From: Escherichia phage vB_EcoM_VR20 | Reading direction: 5' to 3' (one strand) | DNA length: 64,000 nucleotides | Sequence record: NC_028894.1 | Shown here: positions 1 to 64,000 of the stretch, in pieces | Layout of the letters: each line of letters begins with the position of its first letter | Position numbering within the stretch: the first letter of the stretch is position 1 | The notes under the pieces: generated by a model | Databases searched by the model: none | The model's input: the letters and a program-made list of their open reading frames with translations, nothing else | What the model was told of the DNA's origin: nothing | Position numbers and translations under genes: made by a program

Positions 1-1320
<1,320 letters not shown>

Positions 1321-1349
1321 AAGTAAAGCAAACTATTAGAGGACTCAAA

Positions 1350-3329
1350 ATGGCTTTATTATCCCCGGGCATTGAGCTCAAAGAAACAACGGTCCAAAGC
1401 ACTGTTGTTCGTAACGCGACGGGTCGTGCGGCGCTGGTTGGTAAATTCCAGTGGGGCCCAGCTTTCCAGGTAACTCAGATTACAAACGAAGTGGAACTTG
1501 TCGATTTGTTTGGTGGCCCGAACAATATTACGGCTGACTACTTTATGAGTGGAATGAACTTCCTTCAATATGGTAATGACCTGCGCACAGTTCGTGTTGT
1601 TAACCGTGAATTTGCTAAAAACGCATCCCCGGTAGCAGGGAACATCGAAAGTACAATCGCTACTGCTGGTTCTAACTATGCAGTCGGTGACGCTATCCAG
1701 GTTAAATACAACCAGACTGTTGTTGAAACTTCTGGCCGTATCACCAAGGTTGACGTTGACGGGAAAATCCTCGCGGTCTTCATTCCGTCTGACAAAATTA
1801 TTGCCTTTGCAAAATCTGTAAACCAGTATCCTGCTTTAGGCCCGGCTTGGACTGCTGAAATCCTGACCACTTCTTCAGGTGTGTCTGGCACGATTACCCT
1901 CGGGAAAATTGTTACCGATTCCGGTATCCTGTTGACCGAAGCGGAAAATAGTGAAGAAGCTATTACCTCTCTGGAATTCCAGGCTTCCCTGCAGAAATAT
2001 GCAATGCCAGGTGTTGTTGCTCTTTATCCTGGTGAAATCGGCTCGACTCTCGAAGTTGAAATCGTTTCCAAAGCTGCTTATGATGCTGGCGCTTCGAAGA
2101 TGCTTGACATCTATCCGAATGGCGGTTCCCGTGCTTCTGTAGCTCGTGCAGTGTTTAACTATGGGCCACAGTCTGACGACCAGTATGCAATCATCGTTCG
2201 CCGTGATGGTGCTATCGTTGAAAACGTTGTTCTGTCAACTAAAGAAGGTGATAAAGACGTTTACGGCAACAACATTTATCTGGATGACTACTTTGCAAAA
2301 GGTACTTCCAATTACATCTATGCAACTTCTCTGAACTGGCCAAAAGGTTTTGCAGGCATCATCAATCTGATGGGCGGTATTTCTGCAAACGACCAGGTTA
2401 CCGCTGGTGATTTGATGCAAGGTTGGGACCTGTTTGCTGACCGTGAAGCACTGCATATTAACCTGCTTATCGCTGGTGCTTGTGCTGGTGAAGGTGATGC
2501 GACTGCTTCCACTGTTCAGAAGCACGTAGTTTCTATCGCTGACGAACGTCAGGATTGCTTGGCATTTATCTCTCCACCGAAAGGTCTGTTGGTTAACGTT
2601 CCCCTGACCCGTGCAGTGGATAACCTGATTGACTGGCGTACAGGTAGTGGTGCATTTGATACTGATAACATGAATATCAGCACGACTTATGCAGCGATTG
2701 ATGGCAACTATAAATATCAGTATGATAAATATAACGACGTTAACCGTTGGGTTCCTCTGGCAGCTGATATGGCTGGTCTGTGTGCTCGTACTGATGATGT
2801 TTCTCAGCCTTGGATGTCTCCGGCCGGCTATAACCGTGGTCAGATTCTGAACGTTCTGAAATTGGCTGTTGAACCACGTCAGACCCAGCGTGACCGCATG
2901 TATCAGGAAGCTATCAACCCGGTTGTTGGTTTCGCAGGTGGCGATGGTTTTGTTCTGTACGGTGATAAGACTGCAACTAAAGTTCCATCTCCGATGGACC
3001 ATATCAACGTTCGCCGTCTTACGAATATGCTGAAGAAAAATATCGGTGACGCATCTAAATATAAACTGTTTGAGCTTAACGATAACTTCACTCGTGCATC
3101 ATTCCGTATGGAAACTTCTCAATACTTGGATGGTATTCGTGCACTCGGTGGCATTTATGAAGGTCGTGTGGTTTGTGATACTACTAACAACACCCCGTCG
3201 GTCATAGACCGAAATGAGTTTGTTGCTAGCATTTATTTTAAACCTGCGCGCAGCATCAACTACATCACTCTTAACTTCGTGGCAACAAGCACGGGTGCAG
3301 ATTTTGATGAGTTGATTGGACCACAATAA
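1350..3329 (+). CDS. 18: contractile tail sheath protein
   Basis: 659 aa, T4 gp18 size, and position after gene 17. Confidence 0.95.
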   Translation: MALLSPGIELKETTVQSTVVRNATGRAALVGKFQWGPAFQVTQITNEVELVDLFGGPNNITADYFMSGMNFLQYGNDLRTVRVVNREFAKNASPVAGNIESTIATAGSNYAVGDAIQVKYNQTVVETSGRITKVDVDGKILAVFIPSDKIIAFAKSVNQYPALGPAWTAEILTTSSGVSGTITLGKIVTDSGILLTEAENSEEAITSLEFQASLQKYAMPGVVALYPGEIGSTLEVEIVSKAAYDAGASKMLDIYPNGGSRASVARAVFNYGPQSDDQYAIIVRRDGAIVENVVLSTKEGDKDVYGNNIYLDDYFAKGTSNYIYATSLNWPKGFAGIINLMGGISANDQVTAGDLMQGWDLFADREALHINLLIAGACAGEGDATASTVQKHVVSIADERQDCLAFISPPKGLLVNVPLTRAVDNLIDWRTGSGAFDTDNMNISTTYAAIDGNYKYQYDKYNDVNRWVPLAADMAGLCARTDDVSQPWMSPAGYNRGQILNVLKLAVEPRQTQRDRMYQEAINPVVGFAGGDGFVLYGDKTATKVPSPMDHINVRRLTNMLKKNIGDASKYKLFELNDNFTRASFRMETSQYLDGIRALGGIYEGRVVCDTTNNTPSVIDRNEFVASIYFKPARSINYITLNFVATSTGADFDELIGPQ

Positions 3330-3364
3330 TTATCATCGCTTGGAATGAATTAATCAGTTAGAAA

Positions 3365-3415
3365 CCGTAGAACCATTATACAGTGTTATAAATAAAAGCA
3401 TAATCGGTTCTACGG
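3365..3415. promoter_or_regulatory. 10-bp perfect inverted repeat (CCGTAGAACC / GGTTCTACGG) around a late-promoter box, with a minus-strand GCTTTTA-N12-TATAAT element
   Basis: Seen directly in the 18-19 intergenic region. Confidence 0.45.
3387..3394 (+). promoter_or_regulatory. late promoter box TATAAATA
   Basis: Exact match inside the 18-19 intergenic palindrome. Confidence 0.5.
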
Positions 3416-3473
3416 ACTCCTGTGGTTGATTCTGGGAAGCCATTATCTTGAGATGATGAATCATATTACCTAG

Positions 3474-3481
3474 TATAAATA
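3474..3481 (+). promoter_or_regulatory. late promoter TATAAATA upstream of gene 19
   Basis: Exact box about 50 nt before the gene 19 ATG. Confidence 0.7.
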
Positions 3482-3533
3482 CATGCATCAGGGACGCGTT
3501 CGCGCGACCTGTGTCTATAAAGAGGATTCCTTA

Positions 3534-4025
3534 ATGGAGTTGACCGATATCACACGCGCTTTCGAATCCGGCGACTTTGCTCGCCCTAACCTGTTCGAAG
3601 TCGAAATCCCATTCCTGGGTAAAAACTTTGCTTTCCATTGTAAAGCAGCCCCGATGCCAGCAGGCATTGTAGAAAAAGTTCCGGTCGGTTACATGAACCG
3701 TAAAATCAACGTAGCGGGTGACCGTACATTTGATGACTGGACTATTACGATTTATAACGACGATGCTCATAAAGTTCGTCAAGCAATTGTTGATTGGCAA
3801 AATCTGTGTCACGGTATGACTAACGAAATTACCGGTGCAGCTCCTGCTGATTATAAGAAAACTGCTACTGTCCGCCAGTTCCATCGTGATGGCAAAACTG
3901 TTACGAAAGAAGTTGTTATTACCGGCATGTGGCCAACCAACGTTGGGGAAGTCCAGATGGATTGGGACAGTAATAACGAAATTGAAACGTTCGAAGCAAC
4001 GTTCGCAATTGACTGGTGGGAATAA
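3534..4025 (+). CDS. 19: tail tube protein
   Basis: Start placed at the internal ATG after AAAGAGGA; gives 163 aa, the T4 gp19 size. Confidence 0.9.
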   Translation: MELTDITRAFESGDFARPNLFEVEIPFLGKNFAFHCKAAPMPAGIVEKVPVGYMNRKINVAGDRTFDDWTITIYNDDAHKVRQAIVDWQNLCHGMTNEITGAAPADYKKTATVRQFHRDGKTVTKEVVITGMWPTNVGEVQMDWDSNNEIETFEATFAIDWWE

Positions 4026-4026
4026 G

Positions 4027-4034
4027 TATAAATA
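4027..4034 (+). promoter_or_regulatory. late promoter TATAAATA upstream of gene 20
   Basis: Exact box, followed by a UUCG-loop hairpin at 4043-4060. Confidence 0.65.
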
Positions 4035-4082
4035 AAGTTATTATGAGGCTTCGGCCTCATTTCCCAAACTTCGGAGACTCTA

Positions 4083-5657
4083 ATGGCAGGTTTTAACACA
4101 ATACTAAATTTTCTTAAGCCTTGGGCTAAAGAAGATGAACAAGAATATAAGCAACAAGAAAAAAATAATTTAGAGTCAATGACCGGGCCGAAGTTTGATG
4201 ATGGGGCTCGCGAAATTGAGTCACAAGAACAAAACGTCCCGTATAATGCATTGATGCAACAGATGTTCGGGAGCAATGAACCTGAAGTAAAAAATACCAG
4301 GGAATTAATTGACACTTACCGCAACCTACTAAATAATTATGAAGTTGATAACGCGGTGCAAGAAATTGTGTCTGATGCTATCGTTTTTGAAGACGGTAAA
4401 GATGTTGTAGCTCTTAACCTTGATGCTACCGAATTTAGTCAGAAAATTAAAGACCGAATCCTCGAAGAATTTTTGGAAGTCAATAACCTCCTTAATTTCG
4501 AGCGTAAAGGTTCTGACCATTTTAAACGTTGGTATGTGGATTCTCGAATTTTCTTCCACAAAATTATCAACCCATCAAAACTTAAAGATGGAGTTCAAGA
4601 ACTTCGTCGTCTTGACCCAAGACAAATCCAGTTCATCCGTGAAATCGTTACACGCATGGAAAACGGTACAAAAATTGTCGACGGTTACAGAGAATATTTT
4701 GTATACGATACGGGCCATGAAAGTTATTGTGCCGATGGTCGTATATATGAAGCAGGTACTAAAATAAAAATTCCTCGTGCGGCAATTGTATATGCACATT
4801 CTGGATTACTTGATTGCTGCGGCAAGAATATCATCGGATACTTGCAACGAGCAATTAAACCTGCAAACCAATTAAAACTATTAGAAGATGCTTTAGTCAT
4901 TTATCGTATAACTCGTGCTCCAGACCGCCGAGTCTTTTATATCGATACCGGGAATATGCCGTCTCGTAAAGCAGCAGCACACATGCAACATATTATGAAC
5001 ACGATGAAAAACCGTGTCGTATATGATGCAACCACGGGTAAAATCAAAAACCAACAGCACAACATGTCAATGACAGAAGACTATTGGTTGCAACGTCGTG
5101 ATGGTAAAGCAGTCACTGAAGTTGATACACTCCCGGGTGCACAAGGCATGTCGGATATGGACGATGTTCGCTGGTTTAAGAACAACCTATATCAGGCTCT
5201 CCGAATTCCATTATCTCGTATCCCTAATGACCAAAACAGTGGCGTTATGTTTGATGCGGGCGCGACAATTACTCGCGATGAATTGAATTTCGCTAAATGG
5301 ATTAGGCAACTACAGAATAAATTTGAAGAAGTTTTCCTCGACCCGCTTAAAACCAACCTTATCCTGAAAAAAATTATTTCAGAAGAGGAATGGGAAAAGG
5401 AACTAAATAATATTAAAGTTACGTTCAACCGTGATAGCTATTTCACCGAAATGAAAGATGCAGAAATCATGGAACGCAGAATCAATATGCTAACGATGGC
5501 TGAACCGTTTATCGGTAAATATATTTCGCATCAAACGGCTATGAAGGATTTCCTCCAGATGTCTGATGAAGAAATTAATCAAGAAGCTAAGCAAATTGAA
5601 TTGGAGTCCAAAGAGGCTCGTTTCCAAAACCCTGAAGAAGAAGAAGAGGATTTCTAA
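4083..5657 (+). CDS. 20: portal vertex protein
   Basis: 524 aa, same as T4 gp20; synteny. Confidence 0.95.
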
Positions 5658-5917
5658 TGGATGATTTATTTGAAGCCATTAAATCAAACGACCTCGTAGC
5701 CGTTCGCAAATATTTTGCTGAAAACATTGGCCCAGTATGCGGTAGTTTGATTGAAGAACGTAAGATTGAAATTGCACGTTCCATCATGATTGAAGGCGAA
5801 GAGCCTAAAGAAGATGAAGATGAAGACAAGGACGACGGTAAAGCAGAAAAGAAAGACAAAAAAGAATCTGATGACGCTGACGAAGGCGATGAAGATGAAG
5901 ATGAGGACGATGAATAA
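5657..5917 (+). CDS. 67: prohead core protein, acidic C-terminus
   Basis: 86 aa with a D/E-rich tail; position between 20 and 21. Confidence 0.8.
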
Positions 5918-6345
5918 TGTTTATTATCCCTGATGATTACGAATTAACTCTTGAAAACATCGAAAGTGTTTCCGAAGAAGCTCAGGGACAATTTGATTCA
6001 TTATCTGAAGCCTTAGAAAAAGACGATATAAATATTATTGTAGAAAACATGTTTGCAGCCGGTGAATACGAAAAAGCAACGGTTATCGGCGCTCTGAATG
6101 AAGGTGTTCAGCTTAACGAATTTATCGTTAAACATGTATCGTCTCGCGGTGAGTTAACCCGCACAAAAGACCGAGCTACTCGTAAGCGTAATGCTTTCCA
6201 AACAACTGGTCTTTCTAAAGCTAAACGTCGTCAAATTGCCCGTCTGGCTACTAAAACGAAAAGAGCAAACCCATCTACGCAAATCAGAGCAGAGCGCAAA
6301 CGCAAAAAAGCTCGAGCTAAGCGTAAAGCATTCGGACTTGATTAA
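5917..6345 (+). CDS. 68: prohead core protein
   Basis: 142 aa; ATGA overlap with neighbours; synteny. Confidence 0.8.
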
Positions 6346-6983
6346 TGGAACAGAAACCAGAGTTACTAATCGAACACTGGGGTCAACCGGGCGAAATTAA
6401 AGATGGTGTACCGATGTTGGAATCTCATGATGGTTCCAGCAGCGGTTTAAAGCCAGGACTTTATATTGAAGGTATTTTCCTACAAGCTGAAGTTGTTAAC
6501 CGTAATAAACGACTTTATCCTAAACATATTTTGGAAAAAGCCGTTGCGGACTATATCGCCGAACAGGTTGAAACCAAGCAGTCTCTTGGAGAATTAAACC
6601 ATCCACCTCGCGCAAACGTTGACCCTATGCAGGCAGCAATTATTATCGAGGAAATGTGGTGGAAAGGGAATGATGTATATGGCCGCGCGCGTATTATCGA
6701 AGGCGACCATGGTCCAGGTGATAAACTTGCTGCGAATATAAGAGCAGGTTGGATTCCTGGCGTATCTAGTCGTGGACTCGGTTCCCTGACTAAATCAGCT
6801 AAAGGTTATAGCATCGTTAATGAAGGTTTTAAATTGACGGTTGGAGTAGACGCAGTATGGGGGCCAAGTGCTCCGGACGCTTGGGTCAAACCAAAGCAGA
6901 TTACAGAATCACAAACGGCTGTTGCCGATACCAGTGCCGATGACGCCTTTATGGCTCTCGCAGAGGCTTTAAAGACGTTATAA
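6345..6983 (+). CDS. 21: prohead core scaffold protease
   Basis: 212 aa, same as T4 gp21; synteny. Confidence 0.9.
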   Translation: MEQKPELLIEHWGQPGEIKDGVPMLESHDGSSSGLKPGLYIEGIFLQAEVVNRNKRLYPKHILEKAVADYIAEQVETKQSLGELNHPPRANVDPMQAAIIIEEMWWKGNDVYGRARIIEGDHGPGDKLAANIRAGWIPGVSSRGLGSLTKSAKGYSIVNEGFKLTVGVDAVWGPSAPDAWVKPKQITESQTAVADTSADDAFMALAEALKTL

Positions 6984-6986
6984 ATA
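6979..6986 (+). promoter_or_regulatory. late promoter TATAAATA upstream of gene 22
   Basis: Exact box overlapping the gene 21 stop. Confidence 0.65.
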
Positions 6987-7015
6987 AATGTATATCTTAA
7001 CAACAGGACTACAAA

Positions 7016-7834
7016 ATGCTTAAAGAACAACTCATTTCTGAAGCTCAGAATATCGATGCTTCCGTTGCTCTCGATAGTATTTTCGAATCAGTTAATTTGT
7101 CCCCGGAAGCGAAAGCTACCTTCGGCACTGTATTCGAAGCTACCGTCAAGCAACACGCCATCAAACTGGCAGAATCTCACATTCACGCCATCGCTGAAAA
7201 AGCTGAAGAAGAAGTCGAAAAGAATAAAGAAGAATCCGACGAAAAAGCAGAGAAAAAACTGAAAGAATCTGCAGCTAAATTCCTGGACCACGTTGCTAAA
7301 GAATGGCTCGCTGAAAATAAACTGGCTGTCGACCGCGGCATCAAAGCTGACCTGTTCGAATCCATGTTCACCGGCATGAAAGAACTGTTCGTTGAGCACA
7401 ACGTTGTTGTTCCGGAAGAATCTGTTGATGTTGTTGCAGAAATGCAGGAAGAACTGGCTGAACAGAAAGAAGAAACCGCTAGCCTGTTCGAAGAAGTTTC
7501 TAAGCGTGATGCTTATATCAATTATGTCCAACGTGAAGTTGCGTTGACTGAAGCAACTAAAGACCTGACTGAATCCCAAAAAGAAAAAGTTGGTTCTCTG
7601 GTAGAAGGCATGGAATACTCTGATGCATTCGGTACCAAAATTGGCGCTATCGTTGAAATGGTTAAAGGTCAGGTAGAACCCACCGACAAACCAATCACCG
7701 AAGCCGCTATAAATAAAAATGTAGACGATGCTGCGGCACTGAATTACATTTCAGAAGCAGTTGAAGAAAAAGGCGCCAAGCCTACCCTGTCCTTCGCGGA
7801 CTTGTCTGCTCTCGCAGCATCACGAATTTCTTAA
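7016..7834 (+). CDS. 22: major prohead scaffolding core protein
   Basis: 272 aa, acidic and coiled-coil-like; synteny. Confidence 0.9.
   Translation: MLKEQLISEAQNIDASVALDSIFESVNLSPEAKATFGTVFEATVKQHAIKLAESHIHAIAEKAEEEVEKNKEESDEKAEKKLKESAAKFLDHVAKEWLAENKLAVDRGIKADLFESMFTGMKELFVEHNVVVPEESVDVVAEMQEELAEQKEETASLFEEVSKRDAYINYVQREVALTEATKDLTESQKEKVGSLVEGMEYSDAFGTKIGAIVEMVKGQVEPTDKPITEAAINKNVDDAAALNYISEAVEEKGAKPTLSFADLSALAASRIS
7708..7715 (+). promoter_or_regulatory. late promoter TATAAATA inside gene 22, upstream of gene 23
   Basis: Exact box about 140 nt before the gene 23 ATG. Confidence 0.6.
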
Positions 7835-7855
7835 TTTAATAAGGTTATACAACAC

Positions 7856-9415
7856 ATGAAAAAGAATGCATTAGTTCAAAAATGGTCCGCTCTGTTGGAA
7901 AACGAAGCTCTTCCGGAAATCGTTGGTGCTTCTAAACAAGCTATCATCGCTAAAATCTTTGAAAACCAGGAACAAGATATCCTGACCGCTCCAGAATACC
8001 GTGACGAAAAAATCTCCGAAGCATTTGGTTCTTTCCTGACCGAAGCTGAAATCGGTGGTGACCATGGTTATGATGCTACCAATATCGCTGCTGGCCAGAC
8101 CTCTGGTGCAGTAACTCAGATTGGGCCGGCAGTTATGGGTATGGTTCGTCGTGCTATCCCGCATCTGATTGCGTTTGATATTTGTGGCGTACAGCCTCTG
8201 AACAACCCGACTGGCCAGGTATTTGCCCTGCGTGCAGTTTACGGTAAAGACCCTGTCGCTGCTGGTGCTAAAGAAGCTTTCCACCCGATGTATGCTCCGA
8301 ACGCTATGTTCTCCGGTCAGGGCGCCGCTGAAGCTTTCGAACCTCTGGCTGCAAGCAAGCTGCTCACCGTTGGTAAAATTTATTCTCACTTCTTCGAAGC
8401 AACCGGTTCTGCACACTACCAGGCTGTTGAAGCTGTAACCGTTGATGCTGGCGCTACTGATGCTGCTAAACTTGACGCTGAAGTTACCAAACTGCTCGAA
8501 GCTGGTAAGCTGGCAGAAATCGCTGAAGGTATGGCTACCTCTATCGCCGAACTGCAGGAAGGCTTCAACGGTTCTCAGGATAACCCGTGGAACGAAATGG
8601 GCTTCCGCATCGATAAACAAGTTATCGAAGCTAAATCCCGCCAGCTGAAAGCAAGCTACTCTATCGAACTGGCACAGGACCTGCGCGCTGTTCACGGTAT
8701 GGACGCTGATGCCGAATTGAGTGGTATTCTGGCTACCGAAATTATGCTGGAAATCAACCGCGAAGTTATCGATTGGATTAACTACTCCGCACAGGTTGGT
8801 AAATCTGGTATGACCAACACCGTTGGCGCTAAAGCTGGTGTGTTCGACTTCCAGGACCCGATTGATATCCGTGGCGCTCGTTGGGCTGGTGAAAGCTTTA
8901 AAGCTTTACTGTTCCAGATTGACAAAGAAGCTGCTGAAATCGCTCGTCAGACTGGCCGTGGTGCAGGTAACTTCATCATCGCTTCCCGTAACGTAGTTAA
9001 CGTACTGGCTGCAGTTGATACCTCCGTATCTTATGCTGCTCAGGGTCTGGGTAAAGGTTTCAACGTTGACACCACTAAAGCTGTGTTCGCTGGTGTTCTG
9101 GGTGGCAAATACCGTGTATACATCGACCAGTATGCTCGCGCAGATTACTTCACCATCGGTTACAAAGGCGCTAACGAAATGGATGCTGGTATCTACTACG
9201 CACCATATGTTGCACTGACCCCGCTGCGTGGCTCTGACCCGAAAAACTTCCAGCCGGTTATGGGCTTTAAAACCCGTTACGGTATCGGTATTAACCCGTT
9301 CGCTGACCCGACAGCTCAGGCTCCGACCAAGCGTATTCAAAACGGCATGCCGGACATCGTTAACAGCCTCGGCTTGAACGGTTACTTCCGCCGCGTATAT
9401 GTTAAAGGAATTTAA
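7856..9415 (+). CDS. 23: major capsid protein
   Basis: 519 aa; T4 gp23-like; paralogous to the gene 24 products. Confidence 0.97.
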   Translation: MKKNALVQKWSALLENEALPEIVGASKQAIIAKIFENQEQDILTAPEYRDEKISEAFGSFLTEAEIGGDHGYDATNIAAGQTSGAVTQIGPAVMGMVRRAIPHLIAFDICGVQPLNNPTGQVFALRAVYGKDPVAAGAKEAFHPMYAPNAMFSGQGAAEAFEPLAASKLLTVGKIYSHFFEATGSAHYQAVEAVTVDAGATDAAKLDAEVTKLLEAGKLAEIAEGMATSIAELQEGFNGSQDNPWNEMGFRIDKQVIEAKSRQLKASYSIELAQDLRAVHGMDADAELSGILATEIMLEINREVIDWINYSAQVGKSGMTNTVGAKAGVFDFQDPIDIRGARWAGESFKALLFQIDKEAAEIARQTGRGAGNFIIASRNVVNVLAAVDTSVSYAAQGLGKGFNVDTTKAVFAGVLGGKYRVYIDQYARADYFTIGYKGANEMDAGIYYAPYVALTPLRGSDPKNFQPVMGFKTRYGIGINPFADPTAQAPTKRIQNGMPDIVNSLGLNGYFRRVYVKGI

Positions 9416-9438
9416 TCTTAGATTAAGTTAAATAAAAA

Positions 9439-9462
9439 GGGACCCTTGAGGTCCCTTTCTTG
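9439..9462. terminator. intrinsic terminator hairpin (GGGACC-loop-GGTCCC plus T-run), usable from both strands
   Basis: Seen between convergent gene 23 and the minus-strand small ORF. Confidence 0.7.
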
Positions 9463-9465
9463 TTT

Positions 9466-9747
9466 TCATACCATACCATTTAAATGAACTTCTACCCGGC
9501 GCTTGATGAGGTCTCTGAAATTAACACTGTTCTCTTGAAGTTTCAACCAGGTACCTGATTTGTCTTTGGTGTGAGTAGAATAATTACCATTCCACCAAAA
9601 ATCAGTATCATATGCTAAGTTTTCATATTTTTTAACTAGTTTGTTCAGAGCATTACCATTAACACCATTTGGGTATTTGTTGACCAATGCAACAACTTCA
9701 ATTTCCAGATTTTTAAAGGTATTCCGAAGGAAAGATACTTTGTTCAT
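9466..9747 (-). CDS. hypothetical early protein, 93 aa
   Basis: Minus-strand ORF with GGAG 6 nt before the ATG and an early promoter upstream; no known motif recognised. Confidence 0.5.
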   Translation of the reverse strand: MNKVSFLRNTFKNLEIEVVALVNKYPNGVNGNALNKLVKKYENLAYDTDFWWNGNYSTHTKDKSGTWLKLQENSVNFRDLIKRRVEVHLNGMV

Positions 9748-9782
9748 TTTAGACTCCATTGTTTGGTAACTCAGTATGAAAT

Positions 9783-9813
9783 CATTATGTCTTATCTTAA
9801 TCAGGTTGTAAAC
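9783..9813 (-). promoter_or_regulatory. early promoter (GTTTAC-N18-CATAAT), antisense to the late gene cluster
   Basis: Minus strand reads GTTTACAACC...CATAATGATTTCATACTGAGTTACC, the shared early leader. Confidence 0.55.
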
Positions 9814-9819
9814 AACTTT

Positions 9820-9827
9820 TATAAATA
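9820..9827 (+). promoter_or_regulatory. late promoter TATAAATA upstream of gene 24
   Basis: Exact box about 27 nt before the gene 24 ATG. Confidence 0.7.
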
Positions 9828-9853
9828 AAGTATATCACAAAAGGAAAGCGCAA

Positions 9854-11134
9854 ATGGCAAAGATTAACAAATTACTGCGCGAGTCAACTACCACTACCAG
9901 CAACTCCTTGGGCCGCCCGAATCTTGTTGCTTTGACCCGTGCTACAACCAAATTGATTTACCGCGATATCATCGCTGAACAACGTACTAACCAGCCAGTT
10001 GCGGCTCTGTACGGTGTTAAATATCTTACTCCTGATAATGAATTCAGTTTCCAGACTGGTGCTACTTATGGTGGTGAAGTTGGTTCAAAAGACCGTACAA
10101 CTATTCCGGAATTTACAACCCCAACTCAGGCCGTAGCTAAAGGTGGATACATTAAATTCCAGAATATCGTTTATAAAGCTCTGGTTGATAATCCATTTGC
10201 ATCGACCACAGAAACAGTATTATCTGATGTTCTACAGGAAGGTCTTGTTGCATTAACTATTCGTTTAGTTCCTGATGCTGCACACACCGAAAAATTTGAA
10301 GCTGGTGATGTTGAAATTAGTAACGCTGTATTCCAGGTTAATAAATGGAATGCTCCTGTTAAATCCCGTAAATTGAAAACTGCATTAACTGTTGAGCTTG
10401 CTCAGGATATGGAAGCAAATGGCTTTAATGCTCCTGCGTTCCTGGAAGACCTGCTTGCTACTATTATGGCAGATGAAATTAACAAGGATGTTCTTCAGTC
10501 TCTTATTACCGTTTCCAAGCGTTATAAAGTAACTGGCGTTTCTGACAATGGCACCATCGATTTAACATATGATGCAGCTCCAGAAGGTGCACGTAAACTG
10601 TACGAACTGGTTTGCGAAATGAACTCCGAAATTCAGAAAACTACATCTTATTCCGGTACCTTTGTTGTTGCCTCCAGCCGTGTTGCTGCTATGTTGGCTG
10701 GTTCTGGCTGGCTGAAGCATAAACCTGAAGACGAACAGTGGCTTCCTGAAACAGCGTACGGTTATTTGATTAATGGTCTTCCTGTATTCTGTGATGTTAA
10801 CAGTCCATTGGATTATGTAACCGTTGGCGTTAAAGAAAATTACGGTGGAAACGAAGTCGTAGGCTCAATCTTCTATGCTCCTTATACCGAAGGCCTGGAC
10901 TTAGATGATGAAGAACACGTAGGTGCGTTTAAGGTCATTGTGGACCCAGACAGCTTGCAGCCATCTATCTCCCTGATGGTTCGATATGCGCTTTCAGCTA
11001 ACCCTTACACCGTTGCTAAAGACGACAAAGAAGCTCGTATTATCGATGCAACTAATATGGATTTAATGGCCGGCCAGAGCAATATGTCTTATCTGCTCGG
11101 TGTTAAACTTCCGCCAATCATTTATGAGGCGTAA
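9854..11134 (+). CDS. 24: capsid vertex protein
   Basis: 426 aa; N-terminus MAKINKLLRESTTT matches T4 gp24 as recalled. Confidence 0.95.
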   Translation: MAKINKLLRESTTTTSNSLGRPNLVALTRATTKLIYRDIIAEQRTNQPVAALYGVKYLTPDNEFSFQTGATYGGEVGSKDRTTIPEFTTPTQAVAKGGYIKFQNIVYKALVDNPFASTTETVLSDVLQEGLVALTIRLVPDAAHTEKFEAGDVEISNAVFQVNKWNAPVKSRKLKTALTVELAQDMEANGFNAPAFLEDLLATIMADEINKDVLQSLITVSKRYKVTGVSDNGTIDLTYDAAPEGARKLYELVCEMNSEIQKTTSYSGTFVVASSRVAAMLAGSGWLKHKPEDEQWLPETAYGYLINGLPVFCDVNSPLDYVTVGVKENYGGNEVVGSIFYAPYTEGLDLDDEEHVGAFKVIVDPDSLQPSISLMVRYALSANPYTVAKDDKEARIIDATNMDLMAGQSNMSYLLGVKLPPIIYEA

Positions 11135-12418
11135 ATGCAAAAGATTAACGCACTAATTCACGAATCAACATTAACGGCGGCCAACCAGGTCGCCCGTCCT
11201 AATTTGCTTTCTTATACTCAGGCCACGAATAAACGAATTTTTAAAGCACTCGTGGCCGAACAGAAAACTACTCAGCCAGTTGCAGCGTTGTATGGTGTTC
11301 GTGTTCTGAACCCAGATGATAAAATGACATATCTTGGTGGAGCAACGTTTGCGGGTCAAATTGGTATGTTCGAGCGTAAGAATATTCCAGAATTTACAAA
11401 CAAAGACGAAGCTTATGCAGTCGGCGATATGTTCCAGTTTGAAAGTGTTGTGTTCAAAGTTTTGGAAGCATCACCATTCGCCGGGACTCTTGAAACTGAT
11501 TTGGGTGAAGTTATTTCTGAAGCCATTGCTGCTGGCCATATAAGAATGATGTCGGATGCGGCTTTCACTGATAAATTTGAACAAGGTCATCCTGAAATTG
11601 CTGAAGCCGGTTTCCGTATTGATAAATGGCAGACCGAAGTCAAATCCAGAAAGCTGAAAACTTCTTTAACGGTCGAGCTTGCACAGGACCTGGAAGCAAA
11701 CGGTTTCGATGCAACAGACTTCATTGATAATATTCTCGGTATTCAGATGGCAGAGGAAATTAATAAGGATGTACTGCAATCCCTTATTACTGTCAGTTCT
11801 CGCTTCAAGGTGCAAGGTGTTTCTGAAAAAGGTGTATTGAATCTAACTGACCCGAAATATGATAACGCTCAGGACCGTGCGCGAACCCTGTATTATTATA
11901 TGTGTGAAATGAACTCCGCAGTTCAACGTCAGACTTCGTTTGCTGGTACATATGCAGTCGCTTCTTCCCGGTGTGCAGCTATTTTAGCAGCTTCTGGTTG
12001 GGTTGAGAAAAAGGAAGACCAGGATGAATTAGCCTATGGCGTTCTGAAGAACGGTTTACCACTTTATGCAGATATGAATAGTCCATGTGATTATGTTATT
12101 GTTGGTGTAAATGCTGATATGGGTGAAGGTCAGACGGTCGCATCTTTGTATTATGCGCCTTATACGGAAGGACTTAGTGAAGTTGATGATGAGGGTGATA
12201 CCTCGGTCGGGGAATTCAAGGTTATTGTTGACCCTGAAAGCTTGCAGCCTACTGTTGCGCTATTAGCTCGTTATGCATTGACAGCGAACCCTTATACGGT
12301 TGCGAAAGATGATAAAGAAGCTCGCATTATTGATGGTGCTGATATGGATAAGATGGCCAACCAAAGCCAATTGAGTTCTTATCTTGGTGTTAAACTTCCA
12401 CCACTGGAAAAAGAATAA
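11135..12418 (+). CDS. second capsid vertex protein, tandem paralog of gene 24
   Basis: 427 aa; clearly homologous to the upstream gp24 over its whole length; starts right after the gene 24 stop with GAGG upstream. Confidence 0.9.
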   Translation: MQKINALIHESTLTAANQVARPNLLSYTQATNKRIFKALVAEQKTTQPVAALYGVRVLNPDDKMTYLGGATFAGQIGMFERKNIPEFTNKDEAYAVGDMFQFESVVFKVLEASPFAGTLETDLGEVISEAIAAGHIRMMSDAAFTDKFEQGHPEIAEAGFRIDKWQTEVKSRKLKTSLTVELAQDLEANGFDATDFIDNILGIQMAEEINKDVLQSLITVSSRFKVQGVSEKGVLNLTDPKYDNAQDRARTLYYYMCEMNSAVQRQTSFAGTYAVASSRCAAILAASGWVEKKEDQDELAYGVLKNGLPLYADMNSPCDYVIVGVNADMGEGQTVASLYYAPYTEGLSEVDDEGDTSVGEFKVIVDPESLQPTVALLARYALTANPYTVAKDDKEARIIDGADMDKMANQSQLSSYLGVKLPPLEKE

Positions 12419-12440
12419 GGGCCTTGCGGCCCTTTTTTAT
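12419..12440. terminator. terminator hairpin GGGCC-TTGC-GGCCC plus T-run
   Basis: Between convergent gp24 paralog and rnlB. Confidence 0.7.
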
Positions 12441-13444
12441 TCACTAATTAATGCAATCCAAACATGTCTTAATGTTTCTCTTACATTTGCGATGAGTTGC
12501 TTTTTAACTTCAACAGGATTTTCCGTCAGAGTCAATTCAAGGCCTTCGCGACCGGCTTCTTCCAGAATATCTTGGACCGTTAGCCCCATTACCTTTCCAA
12601 AATCCTTCGGTGATACTTCACCAATCTTACTGATAACATTATTGATGCGGTTAACAGTCACATAATCAGTGAAATTCCACAGTAAATCCATATCATTTTG
12701 GCTCAGAACCACTGCAGCCTTAATAGGCTTATCAGACTTTTTCTTTTCACTGAATTTAGAGTTCTTACATTTAATCGCTACGCGCTCGCCGTTAGGTAAC
12801 CATGCAGGAACATCAGGTTTTAATACAAATCCTTCAGCAGTGAATACTTTACCTTCCACCTTTGCATCAAAATCAGTGGTATTTGCTGTAGTCAAACCCG
12901 CGTTATCCACTGTAAAATTGTAATCAGGGACAACAGAATCCAGGTCATTAGGGAGCTTAATTAATTCTTCAAAACTACCTGTAGCCAGGCGCGGCGCAAC
13001 CTTAAACTTATGGATAATACAGAATGCTTCCATAAGGGTGTCAGTCAGGACAGATTCAGTCCCATCTTCTTTAGTAACGCGGATATCAAATACATAAAAA
13101 TCTTTATCACCGTAATCCACATTCTTCTGGATACCTGCCCCGGCAAACTCACCATAAATCTGGTATGCCTGGTAATTAATATCCTGCAAAAGTTTCTGCA
13201 CAGATTTAATAGAATCTGCATAGTTCTTTAATACAATTTCATAACCATAGAAATCTTCTGCAGGCAGGATAGGTCCAGTGCGTTTCGCACATGTCACATT
13301 GTCTTGTTCAATGATTAATGAAAAGTTGGTACCATGAATCTTCTCGCGAGCTACCCATTCACCGCTGGTGAAGCCTTGCAGGCGAATCTTTTCAATGAAC
13401 TTGTTGTTATAGTGATTTTCAAGGCTGTTGTATTTCTTAAACAT
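12437..13444 (-). CDS. rnlB: RNA ligase 2
   Basis: 335 aa; KIHGTN nucleotidyltransferase motif; close to T4 Rnl2. Confidence 0.95.
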
Positions 13445-13540
13445 AATCTCTCACTTTTGATGTTATAAATATCATTATAAATTAGACCCACTATACTTTC
13501 TTTCTCTGAAAGGAATTAATAGTCACAAAGGGGTCTAGAA

Positions 13541-13575
13541 CCATTATACCACAATTTTATTTTAAGCAAAAAGGT
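13541..13575 (-). promoter_or_regulatory. middle-promoter-like element (GCTTAAA-N12-TATAAT, then GGTTCTAGACCC)
   Basis: Minus strand upstream of rnlB; same downstream block as the uvsY promoter. Confidence 0.45.
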
Positions 13576-13838
13576 CAGAATTTTACATACAATGTTGGTT
13601 TGCCTTCTTGCCAATCATAATTCCAGGTAAATGATGTAAATTTTTCTGCTCGCAGAAATTCAGATATCTTTGCGCGGTTTCCTTCTTCATACTCTTTTTC
13701 AGAAACTGCCATATTAACAAAATCTTTGCCATTTTGAGCAGCGGCAACTGCCACTTTACGGAATATAGCAATAAAATCATTTGCAACTTTATCTTGTGAC
13801 TCTTTTGCGATTTGACGTAGTTCTTCTGCAAATGTCAT
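13575..13838 (-). CDS. hypothetical protein, 87 aa (24.2/24.3 region)
   Basis: ORF in the T4 24.2/24.3 position. Confidence 0.6.
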   Translation of the reverse strand: MTFAEELRQIAKESQDKVANDFIAIFRKVAVAAAQNGKDFVNMAVSEKEYEEGNRAKISEFLRAEKFTSFTWNYDWQEGKPTLYVKF

Positions 13839-14038
13839 TTCTTCACCTTTTTGTTATTCAAACGTTTACGATAAACAATCTTTTCTTTTGCTTTAAATTT
13901 AGCTTTGGCCTGTTCTACATCAACCCAGGCCTTTGCCATTTCTTTAGCAGTCCCGCCTAATACCTTGGCGATTTCAATAAATGTCATACCAGATTCATGC
14001 AGAAAATGTACTTTAACCTTATCCATAATGATTCTCAT
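13835..14038 (-). CDS. hypothetical small basic protein, 67 aa
   Basis: ORF with a lysine-rich C-terminus; coupled to the downstream ORF. Confidence 0.55.
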   Translation of the reverse strand: MRIIMDKVKVHFLHESGMTFIEIAKVLGGTAKEMAKAWVDVEQAKAKFKAKEKIVYRKRLNNKKVKK

Positions 14039-14130
14039 GTTGAGTTAGTGAAGCTATCTTAACATGGAATTTTTAACTTGTAAACAGGGTTTTTATGCCA
14101 GGCAACGTTTGTACAGTACCATAAAAACAA

Positions 14131-14151
14131 AGGGACCCGAAGGTCCCTTTT
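14131..14151 (-). terminator. terminator hairpin AGGGACC-CGAA-GGTCCCT plus T-run
   Basis: Immediately downstream of hoc on the minus strand. Confidence 0.7.
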
Positions 14152-14154
14152 TAA

Positions 14155-15288
14155 TTAATAAACGTAATCGTATATAATACCAGCTTCTAAAGCGGTGCGA
14201 TGAATAATTCGACCATTACGAGATTCTTGTACATCAACCTCTGGATAGTCGGTAATCATTTTTTGAAGGGTATATCGGTGCAAATAATACGGGCTATCTG
14301 GAGCATCAGTTTTCCAGTCTTGCCCAGCAAGAGTCATTTTCTGAATTTCGTCCATAACCCACCAACCACACCAGATATAAGCTGAATTACGAACTGGCAG
14401 CGGATGAACGTAAGGTAGTTCACCCTCTGGTTCAGGTGCGACTTTAGCGGTGACTGTTACATTACCAGTTTTTGTTACCGTCACTGGGTTATAATCAGTC
14501 GCCGAAACCACAACAGAAACTTCAATAACCTGTGAACCTTCGGCGCTTGTATCGATTACCAGAGTATCCGTGGTGCCATCTACAGGAGAACCATCTTTCT
14601 TCCAAGAATAAGCAAAAGTAGCTCCACTCGGCGCGCCGACTACATCCGCTTTAAAAGAAGCTGGAGTACCTTCAGAGACAGTAATAGAAGCAGGCGTTAA
14701 AGTAACAGAAACACCCGACATAGTTTTCTTAACAAACGTTACCTCAGCTCCTTTAGTTGCGGTGCCATTATTATAATCGGGTGCAGAAACAGTAACTTCG
14801 CAGTTCAATGTATAATTTGCTTCTGCTGATTCGGTAACAGTAATAGTTTCACCAGTTTGACCTGGGATTACGCTAGTGTTACGTTTCCAAACATAAGCAA
14901 TTGTTGCACCAGAAGGAGCACCTGTCACGTTAGCAGTAACAACTTGAGATTGCCCTATTTCTTTAGTAACAGAGGCCGGGTCTAAAGTCAGCGTGATTGC
15001 CGGCATTGTTTTATTCTGGATAGTTAAAGTTGTTTCAGCTTCAGCAGTTTCCGGTTCCCCGTCTGCCGGAGTGGTGGTTGCAACAACTTTAATAGTCTTA
15101 CTGCCTGCTGGACCAACAGCGACATAATCCATTGCAGCAGTCACAGAAGATTGAGGAACGCCATCAACGGTCCAGACAAATGATTCGGTACCTTCAGCTG
15201 CAGCGCCAGCGCCGGTTGCAGTGAAATTGGTTGTTGCTCCAATAACGGCCGTAGCCGCCAAAGGAGCAATAGTTACGGTATAAGCCAT
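14155..15288 (-). CDS. hoc: highly immunogenic outer capsid protein
   Basis: 377 aa; C-terminus PYVHPLP...CGWWVMDEIQKMT matches T4 Hoc. Confidence 0.95.
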   Translation of the reverse strand: MAYTVTIAPLAATAVIGATTNFTATGAGAAAEGTESFVWTVDGVPQSSVTAAMDYVAVGPAGSKTIKVVATTTPADGEPETAEAETTLTIQNKTMPAITLTLDPASVTKEIGQSQVVTANVTGAPSGATIAYVWKRNTSVIPGQTGETITVTESAEANYTLNCEVTVSAPDYNNGTATKGAEVTFVKKTMSGVSVTLTPASITVSEGTPASFKADVVGAPSGATFAYSWKKDGSPVDGTTDTLVIDTSAEGSQVIEVSVVVSATDYNPVTVTKTGNVTVTAKVAPEPEGELPYVHPLPVRNSAYIWCGWWVMDEIQKMTLAGQDWKTDAPDSPYYLHRYTLQKMITDYPEVDVQESRNGRIIHRTALEAGIIYDYVY

Positions 15289-15297
15289 AATAAACCC

Positions 15298-15963
15298 TTA
15301 TTTTAAAGTGACAAAAGATGAGTTACGAGTTTCTCGTACTAGAACAGACCCATTACGATTAATGTAATAAATCAAACTGAATAGAGTTTGGTGCGCGGTG
15401 GGATGTGGGAAAGCAGTTGGACGTTCTTTCCAATCTGGAGTCTCGGCAATCCACTGATAAATCCACCATGGAACAGTACAGAATCCAGGGTTCTTACCAA
15501 TAAGCATAAGATTTGGGCTAAAGTTTTTTGGCAGAGCAAATACAGGTTTTTCAGATTCGATAACCTTAGCAACAGCTGCTTCGAACTTTTCTTCGACAAA
15601 CGGAACGTCCTCTTCGACCACAACAACTGGTTCTTCGATTTCAACAACTTCAACCTTTGCTTCGGTTGGAGCATCAAATAAGAGCTTAGCTTCTTCTTTA
15701 GCTGACTCATCGCCATCAAATTTAGCACCTGACAATTCATCATCGGCATCGATAAGGTCAGTGATGCTCAAGCCTTCATTATCATCAGGCATAGGCATGT
15801 CAGCAAATGCTTTAAGTCCTGCTTCCAGGTCAGCCAACATATTATCAAAGGTTTTTGTTTTCTTAACATCAACACCAAGTGATGCTGCATATTCGGCTAA
15901 TTTTTCTTTGGCTTCTTTTTTCTCGAGGACACGAATTTCCTCAATGTAGTTCTTGTCAATCAT
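15298..15963 (-). CDS. inh: inhibitor of prohead protease
   Basis: 221 aa; T4 position between hoc and uvsW. Confidence 0.75.
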   Translation of the reverse strand: MIDKNYIEEIRVLEKKEAKEKLAEYAASLGVDVKKTKTFDNMLADLEAGLKAFADMPMPDDNEGLSITDLIDADDELSGAKFDGDESAKEEAKLLFDAPTEAKVEVVEIEEPVVVVEEDVPFVEEKFEAAVAKVIESEKPVFALPKNFSPNLMLIGKNPGFCTVPWWIYQWIAETPDWKERPTAFPHPTAHQTLFSLIYYINRNGSVLVRETRNSSFVTLK

Positions 15964-15981
15964 GATGAACCTCGGTTAGTG

Positions 15982-15989
15982 TATAAATA
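15982..15989 (+). promoter_or_regulatory. late promoter TATAAATA upstream of uvsW
   Basis: Exact box about 30 nt before the uvsW ATG. Confidence 0.65.
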
Positions 15990-16017
15990 TAGATATATTT
16001 ATTACCTTGGAATCATC

Positions 16018-17517
16018 ATGGATATTAAAATCAACTTTCTAAATTTTAGTCACGTGCATGTTGAATGTGAAGATGGAATCTTCTACGAACTCCGTGATTA
16101 CTTCAGCTTCGAAGCTGAAAACTATCGCTTCAATCCAAAGTTCAAGCAGGGAGTTTGGGACGGACGAATCCGCCTCCTGGATTACAATCGTAAATTACCA
16201 TACGGTTTGGTTAATCAAATTAAAAAGTTCGCTGACCAGTTTGGTTATTCATTCTGGATTGACCCGCAAATCACCGAGAAAGAAGAAATCTCTCGCGAAG
16301 AATTCGACAAATGGGTCGAGTCAAAAGAAATCTATTCAGGCAATACCAAGATAACGCCCCATTGGTATCAATCTGACGCCGTATATGATGGTCTGGTCAA
16401 CAGAAGAAAGATTCTGAACTTACCTACGTCTGCGGGTAAAAGCCTCATCCAGGCGCTTCTGGCGCGATATTATCTCGAGAACTATGAAGGCAAGGTTCTT
16501 ATCCTTGTTCCTACAACTGCCCTTGTCGACCAGATGATTAATGACTTTGTTGATTATCGGCTTTTCCCTCGTGCAGCTTGTCTGGGTATTCGTTCCGGGA
16601 CTAAACGCGATTCTGATGCGATGATTTATGTATCGACTTATCAGACGGCTGTAAAACAACCTAAAGAATGGTTTGAACAGTTTGGCCAGTTTATGAATGA
16701 CGAATGCCACATGGCTACAGGTAAATCGATTTCGACGGTTATCGAAGGCCTTACGAATTGCATGTTTAAATTTGGTTTGTCAGGTTCACTCCGTGATGGC
16801 AAAGCCAACCTTATGCAATATATGGGTCTGTTTGGTGATATCTTTAAACCAGTATCAACATCTAAATTAATGGAAGATGGCCAGGTTACTGACCTTAAAA
16901 TAAATAGTATTTTCCTTCGTTACCCTGACGAATTCACCGTTAAAATGAAAGGTAAAACTTATCAGGATGAAATCAAGGTAATTACAAAAGCTACACGCAG
17001 AAATAAATGGGTAACAAACCTTGCACTCAAGCTTTCTAAAAAAGATGAAAACGTCTTTTTGATGTTTAAGAATATCGAGCATGGTAAATCGATGTTTGAA
17101 ATGATTAAAGAAGCTGGTCATGAGAAAGTGTATTATGTTTCCGGGGAAGTTGATACCGAAACCCGTAATGCTCTGAAGGTCATGGCAGAGAATGGAAAGG
17201 GAATTATTGTTGTAGCTTCATATGGTGTATTCTCAACGGGGATTTCCGTTAAAAACCTCCATCATATTATTTTCGCTCACCCGGTCAAGTCAAAGGTAAT
17301 TGTACTCCAGACAATTGGCCGCGTGCTTCGAAAACATGAATCCAAATCGACCGCAAACGTGTGGGACATTGTGGATGATATGGGGGTCAAACCCAAATCA
17401 GCAAACGCTAAAAAGAAATATGTTCATATTAACTTTGCGCTTAAACATGCACTAGAACGTATTCAGCGGTATGCAGACGAAAAATTCAATTATGTAATTA
17501 AACAGGTGGAAATATAA
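16018..17517 (+). CDS. uvsW: RecG-like DNA/RNA helicase UvsW
   Basis: Start at MDIKINF as in T4 UvsW; GKS and DECH helicase motifs. Confidence 0.95.
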   Translation: MDIKINFLNFSHVHVECEDGIFYELRDYFSFEAENYRFNPKFKQGVWDGRIRLLDYNRKLPYGLVNQIKKFADQFGYSFWIDPQITEKEEISREEFDKWVESKEIYSGNTKITPHWYQSDAVYDGLVNRRKILNLPTSAGKSLIQALLARYYLENYEGKVLILVPTTALVDQMINDFVDYRLFPRAACLGIRSGTKRDSDAMIYVSTYQTAVKQPKEWFEQFGQFMNDECHMATGKSISTVIEGLTNCMFKFGLSGSLRDGKANLMQYMGLFGDIFKPVSTSKLMEDGQVTDLKINSIFLRYPDEFTVKMKGKTYQDEIKVITKATRRNKWVTNLALKLSKKDENVFLMFKNIEHGKSMFEMIKEAGHEKVYYVSGEVDTETRNALKVMAENGKGIIVVASYGVFSTGISVKNLHHIIFAHPVKSKVIVLQTIGRVLRKHESKSTANVWDIVDDMGVKPKSANAKKKYVHINFALKHALERIQRYADEKFNYVIKQVEI

Positions 17518-17744
17518 TGAAATCCTTCGAAGAAATTATGTACGAAGCATCAATTGAAGGCTTTATGGCTAAGATTGGTTCCTGTCAGACCATGGACGGT
17601 CTGAAGGAGTTGGAAGGCTATTATAAGAAACGCAGCAAAGAAGCTGAACTGAAAGATTCCGATGATATCAGTGTTCGCGATGCTCTTGCCGGTAAACGCG
17701 CCGAGCTTGAGGATATGGACGACGAAGAAGACGAAGATTTCTAA
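17517..17744 (+). CDS. uvsW.1: UvsW.1, small acidic protein
   Basis: 75 aa ORF coupled to uvsW. Confidence 0.75.
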   Translation: MKSFEEIMYEASIEGFMAKIGSCQTMDGLKELEGYYKKRSKEAELKDSDDISVRDALAGKRAELEDMDDEEDEDF

Positions 17745-17801
17745 ATAAAAAGGCCCCAACCAAAAGGAAGGGGCAAAACCAAAAATGGTTAACAACACTA
17801 G

Positions 17802-17969
17802 CTAAATTAAAAGTTGGGTCTCGTTCAGTTGCTCTTCTGTATTTTCCGTAACTGGCAAACTCTGAACATAATTATAACAGGCGCCCGGATGCACCGGACC
17901 TTGGTCTGTATCCACAACCAATGCAGAATCGATTGGAGTTTTACAGACAACACAAATCTTATCTGACAT
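17802..17969 (-). CDS. hypothetical Cys-containing small protein, 55 aa (uvsY.-2 position)
   Basis: Hand-translated minus ORF MSDKICVVCK... with GAGGAG before the ATG. Confidence 0.45.
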   Translation of the reverse strand: MSDKICVVCKTPIDSALVVDTDQGPVHPGACYNYVQSLPVTENTEEQLNETQLLI

Positions 17970-17997
17970 GATTGTCTCCTCAGTTAAACTTACATAT

Positions 17998-18114
17998 CTA
18001 TTTAGTGCTCTTCATAATAGCAGCACGAGCTTTCATCTCGTTAACAATTTCAGTTATTCGGTTTGCAGAGATAACCATCTCGTCGAGAATCTTACTAATA
18101 TTCTGTTTCATCAT
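17998..18114 (-). CDS. hypothetical small protein, 38 aa (uvsY.-1 position)
   Basis: Hand-translated ORF whose ATG overlaps the uvsY stop. Confidence 0.35.
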   Translation of the reverse strand: MMKQNISKILDEMVISANRITEIVNEMKARAAIMKSTK

Positions 18115-18545
18115 TTACCTGCCTCGAATTGTCTTATTTCTAACATATGTTTAAGTGCGAAACTTCGTGACTTAACACCATCTAATGCAGCGCTACAGAA
18201 GTCCTGGAGCAGTGCCCAATACTGAATTGAAGTATCAATCTTCAACACGCTTGAATCTGCGGCCATGACTGTTTTCAATTCTGACTTCTCGTATACATCC
18301 ATGCATACTTCTTCCCCTGGGTCACCCCTTCCCGTATAATGGTCTAGTCGTTTTTTCAGTGCAGTTTTCTTCTGAATCTCAAGACGCATTATTTCTTTCT
18401 TGCAGTTGGTATACAATCTCAACCATTTGCTATGCAACAAAACGTTGTTTTGTGTTTCATATTGAAGTTGTGTACCATCAATTTTTAAATCTGCATCTAA
18501 CTCGTCCTGAAATACTTCTAACTTATATTCAATCTCTTTTTTCAT
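18111..18545 (-). CDS. uvsY: recombination mediator UvsY
   Basis: C-terminus matches T4 UvsY; start set at MKKEIEY because the upstream in-frame ATG lies inside the promoter -10. Confidence 0.9.
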   Translation of the reverse strand: MKKEIEYKLEVFQDELDADLKIDGTQLQYETQNNVLLHSKWLRLYTNCKKEIMRLEIQKKTALKKRLDHYTGRGDPGEEVCMDVYEKSELKTVMAADSSVLKIDTSIQYWALLQDFCSAALDGVKSRSFALKHMLEIRQFEAGK

Positions 18546-18562
18546 AATGTATCCAATGTAAG

Positions 18563-18600
18563 GGTCTAGAACCATTATACAGCCATAAAATTAAAGCATT
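18563..18600 (-). promoter_or_regulatory. MotA-type middle promoter for uvsY (GCTTTA-N12-TATAAT)
   Basis: Minus strand GCTTTAATTTTATGGCTGTATAATGGTTCTAGACCC; uvsY is a middle gene in T4. Confidence 0.55.
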
Positions 18601-18988
18601 AACCGTTTTGACTTAGCTGAATCCTGATTTGTTCGAGGGTATCAGGGTCATCAACAATGCTGAACTGAACCGTTACGATAATGGAGTTATCATCATACAT
18701 AGGGACAACTGCAACCTGTAGATTGCTTATCCTTGGTTCGAAGTTCCGCACCGCGGAGACGATGTTGCGTTTAATGGTATCTGTGATTAATGGAGTGATA
18801 TTCTCAAAAAGCTGATTACTTATATCACATCCAAATTCAGGCATAAAAGGCCTTGACCCTTTTCTTGTGGTGATTATTCCCAGAAGACTGTTCTTAACAG
18901 ACCTTGCACCGGTTACTTTAGCAACGTCTTTATCCCAACTCATTGACAAGTCAGGAGACACATCGCTATACATTTTGTTTATATTCAT
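18599..18988 (-). CDS. 25: baseplate wedge protein
   Basis: 129 aa; T4 gp25-like. Confidence 0.9.
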   Translation of the reverse strand: MNINKMYSDVSPDLSMSWDKDVAKVTGARSVKNSLLGIITTRKGSRPFMPEFGCDISNQLFENITPLITDTIKRNIVSAVRNFEPRISNLQVAVVPMYDDNSIIVTVQFSIVDDPDTLEQIRIQLSQNG

Positions 18989-19612
18989 TTACATAAACTT
19001 AAAGAATTCTTTAAGCCCCTTAATTACATGGACAGAATGCGCTCCACACTCGCAAGAGATAGGAATAGCCATTTGGACCTGTGGCTTGAGAAGTTCTTCC
19101 GTTAGTGCATTTATATCATCGAGGGTAATTGCATTGTACAGGTCCTCGATTTCGGCTTCATTTAAGTCATCAACAACGATGCGCTCACCGCCTTCCGTGA
19201 TAATATATTCGATACAACAAGCAATCATTTTTCCTTTATCGCCATCTTCAAACAGTCCCGGATAACGGAATTTAATTTTAAACGCCCCGAAATCACGAAT
19301 AACCTCAGACTCATCCACGATGCTTGCACGACTTATAGTCACAGGAATATCTTGTTCCTTTCCACACTCGCATACCCATGTATGCTCGACGTTAACAGCT
19401 CCGAGACTATTTGCCCAGAGATTAATAAGAAGCAGTTCAGCTTCCTGTTTGTTTAACCCTTTAGCATCAGTGCATTTATTAAGCAGTTCAATTATTGCGG
19501 GTTCCATACGCTTTTCTAATTTTGCCTGAAGCAAATCTTTGTATTCGCGCAAGGTAAAAGCCCTACAATTTATAGTTTTATTTTTAATTTGGACAATAAA
19601 TTCATAAGTCAT
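18989..19612 (-). CDS. 26: baseplate hub protein
   Basis: Start at MTYEF preceded by AGGAG; 207 aa against 208 in T4. Confidence 0.85.
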   Translation of the reverse strand: MTYEFIVQIKNKTINCRAFTLREYKDLLQAKLEKRMEPAIIELLNKCTDAKGLNKQEAELLLINLWANSLGAVNVEHTWVCECGKEQDIPVTISRASIVDESEVIRDFGAFKIKFRYPGLFEDGDKGKMIACCIEYIITEGGERIVVDDLNEAEIEDLYNAITLDDINALTEELLKPQVQMAIPISCECGAHSVHVIKGLKEFFKFM

Positions 19613-19629
19613 AATTTGCTCCTTTACTG

Positions 19630-19641
19630 TATTTATAAATA
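19630..19641. promoter_or_regulatory. divergent late promoters in the palindrome TATTTATAAATA (26 on minus, 51 on plus)
   Basis: TATAAATA reads on both strands. Confidence 0.6.
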
Positions 19642-19665
19642 TCAATAAAGATAAAAGGGGATTCT

Positions 19666-20418
19666 ATGGCCAATATCGTAAGATGTGAAATGCCAGACGG
19701 AGTTCATCGTTTCAAACCGTTTACAGTCGCTGATTACCGTGATTTACTGCTTGTGCGGAATGACATGAACAACAAACCCGTCGAAGAACAAAAACAATTA
19801 TTAGACGAACTGTTGGAAGATTATTTTGGAGAGTATCCGAAAGCATGGAGACCTTACATATTCCTGAAGGTATTCACTTCCTCTATCGGTAAGACAAAAG
19901 TCCCGGTAGCGTTCGAATGTCAAAAATGTAAAAAAACAAAGCAGACTTTGTTTAACATGAGTCAAGGTCCATTGATAAATCCAACGATGGAAACTGCAGG
20001 GATAAAAATACAATTTAAGTTCCCTGAAATGGAATATAAAGATAAGTCGGAGCTTGTTCTAAACACCATCCAGACTGTCGAAGACTCAGAACAAAAGTAC
20101 AATTGGGAAGACCTTCCTGAAGAAACGAAGATGCAGGTTATTGATGCCATTGATATAGAGAGTCTCGAAGAGCTCCTTAAGAAAATGCATTCAGTTTATA
20201 TTCCATTTACATATGGTTGCTGCGAAAAACACAAAACCGAATATACAGACTTGATTGATGTCTTTAAGCTTATCCTTAACCCGGATGAAGTCTTTGTATT
20301 TTATCAAATTAACCACTTGCTGGTAAAGAACCAATATACGCTCGATAGCATCATGCACATGATTCCCATCGAACGAGGTATTGCTTTATCGTTAGTTGAG
20401 AAGGACTTGAAAAAATGA
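19666..20418 (+). CDS. 51: baseplate hub assembly protein
   Basis: 250 aa; synteny. Confidence 0.85.
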
Positions 20419-21584
20419 CAGCTAAATCTATGCAGCGTGAAGGCTTTCCTAATATCAGCATACGCCTTTACGAAGATTATGATGCCTGGCTCGAACACCG
20501 TTTTGTAGAACTGGCTGCAACATTTACAACCATGACCATGCGTGATTCTCTTTACGGAAGAAACGAAGGCCTGTTGCAATTCTACGACACAAAGAACTTG
20601 CATACAAAAATGAACGGTGAACAAATTATACAAGTCTCCGTTAAGAATGCCAACTCAGACCGAACCCAATCCAGGATATACGGAAGTAAGCACTTTGCTG
20701 TTTCCGTGGATTCAAAGGGTGATAACATAATTACAATTCAGCTGGCACCGATTCATGAAATTGAAGACCTGAAATTTAGTCGTATGTTTTATCCGAGTGT
20801 GCAAGAAACATTGGTCGAAATGACCGGGGTAATTTATCAGGACAGACCTTTGCTTGCTCCTCCGATAAACGGTATAAACGTTTATGCTCCTAATGTTCCA
20901 TGGTGTGATTCGATGAGCCAATACATGGAATTCATTAGGGAAGTTGGGCTTGCAGTTGAATCTGATAAATTTGTATTTGTATGGCAGGATATCGACGGCA
21001 TAAGTATCCAGGATTATGAATGGTTAACTACACAAGAACCAATTAATTTTGTAGTAGGGGAACCTCGATTGGTTGGTCAGTTTGTACAAAACCTCGAGAC
21101 TCCATTGGCATTCGATTTCGAATGGTTAACAAAGGCAAACCAACACACAAGAAAACCATACGAAAACGCAACCGTGTACGCACATTCATTCCTTGATAAG
21201 AACGCAACCAGAATAACTTTTGGGGAAGGACAAAACAGCATTCTGGTATCTCGTTCCGGTGGCTATTCGGATTACACATATCGAAATGGTTTCGAGGAAG
21301 CACAACGATTAATAACCATGTCACAATATGACGGTTATGCGCATTGCAAAACATACGGGAACTTTGAATTAACTCCGGGCGATAAGATAAATTTCTATGA
21401 CCCGAAGAACCAATTCAAATATGATTTTTACGTAGACGAAGTTATTCATGAAGTGAGTAACAATACATCAATTACAAACCTCTATATGTTTACCAATGGT
21501 AAGCCTATCGAAGTTGAAGAACCACCGAAGGTTAAAAATGAACTTAAAACTGATTCTGCCGACGAAGAAAATACAGCTGGGTGA
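20415..21584 (+). CDS. 27: baseplate hub protein
   Basis: 389 aa; synteny. Confidence 0.9.
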
Positions 21585-22056
21585 TAAAGAGATTCACGTT
21601 CCCAAGCTTGGACTCAAGCATCACAATCTGATTAAAAACGAACCTAATCCTTATGTTGCATTAAGAAAGATTATGCAATCGATATTCCCTAATCTTACAG
21701 CAGCCGAATCCGACTTTGTATCTTTACATCTTCTGGAATTCAATGGTAAGCTAAAAGACAAACGCGAGATTAATGGATTTACATATAAGCTGGATGATGT
21801 TTATATCTGTCAGCGCCTTGAATTCTCTTATCAAGGAAAGACATTTAAATTCCGCTCCAATAAACCGTATGAAGAATTCGGACCAGTTGACAATCTCCTG
21901 GAGACCCTTTATCTCGGGGAAGATGTTCCAGACTTTCTGGATATGCCTGCTTTTGTTGCTAAGTGGGCAGACGATATCACAAGCACATTAGCAATCCCGG
22001 GTCCGAATGGTCCTGTTAAGGGGTTACTGAAAATAATGGAACTCCTAAATGAATAA
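21538..22056 (+). CDS. 28: baseplate hub distal protein
   Basis: Internal start MNLKLIL gives 172 aa against 177 in T4; overlaps the end of gene 27. Confidence 0.8.
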
Positions 22057-23794
22057 GAACTCCGAACAAACGAGCTTCAGACGCGGTGGACCTAATAAAA
22101 AGCTTATCGAAGAATTAGCACCACAAAGGAGGGCGGAAGCCCTCTCTGCTGAACAGAATGATGAATTATCGAATCTGAATACAACTCTTACAAATACTCA
22201 AGCTGCAACCGAACTTGTGTCGGAAGCTATTGAGGATAAGGGTAATCAGATTATTGAGAATATCCAGACCAACAATGGGGTCCTCCAGGATATCAGTGCG
22301 GGGGTCGAACTGACGGCTGAAGCCACCGAGAAGACTCAACAAGGGATTAAAAACCTCACGGATATTCTCTCGGATAAGCTCGACAAACTCAGCGCAATGA
22401 TAAGCGGTAAAATAGGCGTCACGTCTCCTGTGGCTGGTTCTGAAAGCCTTAAACCTGTGGAGGACGCACTACCAGAGCCTGAAGAGAATAAGCCCACAGC
22501 GAGCGTTCCAGCGCTCATACCGCCAGAAGAACAAAAGCCCGACGCTGACTTCATTCCGGAACCAGAGCAACCAAAAACCGATGCAGAAGGTAAAGAGACT
22601 AATACCTGGTCACTTGGCGATAAGCTTGACACACTTTCGAAGATAACCGAAAAAGGATTTAAGGCATCGATTTCTGTAGCTGACCGAATCTCCGGGATGC
22701 TGTTCAAATATACAATTACGGCAGCAGCCGAAGCAGCCAAGCTTATTGGTGGATTATTGTTGTTAGTATTCGGTATCGATGCGATACGAGTTTACTTCCA
22801 ATATTTCATGAAGCAATTCGAAAAAGGATGGGCCGAATTTAATGACAAGTTCAAAGAATGGGGACCGTTGCTCGAAGGACTAATGACTTGGGCTAAGAAC
22901 GCGCAAGCGATGTTTAGTGAAAAGAATTGGTTGGGATTAGCTGAAGCTATTATCCGTGGGATGGTCAACTTAACGAAGAACATGGCTCAACTTCTTATGC
23001 TTGGTATTTCGAAACTGATTTCAGCTATCTTAAGCAAAATCCCTGGGATGGGCGATTTAGCAGATAATGTGGAAGCCTCAGCTTTGATGTCTTATCAGCA
23101 AAATACAGGGGCAACTCTGGATGATGAAGACCAAACCAAGATAGCAAAATATCATGACAAACGTTCGGCCGAAGCAATGGAAGCTGCAGAGAAGATGAAT
23201 AAGAAGTATAAGGATAAACCTGAACTAATTAATCAAGCCGAAAAATATGGTAACCTTACCAAGGAGCAAGCTGACCAGCTTCGCGCGGGTGGTATTGACA
23301 CAAGCTTCAGAGACCTTCCAGAAGAAGAACGTCTGGACTATTTCAAGAAGCGTGACAAAGCACAGGCTGATATTATTCGTTTGACCCAAACTGCGGATAA
23401 CTTAATGAAGCCAGACGCAACCGATAAAAAGAATGCGATGGAAATGAGAGCTAACATTGAAAAACAATTAGCTGACCCAGCTATGGCAAAAGGTGGAGCT
23501 CCGAAAGACCTGAATATGCGCGCCCTGTTGGAAAAACTTGATAAGTCTCTTGAGAAGTTCAAAGACGAACCGAAAGTTAAACCGCCGGATGTTAAGACTT
23601 CTCCGGATGCACAACAAGCTGCGAAGGTTGACGAAGGCATGAAGGCCAAAGAAAATAAATACAAGGATGCACCAGCTCAGGCACAAATTAACACGGTCAA
23701 TAATATTCAGAAGACTTCCAGGACGCAATACAATATGCCTCCTCAAAGTTCAACCCCTGCCCCTGGCATGAGACAGGCCACGAGAATTAACTAA
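22049..23794 (+). CDS. 29: baseplate hub / tail length determinator
   Basis: 581 aa; synteny. Confidence 0.85.
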   Translation: MNKNSEQTSFRRGGPNKKLIEELAPQRRAEALSAEQNDELSNLNTTLTNTQAATELVSEAIEDKGNQIIENIQTNNGVLQDISAGVELTAEATEKTQQGIKNLTDILSDKLDKLSAMISGKIGVTSPVAGSESLKPVEDALPEPEENKPTASVPALIPPEEQKPDADFIPEPEQPKTDAEGKETNTWSLGDKLDTLSKITEKGFKASISVADRISGMLFKYTITAAAEAAKLIGGLLLLVFGIDAIRVYFQYFMKQFEKGWAEFNDKFKEWGPLLEGLMTWAKNAQAMFSEKNWLGLAEAIIRGMVNLTKNMAQLLMLGISKLISAILSKIPGMGDLADNVEASALMSYQQNTGATLDDEDQTKIAKYHDKRSAEAMEAAEKMNKKYKDKPELINQAEKYGNLTKEQADQLRAGGIDTSFRDLPEEERLDYFKKRDKAQADIIRLTQTADNLMKPDATDKKNAMEMRANIEKQLADPAMAKGGAPKDLNMRALLEKLDKSLEKFKDEPKVKPPDVKTSPDAQQAAKVDEGMKAKENKYKDAPAQAQINTVNNIQKTSRTQYNMPPQSSTPAPGMRQATRIN

Positions 23795-23802
23795 GGAATA
23801 AC

Positions 23803-24897
23803 ATGAAAGTAAAAGAACTCGATATTGATATTGCGGGTTTATTTAACGGAGGTTCTAAGACCTCCGCTGGGCAGTCAAAAGCTGCCCAGACTCAAGCTAC
23901 TATTGTGGCGCAATATCCAGCAGAACGAGCTTCCGGTAATGATTCTTCAGATGATATGCGAGTTAATGACCTTTATAAAAATGGTCTGTTATTCACGGCA
24001 TACAATTTCAGTTCAAGAACATCTCCGGAATTACGCTCAGACAGGTCAAGCCAATTGACTTCATTAAAGAAAGTTTCCAATGGTGCTTCATTTAACCCGG
24101 TTAAAAGTTTAACATCTTTTGCTAAATCGAAATTAACCGGTGCTGGGTCAACAGGTAAAAGTTTTGATTCAAACGCTGTCGCAAATATCCTGTTGCCTCG
24201 TTCGAAGTCTGATGTAGAATCCGTGTCGCATCGATTCAACGATGTTGGTGAGTCTCTTATTACGAAAGGCGGTGGCTCAGCTACTGGTATTCTTAGTAAC
24301 ATCGCATCGACCGCAGTTTTTGGTGCACTCGAATCAGTTACAAACGGTGTAATGGCCGACCATGGTGAACAGATTTACACAACGGCAAGAAGCATGTATG
24401 CTGGTCCAGATAACCGGACAAAAGTTTACACATGGGAAATGACTCCACGTTCGGCCCAGGACTTAATCCAGATAGTGAAGATATACGAGATTTTTAACTA
24501 TTACTCCTATGGGGAAACCGGTAAAAGTTCGTTTGCTTCCGAGCTGAAAGAAAAAATCGATACATGGTATAAATCCACCTTCAAAAAAGAAGCAATCGAT
24601 AACTTTGACGGCAAGTTGCTCGGTGAAGAGATAACAAGCTTCCTAACGAACGTTCTGGTGGTCTCTAACCCTACTATCTGGTATATCCGCAACTTCGGCG
24701 ATACAAGCTCGTACGATGGTCGTGGGGAGCTATTTGGGCCGTGTCAGATTCAGAGCATAAGATTCGATAAATCTCCGGATGGTCATTTCGGTGGATTAGC
24801 TATTGCTCCTAACCTGCCATCGACTTTTGTACTTGAAATCACTTTCCGTGAAATCATTACGCTTAACCGTGGCTCATTATATGCGGAAGGTTTCTAA
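23803..24897 (+). CDS. 48: baseplate tail tube cap
   Basis: 364 aa, same as T4 gp48. Confidence 0.85.
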   Translation: MKVKELDIDIAGLFNGGSKTSAGQSKAAQTQATIVAQYPAERASGNDSSDDMRVNDLYKNGLLFTAYNFSSRTSPELRSDRSSQLTSLKKVSNGASFNPVKSLTSFAKSKLTGAGSTGKSFDSNAVANILLPRSKSDVESVSHRFNDVGESLITKGGGSATGILSNIASTAVFGALESVTNGVMADHGEQIYTTARSMYAGPDNRTKVYTWEMTPRSAQDLIQIVKIYEIFNYYSYGETGKSSFASELKEKIDTWYKSTFKKEAIDNFDGKLLGEEITSFLTNVLVVSNPTIWYIRNFGDTSSYDGRGELFGPCQIQSIRFDKSPDGHFGGLAIAPNLPSTFVLEITFREIITLNRGSLYAEGF

Positions 24898-25856
24898 TGT
24901 TTACTTTACAAGAATTTCAAACACAAGCGATTAATATCGACTTGCAGAGGAATAACCTTTTTAGTGTGGTCTTCGCGACCGCACCTTCCTCTAAATCTCA
25001 GAATCTTCTGGACCAGTTTGGTGGCGCATTATTCAGTAACCTTCCTGTTAACTCAGATTGGTTCGGATTAACACAAGGTGACTTAACTCAGGGGATAACA
25101 ACTCTTGTTACTGCCGGGACACAAAAGCTTATTCGCAAATCAGGGATAAGCAAATATCTTATTGGGGCAATGAGTAACCGTGTTGTGCAATCATTATTAG
25201 GTGAATTTGAGGTTGGTACTTACCTGCTTGATTTCTTTAATATGGCTTATCCAACGGCTGGTCTATTAGTTCACTCTGTTAAGCTTCCGGATAACACATT
25301 GAACTACGAAATGGACCTTAACCATAATGCGCCAAATATCAAGATAACAGGGAGAGAATATTCTCCGTTGGTATTGAGCTTTAGAATGGATTCAGAGGCA
25401 GGGAACTTCAGAGCATTTAACGATTGGGTTAACTCTGTACAGGACCCAGTTACCCAGCTAAGGGCTTTGCCTGAAGACGTTGAAGCTGATATTCAGGTTA
25501 ACCTTCATTCGCGTAATGGGTTACCGCATACGGTTGTTATGTTAACTGGTTGTGTTCCTGTAAGTGTATCAGCGCCTGAATTGAGTTATGAAGGTGATAA
25601 TCAGATAGCTACATTTGATGTGACTTTTGCTTATCGCGTTATGTCAACTGGTGCGGTGGGAAGAGCTGCAGCATTGGAATGGTTGGAAGATAAGGTTATT
25701 AAAGGTGTATCTGGTATTAGTTCAGATAACAACTTGAACGCAGAAGTTGCCAAATTGAGTCGCTTGTCTGGTGCTCAATCTGGATTAACAAGTCTATACA
25801 ATACGTTTACTGGTTCTGGGAGAACAGTCTCTGGTGGAAGTCAACGTATATTATAA
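24897..25856 (+). CDS. 54: baseplate tail tube initiator
   Basis: 319 aa; synteny. Confidence 0.85.
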   Translation: MFTLQEFQTQAINIDLQRNNLFSVVFATAPSSKSQNLLDQFGGALFSNLPVNSDWFGLTQGDLTQGITTLVTAGTQKLIRKSGISKYLIGAMSNRVVQSLLGEFEVGTYLLDFFNMAYPTAGLLVHSVKLPDNTLNYEMDLNHNAPNIKITGREYSPLVLSFRMDSEAGNFRAFNDWVNSVQDPVTQLRALPEDVEADIQVNLHSRNGLPHTVVMLTGCVPVSVSAPELSYEGDNQIATFDVTFAYRVMSTGAVGRAAALEWLEDKVIKGVSGISSDNNLNAEVAKLSRLSGAQSGLTSLYNTFTGSGRTVSGGSQRIL

Positions 25857-25862
25857 AAAGAA

Positions 25863-25886
25863 AGGGACCCGAAGGTCCCTTTTTTA
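25863..25886. terminator. terminator hairpin GGGACC-CGAA-GGTCCC plus T-run
   Basis: Between convergent gene 54 and the alt.-1-like ORF. Confidence 0.7.
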
Positions 25887-26174
25887 TTTGCGGAATGAAA
25901 TGAAACCTGCTGCAGTCATGACAGCTTCTTTCTTAACAAATACTGTAATTGCAATTGGTGCTTCAGATTCAAGTTGTCCAGTTACTACACCATTAAAAAT
26001 ATTTTCTGTTTGTTCAGAATTTACAAAGTTTTCAACAGGGCGAAGGTCAAACTTCTTATCTTCGCCAAACACGCGCCGCAGTTCATTACCCACTGCGCTG
26101 TCAAACTCTTCTGAAGCCGGGATAACATTCTCAACTACCAGTTCCTGACCATTAAAGCGAAAAGATGATTTCAT
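25884..26174 (-). CDS. hypothetical early protein, 96 aa (alt.-1 position)
   Basis: Start MKSSFRF preceded by GAGGAA and an early promoter. Confidence 0.55.
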   Translation of the reverse strand: MKSSFRFNGQELVVENVIPASEEFDSAVGNELRRVFGEDKKFDLRPVENFVNSEQTENIFNGVVTGQLESEAPIAITVFVKKEAVMTAAGFISFRK

Positions 26175-26214
26175 TTTGTTTTCCTCATGTGCAATTGATA
26201 TGAACATTGTATCG

Positions 26215-26234
26215 CACTTCCTTGTGCTTGTAAA
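26215..26234 (-). promoter_or_regulatory. early promoter GTTTAC-N18-TACAAT
   Basis: Minus-strand motif upstream of the alt.-1-like ORF. Confidence 0.5.
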
Positions 26235-26237
26235 CCC

Positions 26238-28298
26238 CTACGAAAGGAATTTAGGAGGAATAGCTTCCAAATTAATACAACTAGCAAGAATACCAAGACC
26301 TTGATTGACTTTCTTCGTTACCCCAGAGGATGCAAACGATGCAAAGTCAACAGATTCTACTGGCTCTTCTGTTTCCTCGCCCTGATAAACGACAAGCTCA
26401 CCAGTTTCCATCAACACATCACCATCATAGATAACTGCATTTTCATCCAGTTGGTCCGTAGTCTGGATATCAGCTTCCAGCATTTTGACGTTCGCGTTTC
26501 CTTGATACGAAGCATCAGTAATTTTGGTAATCTTAACTACAGTCCCACGAGGAAGAATAACTTCCTGCTCGGACGGGTTGCTTGACAATTCACCAGGAAC
26601 AATTACGTTAATTAAGTCCGCCCCAGAAATTTTCCAACCAACATGCATCATTACGTGGTCGCGGCGTGCATCCGGCATATCTGGTAAAACAATTTCGTCA
26701 TCAGCCTGGAAAGATGTCCCATCACGATAGTCCTGATGAACTGCAGCCATAGCAACGTTCGCCACCCAGCCACCAAAGATAATCGGTTTAAACGACGTTG
26801 ATACATAGTTCCTGAAATAAAATAATTTAGATTTCTTAATTTTATCAAATGTAGGAACGTTTAAATATTGACCACGCCAAAGAGTTGTATTAGGCGGCAA
26901 CTTATGTCCAATTTCAAAGGCCGAATCCAATTCCTTAATTGTTTCGACAACTCTGTCTAGATTTAGGAATTCAGCTTCTTCTTCATAATATTTGCCCATC
27001 AAATAATTATTAATATCGGCATAGTTTGCTCCACAATAATCTGCAATTGCTTCTCGCTGGCCATAATGGAAACGGTTGTCAGTATACCCTGCTGTGAAAT
27101 TAAGAGTATTTTCTGATGCTTCTTCGGCAAAGTCTTTAACTGCAACACGAATGGCGCTTGTGTATTCTTTTTCCCAGAGCGAGGCTGCATAAGTGGCTGC
27201 ATCCAGGTTAGGAGGAGCATCATTCATTTTTCTTTCGATAAATGCGGCTTTGCGAAGGTTAAGAATCTCTGCACATGATTCGGCAAAAATCTGCATCTGC
27301 TTCATACTGCCAACAGGAGCACGTTTAAGTTCACGATGCATACGGTTAAAAATTGGGTCAGAGTCTTCAATACGAATTTCTTCTTTCCAAACACCATTTG
27401 CTCGCATAGCCGCATCTGCTGCGCGCATACGAGCCATAGTATTCGTTTCGGAAGGTCGAACAAAAATTTCCAGTTCTTCATAATCATCGATAAGTTCTGC
27501 CGTAGCCGGTCGACTAAACTTAGCAGCTTCTGCATCAATTTCGTCCCAGCCATCGGGCACGGAATCACTTGGAGCATACTGGGCTTGTGCAATAGCTCGG
27601 CGACTGATTTTAGTTTTCTGGGCAACAGCAGCATCGGTCTTTTTGTTTGCTGCGTCAATCAGAACTTCGGCTGCGATTTCTTGTTTGGAGACTTGTGCGC
27701 CTGTATCTTTATTAGTGAATACATCGCCAACTTTAGTTTCAACTTTTTGATATTTCTCAGGGACTGGTGGCATACCATCAACCGAAAGCAGGTCAACACC
27801 CTTTTTGTACATAATTACATAAGCGTTCTTTTTACCGAGGCCAGAAGCATTCGGAAGAACATGATAACGCCCGCTGGTTTTCATTTGAATCAGTCGATTC
27901 ATAATACGAATAACAGCTTGGTCTTGCCCTTTCATTTTTTTGGATGGGAAACGGAACAAGACTACATCAGGTTTGCCTAGTTTAATGCTTTCCCAGACTG
28001 TAACAAAAATCAGGTTAATCGCATCAAGAGGTTTTTCACCTAGACCACCCTTCAGAGGAACAGCATGGCCATGTGAAGTCCCGGAGAGCAGGAATACCTC
28101 GGCAATTGCATCGCCGCGTTTATATTGTTTAACTGTTTCTTTGCCCGTGAATTGCATCAAACGGGCCATAAGAGAATTGGTCCCAGGAACACCGAATTGC
28201 CAAACCTGTGGGACCTTGTATTTCGGATTCATATTAATGACAGGATAACCGAAGGCTTCGATATATTTGTCAAAGAGTTCATTTAATTGTTCAGACAT
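26238..28298 (-). CDS. alt: ADP-ribosyltransferase Alt
   Basis: 686 aa against 682 in T4; synteny between 54 and 30. Confidence 0.85.
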   Translation of the reverse strand: MSEQLNELFDKYIEAFGYPVINMNPKYKVPQVWQFGVPGTNSLMARLMQFTGKETVKQYKRGDAIAEVFLLSGTSHGHAVPLKGGLGEKPLDAINLIFVTVWESIKLGKPDVVLFRFPSKKMKGQDQAVIRIMNRLIQMKTSGRYHVLPNASGLGKKNAYVIMYKKGVDLLSVDGMPPVPEKYQKVETKVGDVFTNKDTGAQVSKQEIAAEVLIDAANKKTDAAVAQKTKISRRAIAQAQYAPSDSVPDGWDEIDAEAAKFSRPATAELIDDYEELEIFVRPSETNTMARMRAADAAMRANGVWKEEIRIEDSDPIFNRMHRELKRAPVGSMKQMQIFAESCAEILNLRKAAFIERKMNDAPPNLDAATYAASLWEKEYTSAIRVAVKDFAEEASENTLNFTAGYTDNRFHYGQREAIADYCGANYADINNYLMGKYYEEEAEFLNLDRVVETIKELDSAFEIGHKLPPNTTLWRGQYLNVPTFDKIKKSKLFYFRNYVSTSFKPIIFGGWVANVAMAAVHQDYRDGTSFQADDEIVLPDMPDARRDHVMMHVGWKISGADLINVIVPGELSSNPSEQEVILPRGTVVKITKITDASYQGNANVKMLEADIQTTDQLDENAVIYDGDVLMETGELVVYQGEETEEPVESVDFASFASSGVTKKVNQGLGILASCINLEAIPPKFLS

Positions 28299-28337
28299 AA
28301 TAGGTTCCTTATAAAATATGATGTATTTATACTAAAA

Positions 28338-28356
28338 AAGGGCCGAAGCCCTTTTG
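28338..28356 (-). terminator. terminator hairpin GGGCC-GAAG-CCC
   Basis: Downstream of the ligase gene on the minus strand. Confidence 0.6.
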
Positions 28357-29889
28357 TTATTTTAATCCAGTCTTTGACCAGTCGCCAAATACATCTTCGA
28401 ATGTGTCTGCATGGTCTTTATCGAAACGGAACCCTTTGATAATCGGCAGGAACAATGCAACCGTATTATCTTTACGAGTCTCGGAAGTCAACCAACCATT
28501 ACATTCACAGTCGGCAATCATTCCAACCAATTCACCTTTACGGGCTTTAACCATCAAGGCTTCACGGTCCATTTCATGACGCTCCTCAATCGGAATAGTA
28601 ACCCATTTTTTGGTTTTCTTATCTTTAACTTGAGTTGTGTCTTTAAAACCAGAACCACAGTTATTTGTAATCTTACCACAAGAAGAACGAAGCACAACAC
28701 CACCAATCTTATTCGGGTCTTTATCGTGCTCGTAATATCCAATGATTTCCATTGCAATGTCAATTACTTCTTTGAACTTGTACAAGTTCTTTGAGCGCTT
28801 GTTTTCCCAAATCGATGCCATGTTCTTAAGGATAATACCTTCAAGACCTTCATCCACATATTTCTTATAGATAACCTTCGCTTCATCGAGATTGTTAACA
28901 ACATGGTTTTCAATCAGAATCATGCGGTCAAAACCATGCAGCACCACGTTATCTGCAATCATCTTTTCCAGAACAGCAAAACGCACATCGTATTTCAACG
29001 GATTGAGAATCTTAACATCAGAATAGACTTCAATCAGTGGAACATAATCCCAAACCTGGAATTTCATACAAGCAGCTTCTGTTGCCGAAATAGTTCCTTT
29101 CAATGATTTGTTTGCCAGACCATTTGAAAAGGTTCTTGATTCCGCAGTTTCTTGTGCAGGGGCAATCTCATTTGAATCGTCAAAAAGGAAGCCCAAACCG
29201 TCATTCTGGGGAGCTACTTTCTGTTCATGGTATACTAACTCACCGTCAATCAAAACGCCCTCAGGATGTCTCTCACGCGCTTCACGAGTAGCTTCAATCA
29301 ATTCCTTTTTAAGGAGGTCAAGCTTGAGGTATTCGTTGCCAGCTCGGGATAACAATCGAACATCATCCAACTCATCGCCACGAACTTCTGCAAAACACCG
29401 AGCGCCGTCGGCTTTCAATTGTGCAAAGGCCGGGAACTTAATGTTCTTGGCAATACCGGCTTCATCATAGGAAGAAGCGAGCATCTGCGGTTGTTCTGGA
29501 ATTAAACCTTTCCAAACCTTATTTGCAATTGATACGGATGCCCCGCATTCCAGGTCACGCATCATCACACGGCGCAGGACTTCAACATCTGCTTTTTTAC
29601 CATCGGCAATATAGCCAGATAATTCCTCGATTGCAGCATTACCTGTTAATTTACGAGAGGCCAATGTGAATTCGATAAAGTCAAGCATATCATCGATATT
29701 CAGCATACCAAAGCTTTGAGTCGTTGTTCCAGGTTTTGGCCATTTCTTGATATAGAACTGGATGCCTTTGGAATATGTCAAACGATACACACGTTTGAGG
29801 GTTTCATTGTCAGAATACGATTCCAGAATAGCTTGTTTCTCTTTAGTAGAATCGGTTGCAGCAATTTCATTTAAAATATCTAAAATCAT
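28357..29889 (-). CDS. 30: ATP-dependent DNA ligase
   Basis: KADGARC adenylation motif; T4 ligase-like throughout; start at second ATG for better GGTGA spacing. Confidence 0.95.
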   Translation of the reverse strand: MILDILNEIAATDSTKEKQAILESYSDNETLKRVYRLTYSKGIQFYIKKWPKPGTTTQSFGMLNIDDMLDFIEFTLASRKLTGNAAIEELSGYIADGKKADVEVLRRVMMRDLECGASVSIANKVWKGLIPEQPQMLASSYDEAGIAKNIKFPAFAQLKADGARCFAEVRGDELDDVRLLSRAGNEYLKLDLLKKELIEATREARERHPEGVLIDGELVYHEQKVAPQNDGLGFLFDDSNEIAPAQETAESRTFSNGLANKSLKGTISATEAACMKFQVWDYVPLIEVYSDVKILNPLKYDVRFAVLEKMIADNVVLHGFDRMILIENHVVNNLDEAKVIYKKYVDEGLEGIILKNMASIWENKRSKNLYKFKEVIDIAMEIIGYYEHDKDPNKIGGVVLRSSCGKITNNCGSGFKDTTQVKDKKTKKWVTIPIEERHEMDREALMVKARKGELVGMIADCECNGWLTSETRKDNTVALFLPIIKGFRFDKDHADTFEDVFGDWSKTGLK

Positions 29890-29898
29890 AATCACCTC

Positions 29899-30180
29899 TT
29901 AGTCGTTGGCTCTATTATATGCCACATCTTCCAAAAGCAAATCCAGACGCTTATGATAAGAGAACACAAATCTCATTCGCCCATCTGGTTTAAACTTAGA
30001 CATAAAGTGAACATAGATAAACCCTTGCTCAACGCATTCACGCCAAACCGGATGGTCTTTGGCTGGGTTAATATCAAACGAGTAATCATGATTCACATGA
30101 CGAATAAACTGATTAACATGGCCATAATCCATGGTAGTAGTAGGACCGTAATCAGAAATAGTATGAACGACAAACATCAA
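29899..30180 (-). CDS. hypothetical protein, 93 aa (30.1 position)
   Basis: ORF and synteny. Confidence 0.6.
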   Translation of the reverse strand: MMFVVHTISDYGPTTTMDYGHVNQFIRHVNHDYSFDINPAKDHPVWRECVEQGFIYVHFMSKFKPDGRMRFVFSYHKRLDLLLEDVAYNRAND

Positions 30181-31001
30181 TTACCCCCTTGGCCACCGGT
30201 CGGTTGATTGTACCAATATTCAATGCCAGTACCTACGCGTGGACCATATTGATATGGATATGCTGGATTATATCCAGGGGTCCATGGTTGACCTGGTTGC
30301 CAGCCTTGCTGCATTTGTTGTTGAAGACGTCGAGTTTCACGAAACAGTTCGTCCAGTTTACGGAGTTCATCAGGGGTGAATTCTGGTTTGACTGGTTCAT
30401 CTTTGTGTTTCAGTTTAAGCTGCCCAGCTACATCGTCCCAATTAAAAACTTTGGAAGCTGTTTTAGGAATAGCATTACGTTCGCCACGGGCCATCCAATA
30501 AACCGGGACTTCAAGGATTTCACTCGCATGGTCGCAATGGTGTGCAAGGTCATCAATATAACAAACGACATTATATTTGGTCTTCGCTTTCTGGAATAAC
30601 TCTTCTTTAGAGGCTGTATGGCCGCACATCATCACTTCTTTAAATGCACCAGGGAACAAAGCATTCAGGTTGAATTGACGATTCAGACGGGCGTCAATGG
30701 AATCACCCAGAGCCGTAACAGCCACAAAATCATATTGCTCTTTGAGGTTATTAATAACCCTTAACGCATCTGCGTAAGGAGACAAATAACGAATAAAATC
30801 TGAACAGTTATATTTCTCAATCAACTGTGCTCCCAACTCTTCATCACAATTGAACAGTTTACCAGGGGTCACAAATTTTTCATCCTGAATCATCTTAAGG
30901 ATATGTTCCAGGGGTAAATTATATTTTTGGGCGAAATAAGGCAAGCCTGACTGCCATGACAAACATACGCCATCAATATCTGTTAAAATAACGGGTTTCA
31001 T
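30177..31001 (-). CDS. HAD-like hydrolase with Q/P/G/Y-rich C-terminal tail (30.2 position)
   Basis: N-terminal LTDIDGV (DxDG) motif; low-complexity last ~50 aa. Confidence 0.65.
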   Translation of the reverse strand: MKPVILTDIDGVCLSWQSGLPYFAQKYNLPLEHILKMIQDEKFVTPGKLFNCDEELGAQLIEKYNCSDFIRYLSPYADALRVINNLKEQYDFVAVTALGDSIDARLNRQFNLNALFPGAFKEVMMCGHTASKEELFQKAKTKYNVVCYIDDLAHHCDHASEILEVPVYWMARGERNAIPKTASKVFNWDDVAGQLKLKHKDEPVKPEFTPDELRKLDELFRETRRLQQQMQQGWQPGQPWTPGYNPAYPYQYGPRVGTGIEYWYNQPTGGQGGN

Positions 31002-31465
31002 AATGCATCTCTCAATTGGTTAAGTATGTCAATAAATTCTTGTTCAGTCAATATTGTATCATGAACAGTAAGGTGGCTCGCCATCGAATGCTTTAAAACT
31101 TTGCCCTTTGTAGCTTGTAATGCGTCGCGGAATCCTTTGTTTTGGAGCGCTGCTTCAAAATATGCATTTGTATACAACTCTTTCCATGATGTAGAGTATC
31201 TTGAAAAGGGAATTCCAAGCCAGAAAAGCGTCCCACGGTCCGCAGCTCTAGCATAAGCTCTTCCACTTTGCTGGGCGGCCAATCCGGACATCCCAAATAT
31301 ACGTTTTTGTTGTTCACAATTTCTCACCTTACACCCTTGCAGGAAGCCTTCAAGACCTCCAAACTGGATGCCCTCCATAACAAAAGGCCATTTAGCAAAG
31401 TTACTTAATGCGCATGATGGCCATGGGAAATTGCTTCTGATTTCTAACTCAGACATCTTTGACAC
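30998..31465 (-). CDS. NADAR/YbiA-like domain protein (30.3 position)
   Basis: LSNFAKWPF...GLEGFLQGCK pattern resembles the YbiA/DUF1768 family; identification by motif only. Confidence 0.6.
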   Translation of the reverse strand: MSKMSELEIRSNFPWPSCALSNFAKWPFVMEGIQFGGLEGFLQGCKVRNCEQQKRIFGMSGLAAQQSGRAYARAADRGTLFWLGIPFSRYSTSWKELYTNAYFEAALQNKGFRDALQATKGKVLKHSMASHLTVHDTILTEQEFIDILNQLRDAL

Positions 31466-31661
31466 TTACTACATCAACGTTTGCCCAATGACCATAACCA
31501 GGTAGACGGTCTTTAATAGATAATCCACCGTCAGATTTCAGCATTTTAATTGTTTTAGTATATGGTTCAATATTTCGGGCCCATGGACTCACGTCAGTTA
31601 CGCGATAAGTAACTTCAACCATTTCTGTGCCCAAAATTTTCTGAATCAGTTTCTTAAACAT
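31449..31661 (-). CDS. hypothetical protein, 70 aa
   Basis: ORF in the 30.x cluster. Confidence 0.55.
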   Translation of the reverse strand: MFKKLIQKILGTEMVEVTYRVTDVSPWARNIEPYTKTIKMLKSDGGLSIKDRLPGYGHWANVDVVSVKDV

Positions 31662-31662
31662 A

Positions 31663-31857
31663 TTATCCTCGCCTTAAACATTTGATTACAGACAGTTCAC
31701 CGTCCATGCGAACGTCTTCAGTTCCATCAACCCACAGGACTACGTAGGCTTCTTTAATTTGTGTATTACCCAATTTAAAAGCAGGCAAAACCTTAGAAAT
31801 CATTCCAGGAATACCTACGCCTTTTAACTGGACAGTTTGTGATAAGAATAGTTGCAT
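31663..31857 (-). CDS. hypothetical protein, 64 aa
   Basis: ORF in the 30.x cluster. Confidence 0.5.
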   Translation of the reverse strand: MQLFLSQTVQLKGVGIPGMISKVLPAFKLGNTQIKEAYVVLWVDGTEDVRMDGELSVIKCLRRG

Positions 31858-32144
31858 TAAAACCTCATCTGAAACCCGTGTGATTTAACATTGCCACCAT
31901 AGATGTCAGACGTATTGACTTCACGAGCAGCACTTGGGTCGATATTGATATCATGGTTGAGCTTAGTGATTGCCAGGGTATCACGACCATTAACAGTACG
32001 AAATTCTACCGGACATACAACATCGGCATAAGCCTTAATAGATTCACGAGTAGGTTGTTTGTCGGCAGGAACGTCTTTACCTGCTTTAGAGAAAACAACT
32101 TCACAGAAATTTTTACGAGTATCAAAATAAGTGGTCATAAACAT
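31857..32144 (-). CDS. hypothetical protein, 95 aa
   Basis: Start MFMTTYF preceded by GAGGAAAATATT; upstream track residues overlap a terminator hairpin. Confidence 0.6.
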   Translation of the reverse strand: MFMTTYFDTRKNFCEVVFSKAGKDVPADKQPTRESIKAYADVVCPVEFRTVNGRDTLAITKLNHDINIDPSAAREVNTSDIYGGNVKSHGFQMRF

Positions 32145-32156
32145 AATATTTTCCTC

Positions 32157-32174
32157 AAGGGGCTTTCGCCCCAT
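32157..32174 (-). terminator. hairpin GGGGC-GAAA-GCCCC
   Basis: Between two minus-strand early ORFs. Confidence 0.5.
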
Positions 32175-32180
32175 TTAAGA

Positions 32181-32546
32181 TTAGATATCAAATTCATTAA
32201 GAACTACATCAAAGATTGCTTCCAGGTGTTCAGGTTTTGCTTTGTTACCCAGGATATGACGAATCCAAGTTTTAACCAACAGCTTGCGATTAACACCATT
32301 CCAGCAAGGATGAGTACCTAAATCACGCTCGCGGAAATCATCATCTAAAGCAATTTTAAAGGTTGAACCAGTCATAGTGATTGAAAGAGTGATACCATTT
32401 TCAAATCGCATATAAACGTAGTTAGGAGTCATGTACTGTTCAATTTCGCACACTGAACCATTTTTATGTTTCCACAGGCAAATAACTTCAGAAGAACCTG
32501 GGATGCAGTTAGAAACATATTTGCGTTCAAAGTTGATGTAGTTCAT
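32181..32546 (-). CDS. hypothetical protein, 121 aa
   Basis: ORF preceded by an early promoter/leader cassette and GGAG. Confidence 0.65.
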   Translation of the reverse strand: MNYINFERKYVSNCIPGSSEVICLWKHKNGSVCEIEQYMTPNYVYMRFENGITLSITMTGSTFKIALDDDFRERDLGTHPCWNGVNRKLLVKTWIRHILGNKAKPEHLEAIFDVVLNEFDI

Positions 32547-32584
32547 TTTATTCTCCAGTTGTTTTCATTTGTTGGTACAGGTCT

Positions 32585-32613
32585 ATAATATCATAACCTG
32601 TACCAAAGTAAAC
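32585..32613 (-). promoter_or_regulatory. early promoter with -10 inside the palindrome GGTACAGGT...ACCTGTACC
   Basis: GTTTAC then TATTAT about 17 nt downstream; 9-bp inverted repeat around the -10. Confidence 0.5.
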
Positions 32614-32617
32614 TGTT

Positions 32618-32986
32618 TTATGCGACTTTAATCCAATTATCTAAATTTAATTCACCCTTAGCTTTCATTTTTTCAATCAAATCATCAGCAGTGGTGCGAC
32701 CATTTTGATACCATGTAACATCTTCAGAATAACCAGTTTCTTCATCTTCATAGGTCTTACAACGAATCTTACCAAGAATCAAAGTTTTCAGTTCGTAGGT
32801 ATCACCAGTAAAAAAGTTTGTTACCATAATTTTCCAGGAGAAGTCATCAGAAGGACCTTCTGGAGTCATGCAAGAAACGAATTCAAATTGTTCTTTATAC
32901 AAGTGCCATTGCATTTCTTTAGTTTCAATGGCTTTGTAGCCGTCGTGGTCTTTACCTTTGATGTATGAGTTAAGATTGATTTTCAT
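32618..32986 (-). CDS. hypothetical protein, 122 aa
   Basis: ORF preceded by the same leader as 48405..48644. Confidence 0.65.
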   Translation of the reverse strand: MKINLNSYIKGKDHDGYKAIETKEMQWHLYKEQFEFVSCMTPEGPSDDFSWKIMVTNFFTGDTYELKTLILGKIRCKTYEDEETGYSEDVTWYQNGRTTADDLIEKMKAKGELNLDNWIKVA

Positions 32987-33026
32987 TTTATTCTCCAGTG
33001 TTTTATTGTGTAACTCAGTATGGAAT

Positions 33027-33057
33027 CATTATGCACTGGACCAACCCTGTTGTAAAC
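33027..33057 (-). promoter_or_regulatory. early promoter GTTTAC-N18-CATAAT with leader CCATACTGAGTTAC
   Basis: Near-identical cassette at 48685..48715. Confidence 0.55.
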
Positions 33058-33075
33058 CTTTTATGGAAATAAAAA

Positions 33076-33096
33076 AGGGACTCCGAAGAGTCCCTG
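33076..33096 (-). terminator. terminator hairpin AGGGACTC-TTCG-GAGTCCCT plus T-run
   Basis: Directly after the 53-aa ORF stop. Confidence 0.65.
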
Positions 33097-33099
33097 AAC

Positions 33100-33261
33100 T
33101 TATGCTTTCGGCTTACCAAAGCAAGCTGCATCGGCACGCAATACCGCACGAGCACGAGCCTGAAGTTTATCAGTTACCTGATTGATTCGCTTGTTGGACG
33201 CACGCTTGTAACCAGCGCGTTTGGAGGAGCCATCAACAACTTTAACTTCTTTCTTAGCCAT
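33100..33261 (-). CDS. hypothetical small basic protein, 53 aa
   Basis: Hand-translated MAKKEVKVVDGSSKRAGYKRASNKR...; AAAGAG upstream; terminator right after the stop. Confidence 0.45.
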   Translation of the reverse strand: MAKKEVKVVDGSSKRAGYKRASNKRINQVTDKLQARARAVLRADAACFGKPKA

Positions 33262-33558
33262 ATTAAATTCTCTTTAAAATAGAATGCAGGACTTATTGAC
33301 ATTGCCTGCGCAAGCCCTCGAAGGGAACATTAGGTTTCGGATATTTAACGACAGGATAACCATAAACCTCGTCATCATACCAACCACGACTTAGACAGAT
33401 AACCTTTTTCTGACGCGTGATAGTACAAAATACATTCAAGAGGTACACCGTAAAACTGCTGGGGTCTTAAAACTATAATGATTCACAAATCATTAATCAG
33501 GCAGTTCGACAGCTCCTCGATTTTCTAGCCGCACTTAAGGTAGCGAATCACCTAAAAC

Positions 33559-33813
33559 TTACTTCAGAGTAACGACAAAATGTCGAACAGCTTTGCGAGC
33601 AGCAGATGCCAGCGGCTTAGCAAATTTCAGTTCATCTTTTGCTTCGAGCACAGCGCGAAGGTCGGTTTGTACCGGGTTAAGATGTTTGAAATACTGCAGA
33701 ATTTCCAGTGCTTCGGCTTCAACATCAATAGATGCGCCGTAGTTTTCGTGACCGTTATTCCATGCAGTGCGTTGCAGTTCAAGAGCGTGTTGTAATTGTT
33801 TGTTTAAAGACAT
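33559..33813 (-). CDS. rIII: lysis inhibition accessory protein rIII
   Basis: 84 aa from MSLNKQLQHALELQ, matching T4 rIII; GAGG upstream. Confidence 0.85.
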   Translation of the reverse strand: MSLNKQLQHALELQRTAWNNGHENYGASIDVEAEALEILQYFKHLNPVQTDLRAVLEAKDELKFAKPLASAARKAVRHFVVTLK

Positions 33814-33970
33814 TTTAGAAGCCTCAATATGAGGTGAATATTTGGTGGACACGTTCTTCTGAATTTCACTTCCTTTCGACAAGTCTCTCAGTTGTAGTCC
33901 ACCGTTTAGGATTCTCCGGGTAACTAACTGGTCCGGCAGCCAATCCATATTATTATTTATAACGCTAATT

Positions 33971-34318
33971 TTACTTATAAAGACAAGGAACAGCTTTATA
34001 ATGACAGGTCACAAATTTCTGCTTAACTTCTTTAGCCTGCTTAAGTCCCAGAGCAACCAGAGGATGTGGAACGTTTGCAATCTTGCCAACCGGAAGAGGA
34101 GTCAAATCGCCTACTTCACAGAAGCCTTCAGGAACATCTGAACCAATCGAAAATACTTCACACATCTCGGGAATTTCACCCTGATGAAGTTTTCCGATAA
34201 CGATACCTGATGCCGTAGTTTCTTCATCACCAGCTTGCTTTGGCTCAGAAACCAAAATAATATATTCACCTACTGCTTTAATTGGTAATTCCATATTTAA
34301 TCCATGTTGTTTGGTCAT
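33971..34318 (-). CDS. 31: GroES-like co-chaperonin for capsid folding
   Basis: C-terminal half nearly identical to T4 gp31; exact start uncertain. Confidence 0.9.
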
Positions 34319-34349
34319 GTATTAATAATAACACGCGTTGTTTGAAGCA

Positions 34350-34649
34350 TTAAAGGACGAGCAGAGTCTCGGTCTGCAAACCATTCACAGAAATCAATTT
34401 ATTGAAACAGAATGAACGCCATTCATTAAGCTTGGTATCAAATACCCGGATATAGCTAACTGGTTCTTTATGAGCTTCTGGACCAGGGGCCTGGATTTCT
34501 TTATACGGCAGCAGGTCCAGGTCGCGAGTGCAAGTCATACGACGGATGCTACCATCTGCTTTTTCAAACAGAACTTCGTGAAAACCAACAGACAAAATAG
34601 TCTTGACTTTTTCACGGAGACGAATTGTTTCTTGTTCAGTTAAAATCAT
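34350..34649 (-). CDS. hypothetical protein, 99 aa (31.1 position)
   Basis: ORF and synteny. Confidence 0.6.
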   Translation of the reverse strand: MILTEQETIRLREKVKTILSVGFHEVLFEKADGSIRRMTCTRDLDLLPYKEIQAPGPEAHKEPVSYIRVFDTKLNEWRSFCFNKLISVNGLQTETLLVL

Positions 34650-34651
34650 AA

Positions 34652-34885
34652 TTATTCCAAAACAGTTTTAATGGTTGTTGCATTACGCTCTTTTAGAGCT
34701 CTTAATAGGCTATGGCAATTTTCAAGAATAGGCACCGTTTTATAGTTCATTTCGGCGCGAGCCCACTCGGATTTATAGTACGATTTCCAACGAGAGAAAA
34801 AGTACTTTTTATATTCTACTGAATAGGCTACCAGGTTTTCACCTTTTGAGTTCAGACCTGAAAACTTAACTAGACGAAATTTCAT
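34652..34885 (-). CDS. hypothetical protein, 77 aa (31.2 position)
   Basis: ORF and synteny. Confidence 0.6.
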   Translation of the reverse strand: MKFRLVKFSGLNSKGENLVAYSVEYKKYFFSRWKSYYKSEWARAEMNYKTVPILENCHSLLRALKERNATTIKTVLE

Positions 34886-35466
34886 TATTCACCACAAAAT
34901 TCGTTAATGTTTTCCCAGTTCAATTTGTCTAAACTACGCTTAGGCACATTGAACACCTCAATTCCTGCATTCTTCAGGATATCATCCCAACCAGGAATAT
35001 TCTTATCATACGTTTCACAGTAAACCAATTTCTTGATTCCTGATTGAGAAATTGCCTTTGCACAATCAGGACAAGGAGAAAGCGTCACATACATAGTAGC
35101 GCCTTCAATTGACGAACCCATTCTGGCTGCGAACAGAATCGCATTAAGCTCGGCATGAATTTCGTTGTTCTTTGACCATGCAGAATGTTCTTCGCGATGG
35201 GCTTTCGCCAATACAAAACGGTCAACCTTACTGAATCTCACACATTCTGGCTTATGACCAGGGACGAGAACGGGTTTAGGTTTATTCAGTAACCAACCTT
35301 GCTCTTCCGCATGCTCGCAACAGTTGACCCCACCTGCAGGGGAACCATTATACCCTGTAGAAATAATGCGACCATTCTTTTCAATAACAGCTCCCACTTT
35401 CCAGGAGCAACATTTTGATTCTTGAGATACAAGGTATGCGATTTGCAGAACAGTAGTTGGTTTCAT
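34885..35466 (-). CDS. cd: dCMP deaminase
   Basis: 193 aa; zinc-binding HAE and PCxxC motifs. Confidence 0.95.
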   Translation of the reverse strand: MKPTTVLQIAYLVSQESKCCSWKVGAVIEKNGRIISTGYNGSPAGGVNCCEHAEEQGWLLNKPKPVLVPGHKPECVRFSKVDRFVLAKAHREEHSAWSKNNEIHAELNAILFAARMGSSIEGATMYVTLSPCPDCAKAISQSGIKKLVYCETYDKNIPGWDDILKNAGIEVFNVPKRSLDKLNWENINEFCGE

Positions 35467-35802
35467 TTACATCACCACGAGATAATTGGTTTTAATAGTT
35501 TCAACACGATATAATTCATGTCGCAATTTAGTAATGCTCTTAACATGTGTTGTAATTATACTATCACCATCGCTGAAGCGTTTTTTCTTATCGTCAAAAA
35601 TCACCCCAAACATTCGCTCACCAATTTCTACAGGAGCTTCTGTGATAACAACCGCATCATAATTACTTGGGTGAATACTTTTAAACAGAGCATCATTCGC
35701 AAGCGTTACTTTGATAAATGCAGTTGTTTCTGGGTCCAACTTACGATGGTCACCTAAATCATTTTTAAGTGATTCTTTGAAAATATCCATTAAATTCATC
35801 AT
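35467..35802 (-). CDS. hypothetical protein, 111 aa
   Basis: ORF in the cd.x region. Confidence 0.6.
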   Translation of the reverse strand: MMNLMDIFKESLKNDLGDHRKLDPETTAFIKVTLANDALFKSIHPSNYDAVVITEAPVEIGERMFGVIFDDKKKRFSDGDSIITTHVKSITKLRHELYRVETIKTNYLVVM

Positions 35803-36044
35803 TGAATATACACTCGCTGCGCTTCAACCAGACCATCAGAACCCAATTTCAGTTGGGTCAACTGGTCACCACCTTTTAGAGTAATTTTCGGATTAATGAC
35901 AATCATAAAACTGCGTGCAGATTCCTGAATAACTTGCAAAGTCGCAGCAGGGAATCGCTGCGATACGCGGTTAATCATCTCTTGAGCAAATGCCTTCACT
36001 TTTTCGTGAAACTCTTCAACAGTAATTGGGGTTTCGCTAAGCAT
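35799..36044 (-). CDS. hypothetical protein, 81 aa
   Basis: ORF in the cd.x region. Confidence 0.6.
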   Translation of the reverse strand: MLSETPITVEEFHEKVKAFAQEMINRVSQRFPAATLQVIQESARSFMIVINPKITLKGGDQLTQLKLGSDGLVEAQRVYIQ

Positions 36045-36586
36045 CAGATTGTCTCCTGTTTTACTTGTTTAACGATAGAAGCTTTTGTGATATCGCCCTT
36101 GATAATATAACAATCTTCTGCAGTACCACGGTTTAACAGACGCTCTGCCTCGCCTTCCGCATATTCTTTTGACACATGACGAGAGTTAATCTCAATCTTG
36201 CCATTTTTAACCACAAGCAATTTCCAAACTGATGCAAGTTTTACTGGCACAGGTTCAACTTCTGGCTTAACGCCAACTTCCGCTTGGATGAAATAATCAA
36301 ATTCATCAGACAATGGACCAGCAGAAACAAACATTGCCCCATGATGCCTGTTTTCTGCACCAGAAATTTTTGCCAAATCCACAAAATTCTTTTCATCAAT
36401 CAAACGAATCTCACAAACTTTTCTTCCACCGCTAGCAGTATCAGGGACAATCTTAACTTCAAACGGAGTCATACCGATGTATTTGGCAATTTGGTAATTA
36501 GCTGCCCAGCCTCCGGCAATAAACTGTTTTTTGGCATTTTCAGATGCGAACTTGTAAAACTTGCCTTCTTCAAAGAAATTACTCAT
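36044..36586 (-). CDS. hypothetical protein, 180 aa, shares N-terminal GKFY...AKKQFIAG motif with 48978..49346
   Basis: ORF with early promoter and GAGGAAAAC upstream. Confidence 0.65.
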   Translation of the reverse strand: MSNFFEEGKFYKFASENAKKQFIAGGWAANYQIAKYIGMTPFEVKIVPDTASGGRKVCEIRLIDEKNFVDLAKISGAENRHHGAMFVSAGPLSDEFDYFIQAEVGVKPEVEPVPVKLASVWKLLVVKNGKIEINSRHVSKEYAEGEAERLLNRGTAEDCYIIKGDITKASIVKQVKQETI

Positions 36587-36613
36587 TTTGTTTTCCTCAT
36601 GTGTTGATGAAAT

Positions 36614-36643
36614 TCATTATACACCATCCGTGGTGAAAGTAAA
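36614..36643 (-). promoter_or_regulatory. early promoter GTTTAC-N17-TATAAT
   Basis: Clean match on the minus strand upstream of 36044..36586. Confidence 0.6.
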
Positions 36644-36646
36644 CAC

Positions 36647-36958
36647 TTAAATTGCTTCGACAACTACCGTTTGTTTCTGGAAGTCCATTTTGCATGAAAT
36701 GGCCAAAATGTGGTTATCAATTTTAAACGGAACAATTGCAAATGCTGCACCAGGCGTGAGTTGAACAGTGATTGCATCAACTGCATCCGGGAACATGATT
36801 TCCAGAATAGCAGACAAACGACCATGCACCTTTAGTTCAGTCGACACGTCGACGCTTTCGTATAGATAATCAGATACAATCTGACTAAAAACTACTTTAA
36901 CAATTTCAGAATACGTAGGAAACATTTTCTTTTCTCGCTTAGTTATTGGGGTATCCAA
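36647..36958 (-). CDS. hypothetical protein, 103 aa
   Basis: ORF preceded by a middle-promoter-like element. Confidence 0.6.
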   Translation of the reverse strand: MDTPITKREKKMFPTYSEIVKVVFSQIVSDYLYESVDVSTELKVHGRLSAILEIMFPDAVDAITVQLTPGAAFAIVPFKIDNHILAISCKMDFQKQTVVVEAI

Positions 36959-36961
36959 AGG

Positions 36962-36997
36962 ACCTAGACCCCATTATAACATAAAATTTTTAAAGCG
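36962..36997 (-). promoter_or_regulatory. middle-promoter-like element GCTTTAA-N11-TATAAT
   Basis: Minus strand CGCTTTAAAAATTTTATGTTATAATGGGGTCTAGG. Confidence 0.45.
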
Positions 36998-37205
36998 TTA
37001 ATGAACGGTATGCACCTTGACATTAACGATAAATCGGTCAATGACTTCAGTCAGCGGAACAAACTCAACATAGTACTCGCCTTTGTAACGTTCATTGAGG
37101 TCATTACGAAGGGCCGCTAGCGAGTTAATGAGGGCAGGAGACATATTCTGCCCTACCAGTTTCTGAAGCTCTTTATAAGCTTCTTCTTCAACTTCATGGT
37201 GTTTG

Positions 37206-37213
<8 letters not shown>
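36998..37213 (-). CDS. hypothetical protein, 71 aa
   Basis: Start MYNKHHE overlaps the upstream gene stop. Confidence 0.5.
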
Positions 37214-38621
<1,408 letters not shown>

Positions 38622-38625
<4 letters not shown>

Positions 38626-39104
38626 ACACCAAGCTCCTTATAAAGTTCTTCGCGACAGGTTTTAAGGATTTTACCAGTTTCATAAGCTGCACTTTCAGAA
38701 ACATCACCAAGTGCAGCGGCAGATTGCATTTGTCCATGGCGTTTAGCTGCATATTCAAAACTTTTTACTAGCTCACGAATACGTTCTTTTTCATTGTATT
38801 CTTCAATGAATTCAGGGTATTCCCAAACTGGGCGCATCATACGATACCAATGCTGAATAGTAATATAATTACTTCCATCCAGATTAATAATTTGCGAAGG
38901 CTTAATAGCGCCCGGAGCATAAAAAGTTACCTGTCTTACTACATCAATACCGTCCACAATAGCCCAAGCAAAATCGAAAGTTGCCTTCTTTTCAATTGGT
39001 GTACTTGCACAGGACCCTAATTTTAAGAGCTTTTGTAATGCAGGGGATTTAACACCTGAAATGTATTCAGGATTAGCCACAAAACTGTTATCGCGTAATG
39101 ACAT
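38622..39104 (-). CDS. hypothetical protein, 160 aa
   Basis: Start MSLRDNSF preceded by GAGGAAAATATT and an early promoter. Confidence 0.55.
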
Positions 39105-39140
39105 AATATTTTCCTCAAATATTTTATAATCCGTGGGAGC

Positions 39141-39169
39141 ATTATACTCTGCTCCCATGAGTTTGTACA
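39141..39169 (-). promoter_or_regulatory. early promoter with -10 TATAAT in the loop of hairpin GGGAGC...GCTCCC
   Basis: Minus strand TGTACA-N17-TATAAT. Confidence 0.45.
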
Positions 39170-39273
39170 CTACTTTCCAAAAAGACCCTGAACACATAAA
39201 GTGGCCGCAATTCCAAAACAAAAACAGAATGCACCAAATCTAACAATATCCCAACCAAGGCTACAGGTCTCTA

Positions 39274-39564
39274 TCATTTGCAACGTTCCTCTTTTAGTTC
39301 AGAACGATAATAACATAACATACCTTTTTGGTCACGTACATATCTTTTTACATCATTCATCCAAATCCTGAATTCTTGCGATGCTTCAAAAGGCATACCA
39401 ACCCAGGCTTGACCCTCAATTACCTTCACTTCCCATTGCTGCTTATAATCAGCCAATGCAACAGGCCAATTAGGATGAACTTGGATTGTGGGCTCCACAA
39501 CGGGCTTCTGGGCGCATGAAACGAGTCCAATAGCCAAACATACTGCCATGATAGATTTCATCAT
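39274..39564 (-). CDS. outer-membrane spanin lipoprotein (pseT.2 position)
   Basis: Signal peptide with lipobox LVSC; 96 aa; starts at the i-spanin stop. Confidence 0.75.
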   Translation of the reverse strand: MMKSIMAVCLAIGLVSCAQKPVVEPTIQVHPNWPVALADYKQQWEVKVIEGQAWVGMPFEASQEFRIWMNDVKRYVRDQKGMLCYYRSELKEERCK

Positions 39565-39914
39565 TTGGTGAGCTCCTGGAAGTCCTGGGCGAACTTATCA
39601 AAAGACTGATTAATCTGTTTTTCAACTAATTTAGGCTTCGCTGCCACAACCTTAGTACGTTTTGCATCTGCGCGAAGTTTATCATTTTCCTTCTGCAGGT
39701 GTTCAACATATTCCTGGCGCTGTTGGTCAAGGAGATTAATTTGATTAACCTGGTCTTTTATTGATTGCAGATTTTTCGCATTATCTTCTGCGACTTTGGT
39801 GACTTCCGCCACCGCTGTCTTGAGATTATCCACTTTTGCTTTTAGATAGAAACCACTACCAGCAGTTACTACCAGGGCGAGCATAAGCCCTGCGGTGAGA
39901 TTACTTATTTGCAT
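39561..39914 (-). CDS. inner-membrane spanin (pseT.3 position)
   Basis: N-terminal transmembrane segment then coiled-coil-like sequence; 117 aa. Confidence 0.75.
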   Translation of the reverse strand: MQISNLTAGLMLALVVTAGSGFYLKAKVDNLKTAVAEVTKVAEDNAKNLQSIKDQVNQINLLDQQRQEYVEHLQKENDKLRADAKRTKVVAAKPKLVEKQINQSFDKFAQDFQELTK

Positions 39915-40408
39915 AACTTGATGATTACCTCAACAATATCATCCTGGGATAAACCATTCAGGAGGATGTGATTTGTACTGTCAGATGCTGAAATGCGGAA
40001 CTGATTACCAACTTCATCCGCCATATCATCCTGGGTTAATACTGGGTGTTTAATTCCCAGGCGGTGCTGAAGTGTCAGGGGTTCAACCACAACATAACAA
40101 ACACATCCATTGATATGCACATTAGGTTGGGTCTGATTGATGAACACTTCTGCATCATATTTAACCAAATGGTTCTTTAAGAAGTCAACCATTTCAGGAA
40201 CAGATTCATGCAGCGCTTCTTTCCGCTCTTCTGATTTTTTATCACGATATTCTTTTTGTTTCGCCTTCAACTTTTTATTGGAGGCGAGTTTTTTCCGCAA
40301 GTCAGTCATGAGACCAATTTTCTTGGTCCCTTTATAGACATAAATTCCGTCATGACGGTCACCATATTCATTGACAATCATTTCATTTGAAATCAGTTGC
40401 ATATCCAT
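39905..40408 (-). CDS. alc: Alc, transcription terminator on cytosine-containing DNA
   Basis: 167 aa from MDMQLISNEM, the T4 Alc length and position; track ORF extends upstream from a GTG. Confidence 0.85.
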   Translation of the reverse strand: MDMQLISNEMIVNEYGDRHDGIYVYKGTKKIGLMTDLRKKLASNKKLKAKQKEYRDKKSEERKEALHESVPEMVDFLKNHLVKYDAEVFINQTQPNVHINGCVCYVVVEPLTLQHRLGIKHPVLTQDDMADEVGNQFRISASDSTNHILLNGLSQDDIVEVIIKLCK

Positions 40409-40421
40409 AATATTTTCCTCA

Positions 40422-40655
40422 TTAGTAGCGGTTGTAACCCCGGGGGCCAAAAGAGTTGGCACCCAGACGTTCATCTTTCTTTTTGGCTCTTGCTCTAAAC
40501 CCAGAATCACCTGTTTGAGCTTTCAGTTCTTTTAACAATTTGGCCTTCAGGTCAGTAATGAAACCAATCCGGCGGTCTCCCTTGTAGACATAGATTCCAT
40601 CATTTCTGTCGCCATATGCCTTTGTAACTCTGTCATTTGAAATTAAGTTTAACAT
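40422..40655 (-). CDS. Alc N-terminal-domain paralog, 77 aa
   Basis: MLNLISNDRVTKAYGDRNDGIYVYKGDRRIGFITDLKAKL is clearly homologous to the Alc N-terminus; GAGGA and early promoter upstream. Confidence 0.6.
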   Translation of the reverse strand: MLNLISNDRVTKAYGDRNDGIYVYKGDRRIGFITDLKAKLLKELKAQTGDSGFRARAKKKDERLGANSFGPRGYNRY

Positions 40656-40685
40656 GTTTTGGTCCTCATCAGTAGTTGATGGAAC

Positions 40686-40716
40686 CATTATGTATAGAAA
40701 GAAGGGGCTTGTACAC
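40686..40716 (-). promoter_or_regulatory. early promoter GTGTAC-N18-CATAAT overlapping the rnlA terminator
   Basis: Minus strand GTGTACAAGCCCC...CATAATGGTTCC. Confidence 0.5.
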
Positions 40717-40725
40717 CCCTTTTTT
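40700..40725 (-). terminator. terminator hairpin AAGGGG-loop-CCCCTT plus T-run
   Basis: Directly downstream of rnlA. Confidence 0.6.
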
Positions 40726-40726
40726 A

Positions 40727-41863
40727 TTATTCAGGCAGGATTACATCCGCTTGGTAGTCCACCGGGATGTAAAGTTTATGATTTTTAAGGAAAACATTAT
40801 TGATTTGAGCGATGGTTTGCTCTGTTTCCTGGGGACGTTGATAGGTGTTCATTAATACGGAGAACAAACCCGGATATGGTTTACACAACTCTTGACCTTT
40901 AATCGCAAACTCGCGTCGGTCTTTTCCCGCCAACTGTTTCTGGGCATCAAGCAACAGTCCCAGGGTATTGGACAGATAATCCAGATGTGCAATGGTAAAG
41001 GCATTAACTTTTTCACGAGCATAATCATCGCCAGTAAACATGGCAATAACATCATCTGCACCGCCTGCAACAACAACTTCAAACAGACGCTGGTTATTGT
41101 TAACAGAATCCTTTGTATGGTGTAAAGCACAATACCATTCTGTCTTAACTTTAAATTTGCGACCATCGACCAGCTCATAGACAAAGCCTTCAATCTCTTT
41201 CATATCACGGACGTTTTCAATTGTAGTCGGGTCATATGCTTCAACCAGGAATGGACGAAGCGCGGCATCTTTAAACAAATCCTGATAAGGGATATATTCG
41301 CCAGTTTCATTATGGCGAACGTTCAGTAAAATCAGGTCACGTTCCTGGTAAGGCAAAACAATGCGGTTGGTTGGTGCAACATATTCCATATTGCATGTAT
41401 AACCAGCTTCAGTAATTTCAGTTACACGCTCACGGAAAGCTATACGGTGTTCTTGTTTGAATACCTGCAGTGCTTCTGCTGCCTGGGAGCTTTTGATTGA
41501 CCCTTTGGATTTAAAAGCAATATTGGTCTGGTCCATATAAGTGGAGACAAGAGAGCCATCAGCCTTGGTCATGACCAGCGCAACTTCATCCATATTGATA
41601 TCCATGGTCAACGGATTTTCACCCAGATTAAAGAATTTTTCCATAGGACGAGCAGCAATGCGAACTGGACCATCGTCATCCATTTCAAACATAATACCAC
41701 GGCACTCCAGTGCGTCATCAAGAAGCCAATCACTATAGGAAGCATAGTTATAGCTAAAGATGCGGAACTTAGTTTCAAATGGAGAAACAAAATCCGTATA
41801 GAAAAACTTACCTTTATCGGATTCGGCGCAAAGCTTCATTAAGTTATCATATAATTCAATCAT
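40727..41863 (-). CDS. rnlA: RNA ligase 1
   Basis: 378 aa; KADG adenylation motif; synteny. Confidence 0.95.
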   Translation of the reverse strand: MIELYDNLMKLCAESDKGKFFYTDFVSPFETKFRIFSYNYASYSDWLLDDALECRGIMFEMDDDGPVRIAARPMEKFFNLGENPLTMDINMDEVALVMTKADGSLVSTYMDQTNIAFKSKGSIKSSQAAEALQVFKQEHRIAFRERVTEITEAGYTCNMEYVAPTNRIVLPYQERDLILLNVRHNETGEYIPYQDLFKDAALRPFLVEAYDPTTIENVRDMKEIEGFVYELVDGRKFKVKTEWYCALHHTKDSVNNNQRLFEVVVAGGADDVIAMFTGDDYAREKVNAFTIAHLDYLSNTLGLLLDAQKQLAGKDRREFAIKGQELCKPYPGLFSVLMNTYQRPQETEQTIAQINNVFLKNHKLYIPVDYQADVILPE

Positions 41864-42276
41864 TTCTTCACCTTATGTTGGTAATTCCACGGGGGATTAA
41901 AAAGCTTGATGAACATCGGCTCTTCCAGAGACATCGTTTCGACTGACATTGTGCCAAGTTCATTGGTCATTGACAGATTGAAACATTGTCGTGCATAGAA
42001 TACCACCTTTTTGCCTTCTTGTAAAGCTTCATGTATCATCCGGGATTTGTTTGAATCACTCGTCTGGTCGATTCTGTTAATCGCAGTCCGGTAATAGTTG
42101 ATACGCTTCTTAAGGTTGTTCGTCTTACCAATATACACTAGTTCATCATCAACTGAAATAGCATAGATAACATTTTTCTTGTTTGCGAGAGTAAGGATAG
42201 GGATTTTACCATCGACTAACTCTAACTCCGCGTATTTTATAAAACTGTATTCATCAGCGATTTGTTTCATGGGCAA
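41860..42276 (-). CDS. denA: endonuclease II (GIY-YIG type)
   Basis: 138 aa; position between nrdB and rnlA. Confidence 0.9.
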   Translation of the reverse strand: MPMKQIADEYSFIKYAELELVDGKIPILTLANKKNVIYAISVDDELVYIGKTNNLKKRINYYRTAINRIDQTSDSNKSRMIHEALQEGKKVVFYARQCFNLSMTNELGTMSVETMSLEEPMFIKLFNPPWNYQHKVKK

Positions 42277-42278
42277 AA

Positions 42279-42294
42279 AGGGCCGAAGCCCTTT
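42279..42294 (-). terminator. hairpin AGGGC-CGAAG-CCCT
   Basis: Between nrdB and denA. Confidence 0.5.
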
Positions 42295-42296
42295 CC

Positions 42297-43475
42297 TTAT
42301 AGATATTTACGGAAACCAGCAAGAACGTTCTCATCGACGTCATTGTCAATCTGGGCTACCAGGTAAGCGGACAACTCAACTTCTTGTGGTGCTGATTGCA
42401 CATTATCAGAGTTAAGATATTCGCGAATCCATGGAATCGGGTGCTTAGTAGATTCTAACACGATTTCACACGGGAGTCCACATTGCTTCATACGAGAAAC
42501 CGTCAGGTAATCGATGAACCGGTTAAGAATCTCGACGCTCAGCCCAGGGAGTCCACCATCTTTAAACAGATGCACGGCCCATTCTTTTTCCTGACGATTA
42601 ACTTCCATGAAAATGGCTGCGGCTTCTGCTTCGCATTCGTGAGCGATTTTAACCCATTCGTCACCGTCAACACCAGTCTGCAGTTGACGAAGAATATATT
42701 GGGTCCCCTTAAGGTGGAGCTGTTCATCACGGGCGATGAACTTCATTATCTTCGCATTGCCTTCCATGATTTCCATGTTCTTATGGAAGTTGAAAGTACA
42801 AGCAAAAGATACATAAAAACGAATGGCTTCCAGGGCGTTAATAACATGCAGGCAGAGATAAAGAGACTTCATTAATGCTCGTTTGGCGATAGCTTCTTGT
42901 TTGATAGCACGTTCCAAACGTTCGTCCGCTTCGGGAGTTTCTTTGGCCAGTTCAACAAAAGCAATCTGGTTTTGCCATTGACGAGTTTTATTCAGAACAT
43001 CATCATAGTAATGACCGATGGATTCAGCTCGCTTCATGATTGCATCATCCAACAGGATTTCGTCGAATACCTTCGCCGGGTCCGTGTAGAGATTTCGCAT
43101 GATGTGCGTATAAGAACGAGAGTGAATTGTCTCACTGAATGTCCAGGTCTGAATCCATGTATCAAGACTCGGGTCAGAAACTAATGCGGCTAATGCTGCA
43201 GCTGGAGCACGACCCTGGATACTATCCAGAAGTGATTGGTATTTCAGGTTGTTGGTAAAAATATTTTGTTGATGTTCAGGAAGCTTATTAAATTGGGCTC
43301 CATCCATCATCAGGTTGACTTCCTCGGGTCGCCAGAAAAAACTCAACTGCTTTTCTGTTAATTCTTCGAAAACTTTATGACGCTGGATATCATAACGGGC
43401 GATGCCCAATCCTGAACCGAAGAACATTGGCTCGGCTAAAACATCCACCGGAGTGGTATTAAAAACTGTACTCAT
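42297..43475 (-). CDS. nrdB: ribonucleotide reductase small subunit, uninterrupted
   Basis: 392 aa continuous ORF; no intron. Confidence 0.95.
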   Translation of the reverse strand: MSTVFNTTPVDVLAEPMFFGSGLGIARYDIQRHKVFEELTEKQLSFFWRPEEVNLMMDGAQFNKLPEHQQNIFTNNLKYQSLLDSIQGRAPAAALAALVSDPSLDTWIQTWTFSETIHSRSYTHIMRNLYTDPAKVFDEILLDDAIMKRAESIGHYYDDVLNKTRQWQNQIAFVELAKETPEADERLERAIKQEAIAKRALMKSLYLCLHVINALEAIRFYVSFACTFNFHKNMEIMEGNAKIMKFIARDEQLHLKGTQYILRQLQTGVDGDEWVKIAHECEAEAAAIFMEVNRQEKEWAVHLFKDGGLPGLSVEILNRFIDYLTVSRMKQCGLPCEIVLESTKHPIPWIREYLNSDNVQSAPQEVELSAYLVAQIDNDVDENVLAGFRKYL

Positions 43476-43513
43476 TTTATTTCCTCAATAGCTCATCCAT
43501 GAGCATAATTATA

Positions 43514-45769
43514 TCAAAGTTTACAGGCGGAGCAGTCTTCTGCTTTAGGAGCTTCGATTTCGTAATCGTCTGTACCGGAACCATCTCTAGTGTTATGATA
43601 ATAAAGGTTTTTTCCACCAAAATACCAGAAGTACATCAAGTCGTCAAGCATAACTGACATCGGAACTTTTCCTTTCGGATAATTCTGCGGGTCATAATAC
43701 GTATTCGCCGATGCTGACTGACAAATCCATTTCAACATAATCGCGACTTGGGTCAGATAAGGTTTGTTACCCTGCTTAGCTAACACCCATGCGTAATCGT
43801 ACAATCCTTTATTGTGCTCAATATTGGGCACGACTTGATTAAAGGAACCCTCTTTTGACTCTTTAATAGAGACTGGTCCACGCGGAGGTTCGATACCGTT
43901 TGTACTGTTAGAAACTTGGGAAGATGACTCACAAGGCATAAGTGCTGATAATGTGCTATTACGGATGCCATGTTCAACCAGGTCTTCCCGCAACTGCGCC
44001 CAGTCACAAACGTAGTTTGGAGCTGCGATTTGGTCAATCTTTTTATTGTACCAGTCGATAGGTAATTCGCCTCGAGCCCAACGAGTGTCTGAATAATATT
44101 CGCAAGGTCCTTTTTCTTTGGCGAGCTTGATTGATGCTCGGATAAGGCCATATTGTAATCTCTCGAACAGTTCATGCGTTAAATCGTTTGCATCAGCGTA
44201 GGAAGCGAAATTGCTTGCCAGCCATGCAGCATAGTTAGTAACCCCAACACCCAGGTTGCGGCGTTTTTTGGCTTTCAGAGCTTCTTTAACCGGATAACCC
44301 TGATAGTCCAACAGGTTGTCAAGAGCACGAACTTGAACTTCGGCTAGCTCGTTAATCTTATCTTGGTCCTGCCAGTCAAAACTATCCAGAACAAATGCAG
44401 ACAATGTGCACAATCCGATTTCAGCATCTTCGCTGTTTACATCAGTGGTCGGGATTGCAATTTCGCAGCAAAGGTTCGATTGACGAATCGGAGCCTTGTC
44501 ACGGATGAACGGAGTGTAGTCATTCACGTTGTCAACGAACTGTGGATAAACCCTGGCTGTCCCGGAACGTTCGGTCATGAATAATTCAAATACATCTTTT
44601 GCTTTGATACGTTTCTTACGAACTGTCGGGTCTTTTTCTAAGGCTTCATATAACTCACGGAATTTATCCGGGTTATCAAAATATGAATAATACAATTCAC
44701 CGCCAGCTTCGTGTGGACTAAACAGAGTGATGTAATCATTCTTGGCCAGTCGTTCCATCATCAGGTTATTCAACTGGACACCATAGTCCATATGCCTGAT
44801 ACGGTTTTCTTCAACGCCTTTGTTGTTCTTCAGAACGAGTAAATTTTCAACTTCCAAATGCCAAATAGGATAATAAGCAGTAGCAGCGCCGCCACGGATT
44901 CCACCTTGTGAACATGATTTAACAGCCGTTTGGAAATGTTTCCAGAACGGAATAACACCAGTATGCTTGACTTCACCCATACCGATTTTCGAACCTTCAG
45001 CACGAATCATGCCAACGTTGATACCGATACCTGCACGCTTACTGATATATTCGATGATTGAATTAGCAGTCTTATTGATTGACTTCAGGGAGTCAGCCGC
45101 TTCGATAACCACGCAGGAACTGAACTGTCTTGTAGGTGTTCTGGCGCCCGCCATGATAGGTGTGGGCAACGAAACCTGTCGTGTAGATACTGCATCATAA
45201 AAACGGCAAACGTGCTTCAGACGGTCCGTTGGTTCATCCTGGTGCAGTGCCATGCCGATAGCCATGATAGCGAATTGCGGAGTCTCGTAAATTTTACCGG
45301 TGGTTTTATCTTTAACCAGGTATTTCTCTTTCAACTGCATCGCGCCTGCATAAGTCAGGTCAAAATCACGTTCGTGCTTGATACGAGATTCCAGATAAGT
45401 AATCTCTTCGGCAGAATAACTTGACAACAGTTCCGGGTCGTATTTGCCTTCATTGACACAATAAGAAATCTGGTCAATAAAAGAACGCGGTTCGAACTGG
45501 CCATAAACATCTTTACGCAGAGCAAACATCGTAGCCTTCGCTGCAACGTATTGGTAATCTGGTTCTTCAACCGAGATAAGCCCAGCAGACACTTTGATGA
45601 TAACCGTCTGAATATCGCGAGTAGTCATACCATCGCGCAGATGTGGTTTGATTGTTTCGTATAATTCATACGGGTCGATATTGGTTCCTTCACATGACCA
45701 GGAAAGAACTTTAATAATTTTCTGGCCATCAAAATCTTGAGATACGCCACTACTTTTTTGTACTTGCAT
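43514..45769 (-). CDS. nrdA: ribonucleotide reductase large subunit
   Basis: 751 aa; synteny. Confidence 0.95.
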   Translation of the reverse strand: MQVQKSSGVSQDFDGQKIIKVLSWSCEGTNIDPYELYETIKPHLRDGMTTRDIQTVIIKVSAGLISVEEPDYQYVAAKATMFALRKDVYGQFEPRSFIDQISYCVNEGKYDPELLSSYSAEEITYLESRIKHERDFDLTYAGAMQLKEKYLVKDKTTGKIYETPQFAIMAIGMALHQDEPTDRLKHVCRFYDAVSTRQVSLPTPIMAGARTPTRQFSSCVVIEAADSLKSINKTANSIIEYISKRAGIGINVGMIRAEGSKIGMGEVKHTGVIPFWKHFQTAVKSCSQGGIRGGAATAYYPIWHLEVENLLVLKNNKGVEENRIRHMDYGVQLNNLMMERLAKNDYITLFSPHEAGGELYYSYFDNPDKFRELYEALEKDPTVRKKRIKAKDVFELFMTERSGTARVYPQFVDNVNDYTPFIRDKAPIRQSNLCCEIAIPTTDVNSEDAEIGLCTLSAFVLDSFDWQDQDKINELAEVQVRALDNLLDYQGYPVKEALKAKKRRNLGVGVTNYAAWLASNFASYADANDLTHELFERLQYGLIRASIKLAKEKGPCEYYSDTRWARGELPIDWYNKKIDQIAAPNYVCDWAQLREDLVEHGIRNSTLSALMPCESSSQVSNSTNGIEPPRGPVSIKESKEGSFNQVVPNIEHNKGLYDYAWVLAKQGNKPYLTQVAIMLKWICQSASANTYYDPQNYPKGKVPMSVMLDDLMYFWYFGGKNLYYHNTRDGSGTDDYEIEAPKAEDCSACKL

Positions 45770-45789
45770 GTTTTCCTCTGTTATAAAAT

Positions 45790-45820
45790 GGGGTCATGCT
45801 TATACTAACACATGACCCCT
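45790..45820 (-). promoter_or_regulatory. 9-bp perfect hairpin GGGGTCATG-N12-CATGACCCC in the nrdA leader
   Basis: Seen directly; the nrdA GAGGAAAAC ribosome-binding site follows. Confidence 0.45.
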
Positions 45821-45835
45821 GGAGCGGAATCGTAT

Positions 45836-46135
45836 TTATGCGCCCAAATCCTCGAGCGAAAAGGTGTCTTTGAAAAGTTTGTTAACAACCAGAGCGATGA
45901 TATCCCCATGACATGACTTTGGTTTGCATGTACAAGCTAATCGCATTCCGCGAAGGGTTTCAAGGTGTTCTCTTTTGATTTCACCCGATTTAATCTTTGA
46001 TATGAAATATTCTTTAAAGTTCTTTATGTTTTCTTCTCGGGTACCATCTTTATATGGGTTTCCCCACATGGTACCCCGTTGAATATTCACATCAAAGTCG
46101 GATTGATATTTGTTAACAACCCGACAGGCTTTCAT
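45836..46135 (-). CDS. hypothetical protein, 99 aa (nrdA.1 position)
   Basis: ORF and synteny. Confidence 0.6.
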   Translation of the reverse strand: MKACRVVNKYQSDFDVNIQRGTMWGNPYKDGTREENIKNFKEYFISKIKSGEIKREHLETLRGMRLACTCKPKSCHGDIIALVVNKLFKDTFSLEDLGA

Positions 46136-46197
46136 AGTAGGAAGTTAAGCCCGACCATTATGGCCAGAAATAAAATACCGGCAATTTGAATTTTCAT
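46132..46197 (-). CDS. candidate 21-aa hydrophobic micropeptide MKIQIAGILFLAIMVGLNFLL
   Basis: Hand-translated; ATG overlaps upstream stop (TAATG) and stop overlaps downstream start (ATGA); GAGG 5 nt upstream. Confidence 0.4.
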   Translation of the reverse strand: MKIQIAGILFLAIMVGLNFLL

Positions 46198-46393
46198 TAT
46201 ACCTCGACAATAAACCAGATAGACCGATTGAAATCATCATATTCATACGATTTAATCACACGCATAACATAAAGTTCTTTACCCTGGACAAAAATCGTTG
46301 TTTTCTCTTTAGGCAGTTCATCGAGACTTATATTCATTTTTTCAAACAGCACCTCATTGGTGCCGTATCTATTGTTTACTATACGAATATTCA

Positions 46394-46394
<1 letters not shown>
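46197..46394 (-). CDS. hypothetical protein, 65 aa
   Basis: ORF coupled to td. Confidence 0.55.
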
Positions 46395-48052
<1,658 letters not shown>

Positions 48053-48056
<4 letters not shown>

Positions 48057-48394
48057 TTTAATTCCTTAACTGCCTTTTTGATGGCAGTAAAATCTTTGCG
48101 AATATCAAGAACCAATTTGTAAAGATGTTTAATTGTATCTGTATCAAAATATGATACCACACAACGAGAATTGCGAATATCTTCTAATGAATACTTGCTT
48201 TCACTTGTGCCATATCCAATGATACCACTAATGCACTTGTCATTAAGCGTATATTTCTGTGGACCATCAATAATATTTTTAGGATAGATGTAAAGACTCC
48301 AATCAAATTTTTGTTCAAGCGTATTAACCTTAACTTCAAGAATCAGTTCAGGATGTGCATCATCTTTAGCAAAACAAGTGTATTCAGTAAGCAT
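48053..48394 (-). CDS. hypothetical protein, 113 aa
   Basis: Start MLTEYT after GAGGAAAATATA; upstream track residues overlap the preceding gene. Confidence 0.55.
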
Positions 48395-48404
48395 TATATT
48401 TTCC

Positions 48405-48644
48405 TCACGCTTTCTTAGCGACTTTCCAGTCAGCTTTAAATTGGTCAACGTCAGAGTGATGAATCCAGAAACCAGATGAGCTACCATCTTCATAAAGAGG
48501 ACAACCATCACACTCATCTTTCCAACCCATTGCACACAAAGTTTCTTCAGCTTTTTCTAGAGCTTCTGGATTGTTACCCTGGATTGTGAAATACCATTTG
48601 CCTTTAACTTCTGAATCTTTGATGCTCTCACGTTGTAATTTCAT
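48405..48644 (-). CDS. hypothetical protein, 79 aa
   Basis: ORF with GGAG and early promoter upstream. Confidence 0.6.
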   Translation of the reverse strand: MKLQRESIKDSEVKGKWYFTIQGNNPEALEKAEETLCAMGWKDECDGCPLYEDGSSSGFWIHHSDVDQFKADWKVAKKA

Positions 48645-48684
48645 TTTATTCTCCAGTGTTTTAGTTGTTAACTCAGTATGGGAC

Positions 48685-48715
48685 CATTATGTCATAGCCC
48701 CATTTGGTTGTACAC
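48685..48715 (-). promoter_or_regulatory. early promoter GTGTAC-N18-CATAAT with leader CCATACTGAGTTAAC
   Basis: Near-duplicate of the cassette at 33027..33057. Confidence 0.55.
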
Positions 48716-48721
48716 TACTTT

Positions 48722-48976
48722 TTAAATTTTATCAAGCCATTTTCCAAGTTTAGTCATTTCCTTGGTGGCCTTTTCCATACTTCTGAACTTAACTAATAAA
48801 GGATGAACATCCATACCCATCACCAGATTGGTTGCAAGACTATGTTCACCAACAAGCCATAATGAGTATGTTTGAACATCCAAACCATAATTTCTGTCTT
48901 TATGCAAACGCACACCCATCACTTCAAATTGCTCACTCGCCTTTTCTACTGCATCCAGGAAATCATCTTTAGTCAT
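48722..48976 (-). CDS. hypothetical protein, 84 aa
   Basis: Start MTKDD preceded by GAGGT. Confidence 0.55.
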   Translation of the reverse strand: MTKDDFLDAVEKASEQFEVMGVRLHKDRNYGLDVQTYSLWLVGEHSLATNLVMGMDVHPLLVKFRSMEKATKEMTKLGKWLDKI

Positions 48977-48977
48977 A

Positions 48978-49346
48978 TTAGACCTCAAAAGTTGCTTTAA
49001 TCAGTGCAATGACTTCTGCGGCATTTTTGTGATTGACTTGCACATGAATGGTTTGGGTATCAACATCAGGAGCATCACTATCAACTTCCAGGAAGTGACA
49101 GAATTCCCATTCAGCGAGTTCAAAGTACTCATCAGCGTCACACATACTATTCAGGATGGTACCATCTTTCATTTCAACTTTTTCAACAAAATAATCACCT
49201 TCAATATAACACATATCCAGGATTTTGAAGGAATTGCCGTGTTGTTCCATCAACTTGACCATGCACGAATTATCATCAGGACTACCAGCGATGAATTGTT
49301 TTTTAGCAGCAGGGTCTAATACGTAAAATTTACCAGTTTCCATCAT
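48978..49346 (-). CDS. hypothetical protein, 122 aa, small-protein paralog family
   Basis: Start MMETGKFY preceded by GAGGAA; homologous to the 49695..50058 gene. Confidence 0.6.
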   Translation of the reverse strand: MMETGKFYVLDPAAKKQFIAGSPDDNSCMVKLMEQHGNSFKILDMCYIEGDYFVEKVEMKDGTILNSMCDADEYFELAEWEFCHFLEVDSDAPDVDTQTIHVQVNHKNAAEVIALIKATFEV

Positions 49347-49377
49347 TTTAATTTCCTCATTTTTGTTGAGGGAACAT

Positions 49378-49405
49378 ATTATCATGTTCCCGTTGGTTTG
49401 TATAC
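49378..49405 (-). promoter_or_regulatory. early promoter with -10 GATAAT in the loop of hairpin GGGAACAT...ATGTTCCC
   Basis: 8-bp perfect inverted repeat around the -10. Confidence 0.45.
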
Positions 49406-49632
49406 TAAGCTTGAATCAAGCCCATATAAAATTCAGCGTCTTCCGGGTGCATCCCTTCGCAATATTCATTTTGCATAAAGCGAGTAAGGTCTTCAAGAGG
49501 ACCTTGAACTTCAATTTGAATACTAAAGAATTGGGTATCTTTAATGTAAGTCATACACAAAGAAGGATACCGATTACGAATAACTTCGTAAGTGTATTCA
49601 AAATCAACGATATCAATATTAACCTTAGCCAT
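49405..49632 (-). CDS. hypothetical protein, 75 aa
   Basis: ORF with GAGGAAAATAAA and early promoter upstream. Confidence 0.6.
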
Positions 49633-49661
49633 TTTATTTTCCTCATGTAGTTGATAGGTCT

Positions 49662-49692
49662 ATAATAACATAATCATAGACCCGTTGTAAAC
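49662..49692 (-). promoter_or_regulatory. early promoter (GTTTAC, -10 inside palindrome GGTCTAT...ATAGACC)
   Basis: Seen on the minus strand upstream of 49405..49632. Confidence 0.45.
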
Positions 49693-49694
49693 TG

Positions 49695-50058
49695 CTATTT
49701 GAAGGCTTTTTGTAGAAGTTCAATGATTTGGTCGACGTTATTAGCATCTACAACACAATTAATAGAAACCGCCCCTGAAGGTGTTTTTGTATAACTGGAG
49801 TATTCACGGAAGCAATAAAACTCTTCTTCACTAAGTTCAAAATAATCATCACCCATACCATCATCATTATAGATTGCACCATTAGCACAAATTATTTCGG
49901 TTACATAATCATAGCCGTCTGCACTTGATATTGATTTAACTTCAAAACCAATCACCATTTTCTTGGATGATGTCGACCATACTAGCATTCGATGAACTAA
50001 TATCAATGAAAGATTTAATACGATGTGGATTGAACTCATATTTTTTGCCAATTTCCAT
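49695..50058 (-). CDS. hypothetical early protein, paralog of 48978..49346, reading frame broken by +1 at a UUU-UGA site
   Basis: ATG with GAGGAAATAAAA at 50058 opens a 38-codon frame ending in TGA; the homologous remainder is the track ORF 49695..50051 in the +1 frame. Confidence 0.45.
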
Positions 50059-50093
50059 TTTTATTTCCTCAGTGGTTATCAGTAGTTGATGGA

Positions 50094-50135
50094 ATCATTA
50101 TGCACCGGGTCAAGGGACTTGTACACTACTTTTTG
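50094..50135 (-). promoter_or_regulatory. early promoter GTGTAC-N18-CATAAT
   Basis: Minus-strand motif upstream of the 50058 ATG. Confidence 0.5.
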
Positions 50136-50146
50136 AAAATAAAAAA

Positions 50147-50165
50147 GGGACCCGAAGGTCCCCTT
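50147..50165 (-). terminator. terminator hairpin GGGACC-CGAA-GGTCCC
   Basis: Directly downstream of gene 32. Confidence 0.65.
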
Positions 50166-50168
50166 ATA

Positions 50169-51080
50169 TTAAAGGCCAGCCAGAAGGTCGTCAAGACCAT
50201 CATCAGAAGGCTCTGGAGTGCTTGGAGCAGTCGCAGTGCGTTCAGACTTAGCAGGTTTGCTGGAAGTGAAGTCTTCCATATCTTTATCAAAATCGTCCAG
50301 GTCAGCGCCCAGTTTATCGGCTTGCGCAGCAGCTTTAGAAGCAGCACCACCGAGAGCAGCTGTACCCATTACTTTAGCGAATTTCTTCTGATTCTCTTCA
50401 AGAGATTTAAATACCAGCAATTCATTCAGGTCAGACATTTCGTCCCAAAGTTTTTTCTGGAATGCTTCATCATTGATGCCAGCGATTTCAGACTGGTTCA
50501 TGAATTTGGAATCATCGTAGTTTTTATAGCCGGAAACCATTTTAGATTTCAGTACGAAGTTCGCACCTTCAAAAGGACAGGTTACATCAATAGCTGTTTC
50601 GCCCATGTCAACATCGACTTCAACCATCTGGTTGATTTTGTCCATGATTTTCTTACCAAAGCGATATTTGAATACTTGGCCTTCGTTAGACGGAACAGCA
50701 GGGTCTTTAATGACCAGGATGTTAGCCCAGTAAGAAGTATTACGCTTCAGTTTACGATATTCGGATTCGTTTGTATTGTACAGGTCATTCTTATTCATGT
50801 ACGCACACACAGGGCAGTTTTCATAATCGCCGTGAGTAGAAGTACAGTTTTCAATATACCATTGACCAGCATTTTTAAAGCCGTGGTTAACGAGCTTGAT
50901 GAATGGAGATGGATTTTCTTCATTCTTAGAAGGCAGGAAACGAATAACCGCAGAGCCGACGCCATCAGTATCTTTCAGTTTCCATTCTTTTTTATCGTCA
51001 GAAGAGAAACCAGCACCACCTTTCAGTGCATTAAGGGAAGCAGCCAGGTCAGCAGGGTTTTTACGTTTAAACATAGACAT
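50169..51080 (-). CDS. 32: single-stranded DNA-binding protein
   Basis: 303 aa; N-terminus MSMFKRK and body match T4 gp32. Confidence 0.95.
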
Positions 51081-51140
51081 ATGATTTTCCTTAGATTATT
51101 TGATTTTTAGCAGTTGTTTTGATTACGTATTAATTATACT
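51081..51140 (-). promoter_or_regulatory. gene 32 mRNA leader, likely translational operator
   Basis: AT-rich 60-nt leader before gene 32; T4 gp32 autoregulates through its leader. Confidence 0.4.
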
Positions 51141-51809
51141 TCAAAGTGATTGAAGCGTTATTTGACAGTTTTTAACGGTCTCGATGAACAATTTACGAGC
51201 TTCAAGAGAATCTATATTTAAGATTTTCTTATAGGCATTTAGTTTGGTCGAATACTTTTCCCAAACCAAGTCGTTAGTCTGTTCATCATGTTTATTTATA
51301 ATACCTAAAAATGAATCAAGCAAACAAAACGTTTCAAATGAGATAACATTCGATTGGAGAAGTTTGAAAATATAACTTGTATTCACTTTAGTATTATACT
51401 CGAAAATCTCTTGGAGCGATTTGACTTCGACTTTCTTACTGAAGTAATAGATGTTCTTTATATCATCTTCGTATACTTGTCTAATTCTTTTAAGTCTGCC
51501 AATGTATTCTCTATAAAATATCAGAGCATCGGCATCACTTATATCGCCTATCCATGCATCCTGGTTTGCAACCAGGTTTGACATGAATATTAACGTTAAT
51601 TCTTTGAGAGTGTACTTATCGCTAAGCTTTTCGAAAAAATACTTATCGCGACGTTTTTGATAAGCACTATCGGAGATTCGCATGGTCCAGTTATATTTGA
51701 TAATATCATAACGACCCGAAAAATGCTGTTTGATGGATAAGTACAGTTGGTATACTGATTTACCATTTATATATCGGTTGTTATTTGGAGGCATGCGAAT
51801 CGTAATCAT
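51141..51809 (-). CDS. 59: helicase loader
   Basis: 222 aa; start MITIRMP; overlaps the gene 33 stop. Confidence 0.9.
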   Translation of the reverse strand: MITIRMPPNNNRYINGKSVYQLYLSIKQHFSGRYDIIKYNWTMRISDSAYQKRRDKYFFEKLSDKYTLKELTLIFMSNLVANQDAWIGDISDADALIFYREYIGRLKRIRQVYEDDIKNIYYFSKKVEVKSLQEIFEYNTKVNTSYIFKLLQSNVISFETFCLLDSFLGIINKHDEQTNDLVWEKYSTKLNAYKKILNIDSLEARKLFIETVKNCQITLQSL

Positions 51810-52099
51810 AACAAAAAGTCCAGCGTATTAGTTTTCTGTGTACGAGACATACTCGGACGAAGCAGGTTATCATCATATGCTTCATTCATAATCTTATCGA
51901 TGATTCCCGCAGGGATATATCGAGCAAAATTGCCTTCAGGGATTCCACGTTCTTCCAACCAGGCAGTCGCAGCTTCCAGATAAGACATTTCAGTTGACTC
52001 AACCATGGCTTCAATATCAAGCCCGTTTTGCTGCTTACTAATCGCCCCGGAAGGCGATTCAGTTTTCTGTGTATCGAAATTAACTAAAGAGGACATCAT
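51806..52099 (-). CDS. 33: late transcription accessory protein
   Basis: Start MMSSLV preceded by GGAG, 97 aa; the longer track ORF overlaps dsbA. Confidence 0.7.
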   Translation of the reverse strand: MMSSLVNFDTQKTESPSGAISKQQNGLDIEAMVESTEMSYLEAATAWLEERGIPEGNFARYIPAGIIDKIMNEAYDDNLLRPSMSRTQKTNTLDFLL

Positions 52100-52349
52100 A
52101 GAGCTCCACAGCTTCGGTTTTTTCATCTTCAAAACGTTCACGAGTGCCTTTATGATACAAGCCGAGCTGTGTATTGAACATCTTACCGTCAACGCCTAAT
52201 TCAGTTTTTGCCTTATCTTTAAGGTCTTTAATTTCGTCTGCATATGCTTCCATTTTTAATTTGGTATCGGAAGCAGCTTTAATCAGCTTGGCCAGTTCAG
52301 CGCCATGAGTATCAGGGCAAAATTCAACTTTCACTTTTTTCTCTTTCAT
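52080..52349 (-). CDS. dsbA: double-stranded DNA-binding protein
   Basis: 89 aa as in T4 DsbA; position between rnh and 33. Confidence 0.8.
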   Translation of the reverse strand: MKEKKVKVEFCPDTHGAELAKLIKAASDTKLKMEAYADEIKDLKDKAKTELGVDGKMFNTQLGLYHKGTRERFEDEKTEAVELYDVLFS

Positions 52350-52357
52350 AATATACC

Positions 52358-53302
52358 TTAATAAAATTCAGCAATATTTGCAGTTAGTTTAGACAGACCA
52401 GACTTAACAAAGTAAGGATAAACTTTACTTTTGGCTGGGATAACGTAGTTATTATATCGTTCTAAGATTGAAGCGGATATTTCCGTTGGGATAAAGTCCA
52501 TATCAATCAACAATTGGTTTTCACAGAATCTATTATATTGCTCTTCTGTTAAAAGCGTTTTCAAAACGTCATGGTCGTAATAGTTGAGTGCAATTTGTTC
52601 AAGCTCAGCTGCGCGGGTTGGCGGAGTACGTTCACCTTCTTCATGAGTGTAATAAAAATCACCACGAACCTTGATGCTCGACACGTTATCTTTTTTGTCG
52701 CCTTTAACAACCTTTGTCACGCAATCCATAAGGGCATCGCCTGATTTAGTTTTGACATATTTTTTCTGCATCGGGGACCATTGTTTCACCCCAGGGAATT
52801 TATGCAACTGCGTAAAGTCACCATCCGAAGAAACAATCATAACCGGATGTCCGAGACCAGTGAGCAACTTCGTTAATACTGCAATATGGTCATCAGCCTC
52901 AACTTTATCCATATTCATCACGATGTAAGGCATATGTTTTTCCATTTCATCGATAATGATGTGCATAGCAGCATGTAGACCTTCCCAATCGAATTGAGAC
53001 TCTTCACGAGCTTTCGCTCGGTTTTTCTTATAATAATAAGATTTCGTCCGGCGCCAATAACCATTCTTCGAGTTATCAACACAAATAATTGGAATCGTAT
53101 AACCGAGCTTCTTGAACTGCACAATATTTTTTCTGATGGAGTTCAGAACCAGGTGACGGGTCATTGCGGTTGTTACCTTTGGATAACCAGCGTCTTTGCC
53201 GAATTCCTGGAAGGCTGCAGCCATGATGAGCTGACTAAAATCGAGTAACTGAAAACCATCTTTTTGACGGTCTTCTTCAGGGAGTAAAAAATCTAAATTC
53301 AT
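52358..53302 (-). CDS. rnh: RNase H (5'-3' exonuclease)
   Basis: 314 aa; T4 RNase H-like. Confidence 0.9.
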   Translation of the reverse strand: MNLDFLLPEEDRQKDGFQLLDFSQLIMAAAFQEFGKDAGYPKVTTAMTRHLVLNSIRKNIVQFKKLGYTIPIICVDNSKNGYWRRTKSYYYKKNRAKAREESQFDWEGLHAAMHIIIDEMEKHMPYIVMNMDKVEADDHIAVLTKLLTGLGHPVMIVSSDGDFTQLHKFPGVKQWSPMQKKYVKTKSGDALMDCVTKVVKGDKKDNVSSIKVRGDFYYTHEEGERTPPTRAAELEQIALNYYDHDVLKTLLTEEQYNRFCENQLLIDMDFIPTEISASILERYNNYVIPAKSKVYPYFVKSGLSKLTANIAEFY

Positions 53303-53359
53303 ATGAACCTCTGTTCAATTAGTTGACTCGATTATATTAGCATAAAATTTTTAAAGCAA

Positions 53360-53367
53360 TATAAATA
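53360..53367 (+). promoter_or_regulatory. late promoter TATAAATA upstream of gene 34
   Basis: Exact box about 30 nt before the gene 34 ATG. Confidence 0.7.
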
Positions 53368-53397
53368 CACGTATACCAATCAATAAGGATAAAGCAC

Positions 53398-56300
53398 ATG
53401 GCCGATATTTTAAAACCAGCATTCAGAGCAACATCCGGTCTCGATGCTGCTGGTGAGAAAGTCATTAATGTCGCGAAAGCTGATTACTCAGTTTTGTCAG
53501 ACGGCGTTAACGTAGATTTCTTTATAGAAGAAAACACAGTTCAACAATATGATGCAACGCGCGGATACAAAAAGAACTTCGCAGTTATTAATGATAACCG
53601 TATTTGGGTTGCTCAGCGTGATATTGATGCTCCAGCAGGAGCATTTACCCCTCAGTATTGGTTAGCAACCCGTACTGACCCTAAATGGGAAACTGTTGCA
53701 TCTCCAACTCGTCAGCTTAATTCAGGTGAATTTATCGCAGTCGACTCAGCTGCAAGCTTTACCACATTTACATTGCCTCCGAACCCGACTGATGGTGATA
53801 CCATCGTTATTAAAGATATCGGCGGCAATACTGGTTATAATGAAATCAAAGTTCAATCGAGCAACGTGCCTGGTCAAGGTAACCAAAAAATTGTTCGTTT
53901 TGGTAATCAGTATTCAGAAGTTTTAATTACCAAACCGTTCTCTTATAATATGCTTATTTTCTCCAACCGCCTTTGGCAGTTCTGGGAAGCAGGTAACGAA
54001 GAACGCGGAATAAGAATTGAACCAAGCTCTGGTAAATATCGAACTCAAGCATCAGATTTTATTATGCGTCATTATACGACTGCAGAAAAAATTACATTTG
54101 TTCTTCCTAAGTATGCTAACCAAGGTGATATTGTCAAATCGGTAGACATAGATGGATTAGGGCCATTATATCACCTGGATGTTGAAACGTTTGACGAGTC
54201 AAGCTCTCTGGGTAAACAGGGCCAACACAGTATGGAATTCCGTACAACTGGTGATGGCTTCTTCGTGTATAACGCAGTTGAAAAACTGTGGGTAACCTGG
54301 GACGGTGATAACAAAACTCGTTTGCGTGTAATTCGTGACAATGTAAAATTGTTACCAAACGAAAGTATCATCGTGTTCGGTAATGATAACAACACCTCGC
54401 AGACAATTAACATTGACCTTCCAACAGGTGTTCGTCAGGGTGATGTTGTTAAGATTGCTCTGAACTATCTCCGCAAGGCACAGACGGTTAATATTAGAGC
54501 TTCGGCTACTGATAAAATTGCATCTTCTGTTCAGTTGCTTCAGTTCCCGAAACGTTCGGAATATCCGCCGGACACTGAATGGGTATTTGTTGACTCTTTG
54601 ACTTTCAATGGTAATATAAGTTATACTCCGGTTATTGAATTAAGTTACATGGAAGATACGGTTAATAACATTAACTACTGGGTTGTTGCTCAGAACGTTC
54701 CGACTATTGAGCGTGTTGACTCGAAGGATGATTTGACCCGTGCTCGTCTGGGTGTTATTGCATTAGCTAACCAGGCTCAGGCTAACGTTGACCATGAAAA
54801 TAACCCTGAAAAAGAATTAGCAATTACCCCGCAGACTTTGGCTAACCGTGTGGCTACTGAATCACGTCGTGGTATTGCACGAATTGCTAACACTGCCCAG
54901 GTGAACCAGGATACGACTTTTGCTTTCCAGGACGACATCATCATCTCTCCGAAAAAGTTAAACGAACGTACAGCTACAGAAACACGTCGTGGTGTCGCAG
55001 AAATCGCCACACAACAAGAAACTGATGCAGGCACTGATGATACTACCATCATCACTCCACGCAAGCTACAAGCTCGTCAGGGCTCAGAAAGCCTATCTGG
55101 TATCGTTAAGTATGTTCCTACTACCGGGACTACTCCAGCGACTTCTAGAGCAACTATAGGTACTAACGTTTATAATAAAAATACAACTACTCTGGTAATT
55201 TCTCCGAAAGCTTTGGACCAATATAAAGCTGACCAGAACAACCAAGGTGCTGTATATCTGGCTACTCAGTCAGAAGTTAACGCGGGGGCAACAAATACAG
55301 GATTCAGTAACTCGGCAGTGACTCCTGAAACATTAGGTGCCCGCAGAGCAACAGATTCAAACCATGGTTTAATCGAGATTGCAACTCAAGCAGAAGTTAA
55401 TACAGGAACCGATTATACCAGAGCTGTGACTCCTAAAACGTTGAATGACCGTAAAGCAACAGAATCATTATCCGGCATAGCCGAGATTGCTACGCAATCA
55501 GAATTTGATAGTGGTACTGATGATACTCGTATTGCAACGCCATTAAAAATTAAAACTAGACTGAATGATACTGCTCGTACTTCTGTTATTGCAGCAAGTG
55601 GTTTAGTAGAAACAGGGACGCTCTGGGACCATTATACGCTGAATATTCTTGAAGCAAATGAGACTCAACGTGGCACCGCAAGACTGGCTACTCAACTTGA
55701 AGTTAATACTGGTACTGACGATAAAACAATCGTTACTCCGCTTAAGTTGATGTCGAAAAAAGCCACAGAAGGCACCGAAGGTATTGTTCGCATCGCTACT
55801 CGTGCAGAAACTATCGCAGGAACAAGTTCAATCCTGGCTGTTTCTCCGGTTAGTCTGAAATGGATTGCACAGTCCGAACCAACATGGGCAGCAACCACGA
55901 CGACCCGCGGCTTTGCTAAGATGTCTGAAGGCGCAATTACTTTTGTCGGTAATGCAACTGCAGGTTCGACCCAGGCTCTTGACCTGTACGAGAAAAATAG
56001 CTATGCTATCTCTCCGTATGAGTTAAACAAAACCCTTGGTAACTTCCTGCCGCGTTTGGCTAAAGCAGCAGACTCGGATAAACTGGATAACCTGGATAGC
56101 ACGCAGTTCATTCGTCGTGATATTGACCAAATCGTTGAAGGTACATTAACCCTTAGAAAGAACATAAGAGTTGATGGTCAGCTGGCGACTGGTGGTACCG
56201 GTGAATTTGGCGGCTCGTTGGCGGCTAACTCCACATTTACTATACGCAACACAGGAACTCCGACCCGTATCGTTTTCGAAAAAGGTCCTGCCTCCGGTGC

Positions 56301-57297
56301 AAACCCGGTTCAGTCAATGAGCATCCGTGTATGGGGTAACCAGTATGGTGGCGGTTCGGATACGACTCGTTCTACCGTGTTTGAAGTCGGTGATGAAACA
56401 TCTAACCACTTTTATTCGCAACGGAATAATCTTGGTAATATTACTTTCAGCATAAACGGTACAGTTCAACCGATTAACGTTAATGCATCCGGAACATTGA
56501 ATGCTAATGGCGCGGCAACATTTGGACGTTCGGTGACAGCACAAGGTGAATTTATAACCTATAGTGCAAACGCATTTAGAGCTATTAATGGTAATTACGG
56601 ATTCTTTATTCGTAACGATAATGCTAATATCTATTTTATGCTAACTAATTCAGGTGACCAGACCGGTGGTTTTAATGGATTACGTCCTTTAGCTATTAAT
56701 AATGCATCTGGCCAGGTTACAATTGGCGAAGGATTAATTATTGCTAAAGGAGCTACTATAAATTCAGGTGGTTTAACTGTTAACTCAAGAATTCGTTCTC
56801 AAGGTGCTAAACCCGCTGACCTTTATTCTAGAAAACCTGATGCAGATAATACAGGCTTCTGGTCTGTTGAAGTTAATGACTCTGCGACATATAATCAGTT
56901 CCCGGGTTATTTCAAAATGGTTGAAAAGACCAATGAAGTAACTGGCCTGCCTTATTTGGAGCGTGGTGAAGAAGTTAAATCACCGGGTACATTAACTCAG
57001 TTTGGTAATACGCTGAATTCACTCTATCAAGACTGGATTACTTATCCGAATACGGCTAATGCCAGCACGACCCGCTGGACTCGTACATGGCAGCAGAACA
57101 AAAACGCATGGTCTGGTTTTGTTCAGGTCTTTGATGGTGGTAACCCGCCGCAGCCGTCGGATATTGGTGCATTGCCTGCTGATAACGCTTCGATGAGTAA
57201 CCTGACCATCAGGGATTGGTTAAGAATCGGTAACGTACGTATTGTTCCGGACCCAGTAACTAAATCCGTTAAATTCGAATGGATTGATACACCATAA
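53398..57297 (+). CDS. 34: long tail fibre proximal subunit
   Basis: 1299 aa against 1289 in T4; internal repeats. Confidence 0.95.
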   Translation: MADILKPAFRATSGLDAAGEKVINVAKADYSVLSDGVNVDFFIEENTVQQYDATRGYKKNFAVINDNRIWVAQRDIDAPAGAFTPQYWLATRTDPKWETVASPTRQLNSGEFIAVDSAASFTTFTLPPNPTDGDTIVIKDIGGNTGYNEIKVQSSNVPGQGNQKIVRFGNQYSEVLITKPFSYNMLIFSNRLWQFWEAGNEERGIRIEPSSGKYRTQASDFIMRHYTTAEKITFVLPKYANQGDIVKSVDIDGLGPLYHLDVETFDESSSLGKQGQHSMEFRTTGDGFFVYNAVEKLWVTWDGDNKTRLRVIRDNVKLLPNESIIVFGNDNNTSQTINIDLPTGVRQGDVVKIALNYLRKAQTVNIRASATDKIASSVQLLQFPKRSEYPPDTEWVFVDSLTFNGNISYTPVIELSYMEDTVNNINYWVVAQNVPTIERVDSKDDLTRARLGVIALANQAQANVDHENNPEKELAITPQTLANRVATESRRGIARIANTAQVNQDTTFAFQDDIIISPKKLNERTATETRRGVAEIATQQETDAGTDDTTIITPRKLQARQGSESLSGIVKYVPTTGTTPATSRATIGTNVYNKNTTTLVISPKALDQYKADQNNQGAVYLATQSEVNAGATNTGFSNSAVTPETLGARRATDSNHGLIEIATQAEVNTGTDYTRAVTPKTLNDRKATESLSGIAEIATQSEFDSGTDDTRIATPLKIKTRLNDTARTSVIAASGLVETGTLWDHYTLNILEANETQRGTARLATQLEVNTGTDDKTIVTPLKLMSKKATEGTEGIVRIATRAETIAGTSSILAVSPVSLKWIAQSEPTWAATTTTRGFAKMSEGAITFVGNATAGSTQALDLYEKNSYAISPYELNKTLGNFLPRLAKAADSDKLDNLDSTQFIRRDIDQIVEGTLTLRKNIRVDGQLATGGTGEFGGSLAANSTFTIRNTGTPTRIVFEKGPASGANPVQSMSIRVWGNQYGGGSDTTRSTVFEVGDETSNHFYSQRNNLGNITFSINGTVQPINVNASGTLNANGAATFGRSVTAQGEFITYSANAFRAINGNYGFFIRNDNANIYFMLTNSGDQTGGFNGLRPLAINNASGQVTIGEGLIIAKGATINSGGLTVNSRIRSQGAKPADLYSRKPDADNTGFWSVEVNDSATYNQFPGYFKMVEKTNEVTGLPYLERGEEVKSPGTLTQFGNTLNSLYQDWITYPNTANASTTRWTRTWQQNKNAWSGFVQVFDGGNPPQPSDIGALPADNASMSNLTIRDWLRIGNVRIVPDPVTKSVKFEWIDTP

Positions 57298-57305
57298 GAG
57301 GTATT

Positions 57306-58442
57306 ATGGAAAGATTTATGGCTGAATTTGGACAGGGATATGTCCATGTTCCCGTGCTTTCTGAAAATAACGCAGTAAGATATAAATTGTCGATTGCTGG
57401 GACTTGTACCAAATCGCCAAACTATCCCTACGTTAAGTTTCAAGATGAGGCCTTCGGGCCTCAGACATTCCAGAATGGATTAAACCTTATTGAGATTGAC
57501 CCAGTAACAAATACAATCACTGCAACCAAAAACTATGGTTTCACAAAAGACTATGATGTCATTTCACAGGCCTTTGTGACTTATATTAATTCCATCCCAG
57601 CGGGTAGGATTGTTTGTTTGATATCGCAGGGAAAATTGAATGCTTCCCAAACTTTAATTGATTGGTTCAGAACACATGGCTCGACTGCATTTCCGGATAA
57701 GTGGTTGATTGACCAAGTTGATACTTCGTATTCGGCTTTTTATATCTCTGGTCGAAATGCAATCGTTAAAGAGCATGTGCTATATAATGACGGGGTAACT
57801 GTTGAGGATGTATTGACTCCATTGGAAATGGTGTACGACGACTTCGCTGATGTGGGTGGCACAGGATTCCCTCTGCGCATCGTGGAAGACGGAAACACAT
57901 ATTATAGTAATAGTACACAAGAAATAAAACGCTTCCCCACAGACTCCCCCATCACTCCTGCGGCCGATTATAATATGGCCCCTGGTGATACTTTTTATCT
58001 GAAGTTTCAGCTGACATATGACCAGGCACTTAAAGACCTTGGAACAACTCAGATGTCTGTTCGATTCTTTAGTGGTCAGACGATGATTCAGTCAAACGAT
58101 TATGATATCCCATCTACAGGTCAAGCAAGTCCACCGGCTGGCGCATGGATGACGTTTGAACGTTATGTAGTTGTTCCACCGAATGCTGATGGATTTACAT
58201 TGTATGCAAGGAAGACCGTTGCTGCTGGACAAGGTGGAGTAAGGAATATTTTCTTTACAGAAATCGCGCGACAAGAAACACAAGCTAAATCTGCAGAAAT
58301 CGGTGTCAACGGCATAAGAATGGTTGTAGCTGGAGAACCGGGAAATCTTGGTAATGTCATTGCACAATTGAATGATAAAAATGCAACTAAAGCAAGTCAA
58401 TCTGGATTTGTATTTGCTGCAGAATTCCGTGAAAAAGAATAA
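57306..58442 (+). CDS. 35: long tail fibre hinge protein
   Basis: 378 aa; synteny. Confidence 0.9.
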   Translation: MERFMAEFGQGYVHVPVLSENNAVRYKLSIAGTCTKSPNYPYVKFQDEAFGPQTFQNGLNLIEIDPVTNTITATKNYGFTKDYDVISQAFVTYINSIPAGRIVCLISQGKLNASQTLIDWFRTHGSTAFPDKWLIDQVDTSYSAFYISGRNAIVKEHVLYNDGVTVEDVLTPLEMVYDDFADVGGTGFPLRIVEDGNTYYSNSTQEIKRFPTDSPITPAADYNMAPGDTFYLKFQLTYDQALKDLGTTQMSVRFFSGQTMIQSNDYDIPSTGQASPPAGAWMTFERYVVVPPNADGFTLYARKTVAAGQGGVRNIFFTEIARQETQAKSAEIGVNGIRMVVAGEPGNLGNVIAQLNDKNATKASQSGFVFAAEFREKE

Positions 58443-58463
58443 GGACCTTCGGGTCCTTTTTTC
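58442..58463 (+). terminator. terminator hairpin GGACC-TTCG-GGTCC plus T-run
   Basis: Directly after gene 35. Confidence 0.7.
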
Positions 58464-58465
58464 AT

Positions 58466-58473
58466 TATAAATA
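58466..58473 (+). promoter_or_regulatory. late promoter TATAAATA upstream of gene 36
   Basis: Exact box about 25 nt before the gene 36 ATG. Confidence 0.7.
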
Positions 58474-58498
58474 CTCTTATCTAATAAAGGGGAATATT

Positions 58499-59158
58499 AT
58501 GGCCGATTTAAGAGTAGGCTCAACGACTGGGGGCTCAGTTATCTGGCACCAGGGCAACTTTCCGTTGACGCCAGTAAGCAATGATTTATTTTACAAAACA
58601 TATAAAGTATATACAGAATTCAATAAACCGCAAGCAGCAGATAACGACTTTGTTTCTAAAGCTAATGGTGGGAATTATTTAAGTACAGTAAACTTTGATA
58701 AAGACTTACAATTTAAAGATTCCGATGGGTATTGGGTTAAATTGGGTAGAAAAACCAATACATCCCCAATGTCTGCTACATATTCTTTCTCATTTAGAAT
58801 GAGCAAAGGTATGGGTCTTGAGACATCGGATGGTACACCGTTTGTAATTTTCGACCCGACTACTGTTATAGGTGCAAACCGTCTTACTGTAATGGGTGAT
58901 ATCCTTGGTCGTCAAATTAAAGACGAATCAGGTCGAGTGTTTTCTCCAGGGAATACTCCGTCAAAAGCACAAGTTGGATTAAGTGATGTGGATAACGCAA
59001 AACAGGTCCAAATAAATAATAGTAACATACAATCTATGGCTGGCGTTCTTTCAGCCCCGAATTTCATATCTAGGAACCCAGGTACATTGAACGAACACGT
59101 TCCTCGTATTGACCAGGTTGTTCTTAGAGGCACATCTGAAGATTTTGGATATTATTAA
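58499..59158 (+). CDS. 36: long tail fibre distal connector
   Basis: 219 aa; synteny. Confidence 0.9.
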   Translation: MADLRVGSTTGGSVIWHQGNFPLTPVSNDLFYKTYKVYTEFNKPQAADNDFVSKANGGNYLSTVNFDKDLQFKDSDGYWVKLGRKTNTSPMSATYSFSFRMSKGMGLETSDGTPFVIFDPTTVIGANRLTVMGDILGRQIKDESGRVFSPGNTPSKAQVGLSDVDNAKQVQINNSNIQSMAGVLSAPNFISRNPGTLNEHVPRIDQVVLRGTSEDFGYY

Positions 59159-59166
59159 GAGGCATT

Positions 59167-62100
59167 ATGGCTACTTTAAAATCAATACAATTTAAAAGAA
59201 GTAAAATAGCAGGAGCCAAGCCTACTGCAGCTCAGTTAGATGAAGGTGAACTGGCTATTAACTTACGCGACCGCACGATTTATACCAAAACCGACCAGAA
59301 CCAGATTATTGACCTGGGTTTTGCTAAAGGTGGACAGGTTGATGGTGATATTCTCCAGAACGGCACATTTAACCTCAATGGTAATATGTTCGTTTACGCT
59401 GGTAAGTATATTGAATTTTTACCTAAAACTGCCGGTAATGGTGCCTGGGCTAACCAGCACTTGAATAAAGCTCCTATCTTTGCAGATTTAAGTTCAACTA
59501 CCTCAGTATCAGAATATCATCCTCTGATTAAGCAACGTTATAAAGACGGTACTTTTTCTGCTGGTACATTAGTAAACGAAGGTAGTTTTAAATTCCATTA
59601 TATTGATGAAACCGGTGATTCGAAATATTGGACTTTTAATCGAAATGGTAATTTCATCGTAGATTCCGGTAGTATTGAAGTTCGTACCGGTAATATTTCT
59701 GCTTCAGGCAATATAAACTCTGCTAATGGTATTATCACCGGTCCTGAAATTGTTACTAAAAATATTAATTTTAGTACAAAAACATTTGTAGCTAATGCTA
59801 ACATTGGATATGATTGGGTTTCTTTACCTACTTGGGTTTATAACCCACCGGCTGATGGTTCTGATAATACTACTAACGGTTTAAACTATTTGCGTAAATT
59901 ACGTGCATCAAGTGCATCAAGTATTTTCCATGAAATTGCCGATTGCCGAAAAGGCAAGCCACAAGAAATTTCTTGGTGGACCGGTGTAGGTCCGGCATCT
60001 TTCCAATGGGCGTTTGATACTAGTGGGCGTATTACTGCAGGTAAATCTATTTCTGTTGGTCTTCCTGATAGTGGTACAAACGGCCGTTATCCTTTAGATT
60101 CTGCGATTTCTATAGGTATTGCCATCGGTGATAACGATACAGGTATTAAATGGGTCCGTGACGGCGTTATCGATTTAATGGCCAATGGTATTTCATCTGC
60201 AACTATTCTTAATAACGGTATTAATAGTACTAAAAAATTGATGGTTGGATATAGTCGAGATTCTGGTTCTACTTGGGATTTCCCAAATAACAACCAAGCA
60301 ATGTTTACTGCTCGTACTGATATTGATGGCAATAATAACGGTGATGGTCAGACTCATATCGGTTATAACAGCAATTCTAAAATGTATCACTATTTCCGTG
60401 GCACGGGTCGTATGGCTGTTGGTATGGCCGAAGGGCTTATTGTTGAACCAGGAATTTTAGATATTAAAACCGGTTCTAATAGCGTTGCTATTAGAGCGGA
60501 CGGAACAATTAACTCCACCCAGCGTATTTCTATGCGTACGGGCTTGTTTTTAAATGGTGATGATAATACTAATGCTTTATCGTTTAAAGCGCCTTCTGGT
60601 GTTGATGGTACTAAAACTATCAATTGGGACGCAGGTATTCGTAACGGTCAAAACAAAAACACTGTAACACTTAAAGCTTGGGGTAACTCCTTTAACGCAG
60701 GCGGCGGTAACAGAGAAACTGTATTTGAAGTATCAGATTCACAAGGTTATTATTTTTATGCCCAGCGTACAAATCCGGCCGTTGCCGGAGGTATAGGACC
60801 TGTCAACTTTAAGTTTAACGGAACTGTTGAAACAGGCCATATCATAGGCCTTGGTGATATTACTGCTTCCGGTACAGGTTCTTTTGGTGGCAATGTTACC
60901 ATGACTAATGGCCTGTTTGTCCAAGGTGGTTCTTCTATTACTGGCCAAGTTAAAATTGGTGGAACGGCAGATGCATTAAGAATTTGGAATGCTGAATACG
61001 GTGCTATTTTCCGTCGTTCAGAAACAGCATTACATATTATCCCGACTAATAAAGATGCCGGTGAAAGCGGTGGAATAAGTAATCTTCGCCCATTAAGTAT
61101 TGGTCTTGATAATGGTATGGTACAAATGCGCCATTCTGTCACGATAGGCGATAATGGTACTGGCGGTAATATGATTACTGTGGACAACGATAGCAAACTT
61201 GTTGTTGTTACTAGTAATAGTCGCATTTCTCCTAATTTCCGTATGCAGATAGGACAAGCATCGTATATTGATGCTGAATGTACTGACACAGTTCGCCCTG
61301 CGGGAGCTGGTTCTTTTGCTTCACAGAATAATGAAAACGTCCGTGCTCCGTTCTATATGAATATTGATAGAGCTGATACTGGTACATATGTTCCGATTTT
61401 GAAACAACGTTATGTTCAAGGCAACGGCTGCTATTCATTAGGGACTTTAATTAATAATGGTAACTTTAGAGTTCATTATCATGAAGGCGGAGATAACGGT
61501 TCTTCAGGTCCACAGACTGCTGATTTTGGATGGGAATTTATTAAAAACGGTGATTTTATTTCACCTCGCGATTTAATAGCAGGCAAAGTCAGATTTGATA
61601 GAAATGGTAACATCACGGGTGGTTCTGGTAATTTTGCTAACTTGAACACAACTTTAGACCGCAAAGTTACCACGGGCTGGATTAATTATGTTGATAGTGG
61701 TTGGTATAAATTAGCAACAGTAACTATGCCTCAGGGTGTGGCTACGGCCCAATTTAAAATTACCGGTGGTTCTGGATTTAACGTTGGTATTTTCAGACAA
61801 GCAACAATTAATGAAATTGTATTACGCTCGGGTAATAATACACCTAAAGGAATTAATGGCGTTTTATGGCAGCGTGAAACGGATGCTATTAAAGACATAG
61901 CATATATTAATATCTCTGGCGATGAATATGATGTTTATATTAATTGTGGCACCTATTTAAATAGACTTACAATCGAATATAGCACGTCAGAAAATGCTTC
62001 AGTAGTAGTTCATGGATTATACGGGCCTACCCAATCACCAATAGCAGAACTTCCTGTAGACAGTGTTAAAGGACGCGTTTTTAAACTTCTTAACAATAGC

Positions 62101-63135
62101 TCAGGTGTTTTTGATGCAGGTAGTTCTAATATTTCTACAAACGCTACATTTGTTGCTAATACAACCATTGGATTCCGTCACAAATCTAATGGTGACGAAA
62201 GCGGTTCCGCTGCTACTTTGTTTTATAATGATGGTACTACGTTCCACATATTATTAACAGATAAAAATACCGATGCTGATAAAACTAAAGCCTCAGGTTC
62301 TTATAATAGCTTGAGACCTTTTTCTATTAATATTGCTTCCGGTAAAGTAACTATTTCAAACTCTATGAGCGTTTCTGGGTTATCAGAGTTTTATAATGGC
62401 CTTAACATCAAAAATAATGGAAGCATTAACTTTGATAAATCAGGTACTAACCCGAGAAACATGCGTATATTCCATGCTGGCGATGCTTCTCGTGGAAACC
62501 GTATTGAAATAGCTGATGACAGTAGTTACTTGGTTTATTTTCAACGTTATGCAGCCGGCGGCATTGTTTGTTCATTTAACAACTCTGATATGACCGGGGT
62601 GCAAACTCTTAACGTCGAGACCAAAATTAATACCCCACAAATTGGCTCATTTGGCGTTAATACGACCAACGCACTTGGTGGTAACTCGATTGCAATCGGT
62701 GATACTGACACTGGTATTAAACAGAGTGGTGATGGTATTTTTGATATTATTACTAATGCCGCCCGCCGCATGAGATTCCAGTCAGGTGATACTTATTCGG
62801 ATATGAATATTAACGCCCCGAACGTTTATATTCGTTCTGATATTCGTTTGAAATCTAACTTCAAACCTATTGAAAATGCTCTTGACAAGGTTGAACAACT
62901 AGACGGTTTAATCTACGATAAAGCAGACTACATTGGCGGTGAAGTTGTTCATACCGAAGCAGGTGTTATTGCACAGAGTTTAGAAAAAGTATTACCTGAA
63001 GCTATTCGTGAAGTTGACGACATTAAAGGTAACAAAGTTCTTACCGTTTCAACCCAGGCACAAGTTGCTCTGTTAATTGAAGCAGTTAAAACTCTGTCGG
63101 CTAAAGTTAAAGAACTTGAAGCAAAACTTAATTAA
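59167..63135 (+). CDS. 37: long tail fibre distal subunit, T2-type with C-terminal intramolecular chaperone domain
   Basis: 1322 aa; C-terminal IRSDIRLKSN...coiled-coil tail resembles self-cleaving chaperone domains. Confidence 0.95.
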   Translation: MATLKSIQFKRSKIAGAKPTAAQLDEGELAINLRDRTIYTKTDQNQIIDLGFAKGGQVDGDILQNGTFNLNGNMFVYAGKYIEFLPKTAGNGAWANQHLNKAPIFADLSSTTSVSEYHPLIKQRYKDGTFSAGTLVNEGSFKFHYIDETGDSKYWTFNRNGNFIVDSGSIEVRTGNISASGNINSANGIITGPEIVTKNINFSTKTFVANANIGYDWVSLPTWVYNPPADGSDNTTNGLNYLRKLRASSASSIFHEIADCRKGKPQEISWWTGVGPASFQWAFDTSGRITAGKSISVGLPDSGTNGRYPLDSAISIGIAIGDNDTGIKWVRDGVIDLMANGISSATILNNGINSTKKLMVGYSRDSGSTWDFPNNNQAMFTARTDIDGNNNGDGQTHIGYNSNSKMYHYFRGTGRMAVGMAEGLIVEPGILDIKTGSNSVAIRADGTINSTQRISMRTGLFLNGDDNTNALSFKAPSGVDGTKTINWDAGIRNGQNKNTVTLKAWGNSFNAGGGNRETVFEVSDSQGYYFYAQRTNPAVAGGIGPVNFKFNGTVETGHIIGLGDITASGTGSFGGNVTMTNGLFVQGGSSITGQVKIGGTADALRIWNAEYGAIFRRSETALHIIPTNKDAGESGGISNLRPLSIGLDNGMVQMRHSVTIGDNGTGGNMITVDNDSKLVVVTSNSRISPNFRMQIGQASYIDAECTDTVRPAGAGSFASQNNENVRAPFYMNIDRADTGTYVPILKQRYVQGNGCYSLGTLINNGNFRVHYHEGGDNGSSGPQTADFGWEFIKNGDFISPRDLIAGKVRFDRNGNITGGSGNFANLNTTLDRKVTTGWINYVDSGWYKLATVTMPQGVATAQFKITGGSGFNVGIFRQATINEIVLRSGNNTPKGINGVLWQRETDAIKDIAYINISGDEYDVYINCGTYLNRLTIEYSTSENASVVVHGLYGPTQSPIAELPVDSVKGRVFKLLNNSSGVFDAGSSNISTNATFVANTTIGFRHKSNGDESGSAATLFYNDGTTFHILLTDKNTDADKTKASGSYNSLRPFSINIASGKVTISNSMSVSGLSEFYNGLNIKNNGSINFDKSGTNPRNMRIFHAGDASRGNRIEIADDSSYLVYFQRYAAGGIVCSFNNSDMTGVQTLNVETKINTPQIGSFGVNTTNALGGNSIAIGDTDTGIKQSGDGIFDIITNAARRMRFQSGDTYSDMNINAPNVYIRSDIRLKSNFKPIENALDKVEQLDGLIYDKADYIGGEVVHTEAGVIAQSLEKVLPEAIREVDDIKGNKVLTVSTQAQVALLIEAVKTLSAKVKELEAKLN

Positions 63136-63136
63136 C

Positions 63137-63156
63137 AAGAGGGCTTCGGCCCTCTA
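63137..63156 (+). terminator. hairpin AGAGGGC-TTCG-GCCCTCT
   Basis: Between genes 37 and 38; followed by TAAGGA then the gene 38 ATG. Confidence 0.5.
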
Positions 63157-63166
63157 AGGATTTTTA

Positions 63167-63955
63167 ATGGCAATTGTAGGTGTTCCTGGTTGGATTGGAC
63201 AATCTGCCGTAGATGAAACGGGACAACGTTGGATGGATGCCGCTATGCGCGATGTGCGAGTTGCAGTACCCGGTTGGATGGGGTCGATGGCAGGACAATC
63301 AAAAGAAATTTATCTATCTATAGGGGCTAATAACTCTTATGATAGAAACTCCCTTATTAACTGGATGAGGGCTCAAGGTGGTGCGCCTGTAGTTATTACA
63401 ATCACCGGTAACTTAGTATCCAATAGCACCGGTAACGCTTGTTTGGAATTTCCTAGCAATCTTCCTAACGCGTATATTCAACTTATCATTAATAGCGGTG
63501 TGACTGTTTATGGCCGAGGAGGTAATGGTTCTACTAATGGTTCGGCAGGTGGAAACGGTGGTACAGCTATCCATAACGCAGCCGGAACTAAACTCCGTAT
63601 TCGTAATAACGGCGCTATTGCCGGTGGTGGCGGTGGCGGTGGCGCAGTATCATTGCAAAATAGCTACCCGACTAATGGTACATGCGGTGGTGGTGGTGGT
63701 AGACCATTTGGCGTAGGTGGCAAAATAGGCTCTGACGCTATATTGTCCGGTTCGAATGCGTCTTTAACAGCTGCCGGTACAGGTGGTGCTACAGTCCAAT
63801 ATGGTGGAGGTAATGGCGGTAACGTTGGAGCTGGCGGTGGACGAGGATGGGGCAAAAATGTTTATACCTCTGCAGGTGGCTCAGCTGGTGCTGCTGTCAC
63901 TGGCAATGCTCCTAACTGGCAAAACGTAGGAACTATTTACGGCTCAAGAGTCTAG
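63167..63955 (+). CDS. 38: tail fibre tip adhesin, T2-type gp38 with glycine-rich motifs
   Basis: 262 aa; N-terminus MAIVGVPGWIGQSAV and the GGGGGG blocks match T2 gp38, not the T4 chaperone-type gp38. Confidence 0.9.
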   Translation: MAIVGVPGWIGQSAVDETGQRWMDAAMRDVRVAVPGWMGSMAGQSKEIYLSIGANNSYDRNSLINWMRAQGGAPVVITITGNLVSNSTGNACLEFPSNLPNAYIQLIINSGVTVYGRGGNGSTNGSAGGNGGTAIHNAAGTKLRIRNNGAIAGGGGGGGAVSLQNSYPTNGTCGGGGGRPFGVGGKIGSDAILSGSNASLTAAGTGGATVQYGGGNGGNVGAGGGRGWGKNVYTSAGGSAGAAVTGNAPNWQNVGTIYGSRV

Positions 63956-63966
63956 TGCAAAAGCAT

Positions 63967-63974
63967 TATAAATA
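63967..63974 (+). promoter_or_regulatory. late promoter TATAAATA upstream of the next gene
   Basis: Exact box followed by AAGGAG and an ATG at 63993. Confidence 0.6.
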
Positions 63975-63992
63975 TCTTTAAAGGAGAAAAGT

Positions 63993-64000
63993 ATGGAACC
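63993..64000 (+). CDS. 5' end of next gene (holin t in T4 order), truncated by window
   Basis: ATG 7 nt after AAGGAG; only 8 nt inside the window. Confidence 0.3.

What the first reader, a model, noticed from the sequence alone, without database searches (positions are those of the whole stretch)
46132..46197. Translationally coupled 21-codon hydrophobic micro-ORF between two early genes
The 62-nt gap between two minus-strand genes exactly holds an ORF for MKIQIAGILFLAIMVGLNFLL, a single transmembrane-helix-like peptide. Its ATG overlaps the upstream stop (TAATG), its TGA overlaps the downstream ATG (ATGA), and GAGG lies 5 nt upstream. This tight nesting is typical of real coupled genes and falls below normal ORF-calling thresholds.
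Basis: seen in the sequence. Interest (0 to 1): 0.5.

Follow-up and report, generated by a model that had tools for sequence, protein, structure and literature searches.

The report
Conserved unannotated 21-codon phage membrane-peptide gene
A 21-codon open reading frame wedged between two genes of a T4-like E. coli phage looks like a real, never-annotated gene for a tiny hydrophobic (probably membrane) peptide. It is kept intact under purifying selection in about 80 related phage genomes, but its job is unknown and small genes of this kind are already well known.

Summary
Window 46197-46132 (minus strand) encodes MKIQIAGILFLAIMVGLNFLL. Its ATG shares a base with the upstream stop (TAATG) and its TGA overlaps the downstream ATG (ATGA). 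The window is a Gaprivervirus-like T4 relative: frd, td, a 65-aa NrdA.2-like gene, the micro-ORF, a 99-aa DUF4326/NrdA.1-like gene, then nrdA.

In one sequence the ORF is only mildly improbable. Comparison decides it.
- A full-length 21-residue match occurs in 80 phage records, all Gaprivervirus or Dhakavirus. I read the DNA of 27 loci plus the window: 27 complete sequences all hold the intact 21-codon ORF, and one is cut by N's.
- There are 20 nucleotide haplotypes and no indels.
- Variable sites by codon position are 11/3/15, and pN/pS is 0.24.
- Of 5000 column shuffles, 0 matched "open in all sequences plus pN/pS this low".
- The stop/start overlaps are rebuilt in four different gene contexts.
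- The ORF persists, with pN/pS still 0.24, in genomes that lack the downstream gene. It is therefore not merely a ribosome relay.

It is absent from T4 and four other genera, never annotated, and matches no protein family. Expression, membrane location and function are untested. Verdict: a new member of a known kind (small hydrophobic phage protein), of moderate interest.

The parts
46132..46197 (-). 21-codon micro-ORF (MKIQIAGILFLAIMVGLNFLL plus TGA). It has an N-terminal Met-Lys followed by a 17-residue hydrophobic stretch.
   Evidence: GRAVY 2.02; residues 5-21 average 2.56. Conserved in 80 records. pN/pS 0.24.
46195..46199 (-). TAATG: the stop of the upstream 65-aa gene and the start of the micro-ORF share one base.
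   Evidence: The same overlap follows td in Gaprivervirus. Dhakavirus uses ATGA instead.
46202..46205 (-). GAGG, a Shine-Dalgarno-like core with a 4-nt spacer before the ATG.
   Evidence: Present only when the 65-aa gene is upstream. Genomes where td is upstream have no clear SD.
46132..46135 (-). ATGA: the micro-ORF stop overlaps the start of the DUF4326 gene. No SD-like motif lies in the 20 nt before that ATG.
   Evidence: Dhakavirus has TAATG at this junction.
46197..46394 (-). Upstream 65-aa gene, NrdA.2-like. Present in only some relatives.
   Evidence: phrog_2458, E 4.5e-19. BLASTP against T4 NrdA.2, E 5e-5. Absent in PSD2001, TH57 and all Dhakavirus read.
45836..46135 (-). Downstream 99-aa gene, DUF4326 / T4 NrdA.1-like. 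Present in only some relatives.
   Evidence: Pfam PF14216, E 1.9e-21. Absent in VR7, VR25, SP18, CJ20, P896, 212, VR5, PSD2002 and IME341.
46394..47254 (-). td (thymidylate synthase). It is part of a chain of overlapping cistrons, frd/td/65-aa/micro-ORF/DUF4326, and lies directly upstream of the micro-ORF in many relatives.
   Evidence: overlaps at 47251-47254 and at 46394. Annotations.
45790..45819 (-). Conserved hairpin between the last small gene and the nrdA ribosome-binding site. In DUF4326-less genomes it lies about 16 nt after the micro-ORF stop.
   Evidence: -19.3 kcal/mol, z -2.8. A different sequence forms the same hairpin in Dhakavirus.

Best explanation
This is a genuine protein-coding micro-gene confined to the Gaprivervirus and Dhakavirus genera of T4-like phages.

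Proposed mechanism:
1. It sits in the frd-td-...-nrdA transcription unit. Ribosomes that terminate at the stop of the preceding gene (td or the NrdA.2-like gene) restart at the overlapping ATG, by termination-reinitiation.
2. The product is a 21-residue peptide: Met-Lys at the N-terminus, then a 17-residue hydrophobic helix.
3. I infer that the peptide partitions into the host inner membrane, N-terminus inside.
4. I infer, more weakly, that it acts through helix-helix contact with itself or with a membrane protein. The candidate contact residues are the invariant positions I3, Q4, F10, L11, M14, L17, N18 and L21.
5. Where a DUF4326 gene follows, the peptide's stop overlaps that gene's SD-less start. 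The micro-ORF then also hands ribosomes on, as a secondary relay role.

Shown here: ORF integrity, peptide-level purifying selection, conserved overlaps, and independence from both neighbouring genes. Inferred: translation, membrane insertion, topology, partner binding, and early or middle timing.
For: - The ORF has exactly 21 codons in all 27 complete sequences read (26 fetched loci plus the window), and 80 of 80 tblastn records match full length.
- There are 20 nucleotide haplotypes, 13 distinct peptides and no indels. The non-coding spacer just downstream does show indels.
- Variable sites by codon position are 11/3/15.
- pN/pS is 0.24 overall, 0.23 and 0.27 within the two genera, and 0.23 between them.
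- All other five frames carry stops, except frame +2, which is open only in Dhakavirus and has pN/pS 1.65.
- Of 5000 column shuffles, 237 stay open and none also reaches the observed pN/pS. The open shuffles average 0.71.
- Replacements are almost all I/L/V/A/T exchanges.
- The start overlaps the upstream stop in four gene contexts, in two different forms. The micro-ORF is the only element always present between td and nrdA in these genera.
- In nine genomes without the DUF4326 gene the ORF keeps its length, ends in its own TAA, and still shows pN/pS 0.24.
- Hydropathy is 2.56 over residues 5-21.
- There is no Rfam match, and the RNA fold is unremarkable at z -0.29.
- Stop/start overlaps of these types mediate strict coupling in E. 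coli (PMC6728339).
Against: - There is no expression, ribosome-footprint or proteomic evidence for this peptide or for any homologue.
- Twenty-one codons give limited statistical power, and pN/pS 0.24 is weaker constraint than the neighbouring DUF4326 gene shows (0.06).
- Hydrophobic ORFs arise easily in AT-rich spacers (PMC11188072).
- A 17-residue hydrophobic stretch is marginal for spanning a bilayer.
- The clustering of invariant residues on one helical face is not significant (permutation p 0.06).
- One isolate, CJ20, carries G16R and K2Q.
- A canonical SD is present only in one context.
- Sequences of 52 of the 80 records were not read base by base.
Confidence: 0.75

Rival explanations
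1. Relay-only ORF. Translating the 21 codons matters because it carries ribosomes across a 61-nt gap from the upstream gene to the SD-less DUF4326 gene, or keeps the mRNA covered. The peptide itself has no function.
For: Both ends overlap neighbouring genes, forming a chain of coupled cistrons. No SD-like motif lies in the 20 nt before the DUF4326 ATG. The overlaps are preserved in two forms across genera. Termination-reinitiation is well documented (PMC6728339).
Against: A pure relay would not constrain amino acids, yet pN/pS is 0.24 with conservative replacements. In nine genomes there is no downstream coupled gene: nrdA lies about 65 nt away with its own GAGGAAA SD. Even so, the ORF keeps 21 codons and pN/pS 0.24. 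Other genera achieve coupling simply by overlapping the flanking genes directly.
Confidence: 0.1
2. The gene is real, but the peptide is a toxin-like membrane-perturbing agent comparable to the 19-aa IbsC or 26-aa ShoB type I toxins. It would depolarise the host inner membrane during infection rather than bind a specific partner.
For: Size, composition and lack of charged residues beyond K2 resemble IbsC. IbsC depolarises cells within minutes and tolerates truncation to 15 residues (PMC8309996). Hydropathy is shown.
Against: There is no sequence similarity to any toxin family in Pfam, NCBIfam or PHROGs. No Rfam antitoxin RNA matches, and no promoter-like site was found on the opposite strand over the ORF. 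Continuous coupled expression with nucleotide-metabolism genes from early in infection fits poorly with a fast-acting toxin. The invariant polar residues Q4 and N18 suggest specific contacts, although that signal is weak.
Confidence: 0.15
3. Not a gene. The ORF is a chance open frame in a spacer that is conserved for a DNA- or RNA-level reason, such as a recombination junction of a hyperplastic region, a regulatory RNA or a promoter.
For: 28% of shuffles of this single sequence stay open. The td-nrdA interval is a cassette-exchange hot spot, and an insertion/deletion junction of the DUF4326 gene lies exactly at the ORF's stop. In DUF4326-less genomes the stop forms TATAAATA, the late-promoter consensus.
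Against: Substitutions concentrate at codon positions 3 and 1 and avoid position 2 (11/3/15). The joint shuffle test gives 0 of 5000. The RNA fold has z -0.29 and Rfam gives no hit. There are no indels in 20 haplotypes, whereas the adjacent non-coding spacer has them. TATAAATA is absent from the window and from all contexts that contain DUF4326.
Confidence: 0.05
4. The region is the 5' part of a longer NrdA.1/DUF4326 protein, as annotated in JS98, ESCO10 and CLB_P2. Alternatively, it is fused to DUF4326 by a programmed frameshift that gives a membrane-anchored DUF4326.
For: Three GenBank records annotate a 131-139-aa NrdA.1 that starts inside td and reads through this region in another frame. 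That frame is open in the Dhakavirus haplotypes.
Against: That frame contains a stop in every Gaprivervirus haplotype and has pN/pS 1.65 where it is open. The DUF4326 domain starts at residue 4 of the 99-aa protein. T4 NrdA.1 is only 9 residues longer. The DUF4326 frame is -1 relative to the micro-ORF in Gaprivervirus but +1 in Dhakavirus, and there is no slippery site, so a conserved frameshift fusion is implausible. The micro-ORF also persists without any DUF4326 gene.
Confidence: 0.02

Closest known systems
Bacterial small single-helix inner-membrane proteins of 50 aa or fewer found by comparative genomics (for example the E. coli small membrane proteins of the Storz laboratory, or KdpF, AcrZ and MgtS-type modulators; from my own knowledge). 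See also the enterobacterial intergenic smORF microproteins of PMC11188072.
   Same: Very short, one hydrophobic helix, missed by gene callers, and recognised through conservation and purifying selection. The likely mode of action is helix-helix contact with a larger membrane protein.
   Different: It is phage-encoded, shorter than almost all characterised examples, and shares no sequence similarity with any of them. It is embedded by double stop/start overlap in a nucleotide-metabolism operon. Membrane location and any partner are untested.
Type I toxin peptides IbsC (19 aa) and ShoB (26 aa) of E. coli (PMC8309996)
   Same: Comparable length and hydrophobicity, a predicted single alpha-helix, and no C-terminal positive charges.
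   Different: No antisense RNA antitoxin or opposite-strand promoter is detectable. There is no homology. It is co-translated with metabolic genes rather than tightly repressed. Toxicity is untested.
Translationally coupled overlapping gene pairs (ATGA / TGATG-type termination-reinitiation; PMC6728339)
   Same: Co-directional genes with 1-nt or 4-nt stop/start overlaps at both ends. The overlap is conserved in relatives.
   Different: Here a whole cistron of only 21 codons is nested between two such overlaps. The coupling itself has not been measured.
Small phage gene families predicted from global phage genomes (Fremin et al. 2022, Cell Rep 39:110984; cited in the reference list of PMC11188072 but not readable here)
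   Same: It belongs to the same class: conserved, unannotated small ORFs in phage genomes.
   Different: I could not check whether this family is in that catalogue. The peptide is absent from the 15-billion-protein collection queried here.

Membership tests
Protein-coding gene under purifying selection | The reading frame is intact, with fixed start and stop, across diverged relatives. | tested here: met
   21 codons in all 27 complete sequences read (26 fetched loci plus the window) and full-length matches in 80 of 80 records. 20 haplotypes, no indels.
Protein-coding gene under purifying selection | There is an excess of synonymous over non-synonymous change and three-base periodicity of substitutions, specific to one frame. 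| tested here: met
   pN/pS 0.24, codon-position pattern 11/3/15, and other frames closed or at 1.65. None of 5000 column shuffles is as good.
Protein-coding gene under purifying selection | The ORF is demonstrably translated. | not testable with these tools
   No ribosome-profiling or proteomic data for these phages were found.
Small single-pass membrane protein | A hydrophobic segment long enough for a transmembrane helix, flanked by a positive charge. | tested here: inconclusive
   Residues 5-21 have mean Kyte-Doolittle hydropathy 2.56, and K2 is the only charge. Seventeen residues is marginal. No dedicated topology predictor or structure model was available, because the tools need at least 30-40 aa.
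Small single-pass membrane protein | Membrane localisation of the product. | not testable with these tools
   Requires fractionation or imaging of a tagged peptide.
Translationally coupled (termination-reinitiation) cistron | Co-directional stop/start overlap (ATGA or TAATG/TGATG) with the neighbouring gene. | tested here: met
   TAATG upstream and ATGA downstream in the window. The overlap is conserved or rebuilt in all contexts.
Translationally coupled (termination-reinitiation) cistron | Downstream translation depends on upstream translation. | not testable with these tools
   Needs reporter fusions with premature stops, as in PMC6728339.
Type I toxin-antitoxin (Ibs/Sho-like) | A cis- or trans-encoded antisense RNA antitoxin at the locus. 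| tested here: not met
   No Rfam family at E up to 1 in 45600-46600 on either strand. No plus-strand promoter-like site over the ORF. This is a weak test.
Type I toxin-antitoxin (Ibs/Sho-like) | Sequence membership of a known toxin family. | tested here: not met
   No Pfam, NCBIfam or PHROG match. No tblastn hit in plasmids.
Type I toxin-antitoxin (Ibs/Sho-like) | Toxicity or membrane depolarisation on overexpression. | not testable with these tools
   Experimental.
Leader peptide / transcription attenuator | A short ORF that overlaps alternative terminator and antiterminator RNA structures upstream of the regulated gene. | tested here: not met
   The fold of 46100-46230 is no better than shuffles (z -0.29). 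In the window the nearest hairpin is 300 nt downstream, beyond the DUF4326 gene. Amino-acid-level constraint is not expected for most leader peptides.

The most novel reading that the evidence does not exclude
The 21-residue peptide is a dedicated phage effector that docks, through its conserved Q4/F10-L11/M14/L17-N18/L21 face, onto a specific host inner-membrane protein. It is the one indispensable element of the otherwise freely shuffled td-nrdA interval in two phage genera. That would make it one of the shortest functional phage proteins with a defined target. A more speculative version has it tethering the phage deoxynucleotide-synthesis enzymes, whose genes surround it, to the membrane.
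Probability: 0.2. Interest if true: 0.6.

Novelty: new member of a known kind. Interest (0 to 1): 0.4.

Why it matters
If translated, this is a conserved phage protein of only 21 residues that every annotation pipeline has missed in about 80 sequenced therapeutic-candidate E. coli and Shigella phages. It shows concretely that the 30-codon floor of gene callers hides selected genes even in the best-studied phage subfamily. It also offers a very small, easily synthesised peptide whose target, if any, in the E. coli inner membrane could be found with simple genetics. The locus is also a clean natural experiment for termination-reinitiation: one micro-cistron, two overlap types, and genomes with and without a downstream gene.

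Tried and rejected
- **Longer or more distant homologues.** tblastn of the peptide at E up to 10 found only the 80 Gaprivervirus and Dhakavirus records in phages and nothing in plasmids.
- **Degenerate DNA pattern scans.** These returned 5 contigs from IMG/VR whose lengths match known isolates and 1 metagenome contig, a Gaprivervirus with the same gene order as the window. They added no new diversity.
- **The search for homologous proteins.** Structure prediction was not attempted, since the tool's stated minimum is 30 aa.
- **Family libraries.** Pfam, PHROGs and NCBIfam gave nothing.
- **Analogous micro-ORFs in other genera.** T4, Mosigvirus phage 55, Mosugukvirus PM2, Karamvirus KMB20 and Marfavirus Marfa have none. 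Marfa's annotated 43-aa ORF is hydrophilic and unrelated.
- **RNA element.** Rejected: no Rfam hit and fold z -0.29.
- **Late promoter.** Rejected for the window: no TATAAATA lies between td and nrdA.
- **Extended NrdA.1 or frameshift fusion.** Rejected (frame relations differ between the genera).
- **Helical-face conservation.** Suggestive but not significant, p 0.06, with a comparable peak at 60 degrees. I do not rely on it.
- **td as a pN/pS yardstick.** The ungapped comparison of td's 3' end gave 0.54. It is unreliable because td length differs among genomes (858-864 nt), so I discarded it.
- **Literature.** Searches found no paper on this ORF. The Mosigvirus 'Emp' peptide is a 109-aa protein at another locus.

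Full report
**1. What is in the window**

The minus strand of 43.5-47.9 kb carries these genes:
- frd (47844-47251)
- td (47254-46394)
- a 65-aa ORF (46394-46197), which matches phrog_2458 and weakly T4 NrdA.2
- the 21-codon ORF (46197-46132)
- a 99-aa DUF4326 / T4 NrdA.1-like gene (46135-45836)
- a hairpin (45819-45790)
- nrdA (45769-43514)

Megablast places the window in the Gaprivervirus group of T4-like E. coli phages, at up to 97% identity to pEC-M719-6WT.2 and the TH phages.

The micro-ORF encodes MKIQIAGILFLAIMVGLNFLL. TAATG joins it to the upstream gene and ATGA to the downstream gene. GAGG lies 4 nt before the ATG. The gap is 61 nt rather than 62. frd/td, td/65-aa, 65-aa/micro-ORF and micro-ORF/DUF4326 all overlap by 1 or 4 nt, so the micro-ORF is one link in a chain of five coupled cistrons.

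**2. Is it more than chance?**

From the single sequence, only modestly:
- 28% of shuffles of the ORF interior remain open.
- Hydropathy (GRAVY 2.02) is in the top 1.5% of short ORFs in the window.
- It is the only ORF of at least 15 codons that fills a same-strand gap end to end, among 28 gaps.
- AT-rich spacers are biased towards hydrophobic ORFs (PMC11188072), so composition alone proves little.

**3. Comparative evidence**

Distribution:
- tblastn finds a full-length 21-residue match in 80 phage records, all Gaprivervirus or Dhakavirus.
- That number is consistent with every genome of the two genera in the collection having it: 31 records carry a Gaprivervirus-type td and about 44-49 carry a Dhakavirus-type td.

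I fetched 27 of these loci and read them alongside the window, 28 sequences in all.
- One, CUA3, is interrupted by N's.
- The other 27 each have an ATG-initiated ORF of exactly 21 codons.
- Together they give 20 nucleotide haplotypes and 13 peptide variants, with no indel.
- Variable sites fall 11/3/15 on codon positions 1/2/3.
- Replacements are almost all among I, L, V, A and T.

Selection:
- Nei-Gojobori pN/pS is 0.24.
- All other frames contain stops, except frame +2, which is open only in Dhakavirus and has pN/pS 1.65 there.
- Shuffling alignment columns keeps the phylogeny and composition but destroys codon structure. It leaves the frame open in all sequences in 237 of 5000 trials. None of the 5000 also reaches the observed pN/pS, and the open shuffles average 0.71.
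- The ratio is the same within Gaprivervirus (0.23), within Dhakavirus (0.27) and between them (0.23).
- The neighbouring DUF4326 gene is more constrained, at 0.06.

**4. Context independence**

The td-nrdA interval is a cassette-exchange region. I found four arrangements:

| Context | Gene order | Found in | Upstream / downstream overlap |
|---|---|---|---|
| A | td, 65-aa, micro-ORF, DUF4326 | the window and many Gaprivervirus | TAATG / ATGA |
| B | td, micro-ORF, DUF4326 | Gaprivervirus PSD2001, TH57 | TAATG / ATGA |
| C | td, micro-ORF, DUF4326 | Dhakavirus Bp7, JS98 and others | ATGA / TAATG |
| D | td, micro-ORF, hairpin, nrdA (no DUF4326) | VR7, VR25, SP18, CJ20, P896, 212, VR5, PSD2002, IME341 | start still overlaps the td stop; ORF ends in its own TAA |

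Some genomes add an 81-aa ORF before nrdA. The micro-ORF is the only element always present between td and nrdA.

In context D nothing is coupled downstream, because nrdA has its own GAGGAAA site about 65 nt away. The ORF still has 21 codons and pN/pS 0.24. This separates selection on the peptide from a pure ribosome-relay role.

Comparing the window with VR25 shows that the DUF4326 cassette is inserted or deleted precisely between the last sense codon of the micro-ORF and '...TAAATACGATTCC'. The micro-ORF is terminated after codon 21 either way.

**5. Where it is not found**

- T4 has td, nrdA.2, nrdA.1 and nrdA with direct overlaps and no micro-ORF.
- The same holds for Mosigvirus phage 55, Mosugukvirus PM2, Karamvirus KMB20 and Marfavirus.
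- IMG/VR and metagenome pattern scans added only genomes of the same two genera.
- The family is therefore clade-restricted. It most simply arose in the common ancestor of the two genera.

**6. Is it known?**

- No GenBank record lists a feature for it. Under the match only the flanking genes appear.
- Three records instead over-extend NrdA.1 through it in a frame that is closed in Gaprivervirus.
- Eight peptide variants are absent from a collection of about 15 billion proteins.
- Pfam, PHROGs and NCBIfam give no match, and plasmids give none.
- Literature searches found nothing on it.

**7. How it most likely works**

Shown:
- a frame-specific, peptide-level constraint;
- a start codon always fused to the preceding stop;
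- a stop fused to the next start wherever there is one.

Established knowledge: such overlaps give strict termination-reinitiation coupling in E. coli (PMC6728339).

Inferred:
- Ribosomes leaving td or the NrdA.2-like gene restart on the micro-ORF. A canonical SD (GAGG) exists only in context A, so reinitiation is probably the main route.
- The product has Met-Lys followed by 17 apolar residues (mean hydropathy 2.56). It would enter the inner membrane N-terminus-in by the positive-inside rule.
- Ten positions are invariant: 1, 3, 4, 5, 10, 11, 14, 17, 18 and 21. They include the only polar side chains, Q4 and N18. Most fall on one face of a helix, which hints at helix-helix contact with a partner or with itself. 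The periodicity test is not significant (p 0.06), so this step is weak.
- In contexts A-C the DUF4326 gene has no SD-like motif. The micro-ORF therefore probably also passes ribosomes on.
- Timing is assumed early or middle by analogy with T4 frd-td-nrdA (my own knowledge). A sigma-70-like site lies upstream of frd (47912-47884), and no late-promoter motif lies in the interval.

**8. Rivals**

- **Relay-only** is contradicted by context D and by the amino-acid constraint.
- **A non-coding conserved element** is contradicted by the codon periodicity, the shuffle test, the lack of RNA structure (z -0.29) and the absence of an Rfam hit.
- **N-terminal extension of, or frameshift fusion with, DUF4326** is contradicted by stops, by pN/pS 1.65, by the opposite frame offsets in the two genera, and by persistence without DUF4326.
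- **An Ibs/ShoB-like depolarising toxin** (PMC8309996) cannot be excluded as a function. It lacks the defining antisense RNA and any homology, and it fits poorly with constitutive coupling to metabolic genes.

**9. Verdict**

The feature is a new, clade-specific member of a well-known kind: small hydrophobic proteins and coupled micro-cistrons. A specialist would find it neat rather than astonishing. It matters mainly as a clean, testable example of a selected 21-codon phage gene that all pipelines miss. Interest 0.4.

Noticed in passing
window 45790-45819 (-); L018 about 586-615; alignment A1: A 10-bp hairpin (GGGGUCAUGU...GCAUGACCCC; -19.3 kcal/mol, z -2.8) sits just upstream of the nrdA ribosome-binding site. 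Dhakavirus has a hairpin of different sequence (GGUUCUAUG...UAGAACC) at the same place, so the structure is kept by covariation. Only the Gaprivervirus version is followed by a short U-run. Its function is unknown; it could be a terminator, a processing or stability element, or a regulator of nrdA translation.
   Followed up: partly
L008 1259-1269, L016, L017, L018, L027, L011 (alignment A1 columns 94-103): In genomes that lack the DUF4326 gene, the micro-ORF's last codon, its stop and the next three bases read CTATAAATA. This contains the T4 late-promoter consensus TATAAATA and is invariant in six sequences from both genera. The motif is absent at this place in the window.
   Followed up: partly
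L026 464-859 (JS98), L005 1164-1559 (ESCO10), L025 440-859 (CLB_P2): GenBank annotations extend NrdA.1 to 131-139 aa, with a start inside td, reading through the micro-ORF region in another frame. That frame has stops in all Gaprivervirus haplotypes and pN/pS 1.65, so the extension is probably an annotation artefact.
   Followed up: yes
L005 (ESCO10) and L006 (phage 212): These look like misannotated products. ESCO10 labels frd, td and nrdA all as 'thioredoxin'. In phage 212 the product names are shifted by one gene, so td is called dihydrofolate reductase and nrdA is called thymidylate synthase.
   Followed up: no
window 17998-18114 (-) and 34315-34350 (-): There are two further small ORFs nested against neighbouring genes. 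One is a 37/38-codon ORF (MMKQNISKILDEMVISANRITEIVNEMKARAAIMKSTK) whose ATG overlaps the upstream stop. The other is an 11-codon ORF that exactly fills a 31-nt gap. Their conservation was not checked.
   Followed up: no
window, whole: TATAAATA occurs 20 times against 4.2 expected, and no shuffle out of 100 reached 20. Most copies are on the plus strand in 0.8-16 kb and 53-64 kb, consistent with T4-type late promoters of the structural gene blocks.
   Followed up: no
window 46394-47254 versus TH40 (MT446411.1) and Yersinia phage P8 (PP693301.1): The td genes of TH40 and P8 are only 81% identical to the window's td. Their micro-ORF peptide is identical to the window's (for TH40 the nucleotide sequence too), and the 65-aa/micro-ORF/DUF4326 block is about 94-95% identical. 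This points to a recombination junction near the 3' end of td.
   Followed up: no
L001 1275-1520, L004 1328-1573, L030 2057-2302: An extra 81-aa ORF lies between the DUF4326 gene and nrdA in M719-6WT.2, PSD2001 and a metagenome contig. It is absent from the window. This is another sign that the td-nrdA interval is a hyperplastic cassette region.
   Followed up: no
L017 (CJ20) 501-566: One isolate carries K2Q and G16R, which puts an arginine in the hydrophobic core. This is the only non-conservative variant seen. Its td is also unusually divergent, at 83% identity.
   Followed up: no

Follow-up and report, generated by a model that had tools for sequence, protein, structure and literature searches.

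Probable cassette shuffling in the frd-gene 32 interval of a Gaprivervirus-type phage that carries two Frd.2-type genes, one of them frameshifted

The interval between frd and gene 32 in Escherichia phage vB_EcoM_VR20 is very probably a T4-type variable region built of PeSL cassettes, in which two old lineages of the FRD2 family have been shuffled and the T4-type copy has been frameshifted. The window analysed is a stretch of 64,000 nucleotides (NC_028894.1) from a Gaprivervirus-type T-even phage (SP18/VR7/CJ20 group). A first-pass annotation had described an expanded interval with a family of paralogous small proteins and duplicated promoter cassettes. The expansion, the paralogy and the repeated cassettes hold, whereas duplication, a promoter for every gene and an intact second paralog do not. 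Overall, the finding is real and well explained; its novelty is low, as both the family and the type of cassette are already known. The main value lies in a clean worked example of PeSL-mediated cassette shuffling, with single-base resolution of the junctions, from a T-even lineage (Gaprivervirus/Dhakavirus) outside the coverage of the original PeSL papers.

Gene content of the interval

All seven small ORFs between frd and gene 32 lie on the minus strand, as do frd, gene 32, the cassettes of the interval and the features at 32981-33057 and 36044-36644 described below. The interval is bounded downstream by frd (dihydrofolate reductase, 47251..47844) and upstream by gene 32 (ssDNA-binding protein, 303 aa, 50169..51080 in the ORF list), whose product shows 98-99% amino acid identity to gp32 of CJ20 and SP18 and is annotated as such there. 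The T4 equivalent comprises three genes (frd.1, frd.2 and frd.3); the ORF list and the comparison with T4 thus confirm the surplus that had been noted from the sequence.

PHROG profile matches were obtained for all seven ORFs. Apart from frd.2a, which is broken and is treated separately, these are a frd.3 homolog (75 aa, 49405..49632; Pfam PF05798 Phage_FRD3, E 5.5e-37, 126.5 bits against a gathering cut-off of 28.1), the intact frd.2b (JS98-type Frd.2, 122 aa, 48978..49346; phrog_622), an 84-aa ORF (48722..48976; phrog_4423), a frd.1 homolog (79 aa, 48405..48644; Pfam DUF5417, PF17438, E 1.5e-35, 121.7 bits against a cut-off of 23.9), a 113-aa ORF (48053..48394; phrog_8592, JS98 gp228-like) and a 75-aa ORF (47829..48056; phrog_3183, RB32ORF231c-like) that overlaps both its neighbours and is missing from EAWsc9. 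The 84-aa ORF stands immediately behind a Frd.2-type gene in the window, in three related loci (L001-L003) and in all seven IMG/VR loci that contain it. It is present in unrelated phage groups too.

Searches beyond these profiles added little. At E up to 10, Pfam gave the four unassigned proteins nothing beyond DUF matches of chance level. All eight proteins were also run against NCBIfam and PADLOC, and the stretch 46500-51500 against Rfam (E up to 1), with no match. The EAWsc9 ortholog of the 113-aa ORF is labelled PemK/MazF; this identity was rejected, as no Pfam (E up to 10), NCBIfam or PADLOC match accompanies it.

Promoter and leader cassettes

The claim that each gene has its own early promoter failed: predicted promoters were found for four of the seven ORFs only, as cassettes upstream of frd.2a, frd.3, frd.2b and frd.1. 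The 84-, 113- and 75-aa ORFs start 1-10 nt from the stop codon of the preceding gene or overlap it. As the ATG of the 84-aa ORF lies 1 nt past the frd.2b stop, we infer that both genes are co-transcribed and probably translationally coupled. The SD of the 113-aa ORF, which has no promoter of its own, overlaps the frd.1 stop. The interval would accordingly be expressed as four early units: frd.2a; frd.3; frd.2b with the 84-aa ORF; and frd.1 with the 113-aa and 75-aa ORFs, running into frd.

The four promoters (at 50126, 49692, 49405 and 48715) fit the pattern GT(G/T/A)TACA, 15-18 nt, (C/T/G)AT(A/T)AT and are preceded by AAAAAGTAGT-type tracts. Three of them carry hairpins that span the -10 box (-11.9 to -14.6 kcal/mol, z -3.7 to -3.9). 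At frd.3 (PeSL 49656..49692, promoter 49662-49692, GTTTACA-18-TATTAT) an 11-bp stem-loop at 49656-49683 spans the box, with z-scores of -2.66 and -3.66 in two folds. At frd.2b (PeSL 49370..49405, promoter 49378-49405, GTATACA-15-GATAAT) the stem-loop GGGAACAT/ATGTTCCC (49370-49391, z -3.85) holds the -10 hexamer within its loop, and frd.1 (PeSL 48678..48715, promoter 48686-48715, GTGTACA-17-CATAAT) has a stem-loop at 48678-48703 (z -3.78). The fourth promoter, that of frd.2a (50097..50126, GTGTACA-17-CATAAT), has a terminator hairpin just upstream: the predicted gene 32 terminator (GGGGACC-TTCG-GGTCCC plus a T-run, 50144..50165, from the terminator scan and RNA fold) directly precedes it, which corresponds to a PeSL with the stem-loop upstream of the -35 box. 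This hairpin belongs to a repeat family (D4) with further copies at 14121, 25853 and 58431. In all four cassettes the SD and start read GAGGAAA(A/T)(T/A)AAAATG or CTGGAGAATAAAATG. Scans of the interval for MotA boxes and late promoters returned nothing relevant.

Going by their layout and by junctions compared among relatives, the repeated units of promoter and leader correspond to the PeSL elements already published (PMC2839356, PMC4122927). The idea that stem-loops nested in the promoter form a new variant was dropped, as Arbiol et al. 2010 (PMC2839356) already list positions between -35 and -10 or overlapping -10 as the commonest.

One of these units recurs elsewhere in the window. The frd.1 promoter/leader (48639..48715) has a copy at 32981-33057, upstream of the gene 30.8 homolog (32618-32986), and a weaker one at 9737-9813. 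The first two are 78% identical over 77 nt, rising to 92.6% over 54 columns between the -10 box and the ATG (E 4e-16 within the window), so that the leader similarity reported between 48645..48720 and 32987..33060 is real.

Two FRD2 lineages and their shuffled order

Frd.2b scores 111.1 bits (E 4.4e-32) against Pfam FRD2 (PF03197, gathering threshold 29 bits), and the intact SP18 ortholog of frd.2a reaches 120.7 bits against the same threshold. Frd.2a and Frd.2b share 30% identity over 122 aa (BLASTP, E 1e-14) and match each other at E 2e-12 in an all-against-all protein comparison of the window. The significance of the motifs by which 48978..49346 and 49695..50058 had been called paralogs is therefore upheld and both belong to FRD2, although the second stretch is frameshifted and not one ORF. 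Homologs of the repaired Frd.2a were found at 951 places in 871 phage records. The family is already catalogued: besides the Pfam entry, the SP18 record annotates the pair as frd.2a/frd.2b, and Kim et al. 2025 (PMC12152347) place Frd.2 in a GoF/MotB.1/Frd.2 'LSm-like' family.

Two family members within 1.1 kb, each behind a similar promoter and leader, might suggest that a single frd.2 cassette had been duplicated locally in tandem and the copies had then diverged, and one related locus (L024) indeed holds two adjacent copies. We consider this origin highly improbable. The copies are merely 30% identical, and they differ in their identity to T4 Frd.2 (78% for the repaired Frd.2a, which is 99.2% identical to SP18 Frd.2a, against 34% for Frd.2b); these values already point to a-type and b-type clades across several genera. 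The promoters of frd.2a and frd.2b, moreover, fall in different PeSL classes.

Comparison of eleven related loci, among which the gene order varies, speaks against duplication as well. Some relatives carry a single Frd.2 copy, of one type or the other; in others both are present, in one order or the reverse, or are separated by frd.3 and the 84-aa ORF. VR25, VR26 and VR5 have no a-type copy and T4 has no b-type. Several junctions are chimeric cassettes. SP18 lacks frd.3, and its frd.2b is joined to the frd.3 cassette exactly at GAGGAAAATAAAATG, with the junction at the SD-ATG. VR26 has a chimeric cassette in front of frd.2b, with the frd.2a promoter as upstream half joined to a 30.8-type leader, and frd.1 is driven by either of two cassettes according to its upstream neighbour. 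Given the differing gene orders and the junctions inside cassettes, shuffling of cassettes rather than local duplication is indicated. What had been read as cassette duplication thus survives as cassette repetition.

In the mechanism that we propose, the interval would be a hyperplastic (variable) region assembled from PeSL cassettes. In each, an AT-rich stretch leads into an early promoter of the sigma-70 type; a stem-loop covers or adjoins the -10 box, and an SD and an ATG follow. Two old FRD2 lineages, with frd.2a as the T4 frd.2 ortholog and frd.2b of the JS98/VR type, would have been united and rearranged by homologous recombination within the conserved cassettes, with no local tandem duplication involved.

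A frameshift in frd.2a

The stretch 49695..50058 (364 nt) consists of 38 and 83 codons in different frames: a 5' fragment (49942..50058) that ends at a premature TGA, and a 3' fragment (49695..49946) in the +1 frame that continues unbroken up to the normal stop. The lesion lies in a TTTT run at 49944..49947, as placed by pattern scans, the list of indels against CJ20 and an alignment with CJ20, SP18 and EAWsc9; there the window reads TGGTTTTGA and relatives TGGTTTGA (TTTT against TTT). The gene is intact in every relative compared (CJ20, SP18, EAWsc9, TH44 and three metagenomic or viral contigs), and the TTTT version had no match in IMG/VR or among the metagenome matches. We favour the view that a +1 T insertion has recently shifted the frame of the T4-type copy in this genome, and that the intact frd.2b probably covers for it.

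Alternatively, the extra T could be a homopolymer error of sequencing or assembly, in which case the real phage would have two intact Frd.2 genes like SP18 and CJ20, and the argument for redundancy would fall. This reading deserves serious weight, though we think it the less probable one. The lesion is a single base within a T-run, its variant occurs in no other sequence searched, and frd.2a is otherwise undegraded, with all five window-specific substitutions synonymous and the +1 frame open as described. Other Frd.2 entries in public records are frameshifted as well and look error-laden, e.g. P0125 (T4 strain). On the other hand, four T form a short run for a homopolymer error, and the lesion is the sole uncompensated frame-breaking indel within a conserved ORF over ~62 kb aligned to CJ20. 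As the remaining indels that are not a multiple of three are intergenic or form compensated pairs, the assembly is not generally error-prone, and poor overall assembly was rejected as the cause. Frd.2 copies are also naturally dispensable, as seen from their absence in VR25, VR26 and VR5 (a-type) and in T4 (b-type).

Another way to keep the gene alive would be a +1 ribosomal slip. The prfB recoding site consists of an SD-like element, 3 nt and CUU UGA C, and the layout of the frd.2a mRNA at the lesion (GGUGAU UGG UUU UGA A) is alike: an SD-like GGUGAU lies 3 nt upstream of the slippery codon and UGA, after moving to the +1 frame tRNA-Phe would pair perfectly with UUU once more, and a shift there yields the exact wild-type ...DWFEVKS.... 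Nonetheless, in contrast to the programmed site of prfB (RF2), this one arises from a single-base insertion and is conserved in no relative, all comparators having the in-frame TTT version. GGUGAU is ordinary Gly-Asp coding, present in the intact SP18 gene and altered in CJ20 and EAWsc9, and there is no sign of selection for the site. The likeness is one of resemblance only, and a slip that restores full-length Frd.2a is extremely improbable.

A barrel probably shared with the 180-aa protein

The N-terminal motif of the Frd.2 pair had also been noticed in a 180-aa protein (VR7 gp232 type, 36044..36586) encoded between the cd.3 and cd.2 homologs, directly behind a predicted early promoter of its own (36616..36644, GTTTACT-16-TATAAT). 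This match is real: its N-terminal ~95-105 residues are homologous to the N-terminal barrel of Frd.2/GoF. Pairwise, the motif gives E 3e-4 over 32 aa, and the family profiles align over 92 columns (hhalign, probability 94.2%, E 1.1e-7). Among the 260 ORFs of the window, Frd.2b and the 180-aa protein are reciprocal best non-self matches. Against PHROG, the 180-aa protein matches phrog_2980 (goF, E 1.1e-8) and phrog_622 (Frd.2, E 1.4e-4), with the latter also matched by five of its six relatives (E 6e-5 to 1e-7). Overall, the PHROG profiles of Frd.2b and of the 180-aa family are each matched by the other, and those of goF by the 180-aa family too. The evidence for the link comes from hhalign, Foldseek and the PHROG profiles; when the 180-aa family was used in an exhaustive profile search, only 10 representatives were found and Frd.2/GoF were not reached at library-wide E-values.

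Structure prediction pointed the same way for Frd.2b. Its AF2 model (pLDDT 89.8) has a predicted N-terminal five-stranded bent beta-barrel (strands 6-9, 38-47, 50-58, 63-65 and 84-87) that occupies roughly half to two-thirds of the chain and holds an insertion of helices behind the first strand, whereas the model of the 180-aa protein itself was too poor for a fold search (pLDDT 52.6). With Foldseek on viral models (BFVD), the Frd.2b model matches VR7 GoF (E 5.6e-6), T4 MotB.1 (P39415, E 9.3e-4) and a VR26 180-aa protein (E 8.2e-4), which is probably the ortholog of the one in the window. A Foldseek search of the PDB gave no significant match, and a PDB sequence search with the Frd.2 profile returned no relative of solved structure. 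The Frd.2 proteins are small and very acidic. Their predicted SH3/Tudor/LSm-like beta-barrel at the N-terminus is joined through an acidic linker to a C-terminal helix, and the barrel would be common to Frd.2, GoF, MotB.1 and the 180-aa protein.

Possible function of the Frd.2-type proteins

T4 frd.2 is the sole gene of unknown function with a fitness effect in a CRISPRi-ART screen (PMC11879866), and a T4 frd.2 amber mutant plates normally (PMC12152347). Given that the a and b lineages are interchangeable, that either is dispensable and that a broken copy stands beside an intact paralog, redundancy is worth testing, also with respect to GoF, MotB.1 and the 180-aa protein.

With respect to mode of action, Kim et al. 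2025 (PMC12152347) hypothesise that Frd.2-type proteins are RNA binders of the LSm/Hfq kind, which would act on the stability or translation of mRNA early in infection. The predicted five-stranded bent barrel is in line with this, and so is the resemblance of the model to GoF, of which the D25Y mutant stabilises gene 41 mRNA (PMC12152347). Against it, wild-type GoF and MotB.1 had no RNA effect, and the active GoF mutant is said to have acquired positive surface potential (PMC12152347). The FRD2 family is strongly acidic: over 69 members, the median pI is 4.46 and the median net charge -13. RNA binding therefore seems unlikely. From charge, binding to a protein is favoured over binding to RNA, and protein partners rather than RNA are worth seeking; within the cassette-shuffling explanation, we put at about even the chance that a protein of the host or of the phage is what the acidic barrels bind early in infection.

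The small ORFs could also be anti-defence genes, their variation in copy number reflecting an arms race with host immunity. They are presumably early, dispensable, patchily distributed and readily shuffled, and the occurrence of the 84-aa ORF in unrelated phage groups would fit. Yet none resembles a characterised anti-defence protein, and Pfam, NCBIfam and PADLOC yield families of unknown function only, which leaves this a rather improbable account.

A more speculative proposal, to which we likewise give a low probability, is that Frd.2, GoF, MotB.1 and the 180-aa protein are multi-copy, fast-shuffled acidic Tudor/SH3-like decoys that dock on a basic host protein surface. Targets may include the RNA polymerase beta lobe used by CarD, Mfd and the Tudor domains of UvrD/PcrA, a nuclease or a defence sensor. 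If true, partial redundancy among paralogs would explain why knock-down of T4 frd.2 affects fitness whereas the amber mutant is normal. It would equally explain the free loss of either copy by lineages, and the tolerance (or leaky readthrough) of the frameshift in the T4-type copy here.

Comparison with known systems

The two genes belong to the same family and occupy the same 32-frd interval as T4 Frd.2 (PF03197) and frd.2a/frd.2b of SP18, which likewise has two copies. The order, however, is 32-frd.3-frd.2 in T4 against 32-frd.2a-frd.3-frd.2b in the present genome, and the T4-type copy is interrupted here by a 1-nt insertion.

The Frd.2b model agrees with the GoF/MotB.1/Frd.2 family (PMC12152347) in its N-terminal bent beta-barrel, linker and variable C-terminal part, and in having FeoA-type SH3-like domains as the closest solved folds. 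The strong acidity sits poorly with the RNA-binding idea attached to this LSm-like family. The 180-aa protein, which differs by a ~70-residue C-terminal domain of its own, appears to be a further branch of it.

Judged by their anatomy, the cassettes share several traits with the PeSL that Arbiol et al. 2010 (PMC2839356) and Comeau et al. 2014 (PMC4122927) describe from T4-type phages. These are the AT-rich stretch, the boxes of sigma-70-like type, the SD with ATG, and a stem-loop that falls between -35 and -10 or over -10, or is replaced by a terminator just upstream. The hyperplastic setting is also the same, with indels and swaps between close relatives at junctions inside the cassettes. Nothing essential differs; what sets the present case apart is the Gaprivervirus lineage and its own -35 flavour, GT(G/T)TACA.

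Gene content of the interval between gene 32 and frd

The interval is bounded upstream by gene 32 (50169-51080) and downstream by frd (47251-47844); these genes and all small ORFs in between lie on the minus strand according to the ORF list, so transcription runs from gene 32 towards frd and td. Following that direction, the interval contains frd.2a (T4-type copy, 49695-50058, split in the window; the intact ortholog matches Pfam FRD2, PF03197), the frd.3 homolog (49405-49632; Phage_FRD3, PF05798), frd.2b (JS98-type copy, 48978-49346, 122 aa; FRD2, PF03197), an 84-aa ORF (48722-48976; phrog_4423), the frd.1 homolog (48405-48644; DUF5417, the Frd.1 family), a 113-aa ORF (48053-48394; PHROG match) and a 75-aa ORF (47829-48056; PHROG match), which adjoins frd. 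A PHROG family could be assigned to all seven (E 1e-28 to 1e-76). T4 has only frd.1, frd.2 and frd.3 here, and the expansion from three to seven genes reported by the first-pass annotation, including its figure of three for T4, is therefore correct. At the nucleotide level 47800-50200 is 89-97% identical to Gaprivervirus T-even phages (CJ20, TH44, SP18, VR7, VR25, VR26, EAWsc9 and others).

In EAWsc9 the ortholog of the 113-aa ORF carries the label 'type II toxin-antitoxin system PemK/MazF family toxin', which we rejected as unsupported by Pfam, NCBIfam and PADLOC models. The 75-aa ORF is precisely missing from EAWsc9; since the junction consists of an overlap of ~9 nt at the gene boundaries and lacks a promoter cassette, this indel is not mediated by promoter-early stem-loop (PeSL) cassettes.

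Frd.2 paralogs and the frameshift in frd.2a

Frd.2b and the intact form of Frd.2a share 30% identity over their full length (E 1e-14) and also find each other in the all-against-all comparison within the window (E 2e-12), so that the proposed paralogy is statistically sound. It is not new, given that the SP18 GenBank record already has both genes under these names, describing frd.2a as "similar to ORF frd.2 of T4" and frd.2b as "similar to Frd.2 of JS98". Identity to T4 Frd.2 is 78% for the repaired frd.2a product and 34% for Frd.2b; tblastn places Frd.2a homologs at 951 positions in 871 phage records. In a VR25-like contig (L016) gene 32 and frd.2b are separated by a third Frd.2-like ORF (contig positions 3678-3932), which has 85 aa and comprises just the barrel domain, so that Frd.2 copy number in the interval varies from one to three. 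The matching VR25 protein A0A0A7HGH0 superimposes on the Frd.2b model with a TM of 0.93 over 87 columns.

The 84-aa ORF, found besides the window in L001-L003, L016-L019, L023, L025 and L026, always follows a Frd.2-type gene directly, the two meeting at TAAnATG (window, L001-L003 and all seven IMG/VR loci having the ORF). Its partner is either a-type or b-type, while the ORF itself remains 89-96% identical despite the change. Non-T4 phages have homologs too, among them Klebsiella siphoviruses (38% identity). The ORF may form a functional pair with Frd.2, or may be a fixed recombination anchor.

Although frd.2a had been described as a single ORF, its 364 nt are not a multiple of three, and the ORF list gives a 38-codon ORF (49942-50058) that stops at a TGA, with 83 further codons following in the +1 frame. 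Alignment locates the cause in a T-run with one extra T (TGGTTTTGA in the window against TGGTTTGA in CJ20, SP18 and EAWsc9). IMG/VR contains no exact match to the TTTT version, whereas TTT was recovered from one of its contigs and from two metagenome contigs, and TH44 and more distant a-type genes each give a single full-length tblastn match. Because the five other window-only differences from CJ20, SP18 and EAWsc9 in this gene are all synonymous, the lesion is either very recent or artefactual. Over ~62 kb aligned to CJ20 we found no other uncompensated non-3n indel within genes; those seen are intergenic or form compensating pairs in divergent patches, and the assembly is thus not generally frameshift-prone.

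At the frameshift the mRNA reads GGUGAU-UGG-UUU-UGA, where tRNA-Phe slipping by +1 along the U-run would yield exactly wild-type Frd.2a, and an SD-like element lies 3 nt upstream, as it does at the prfB recoding site. Despite this layout we consider rescue by programmed recoding highly improbable, because the TTTT variant is unique and its flanks are ordinary coding sequence common to intact relatives. The remaining probability is divided between a sequencing error and a recent allele that is real and either null or leaky. Among public Frd.2 entries (P0122-P0129) several are likewise frameshifted or truncated, such as a 90-aa T4-strain version and N-terminal fragments of 65-70 aa; one 109-aa entry joins the Frd.3 N-terminus to the Frd.2 C-terminus, and a 97-aa entry looks similarly fused. 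Disruption or rearrangement of Frd.2 is therefore recurrent in public data, whether real or due to sequencing error.

Promoter cassettes and gene order

Contrary to the claim that each gene has its own early promoter, which is overstated, the interval has only four such motifs, all on the minus strand: 50126-50097 (GTGTACA-17-CATAAT), 49692-49662 (GTTTACA-18-TATTAT), 49405-49378 (GTATACA-15-GATAAT) and 48715-48686 (GTGTACA-17-CATAAT). The 84-, 113- and 75-aa ORFs have none, their starts overlapping the preceding stop or following it by 1-10 nt. Three of the four promoters have a strong inverted repeat in the stretch from -35 to +1, the -10 hexamer falling within its loop or 3' arm; these hairpins reach -11.9 to -14.6 kcal/mol, with z about -3.7 to -3.9. 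The remaining promoter (50126-50097) directly follows the gene 32 terminator hairpin. Window-wide, 5 of 12 such promoter-like sites contain a nested hairpin. We dropped this nesting as an unusual trait, since PeSL stem-loops are commonest between -35 and -10 or overlapping -10 (Arbiol et al. 2010, PMC2839356). By analogy with T4, the interval genes would presumably be expressed early by host sigma-70 RNA polymerase, with read-through probably attenuated by the stem-loops.

Minus-strand promoter-like sites of the window fall into two cassette classes. In the first (50126, 40716, 33057, 9813) the core CATAATG(A/G)TTCCAT is conserved, internal hairpins are absent and a terminator hairpin usually precedes the promoter immediately; the second (49692, 49405, 48715, 39170, 32613) has a strong hairpin across the -10 box. 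In relatives the arm sequences vary between cassettes, with pairing kept. Near-identical terminator hairpins (AAAGGGACCCGAAGGTCCCTTTTT) are reused behind several genes, including gene 32 (14121-14156, 25853-25888, 50136-50171, 58431-58466, also 12407-12438).

The near-identical leaders noticed earlier are real: 48639-48715 and 32981-33057 (upstream of the gene 30.8 homolog) are 78% identical over 77 nt, rising to 92.6% over 54 columns from -10 to ATG (E 4e-16), and a weaker third copy lies at 9737-9813. Promoter and leader units are thus repeated, as the cassette duplication proposed for this interval implied; duplication in situ fares less well. Across eleven related IMG/VR loci, CJ20, SP18 and EAWsc9, the same genes occur in differing orders. 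The window and CJ20 have 32, frd.2a, frd.3, frd.2b, 84, frd.1, 113, 75, frd; EAWsc9 differs by the absent 75-aa ORF and SP18 by the absent frd.3. VR26 and VR25 types start with 32, frd.2b, 84, frd.3, frd.1, locus L017 with 32, frd.2b, a-type, 84, frd.3, frd.1, and L019 with 32, a-type, 84, frd.3, frd.2b, frd.1, while L026 (32, frd.3, frd.2a, 84, frd.1, frd) is T4-like.

The rearrangement junctions are located inside PeSL cassettes. In SP18, frd.2b stands behind the window's frd.3 cassette, identical through GAGGAAAATAAAATG and then continuing as frd.2b, as would be expected if two adjacent PeSLs had recombined between their SD-ATG segments. The VR26 cassette before frd.2b follows the frd.2a promoter half through CATAATGATTCCAT and then a 30.8-type leader, and frd.1 stands behind either of two cassettes according to the upstream gene. 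With junctions in cassettes and copies only 30% identical, this comparative evidence of cassette-level recombination favours two old Frd.2 lineages joined by such exchange over in-situ duplication.

A relative between cd.3 and cd.2

A 180-aa protein (36044-36586, minus strand) is encoded at a position that is empty in T4, flanked by the cd.3 and cd.2 homologs. It is confined to 82 Gaprivervirus and Dhakavirus records, with only 10 representatives in a library of 1.8 billion proteins. The N-terminal motif reported to recur here is significant pairwise (E 3e-4, 32 residues), and the relationship extends beyond it. The protein matches the PHROG profiles of goF (1.1e-8) and Frd.2 (phrog_622, 1.4e-4), Frd.2b matches phrog_5804, the profile of the 180-aa family (2e-4), and five of six diverse relatives match phrog_622 (6e-5 to 1e-7). 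Profile-profile comparison with Frd.2 gave 65% with a shallow alignment and 94.2% after adding diverse members (E 1.1e-7, 92 columns), extending to a common EF.YF.E motif. Among 260 window ORFs the two families are reciprocal best non-self matches.

Other duplications in the window

Two capsid-vertex (gp24-type) genes adjoin each other at 9854-11134 and 11135-12418; the CJ20 annotation calls them capsid vertex proteins I and II. They share 56.5% identity over 428 aa, and each is a more remote relative of the major capsid gene (7856-9415); DNA repeat D1 (10919-11116 / 12206-12403, 73%) reflects this duplication. The overlapping minus-strand neighbours 39905-40474 and 40422-40688 share 45% identity over 74 aa. 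Both VR26 counterparts are annotated Alc (inhibitor of host transcription), suggestive of a partial duplication of alc at 39905-40688.

Fold and possible function

An AlphaFold2 model of Frd.2b built from 69 family sequences is confident (pLDDT 89.8). It consists of strand 1 (GKFY motif), two helices (AKKQFIAG...MVKLMEQHG), a beta-hairpin with the GDYF/GYDY block as its turn, strand 4, a short helix and strand 5 (YFEL.E.EF..F.EV block), an acidic linker of low confidence and a C-terminal helix.

Amber mutants of frd.2 plate normally (Kim et al. 2025, PMC12152347); in a CRISPRi-ART screen frd.2 was the sole T4 fitness gene without known function (PMC11879866). Redundancy among paralogs is suggested by the uneven distribution of a- and b-type copies, together with the broken a-type copy in the window. 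RNA binding via an LSm-like barrel has been proposed for the family (Kim et al. 2025, PMC12152347), yet in that study wild-type GoF and MotB.1 did not affect RNA, and the mutant that did, D25Y, is said to have acquired positive surface potential (PMC12152347). Frd.2 proteins are strongly acidic (median pI 4.46, median net charge -13, n=69; Frd.2b -15, Frd.2a -13). For these reasons we regard RNA binding as unlikely and lean towards a role as protein-binding adaptor or decoy, to which we would give about an even chance, leaving the remainder to other functions. RNA polymerase is a speculative candidate partner, suggested by weak resemblances to CarD and UvrD-Tudor.

Comparison with known systems

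The observation on this interval is real, though partly mis-described. Already known are the FRD2 family with its frd.2a/b pairing, the GoF/MotB.1/Frd.2 barrel superfamily and the PeSL cassettes. What we add is modest: shuffling junctions at base level in the Gaprivervirus lineage, placement in the GoF/MotB.1/Frd.2 superfamily of the 180-aa protein encoded between cd.3 and cd.2, the family's acidity as an argument on mechanism, and a frameshifted T4-type frd.2 copy. The interval cassettes have all sequence-level features of PeSLs, and the order of elements in the Frd.2b model reproduces the fold described for the GoF/MotB.1/Frd.2 family (Kim et al. 2025, PMC12152347).

Follow-up and report, generated by a model that had tools for sequence, protein, structure and literature searches.

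A one-base insertion private to Escherichia phage vB_EcoM_VR20 interrupts frd.2a at a site resembling the prfB frameshift signal

In the programmed +1 frameshift of the bacterial RF2 gene (prfB), a slippery YUU codon that can re-pair after a one-nucleotide slip is followed directly by an in-frame stop codon and preceded by an SD-like element, and frameshifting depends on the spacing of that element. The consensus of these sites has been described as YTT_TRA_C (PMC3711429); a C after the stop codon is almost universal, and the natural prfB sites of 21 genomes carry the variant TTTTTGA (UUU-UGA) instead of CUU-UGA (PMC12421855). For frame breaks at large, BLASTp-validated singleton frameshifts have been classed as sequencing errors or recent indels, a conserved motif is required before a frameshift is called programmed, and programmed transcriptional realignment has been reported at runs of at least 8 nt (PMC3711429). 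The gene considered here belongs to the family of T4 frd.2, the product of which is of some current interest as a predicted LSm/SH3-like early protein flagged by a CRISPRi-ART screen that placed T4 frd.2 among the fitness genes (PMC11879866). The barrel domain of T4 Frd.2 corresponds to residues 1-88, and amber mutants of T4 frd.2 form plaques equally well whether or not the host carries a suppressor (PMC12152347).

In this work we analyze the frd.2a locus of Escherichia phage vB_EcoM_VR20 within a window of 64,000 nt from sequence record NC_028894.1. A previous sequence-only reading had noted that this gene breaks into the +1 frame at a prfB-like UUU-UGA site, and had left the choice between a regulated frameshift and a pseudogene or sequencing indel in the T-run. 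We show that the frame break consists of a single added T (TTT to TTTT) that is private to VR20. Our results make it very probable that this is a non-programmed one-base insertion, either a recent mutation or an error in the record, and that no selected recoding signal is involved.

The interrupted frd.2a locus and its family

VR20 is a T4-like Gaprivervirus, and over the 20-kb block surrounding frd.2a its identity is ~94.7% with both Shigella phage SP18 and Escherichia phage CJ20. The gene order is 32, frd.2a, frd.3, frd.2b, with the intact paralog frd.2b lying 350 nt downstream of frd.2a; the features of the locus are collected in Table 1. As the sequence-only reading had described, the ATG at 50058 has a ribosome-binding site (GAGG, 50070..50067, 8 nt upstream) and opens a 38-codon frame encoding MEIGKKYEFNPHRIKSFIDISSSNASMVDIIQENGDWF, which ends at the TGA in GGTGAT-TGG-TTT-TGA-A. 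The remainder of the gene is read in the +1 frame, where skipping one base after TTT yields EVKSISSADGYDYV...QKAFK from the GAA codon through to the TAG stop. The ORF deposited at this position, VR20_252, enters the +1 frame at a later ATG, and its residues 1-4 (MVIG) are the native ENGDW region translated out of frame.

Table 1. Features of the frd.2a locus in the VR20 window
Feature	Coordinates	Strand	Description and basis
frd.2a, frame-0 piece	49942..50058	-	ATG 50058..50056 to TGA 49944..49942, 38 codons; sequence, ORF, homology
frd.2a, +1-frame piece	49695..49943	-	GAA 49943..49941 to TAG 49697..49695, 82 native codons (EVKSISS...QKAFK)
TTTT run with private one-base insertion	49944..49947	-	Ortholog alignments and 4T/3T probes
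SD-like GGTGAT (Gly-Asp codons)	49951..49956	-	3 nt upstream of TTT codon; site context in 11 genomes, duplex energies
VR20 frd.2a break-site stretch			GAAAATGGTGATTGGTTTTGAAGTTAAA; order GGTGAT 49956..49951, TGG 49950..49948, TTT 49947..49945, TGA 49944..49942, A 49941
Tryptic junction peptide of would-be trans-frame Frd.2a			SFIDISSSNASMVDIIQENGDWFEVK
Deposited ORF VR20_252	49695..49958	-	87 aa, MVIGFEVKS...; exact match AIZ02310.1 / YP_009207431.1
Promoter-like TGTACA-N17-CATAAT	50097..50125	-	Upstream of frd.2a; 9/12 consensus matches
Intrinsic terminator hairpin 3' of gene 32	50144..50165	-	9-bp stem, 4-nt loop, T-run
frd.2b, intact paralog (FRD2 family, 122 aa)	48978..49346	-	ORF, homology; name from SP18 annotation

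The gene 32 transcript is set apart from frd.2a by a terminator hairpin, and the promoter-like element lies downstream of this hairpin. The promoter that had been proposed ahead of frd.2a is plausible as a candidate from a consensus scan (9 of 12 positions), but promoter-like matches around the gene show no enrichment, with 6 found against 5.8 expected from shuffled sequences. The leaders directly upstream of the frd.2a and frd.3 starts are similar (...ATCAACTAC...GAGGAAA(A)TAAAATG), and the frd.2b leader has only the GAGGAAAT-TAAAATG part in common with them. Gene content between gene 32 and frd.1 varies across the genus in a mosaic manner (49405..49632, minus strand, and the whole 48700..50130 block): this slot holds frd.2a-frd.3-frd.2b in VR20, in CJ20 and in several other phages, frd.2a-frd.2b with no intervening frd.3 in SP18, an unrelated 85-aa ORF replacing frd.2a in VR25, and no gene in VR7.

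Joining the two pieces of frd.2a across the break yields a 120-aa trans-frame fusion that aligns end to end with the paralog frd.2b (31% identity, E = 4e-15), upholding the homology suggested by the sequence-only reading. The fusion also matches the Pfam family FRD2 (PF03197) over residues 26-120 (E = 5e-35; 120.4 bits, with a cut-off of 29) and phrog_622 over residues 1-120 (E = 6e-41), so the homology spans the break far beyond chance. The conserved N-terminal MEIGKKYE...GGWFEVK block of the family is encoded in VR20, but it is split between frames at F38/E39, and frd.2a departs from the family norm of one uninterrupted ORF of ~120-130 codons.

Uniqueness and age of the inserted T

To place the break among relatives, orthologs were aligned from SP18, CJ20, UPEC01, RZ, P896, 212, P8, DK-13, MN01 and TH22 (363-nt genes) and from T4 (frd.2, 387 nt). 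The 363-nt CDS is annotated in UPEC01, RZ, P896, 212, P8, DK-13 and MN01; the TH22 record is unannotated, and the 363-nt frame extracted from it translates intact. All 11 orthologs read TGG-TTT-GAA in a single frame, whereas VR20 reads TGG-TTTT-GAA. A 47-nt probe specific for the four-T allele, in which each flank is too short to seed megablast unless TTTT is present, matched none of the 50,697 records of a phage collection, which shows in addition that VR20 itself is absent from it; a 46-nt TTT control matched 135 records. Exact-pattern scans likewise recovered no TTTT allele in IMG/VR (against one match for TTT) or in JGI metagenomes (against 12). Two of these 12 control matches are true orthologs encoding Frd.2, and the other 10 correspond to an unrelated freshwater repeat element.

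This element, of ~70 nt (ATGACATTTCCTCAATGAAATATTCCAGAAAATCCAACATTTGGTTTGAAGTTAAATCAATATCGCCCAC), is conserved among contigs from freshwater-lake metagenomes (L017-L025 and L028; e.g. L017:85-219, L025:11277-11642), where it was matched by a 23-nt TTT control probe. Two or three copies are often arranged in tandem at intervals of 112-115 nt, and a hairpin with a T-run follows most of them. The element resembles a small RNA or leader present in multiple copies in a freshwater organism; tblastn with Frd.2 gave no match on the contigs that carry it.

Searches at the protein level agree with the nucleotide probes. A tblastn search with the fused Frd.2a matched 870 phage records, all with at least 80% query coverage, and the match was a single contiguous piece in each of 60 rows sampled evenly down the ranking. 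In a collection of 15 billion proteins the 87-aa ORF is confined to a single contig, that of VR20 (170,336 nt), and its cluster mates measure 120-128 aa. Twenty of 22 homologous Frd.2 protein clusters fall between 119 and 130 aa; the two short ones are represented by a 67-aa fragment on an 897-nt contig and a 90-aa ORF in a T4 assembly. The 67-aa fragment departs from the FRD2 family over its last few residues only, at a position other than that of the VR20 break, and is possibly cut by the contig end. The 90-aa ORF (T4583L_241, Escherichia phage T4 assembly) starts with an out-of-frame N-terminus (MLVWSASFKKMAVG), continues with LKL, misses an E and has a shifted C-terminus; it constitutes an independent indel-damaged frd.2 annotation, with sites that differ from that of VR20. 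A recurrent hotspot at the frd.2a T-run was rejected on these grounds, since both short members change at other positions.

The coding sequence of VR20 frd.2a carries three private substitutions, two of them downstream of the break, and all three are synonymous third-position changes in the ancestral frame; once the extra T is removed, the protein has no private amino-acid change. An old pseudogene is thus rejected, and the break is either very recent or not real. To assess the quality of the assembly, indels with a length that is not a multiple of three were mapped onto the SP18 CDS table over ~60 kb of alignment. Within well-aligned coding sequence, no isolated indel other than the frd.2a insertion breaks a reading frame, which rejects a generally error-ridden VR20 assembly and marks the break as a one-off, not a general trait of the genome or its assembly. 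The remaining indels of this type are compensated pairs in diverged gp24 and gp37 segments, or sit at a mosaic boundary: the 2-nt indel called at 39121, at the edge of a blastn HSP, looks like a mosaic junction and not a frameshift.

Several further features of the window were observed in comparison with SP18. On the plus strand, the one gp24 gene of SP18, encoding the head vertex protein, has two counterparts in tandem (9854..11134 and 11135..12418), ORFs of 426 and 427 aa that each align to it, the second with ~86% nucleotide identity, so VR20 has a tandem gp24 paralog absent from SP18. In the alc region (39905..40510 and 40422..40688, minus strand; L006 6072..6822), a full-length alc ORF is followed by a second, short ORF, as with alca and alcb in SP18; the SP18 counterpart of the short ORF is annotated as similar to the Alc N-terminus, and the short ORF may be a partial duplication. 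At 38622..39221 (minus strand), the place of SP18 gp237, which is homologous to JS98 gp217, is taken by a different ORF of ~160-199 aa, depending on the start used.

Loss of the gene is tolerated among relatives. VR7 has no frd.2a and VR25 carries an unrelated ORF in its slot, T4 amber mutants plate normally, and the paralog frd.2b is intact in VR20, all of which establishes frd.2a as dispensable; given the CRISPRi-ART result for T4 frd.2, its loss might nonetheless not be neutral. With an insertion that is private, lies in a T3-to-T4 homopolymer and is accompanied by no accumulated decay, frd.2a falls among singleton frameshifts of the recent-indel or error type. Sequencing errors by the Illumina and Sanger methods are uncommon at a 4-nt homopolymer, and this, together with the lack of any other coding indel in the window, weakens the case for an artefact. 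Because the run is short, mutation is no less likely than error and, since the assembly is also otherwise clean, we lean slightly towards a genuine recent mutation over a miscalled base or misassembly in the deposited sequence, the two being close to evenly balanced. A genuine mutation would represent a very recent loss of function in a dispensable, duplicated gene. Ribosomes would then mostly terminate after 38 codons, any 87-aa product would come from reinitiation, and frd.2b would remain intact.

The prfB-like site and the competing explanations

The elements on which the sequence-only reading had based its prfB analogy are all present. The slippery codon is followed directly by an in-frame UGA (UGG-UUU-UGA), tRNA-Phe can re-pair perfectly from UUU to UUU after a +1 slip, and the site conforms to the consensus as far as YTT_TRA; the base after the stop is an A, so the C of that consensus is missing. 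Between the SD-like GGUGAU and the slippery codon lie 3 nt, and 6 nt separate the hexamer from the stop, which is the RF2-type spacing. Its predicted duplex with the 3' tail of 16S rRNA has an energy of -8.1 kcal/mol as a 9-mer, or -9.7 with the next U, compared to -10.7 for E. coli prfB, but it pairs ~3-4 nt further 5' on the anti-SD tail than the AGGGGG of prfB. An equally strong upstream element is found at ~1% of codons in the long ORFs of the window, and we regard its strength at this site as a modest coincidence, noticed post hoc.

The origin of each element can be traced in the orthologs. In the 11-genome site context, GGTGAT is common only to VR20 and SP18, in which the gene is intact, and eight relatives carry GGCGGT and one GGTGGT. 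With GGCGGT, the form found in CJ20 and T4, the predicted anti-SD pairing drops to about -6 kcal/mol. Judged by this context, the SD-like hexamer predates the break and is not conserved. The ortholog codon after the T-run is GAA, so TTT-TGA-A arises automatically when a T is added; because GGTGAT is ancestral Gly-Asp coding sequence and the stop is created by the added T, the RF2-like layout is a by-product of the place of insertion. Two observations speak against this by-product reading: the local context resembles an RF2 site more closely than would be expected of a random insertion, and substitutions that are exclusively synonymous are also expected if frd.2a continues to be translated in the +1 frame.

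These observations bear on three explanations that assign the break a role in expression. A programmed, regulated prfB-type frameshift, evolved to set the dosage of Frd.2a, draws on the layout of SD-like element, 3-nt spacer, slippery Phe codon and in-frame UGA, but the comparison with related phages proposed in the sequence-only reading speaks against it. The relatives examined have single-frame genes with no conserved slippery or stop context: the break is found in none of the 135 probe-matched relatives and in none of the 60 records sampled from the 870 matched by tblastn. The stop follows mechanically from the insertion, the SD-like element is older than the break and unconserved, the 3' C is missing, and the autoregulatory logic of RF2 has no counterpart in a product that belongs to the FRD2 family, with an SH3/LSm-like barrel, and is no release factor. 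We therefore consider regulated frameshifting extremely improbable, and the alternative offered alongside it, a pseudogene or sequencing indel in the T-run, is the one that the private T supports. Slippage could also occur at a real insertion without having been selected, with a useful fraction of ribosomes still making full-length Frd.2a (...GDWF-EVKS...) and softening or neutralizing the mutation. Such fortuitous slippage is favored by the perfect re-pairing of tRNA-Phe on UUU, the use of UUU-UGA in prfB sites (PMC12421855), the fit to YTT_TRA (PMC3711429), the position and duplex energy of GGUGAU, and private substitutions that are all synonymous when the +1 frame is read. The A after the stop argues against it, as does the more 5' register of GGUGAU, in which P/E-site strain may differ; the TTTT allele is neither conserved nor independently found in phage records, IMG/VR or JGI metagenomes, and ongoing selection cannot be demonstrated from as few as three substitutions. 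On balance, we deem this outcome unlikely. Slippage during transcription was rejected, as a T-run of only 4 nt is far below the 8 nt or more at which realignment is reported.

The break could instead have split frd.2a into two products, a 38-aa peptide and, through reinitiation at ATG 49958, a functional 87-aa protein. This ATG is located 14 nt ahead of the stop codon, so that the frame it opens overlaps the last part of the preceding ORF, an arrangement compatible with coupling, and the 87-aa ORF is the one deposited; no SD precedes it, however, in the upstream sequence CCAAGAAA. The structural evidence also weighs against a functional short protein. An AlphaFold2 model of the 120-aa ortholog (mean pLDDT 87, about 94 over residues 1-60) predicts an SH3/LSm-like beta-barrel in which beta1 (6-9), alpha1 (11-20) and alpha2 (23-33) precede the break and beta2 (37-46) crosses it, and the barrel of T4 Frd.2 takes up residues 1-88 (PMC12152347). 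The break itself falls within the conserved GGWFEVK motif, and 10 of the 22 invariant columns of the family alignment lie within the first 38 residues. The 87-aa product would therefore be missing these 10 positions together with beta1, alpha1 and alpha2, elements of one domain that is modelled with confidence (pLDDT 94 over residues 1-40), and no family member of similar length is a clean N-terminal truncation. According to the model, the 38-aa peptide and the 87-aa product would each be without half of the barrel, could not form the domain and should be non-functional; given also that ATG 49958 has no SD, a functional split gene is highly improbable. A non-programmed insertion hence remains the explanation that we favor for the frd.2a break.

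Implications and comparison with known systems

The most immediate consequence concerns annotation: VR20_252 is best read as a frameshifted frd.2a, whether pseudogene or sequence error, rather than as a short protein in its own right, and the site should be kept off lists of phage recoding signals. More generally, an RF2-like layout can come wholly from one added base and ordinary codons and, because a single insertion can build it, conservation and not layout must be the test of programmed frameshifting. Provided that the insertion is real, the 26-nt cassette would offer a cheap natural test in E. coli of the extent of +1 shifting at UUU-UGA-A with GGUGAU, and the natural knockout of one frd.2 paralog in VR20 could inform on Frd.2. 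Should fortuitous, RF2-sensitive slippage take place at the site, it would offer a snapshot of a recoding site at birth, before selection.

The non-programmed insertion can be set against three described systems. Like the members of the GeneTack singleton class, the frd.2a break occurs in one genome, with both halves mapping to one family, an indel in a homopolymer and no conserved motif; it differs from that class in the cleanness of the remaining VR20 assembly and in a short homopolymer of 4 nt. With respect to T4 frd.2, the VR20 gene occupies the same place downstream of gene 32, adjoining frd.3 and frd.1, and the fused Frd.2a is 78% identical to T4 Frd.2 and 99% identical to SP18 Frd.2a, but in VR20 a single added T breaks the reading frame after codon 38. 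Whereas T4 has a single frd.2, VR20 has a second, intact paralog, frd.2b, as does SP18, where the two genes are annotated as frd.2a and frd.2b.

The resemblance to prfB comprises a UGA after a re-pairing YUU codon and a hexamer complementary to the anti-SD at the same spacing, in a UUU-UGA form that also exists among natural prfB sites. The frd.2a site differs from prfB in being unconserved among orthologs, in having A in place of C 3' of the stop, and in a GGUGAU that pairs in another 16S register than AGGGGG. Its product is no release factor and thus closes no feedback loop, and all the elements of the VR20 site are accounted for by ancestral coding sequence and one inserted T.

Follow-up and report, generated by a model that had tools for sequence, protein, structure and literature searches.

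The 3′ end of gene 37 and the whole of gene 38 in the Gaprivervirus phage vB_EcoM_VR20 form, with a probability of roughly 0.9, the module that recognises the receptor at the distal end of a T2-type long tail fibre. We examined this locus in a window of 64,000 nucleotides (the whole stretch of phage DNA that was analysed), and the ends originally proposed for the module, 62836 and 63955, proved to be natural ones: namely, the Ser1224 codon of gene 37, where the Peptidase_S74 match also starts, begins at base 62836, and the stop codon of gene 38 ends at base 63955 (Table 1). By exact protein look-up, gp37 and gp38 are identical to AIZ02319.1 (long tail fiber protein) and AIZ02320.1 (long tail fiber adhesin) of Escherichia phage vB_EcoM_VR20. 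A new-allele reading, based on a best full-length DNA match of 82% in the phage collection, was hence rejected, both proteins being existing entries of this phage.

Both proteins are thus already in GenBank/RefSeq under correct names, and the interpretation is already known; indeed, the processing of T2 gp37 (1986), the GRM/HVS design of the adhesin (2011) and the S16 structure (2018) have been published. In terms of discovery, the locus carries little weight, given that the mechanism is textbook for T2-like phages. What is new here is the mosaic composition of the locus, the likely use of FadL and/or OmpF as the receptor, and two private residues in gp38.

Table 1. Features of the gene 37/38 region, in window positions
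Feature	Position	Strand	Size or residues	Basis
Gene 37, long tail fibre distal subunit	59167..63135	+	1322 aa	ORF list
Last beta-helical segment before the predicted cleavage site	62668..62835	+	gp37 1168-1223	
C-terminal intramolecular chaperone / putative autocleavage domain	62836..63132	+	gp37 1224-1322	Pfam PF13884
Heptad-patterned helix	63043..63132	+	last 30 residues of gp37	I/L/V at 7/9 a/d positions
Intercistronic C(UUCG)G tetraloop hairpin, AGAGGGC-UUCG-GCCCUCU	63138..63155	+		MFE -13.4 kcal/mol, z -2.2
Gene 38 Shine-Dalgarno AAGGA, 6 nt 5′ of ATG	63156..63160	+		sequence; conserved in alignment
Gene 38, T2-type receptor-recognising adhesin	63167..63955	+	262 aa	ORF list
N-terminal attachment domain	63167..63292	+	gp38 1-42	Pfam Gp38_N
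Glycine-rich (polyglycine-II sandwich) specificity region	63512..63886	+	gp38 116-240	Gly runs
HVS1		+	gp38 120-130	approximate border, from gp38 alignment
HVS2	63644-63685	+	gp38 160-173	approximate border, from gp38 alignment
HVS3	63722-63802	+	gp38 186-212	approximate border, from gp38 alignment
HVS4		+	gp38 221-240	approximate border, from gp38 alignment
Conserved C-terminal motif GAAVTGNAPNWQNVGTIYGSRV	63887..63952	+	gp38 241-262	nearly invariant, both alignments

The gp38 adhesin

The assignment of gp38 to the T2/S16-type adhesins was borne out by family profiles and by a crystallised homologue. The Pfam model GP38 (PF05268 and PF21721 were tested as the adhesin pair) was matched over its entire length (profile positions 1-218 of 218) with 264.3 bits and an E-value of 1e-78, and so was Gp38_N (positions 1-40 of 40) with 58.4 bits, the curated cutoff being 25 bits for either model; scores as high as these are not expected by chance. 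Furthermore, PHROG 2056, annotated as "tail fiber protein; host specificity", was hit with an E-value of 3e-97, and residues 8-260 of gp38 were aligned with gp38 in the S16 structure (6F45_D; E = 1.5e-43). The N-terminus, called T2-type in the original prediction, is the part matched by Gp38_N. The protein as a whole is 92% identical to T2 gp38, free of gaps, and its N-terminal domain has three tryptophan residues (W9, W22 and W37), which are invariant in both of our gp38 alignments and fall tryptophan to tryptophan on those of S16 gp38.

In the description of the S16 structure, these N-terminal tryptophans dock into pockets of gp37. The last beta-helical segment of gp37 in vB_EcoM_VR20 (residues 1168-1223) aligns with the crystallised tip of S16 gp37 (6F45_A, residues 21-~90); it is identical to that of CJ20 in 55 of 56 residues and to that of T2 in 38 of 56, and by analogy with S16 it is presumed to be the docking surface for gp38. 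As shown for relatives, gp38 would then be present as a monomer at the virion tip and bind an outer-membrane receptor.

Poly-glycine blocks separated by variable segments had also been anticipated, and such a GRM/HVS layout is indeed seen. Glycine accounts for 35% of residues 116-245, with runs of seven (153-159), five (174-178) and twice three (213-215 and 223-225), and the divergence among T2-type, CJ20-type and T6-type (ime09) adhesins is confined to the segments between the glycine runs. This architecture, in which glycine-rich motifs alternate with variable segments and are followed by a conserved C-terminal extremity, has been defined for the adhesins (PMC3157838). Residue D190 of T2 gp38 has been placed in HVS3, and the residues distinguishing SV76 from T2, 161 and 207, are in HVS2 and HVS3, respectively. 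Published work has established that the stretches between glycine motifs set the receptor choice; in that general sense, the proposal that the variable segments determine the host range holds, but within the allele class to which the gp38 of vB_EcoM_VR20 belongs, the segments are strongly conserved.

Allele relationships and the probable receptor

The gp38 of vB_EcoM_VR20 falls into one 90% cluster together with those of T2, SV76, IME08 and others, and its protein identity to the sampled relatives is at least 90%. At synonymous sites in codons 43-262, T2 is the nearest of the phages compared (dS 0.175), while the DNA for gp38 residues 1-42 and for the tip and chaperone domain of gp37 is 92-97% identical to that of CJ20. 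Also, gp37 is composed of CJ20-like and dhaeg-like segments, and its identity to T2 gp37 is 53% in residues 1-1081 and 71% in residues 1147-1321. Judged from these comparisons, the gene 37/38 locus is a mosaic of differing origins. Natural exchange points are mapped at the border of the gp38 attachment domain and just 5′ of the gp37 tip, and they could guide adhesin swaps across genera.

When gp38 was compared with the Dhakavirus copies by the Nei-Gojobori method, dN/dS was 0.05-0.08 at dS of ~0.85-1.0, and the comparison with T2 and SV76 gave dN/dS of 0.20-0.28. No gene-wide diversifying selection on gp38 was seen with this method and the few sequences compared, as dN/dS never exceeded 1, and positive selection was accordingly rejected at the level of the whole gene. 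The low dN/dS against the Dhakavirus copies, at protein identities of at least 90%, argues for a conserved binding function.

T2 uses FadL/OmpF as receptors, and because gp38 shares the 90% cluster with T2 gp38, the receptor of gp38 is most probably FadL and/or OmpF. The call between FadL and OmpF is nonetheless soft because of V161 and of A208 and G214 (T208A and A214G), the latter two being private to vB_EcoM_VR20 among the alleles compared; at position 161, T2 has Ala and SV76 has Thr. Indeed, SV76, whose only differences from T2 are a Thr for Ala at 161 and an Asp for Gly at 207, is reported to depend on OmpF/FhuA/LPS and not on FadL, and a single change in HVS3, Q206L, switches OmpF to OmpW in RB51/RB68. 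The receptor choice in the gp38 family can therefore flip through one or two HVS substitutions. These precedents, in combination with V161, A208 and G214, lend some weight to a rather unlikely alternative, in which the module is as described above but its receptor is not the FadL of T2 but OmpF only or another porin, with residues 161 and ~207-214 being responsible. Set against it are the strong purifying selection on the gp38 allele and the agreement of V161, Q164, T172, A191 and V210 with the consensus of those cluster members that belong to Dhakavirus. For Dhakavirus phages, FadL is predicted; this FadL assignment is a phylogenetic prediction and thus a hypothesis rather than an experiment. 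In the literature, we found no receptor or fibre experiments on vB_EcoM_VR20.

It is improbable, in our estimate, that the receptor preference of the VR20 adhesin differs from that of T2 (for instance, OmpF-only or a different porin). A T2-derived specificity domain may then have been combined with a Gaprivervirus attachment domain and carry V161 as well as T208A and A214G at the border between HVS3 and a glycine motif; if true, this would be a further natural receptor switch by one or two residues in gp38. The practical use of the locus is confined to engineering and in host-range prediction, where the allele predicts FadL/OmpF dependence.

The C-terminal domain of gp37 and fibre assembly

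The C-terminus of gp37 was expected to be an intramolecular chaperone domain of the self-cleaving class, and both a family match and a catalytic motif support this. Pfam Peptidase_S74 (PF13884) matches residues 1224-1280 of the 1322 residues with 55.3 bits and an E-value of 8e-15 (curated cutoff, 22 bits), and the sequence IRSDIRLKSN (residues 1222-1231, nucleotides 62830-62859) carries the SDxxxK motif, in which Ser1224 (codon 62836-62838) and Lys1229 (codon 62851-62853) form a Ser-Lys dyad with the canonical Ser+5 spacing; cleavage is predicted at the R1223|S1224 bond. The same spacing is found in the dyads defined for endoNF (S911/K916) and MyRF (S587/K592). In phmmer searches against the PDB, the SDxxxK motif was aligned with "SDRRIK" of S16 gp37 and "SDERLK" of another tail fibre, 8jov. 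When the chaperone domain alone was used as the query, however, S16 gp37 was the sole significant match, with the MyRF ICA being borderline (E = 0.017) and endoNF, T5 and GA-1 not being retrieved; the assignment to S74 is therefore based on the dyad and the Pfam profile. Furthermore, a C-terminal piece of 109 residues (nucleotides 62806-63135) has matches at the very C-terminal end of 33 PHROG tail-fibre families.

The length given for gp37, 1322 residues as compared with 1026 in the T4 record, was correct, and the "about 95" residues said to follow the motif are 91 when counted after IRSDIRLKSN and 99 when the count starts at Ser1224, so that the estimate was a fair one. This tail had been described as coiled-coil-like, which fits the last ~30 residues with their heptad register but not the rest of the chaperone domain, which is globular. 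From the heptad pattern, the last 30 residues are presumed to be the trimerising coiled coil of the domain; in the homologous MyRF ICA domain, trimerisation is driven by a C-terminal triple coiled coil.

Alternatively, the C-terminal domain of gp37 might be an inactive S74 relic that is kept in the mature fibre in a structural or binding role. A single-sequence AlphaFold2 model of residues 1200-1322 was all-helical but of low confidence (mean pLDDT 59.6) and thus uninformative on this point. We consider such retention very improbable, nonetheless, given the strict conservation of the dyad and the motif around it in five relatives, among them T2, whose gp37 is reported to be proteolytically processed at the C-terminus (Drexler 1986, as cited in PMC3157838), and given that S16 gp38 sits at the base of the gp37 beta-helix, a place that, on steric grounds, a retained chaperone domain would presumably take up. 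T2, IME341, AnYang, dhaeg and CJ20 all have an identical VYIRSDIRLKSN and a domain of 99 residues. Cleavage of T2-type gp37 followed by capping with gp38 has been reported, and from T2 and S16 we infer autoproteolytic release of the domain in vB_EcoM_VR20.

[quoted passage not shown] After this folding, the Ser1224-Lys1229 dyad would cleave the R1223|S1224 bond in each chain, so that the chaperone domain would depart. The exposed trimeric tip of gp37 would then be capped by a single gp38 (a stoichiometry of 3:1), with W9, W22 and W37 of its N-terminal three-helix domain inserted into three equivalent pockets. The C-terminal half of gp38 would fold into a polyglycine-II sandwich, and its distal loops, HVS1-4, would bind an outer-membrane protein of E. 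coli.

Known relatives and gene arrangement

Among known systems, T2 shares with vB_EcoM_VR20 the gene order 36-37-38-t, a 99-residue S74 domain (76 of 99 residues identical, with an identical VYIRSDIRLKSN), a gp38 of equal length and the UUCG hairpin between genes 37 and 38. The two phages differ in the backbone, which is Tequatrovirus in T2 and Gaprivervirus here, in the gp37 shaft with its 53% identity, and in 21 gp38 substitutions, six of which are in the attachment domain and eleven in residues 116-262; the latter include V161, Q164 and T172 in HVS2 and A191, A203, A208 and V210 in HVS3. The S16 fibre (PDB 6F45) is similar in the tip and chaperone domain of gp37 (E = 7e-11) as well as in gp38, where the three docking tryptophans, the G7/G8 central glycine helix, GGGGGRP and the C-terminal motif are kept. 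In contrast, S16 infects Salmonella, its gp38 has 249 residues with HVS loops of different sequence and length, and in its gp37 the stretch from the GDxDTG motif to the cleavage site is longer by ~16 residues. More distant are endoNF (K1F), the T5 L-shaped tail fibre, GA-1 gp12 and MyRF, in which a domain with a Ser-Lys dyad five residues apart and a terminal heptad helix is also C-terminal on a trimeric beta-helical fibre, the Pfam score of gp37 being above the family threshold; direct sequence matches to these proteins are weak, as noted above, and the released tip in vB_EcoM_VR20 would be capped by a separate adhesin instead of being the functional end itself.

T4 is alike in the position of the locus, in the homologous N-terminal and central parts of gp37 and in a Gp34_trimer-like repeat, but its gp37 lacks S74 and ends in the Collar and Phage_fiber receptor-binding domains, and its gp38 (183 residues) is unrelated in sequence. 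An alignment of gp38 with the T4-type chaperone had been named as the observation that would speak against an adhesin; because BLASTP against T4 gp38 gave a best E-value of 2.4 over 25 residues and hence no similarity, this objection falls away. While gene 38 occupies the position of T4 gene 38 and some homologue records, including that of ime09, are still named "distal long tail fiber assembly catalyst", it is scarcely credible that gp38 is a T4-type assembly chaperone outside the virion and that gp37 itself bears the receptor-binding tip, given the lack of similarity to T4 gp38, the full-length matches to the adhesin models and the S16 adhesin structure, and a gp37 that has the S74 domain at its end in place of the T4-type tip domains.

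Gene 38 of vB_EcoM_VR20 lies directly 3′ of the S74-terminated gene 37 and 5′ of the holin gene t, an arrangement syntenic with T2, IME341, AnYang, dhaeg and CJ20. The late promoter TATAAATA is absent between 58466 and 63967; it occurs at 63967 and is followed by the ATG of gene t at 63994. Scans of the whole window for tRNA and Rfam families gave zero matches. The stem and loop of the hairpin between genes 37 and 38 are kept in T2, ime09, dhaeg, CJ20 and T4, and variants are found in IME341 and AnYang.

Gene order and expression signals

A T2-type receptor-recognition module had been predicted at 62836-63955, in which gp37 (the distal subunit of the long tail fiber) ends in an intramolecular chaperone domain and gp38 serves as a glycine-rich adhesin. 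This observation was confirmed, and its interpretation as a T2-type receptor module was supported. Indeed, the Ser1224 codon of gp37 starts at 62836, and gene 38 ends, stop codon included, at 63955; also, gp37 has 1322 aa versus 1026 aa in T4, as originally predicted. By exact-sequence look-up, gp37 is AIZ02319.1/YP_009207440.1 (named "long tail fiber protein" in GenBank/RefSeq) and gp38 is AIZ02320.1/YP_009207441.1 ("long tail fiber adhesin"); the VR20 tip thus belongs to a well-characterized system and has been annotated before. Gaprivervirus phages (e.g., vB_EcoM_RZ, VR26, and CJ20) share ~95% identity with the backbone of the window. For the module itself, the best full-length DNA match was only 82%, because vB_EcoM_VR20 is apparently absent from the "phages" BLAST collection.

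Features of the fiber locus, with the closest relative of each mosaic segment
Feature	Position (nt)	Remarks
Late promoter consensus TATAAATA (T4-type)	53360	just upstream of gene 34
Gene 34	53398..57297	upstream of gene 37
Gene 35	57306..58442	upstream of gene 37
Late promoter consensus TATAAATA (T4-type)	58466	just upstream of gene 36
Gene 36	58499..59158	upstream of gene 37
Gene 37	59167..63135	+ strand; 1322 aa; ORF list and sequence
Hairpin with C(UUCG)G tetraloop	63138-63155	37-38 spacer; AGAGGGC-UUCG-GCCCUCU; -13.4 kcal/mol; z -2.2
Gene 38	63167..63955	+ strand; 262 aa; ORF list and sequence
Late promoter consensus TATAAATA (T4-type)	63967	just upstream of gene t
Holin gene t	63994 (ATG)	downstream of gene 38; synteny with T2, IME341, AnYang, dhaeg, CJ20
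Mosaic: gene 37	~60100-61550	CJ20, 81-99% (mostly above 89%)
Mosaic: gene 37	~61640-62450	dhaeg (Dhakavirus), 83-91%
Mosaic: gp37 tip, chaperone domain, spacer, gp38 attachment domain	~62690-63250	CJ20 (Gaprivervirus), 94-100%
Mosaic: gp38 residues 43-262	~63290-63955	T2, 89-97% (Dhakaviruses 77-87%)

No TATAAATA consensus was found before gene 37 or gene 38, which suggests that genes 36-37-38 form a single late transcript (operon). Genes 37 and 38 are 31 nt apart, and in this spacer the hairpin is directly followed on its 3' side by AAGGA, the Shine-Dalgarno sequence of gene 38, six nucleotides before the ATG. This hairpin is kept in T2, ime09, dhaeg, CJ20, and also T4, even though gene 38 of T4 is unrelated; UUCG hairpins of this sort are well known between adjacent genes of T4. 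Scans of the whole 64-kb window detected neither tRNA genes nor Rfam families at the gathering threshold.

The C-terminal domain of gp37

Residues 1224-1280 of gp37 matched Pfam Peptidase_S74 ("chaperone of endosialidase") with 55.3 bits (cutoff, 22). The same domain is present in T2 gp37 at 1243-1300, whereas T4 gp37 is without it and has C-terminal Collar and Phage_fiber domains in its place. The IRSDIRLKSN motif, from which a self-cleaving domain had been proposed, is indeed found at residues 1222-1231 and contains Ser1224; with Lys1229, this residue has the Ser+5 spacing of the catalytic dyads in endosialidase endoNF (S911/K916) and MyRF (S587/K592). [quoted passage not shown] Furthermore, VYIRSDIRLKSN is identical in gp37 of the five relatives compared (T2, IME341, AnYang, dhaeg, and CJ20), all of which have a chaperone domain of 99 residues with identities to that of VR20 ranging from 76/99 (T2) to 99/99 (CJ20).

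A clean heptad pattern was observed in the last 30 residues, with I/L/V at seven of the nine a/d positions, and would fit the C-terminal triple coiled coil driving trimerization in the S74/ICA domain family. The 109-residue C-terminal piece (nt 62806-63135) matched the extreme C-terminus of 33 PHROG tail-fiber families, a spread that would be expected of a portable folding module. A single-sequence AlphaFold2 model of the chaperone domain (pLDDT, 59.6) was too poor for judging the fold. T2-type gp37 is described as undergoing C-terminal proteolytic processing followed by gp38 capping (Drexler et al. 1986, as cited in PMC3157838), and by analogy, we infer that gp37 of VR20 is cleaved as well.

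Elsewhere in gene 37, a 70-nt direct repeat (60118-60187 and 62689-62758, 70% identity) encodes IAIGDxDTGIK..DG..D...N twice, around residues 318 and 1175. This motif was aligned with the S16 gp37 tip and, at both sites, with T2 gp37, and the repeat may represent a conserved structural element or mark a site of recombination. Also, gp37 residues 514-645 (60706-61101) matched Pfam Gp34_trimer, the trimerization domain of the proximal fiber subunit, in two stretches with 42.6 bits; T2 gp37 gave this match as well, while T4 gp37 was below the cutoff. In the hinge protein gp35 (378 aa), residues 57-129 matched Pfam ILEI (38.5 bits vs. cutoff 27), the "interleukin-like EMT inducer" (FAM3-type) domain, a family name unexpected for a phage fiber hinge.

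The gp38 adhesin

The Pfam models GP38 and Gp38_N (264 and 58 bits, respectively) together covered the whole of gp38, and residues 8-260 were aligned with the S16 adhesin crystal structure (6F45_D, E 1.5e-43); a GFP-gp38 fusion entry (9v85) was also aligned. T2 gp38 is 92% identical with zero gaps. With T4 gp38, no similarity could be detected (E 2.4), which argues against a T4-type chaperone, and the T2 type assigned in the original prediction thus stands. S16 gp38 docks into the gp37 trimer by three tryptophans (Dunne et al. 2018), the counterparts of which in VR20 (W9, W22, and W37) are invariant across all alignments.

Glycine runs were mapped at residues 153-159 (G7), 174-178 (G5), 213-215, and 223-225, and glycine accounts for 35% of residues 116-245. 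When T2-type, CJ20-type, and T6-type (ime09) alleles were aligned, their differences mostly clustered between these runs, in agreement with the predicted poly-glycine blocks parted by variable segments. This layout is that of alternating glycine-rich motifs and variable segments (GRM/HVS; Trojet et al. 2011) and corresponds to the polyglycine-II sandwich described by Dunne et al. (2018).

Mosaic origin and predicted receptor of the gp38 allele

Sliding 150-nt identity across the fiber locus mapped a mosaic, one junction of which (~63250-63300) falls at the boundary of the attachment domain in gp38 (residues 1-42). For codons 43-262 (63293-63952), Nei-Gojobori dS was 0.175 in the comparison with T2, where dN/dS was 0.20; for five Dhakavirus copies, dS was 0.85-1.04 and dN/dS 0.05-0.08. 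The highest identity being to T2, together with the low dS against T2, indicates that the specificity parts of VR20 and T2 gp38 have a recent common ancestor across the genus boundary, and the unit of the gp37 tip (the segment just before the predicted cleavage site), chaperone domain, and attachment domain travels apart from that part. Modular exchange of this kind has been described in the literature (Trojet et al. 2011 among others). Given that the T2-type allele retains at least 90% protein identity among phages with synonymous divergence near saturation, the low dN/dS indicates that the "hypervariable" segments are under strong purifying selection within the allele class; such conservation argues for a conserved receptor.

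The 90% identity cluster of gp38 has 25 members, including T2, SV76, IME08, IME341, AnYang, dhaeg, dhabil, and CLB_P2. FadL and OmpF are the receptors of T2, and FadL is assigned to Dhakavirus phages by prediction. Alternatively, the VR20 adhesin might prefer a receptor other than those of T2, and we keep this as a rival: gp38 differs from that of T2 by 21 substitutions, six of which are in the attachment domain and 11 in residues 116-262 (VR20-to-T2: G125S, V161A, Q164K, T172S, A191S, A203D, A208T, V210F, G214A, A239E, and S242A), and A208 and G214 are unique to VR20 among the 14 cluster members compared. SV76, reported as needing OmpF/FhuA/LPS but not FadL, has T at residue 161 in HVS2 (~160-173) versus A in T2, and the second SV76-T2 difference, G207D, adjoins A208 of VR20. 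FadL and/or OmpF is predicted as the VR20 receptor; the confidence is moderate, since single changes in HVS3 (~186-212) can switch the receptor in other alleles, as Q206L does from OmpF to OmpW. Another single HVS3 change, D190G in T2, confers escape from a receptor-masking defense, and D190 is kept in VR20 gp38.
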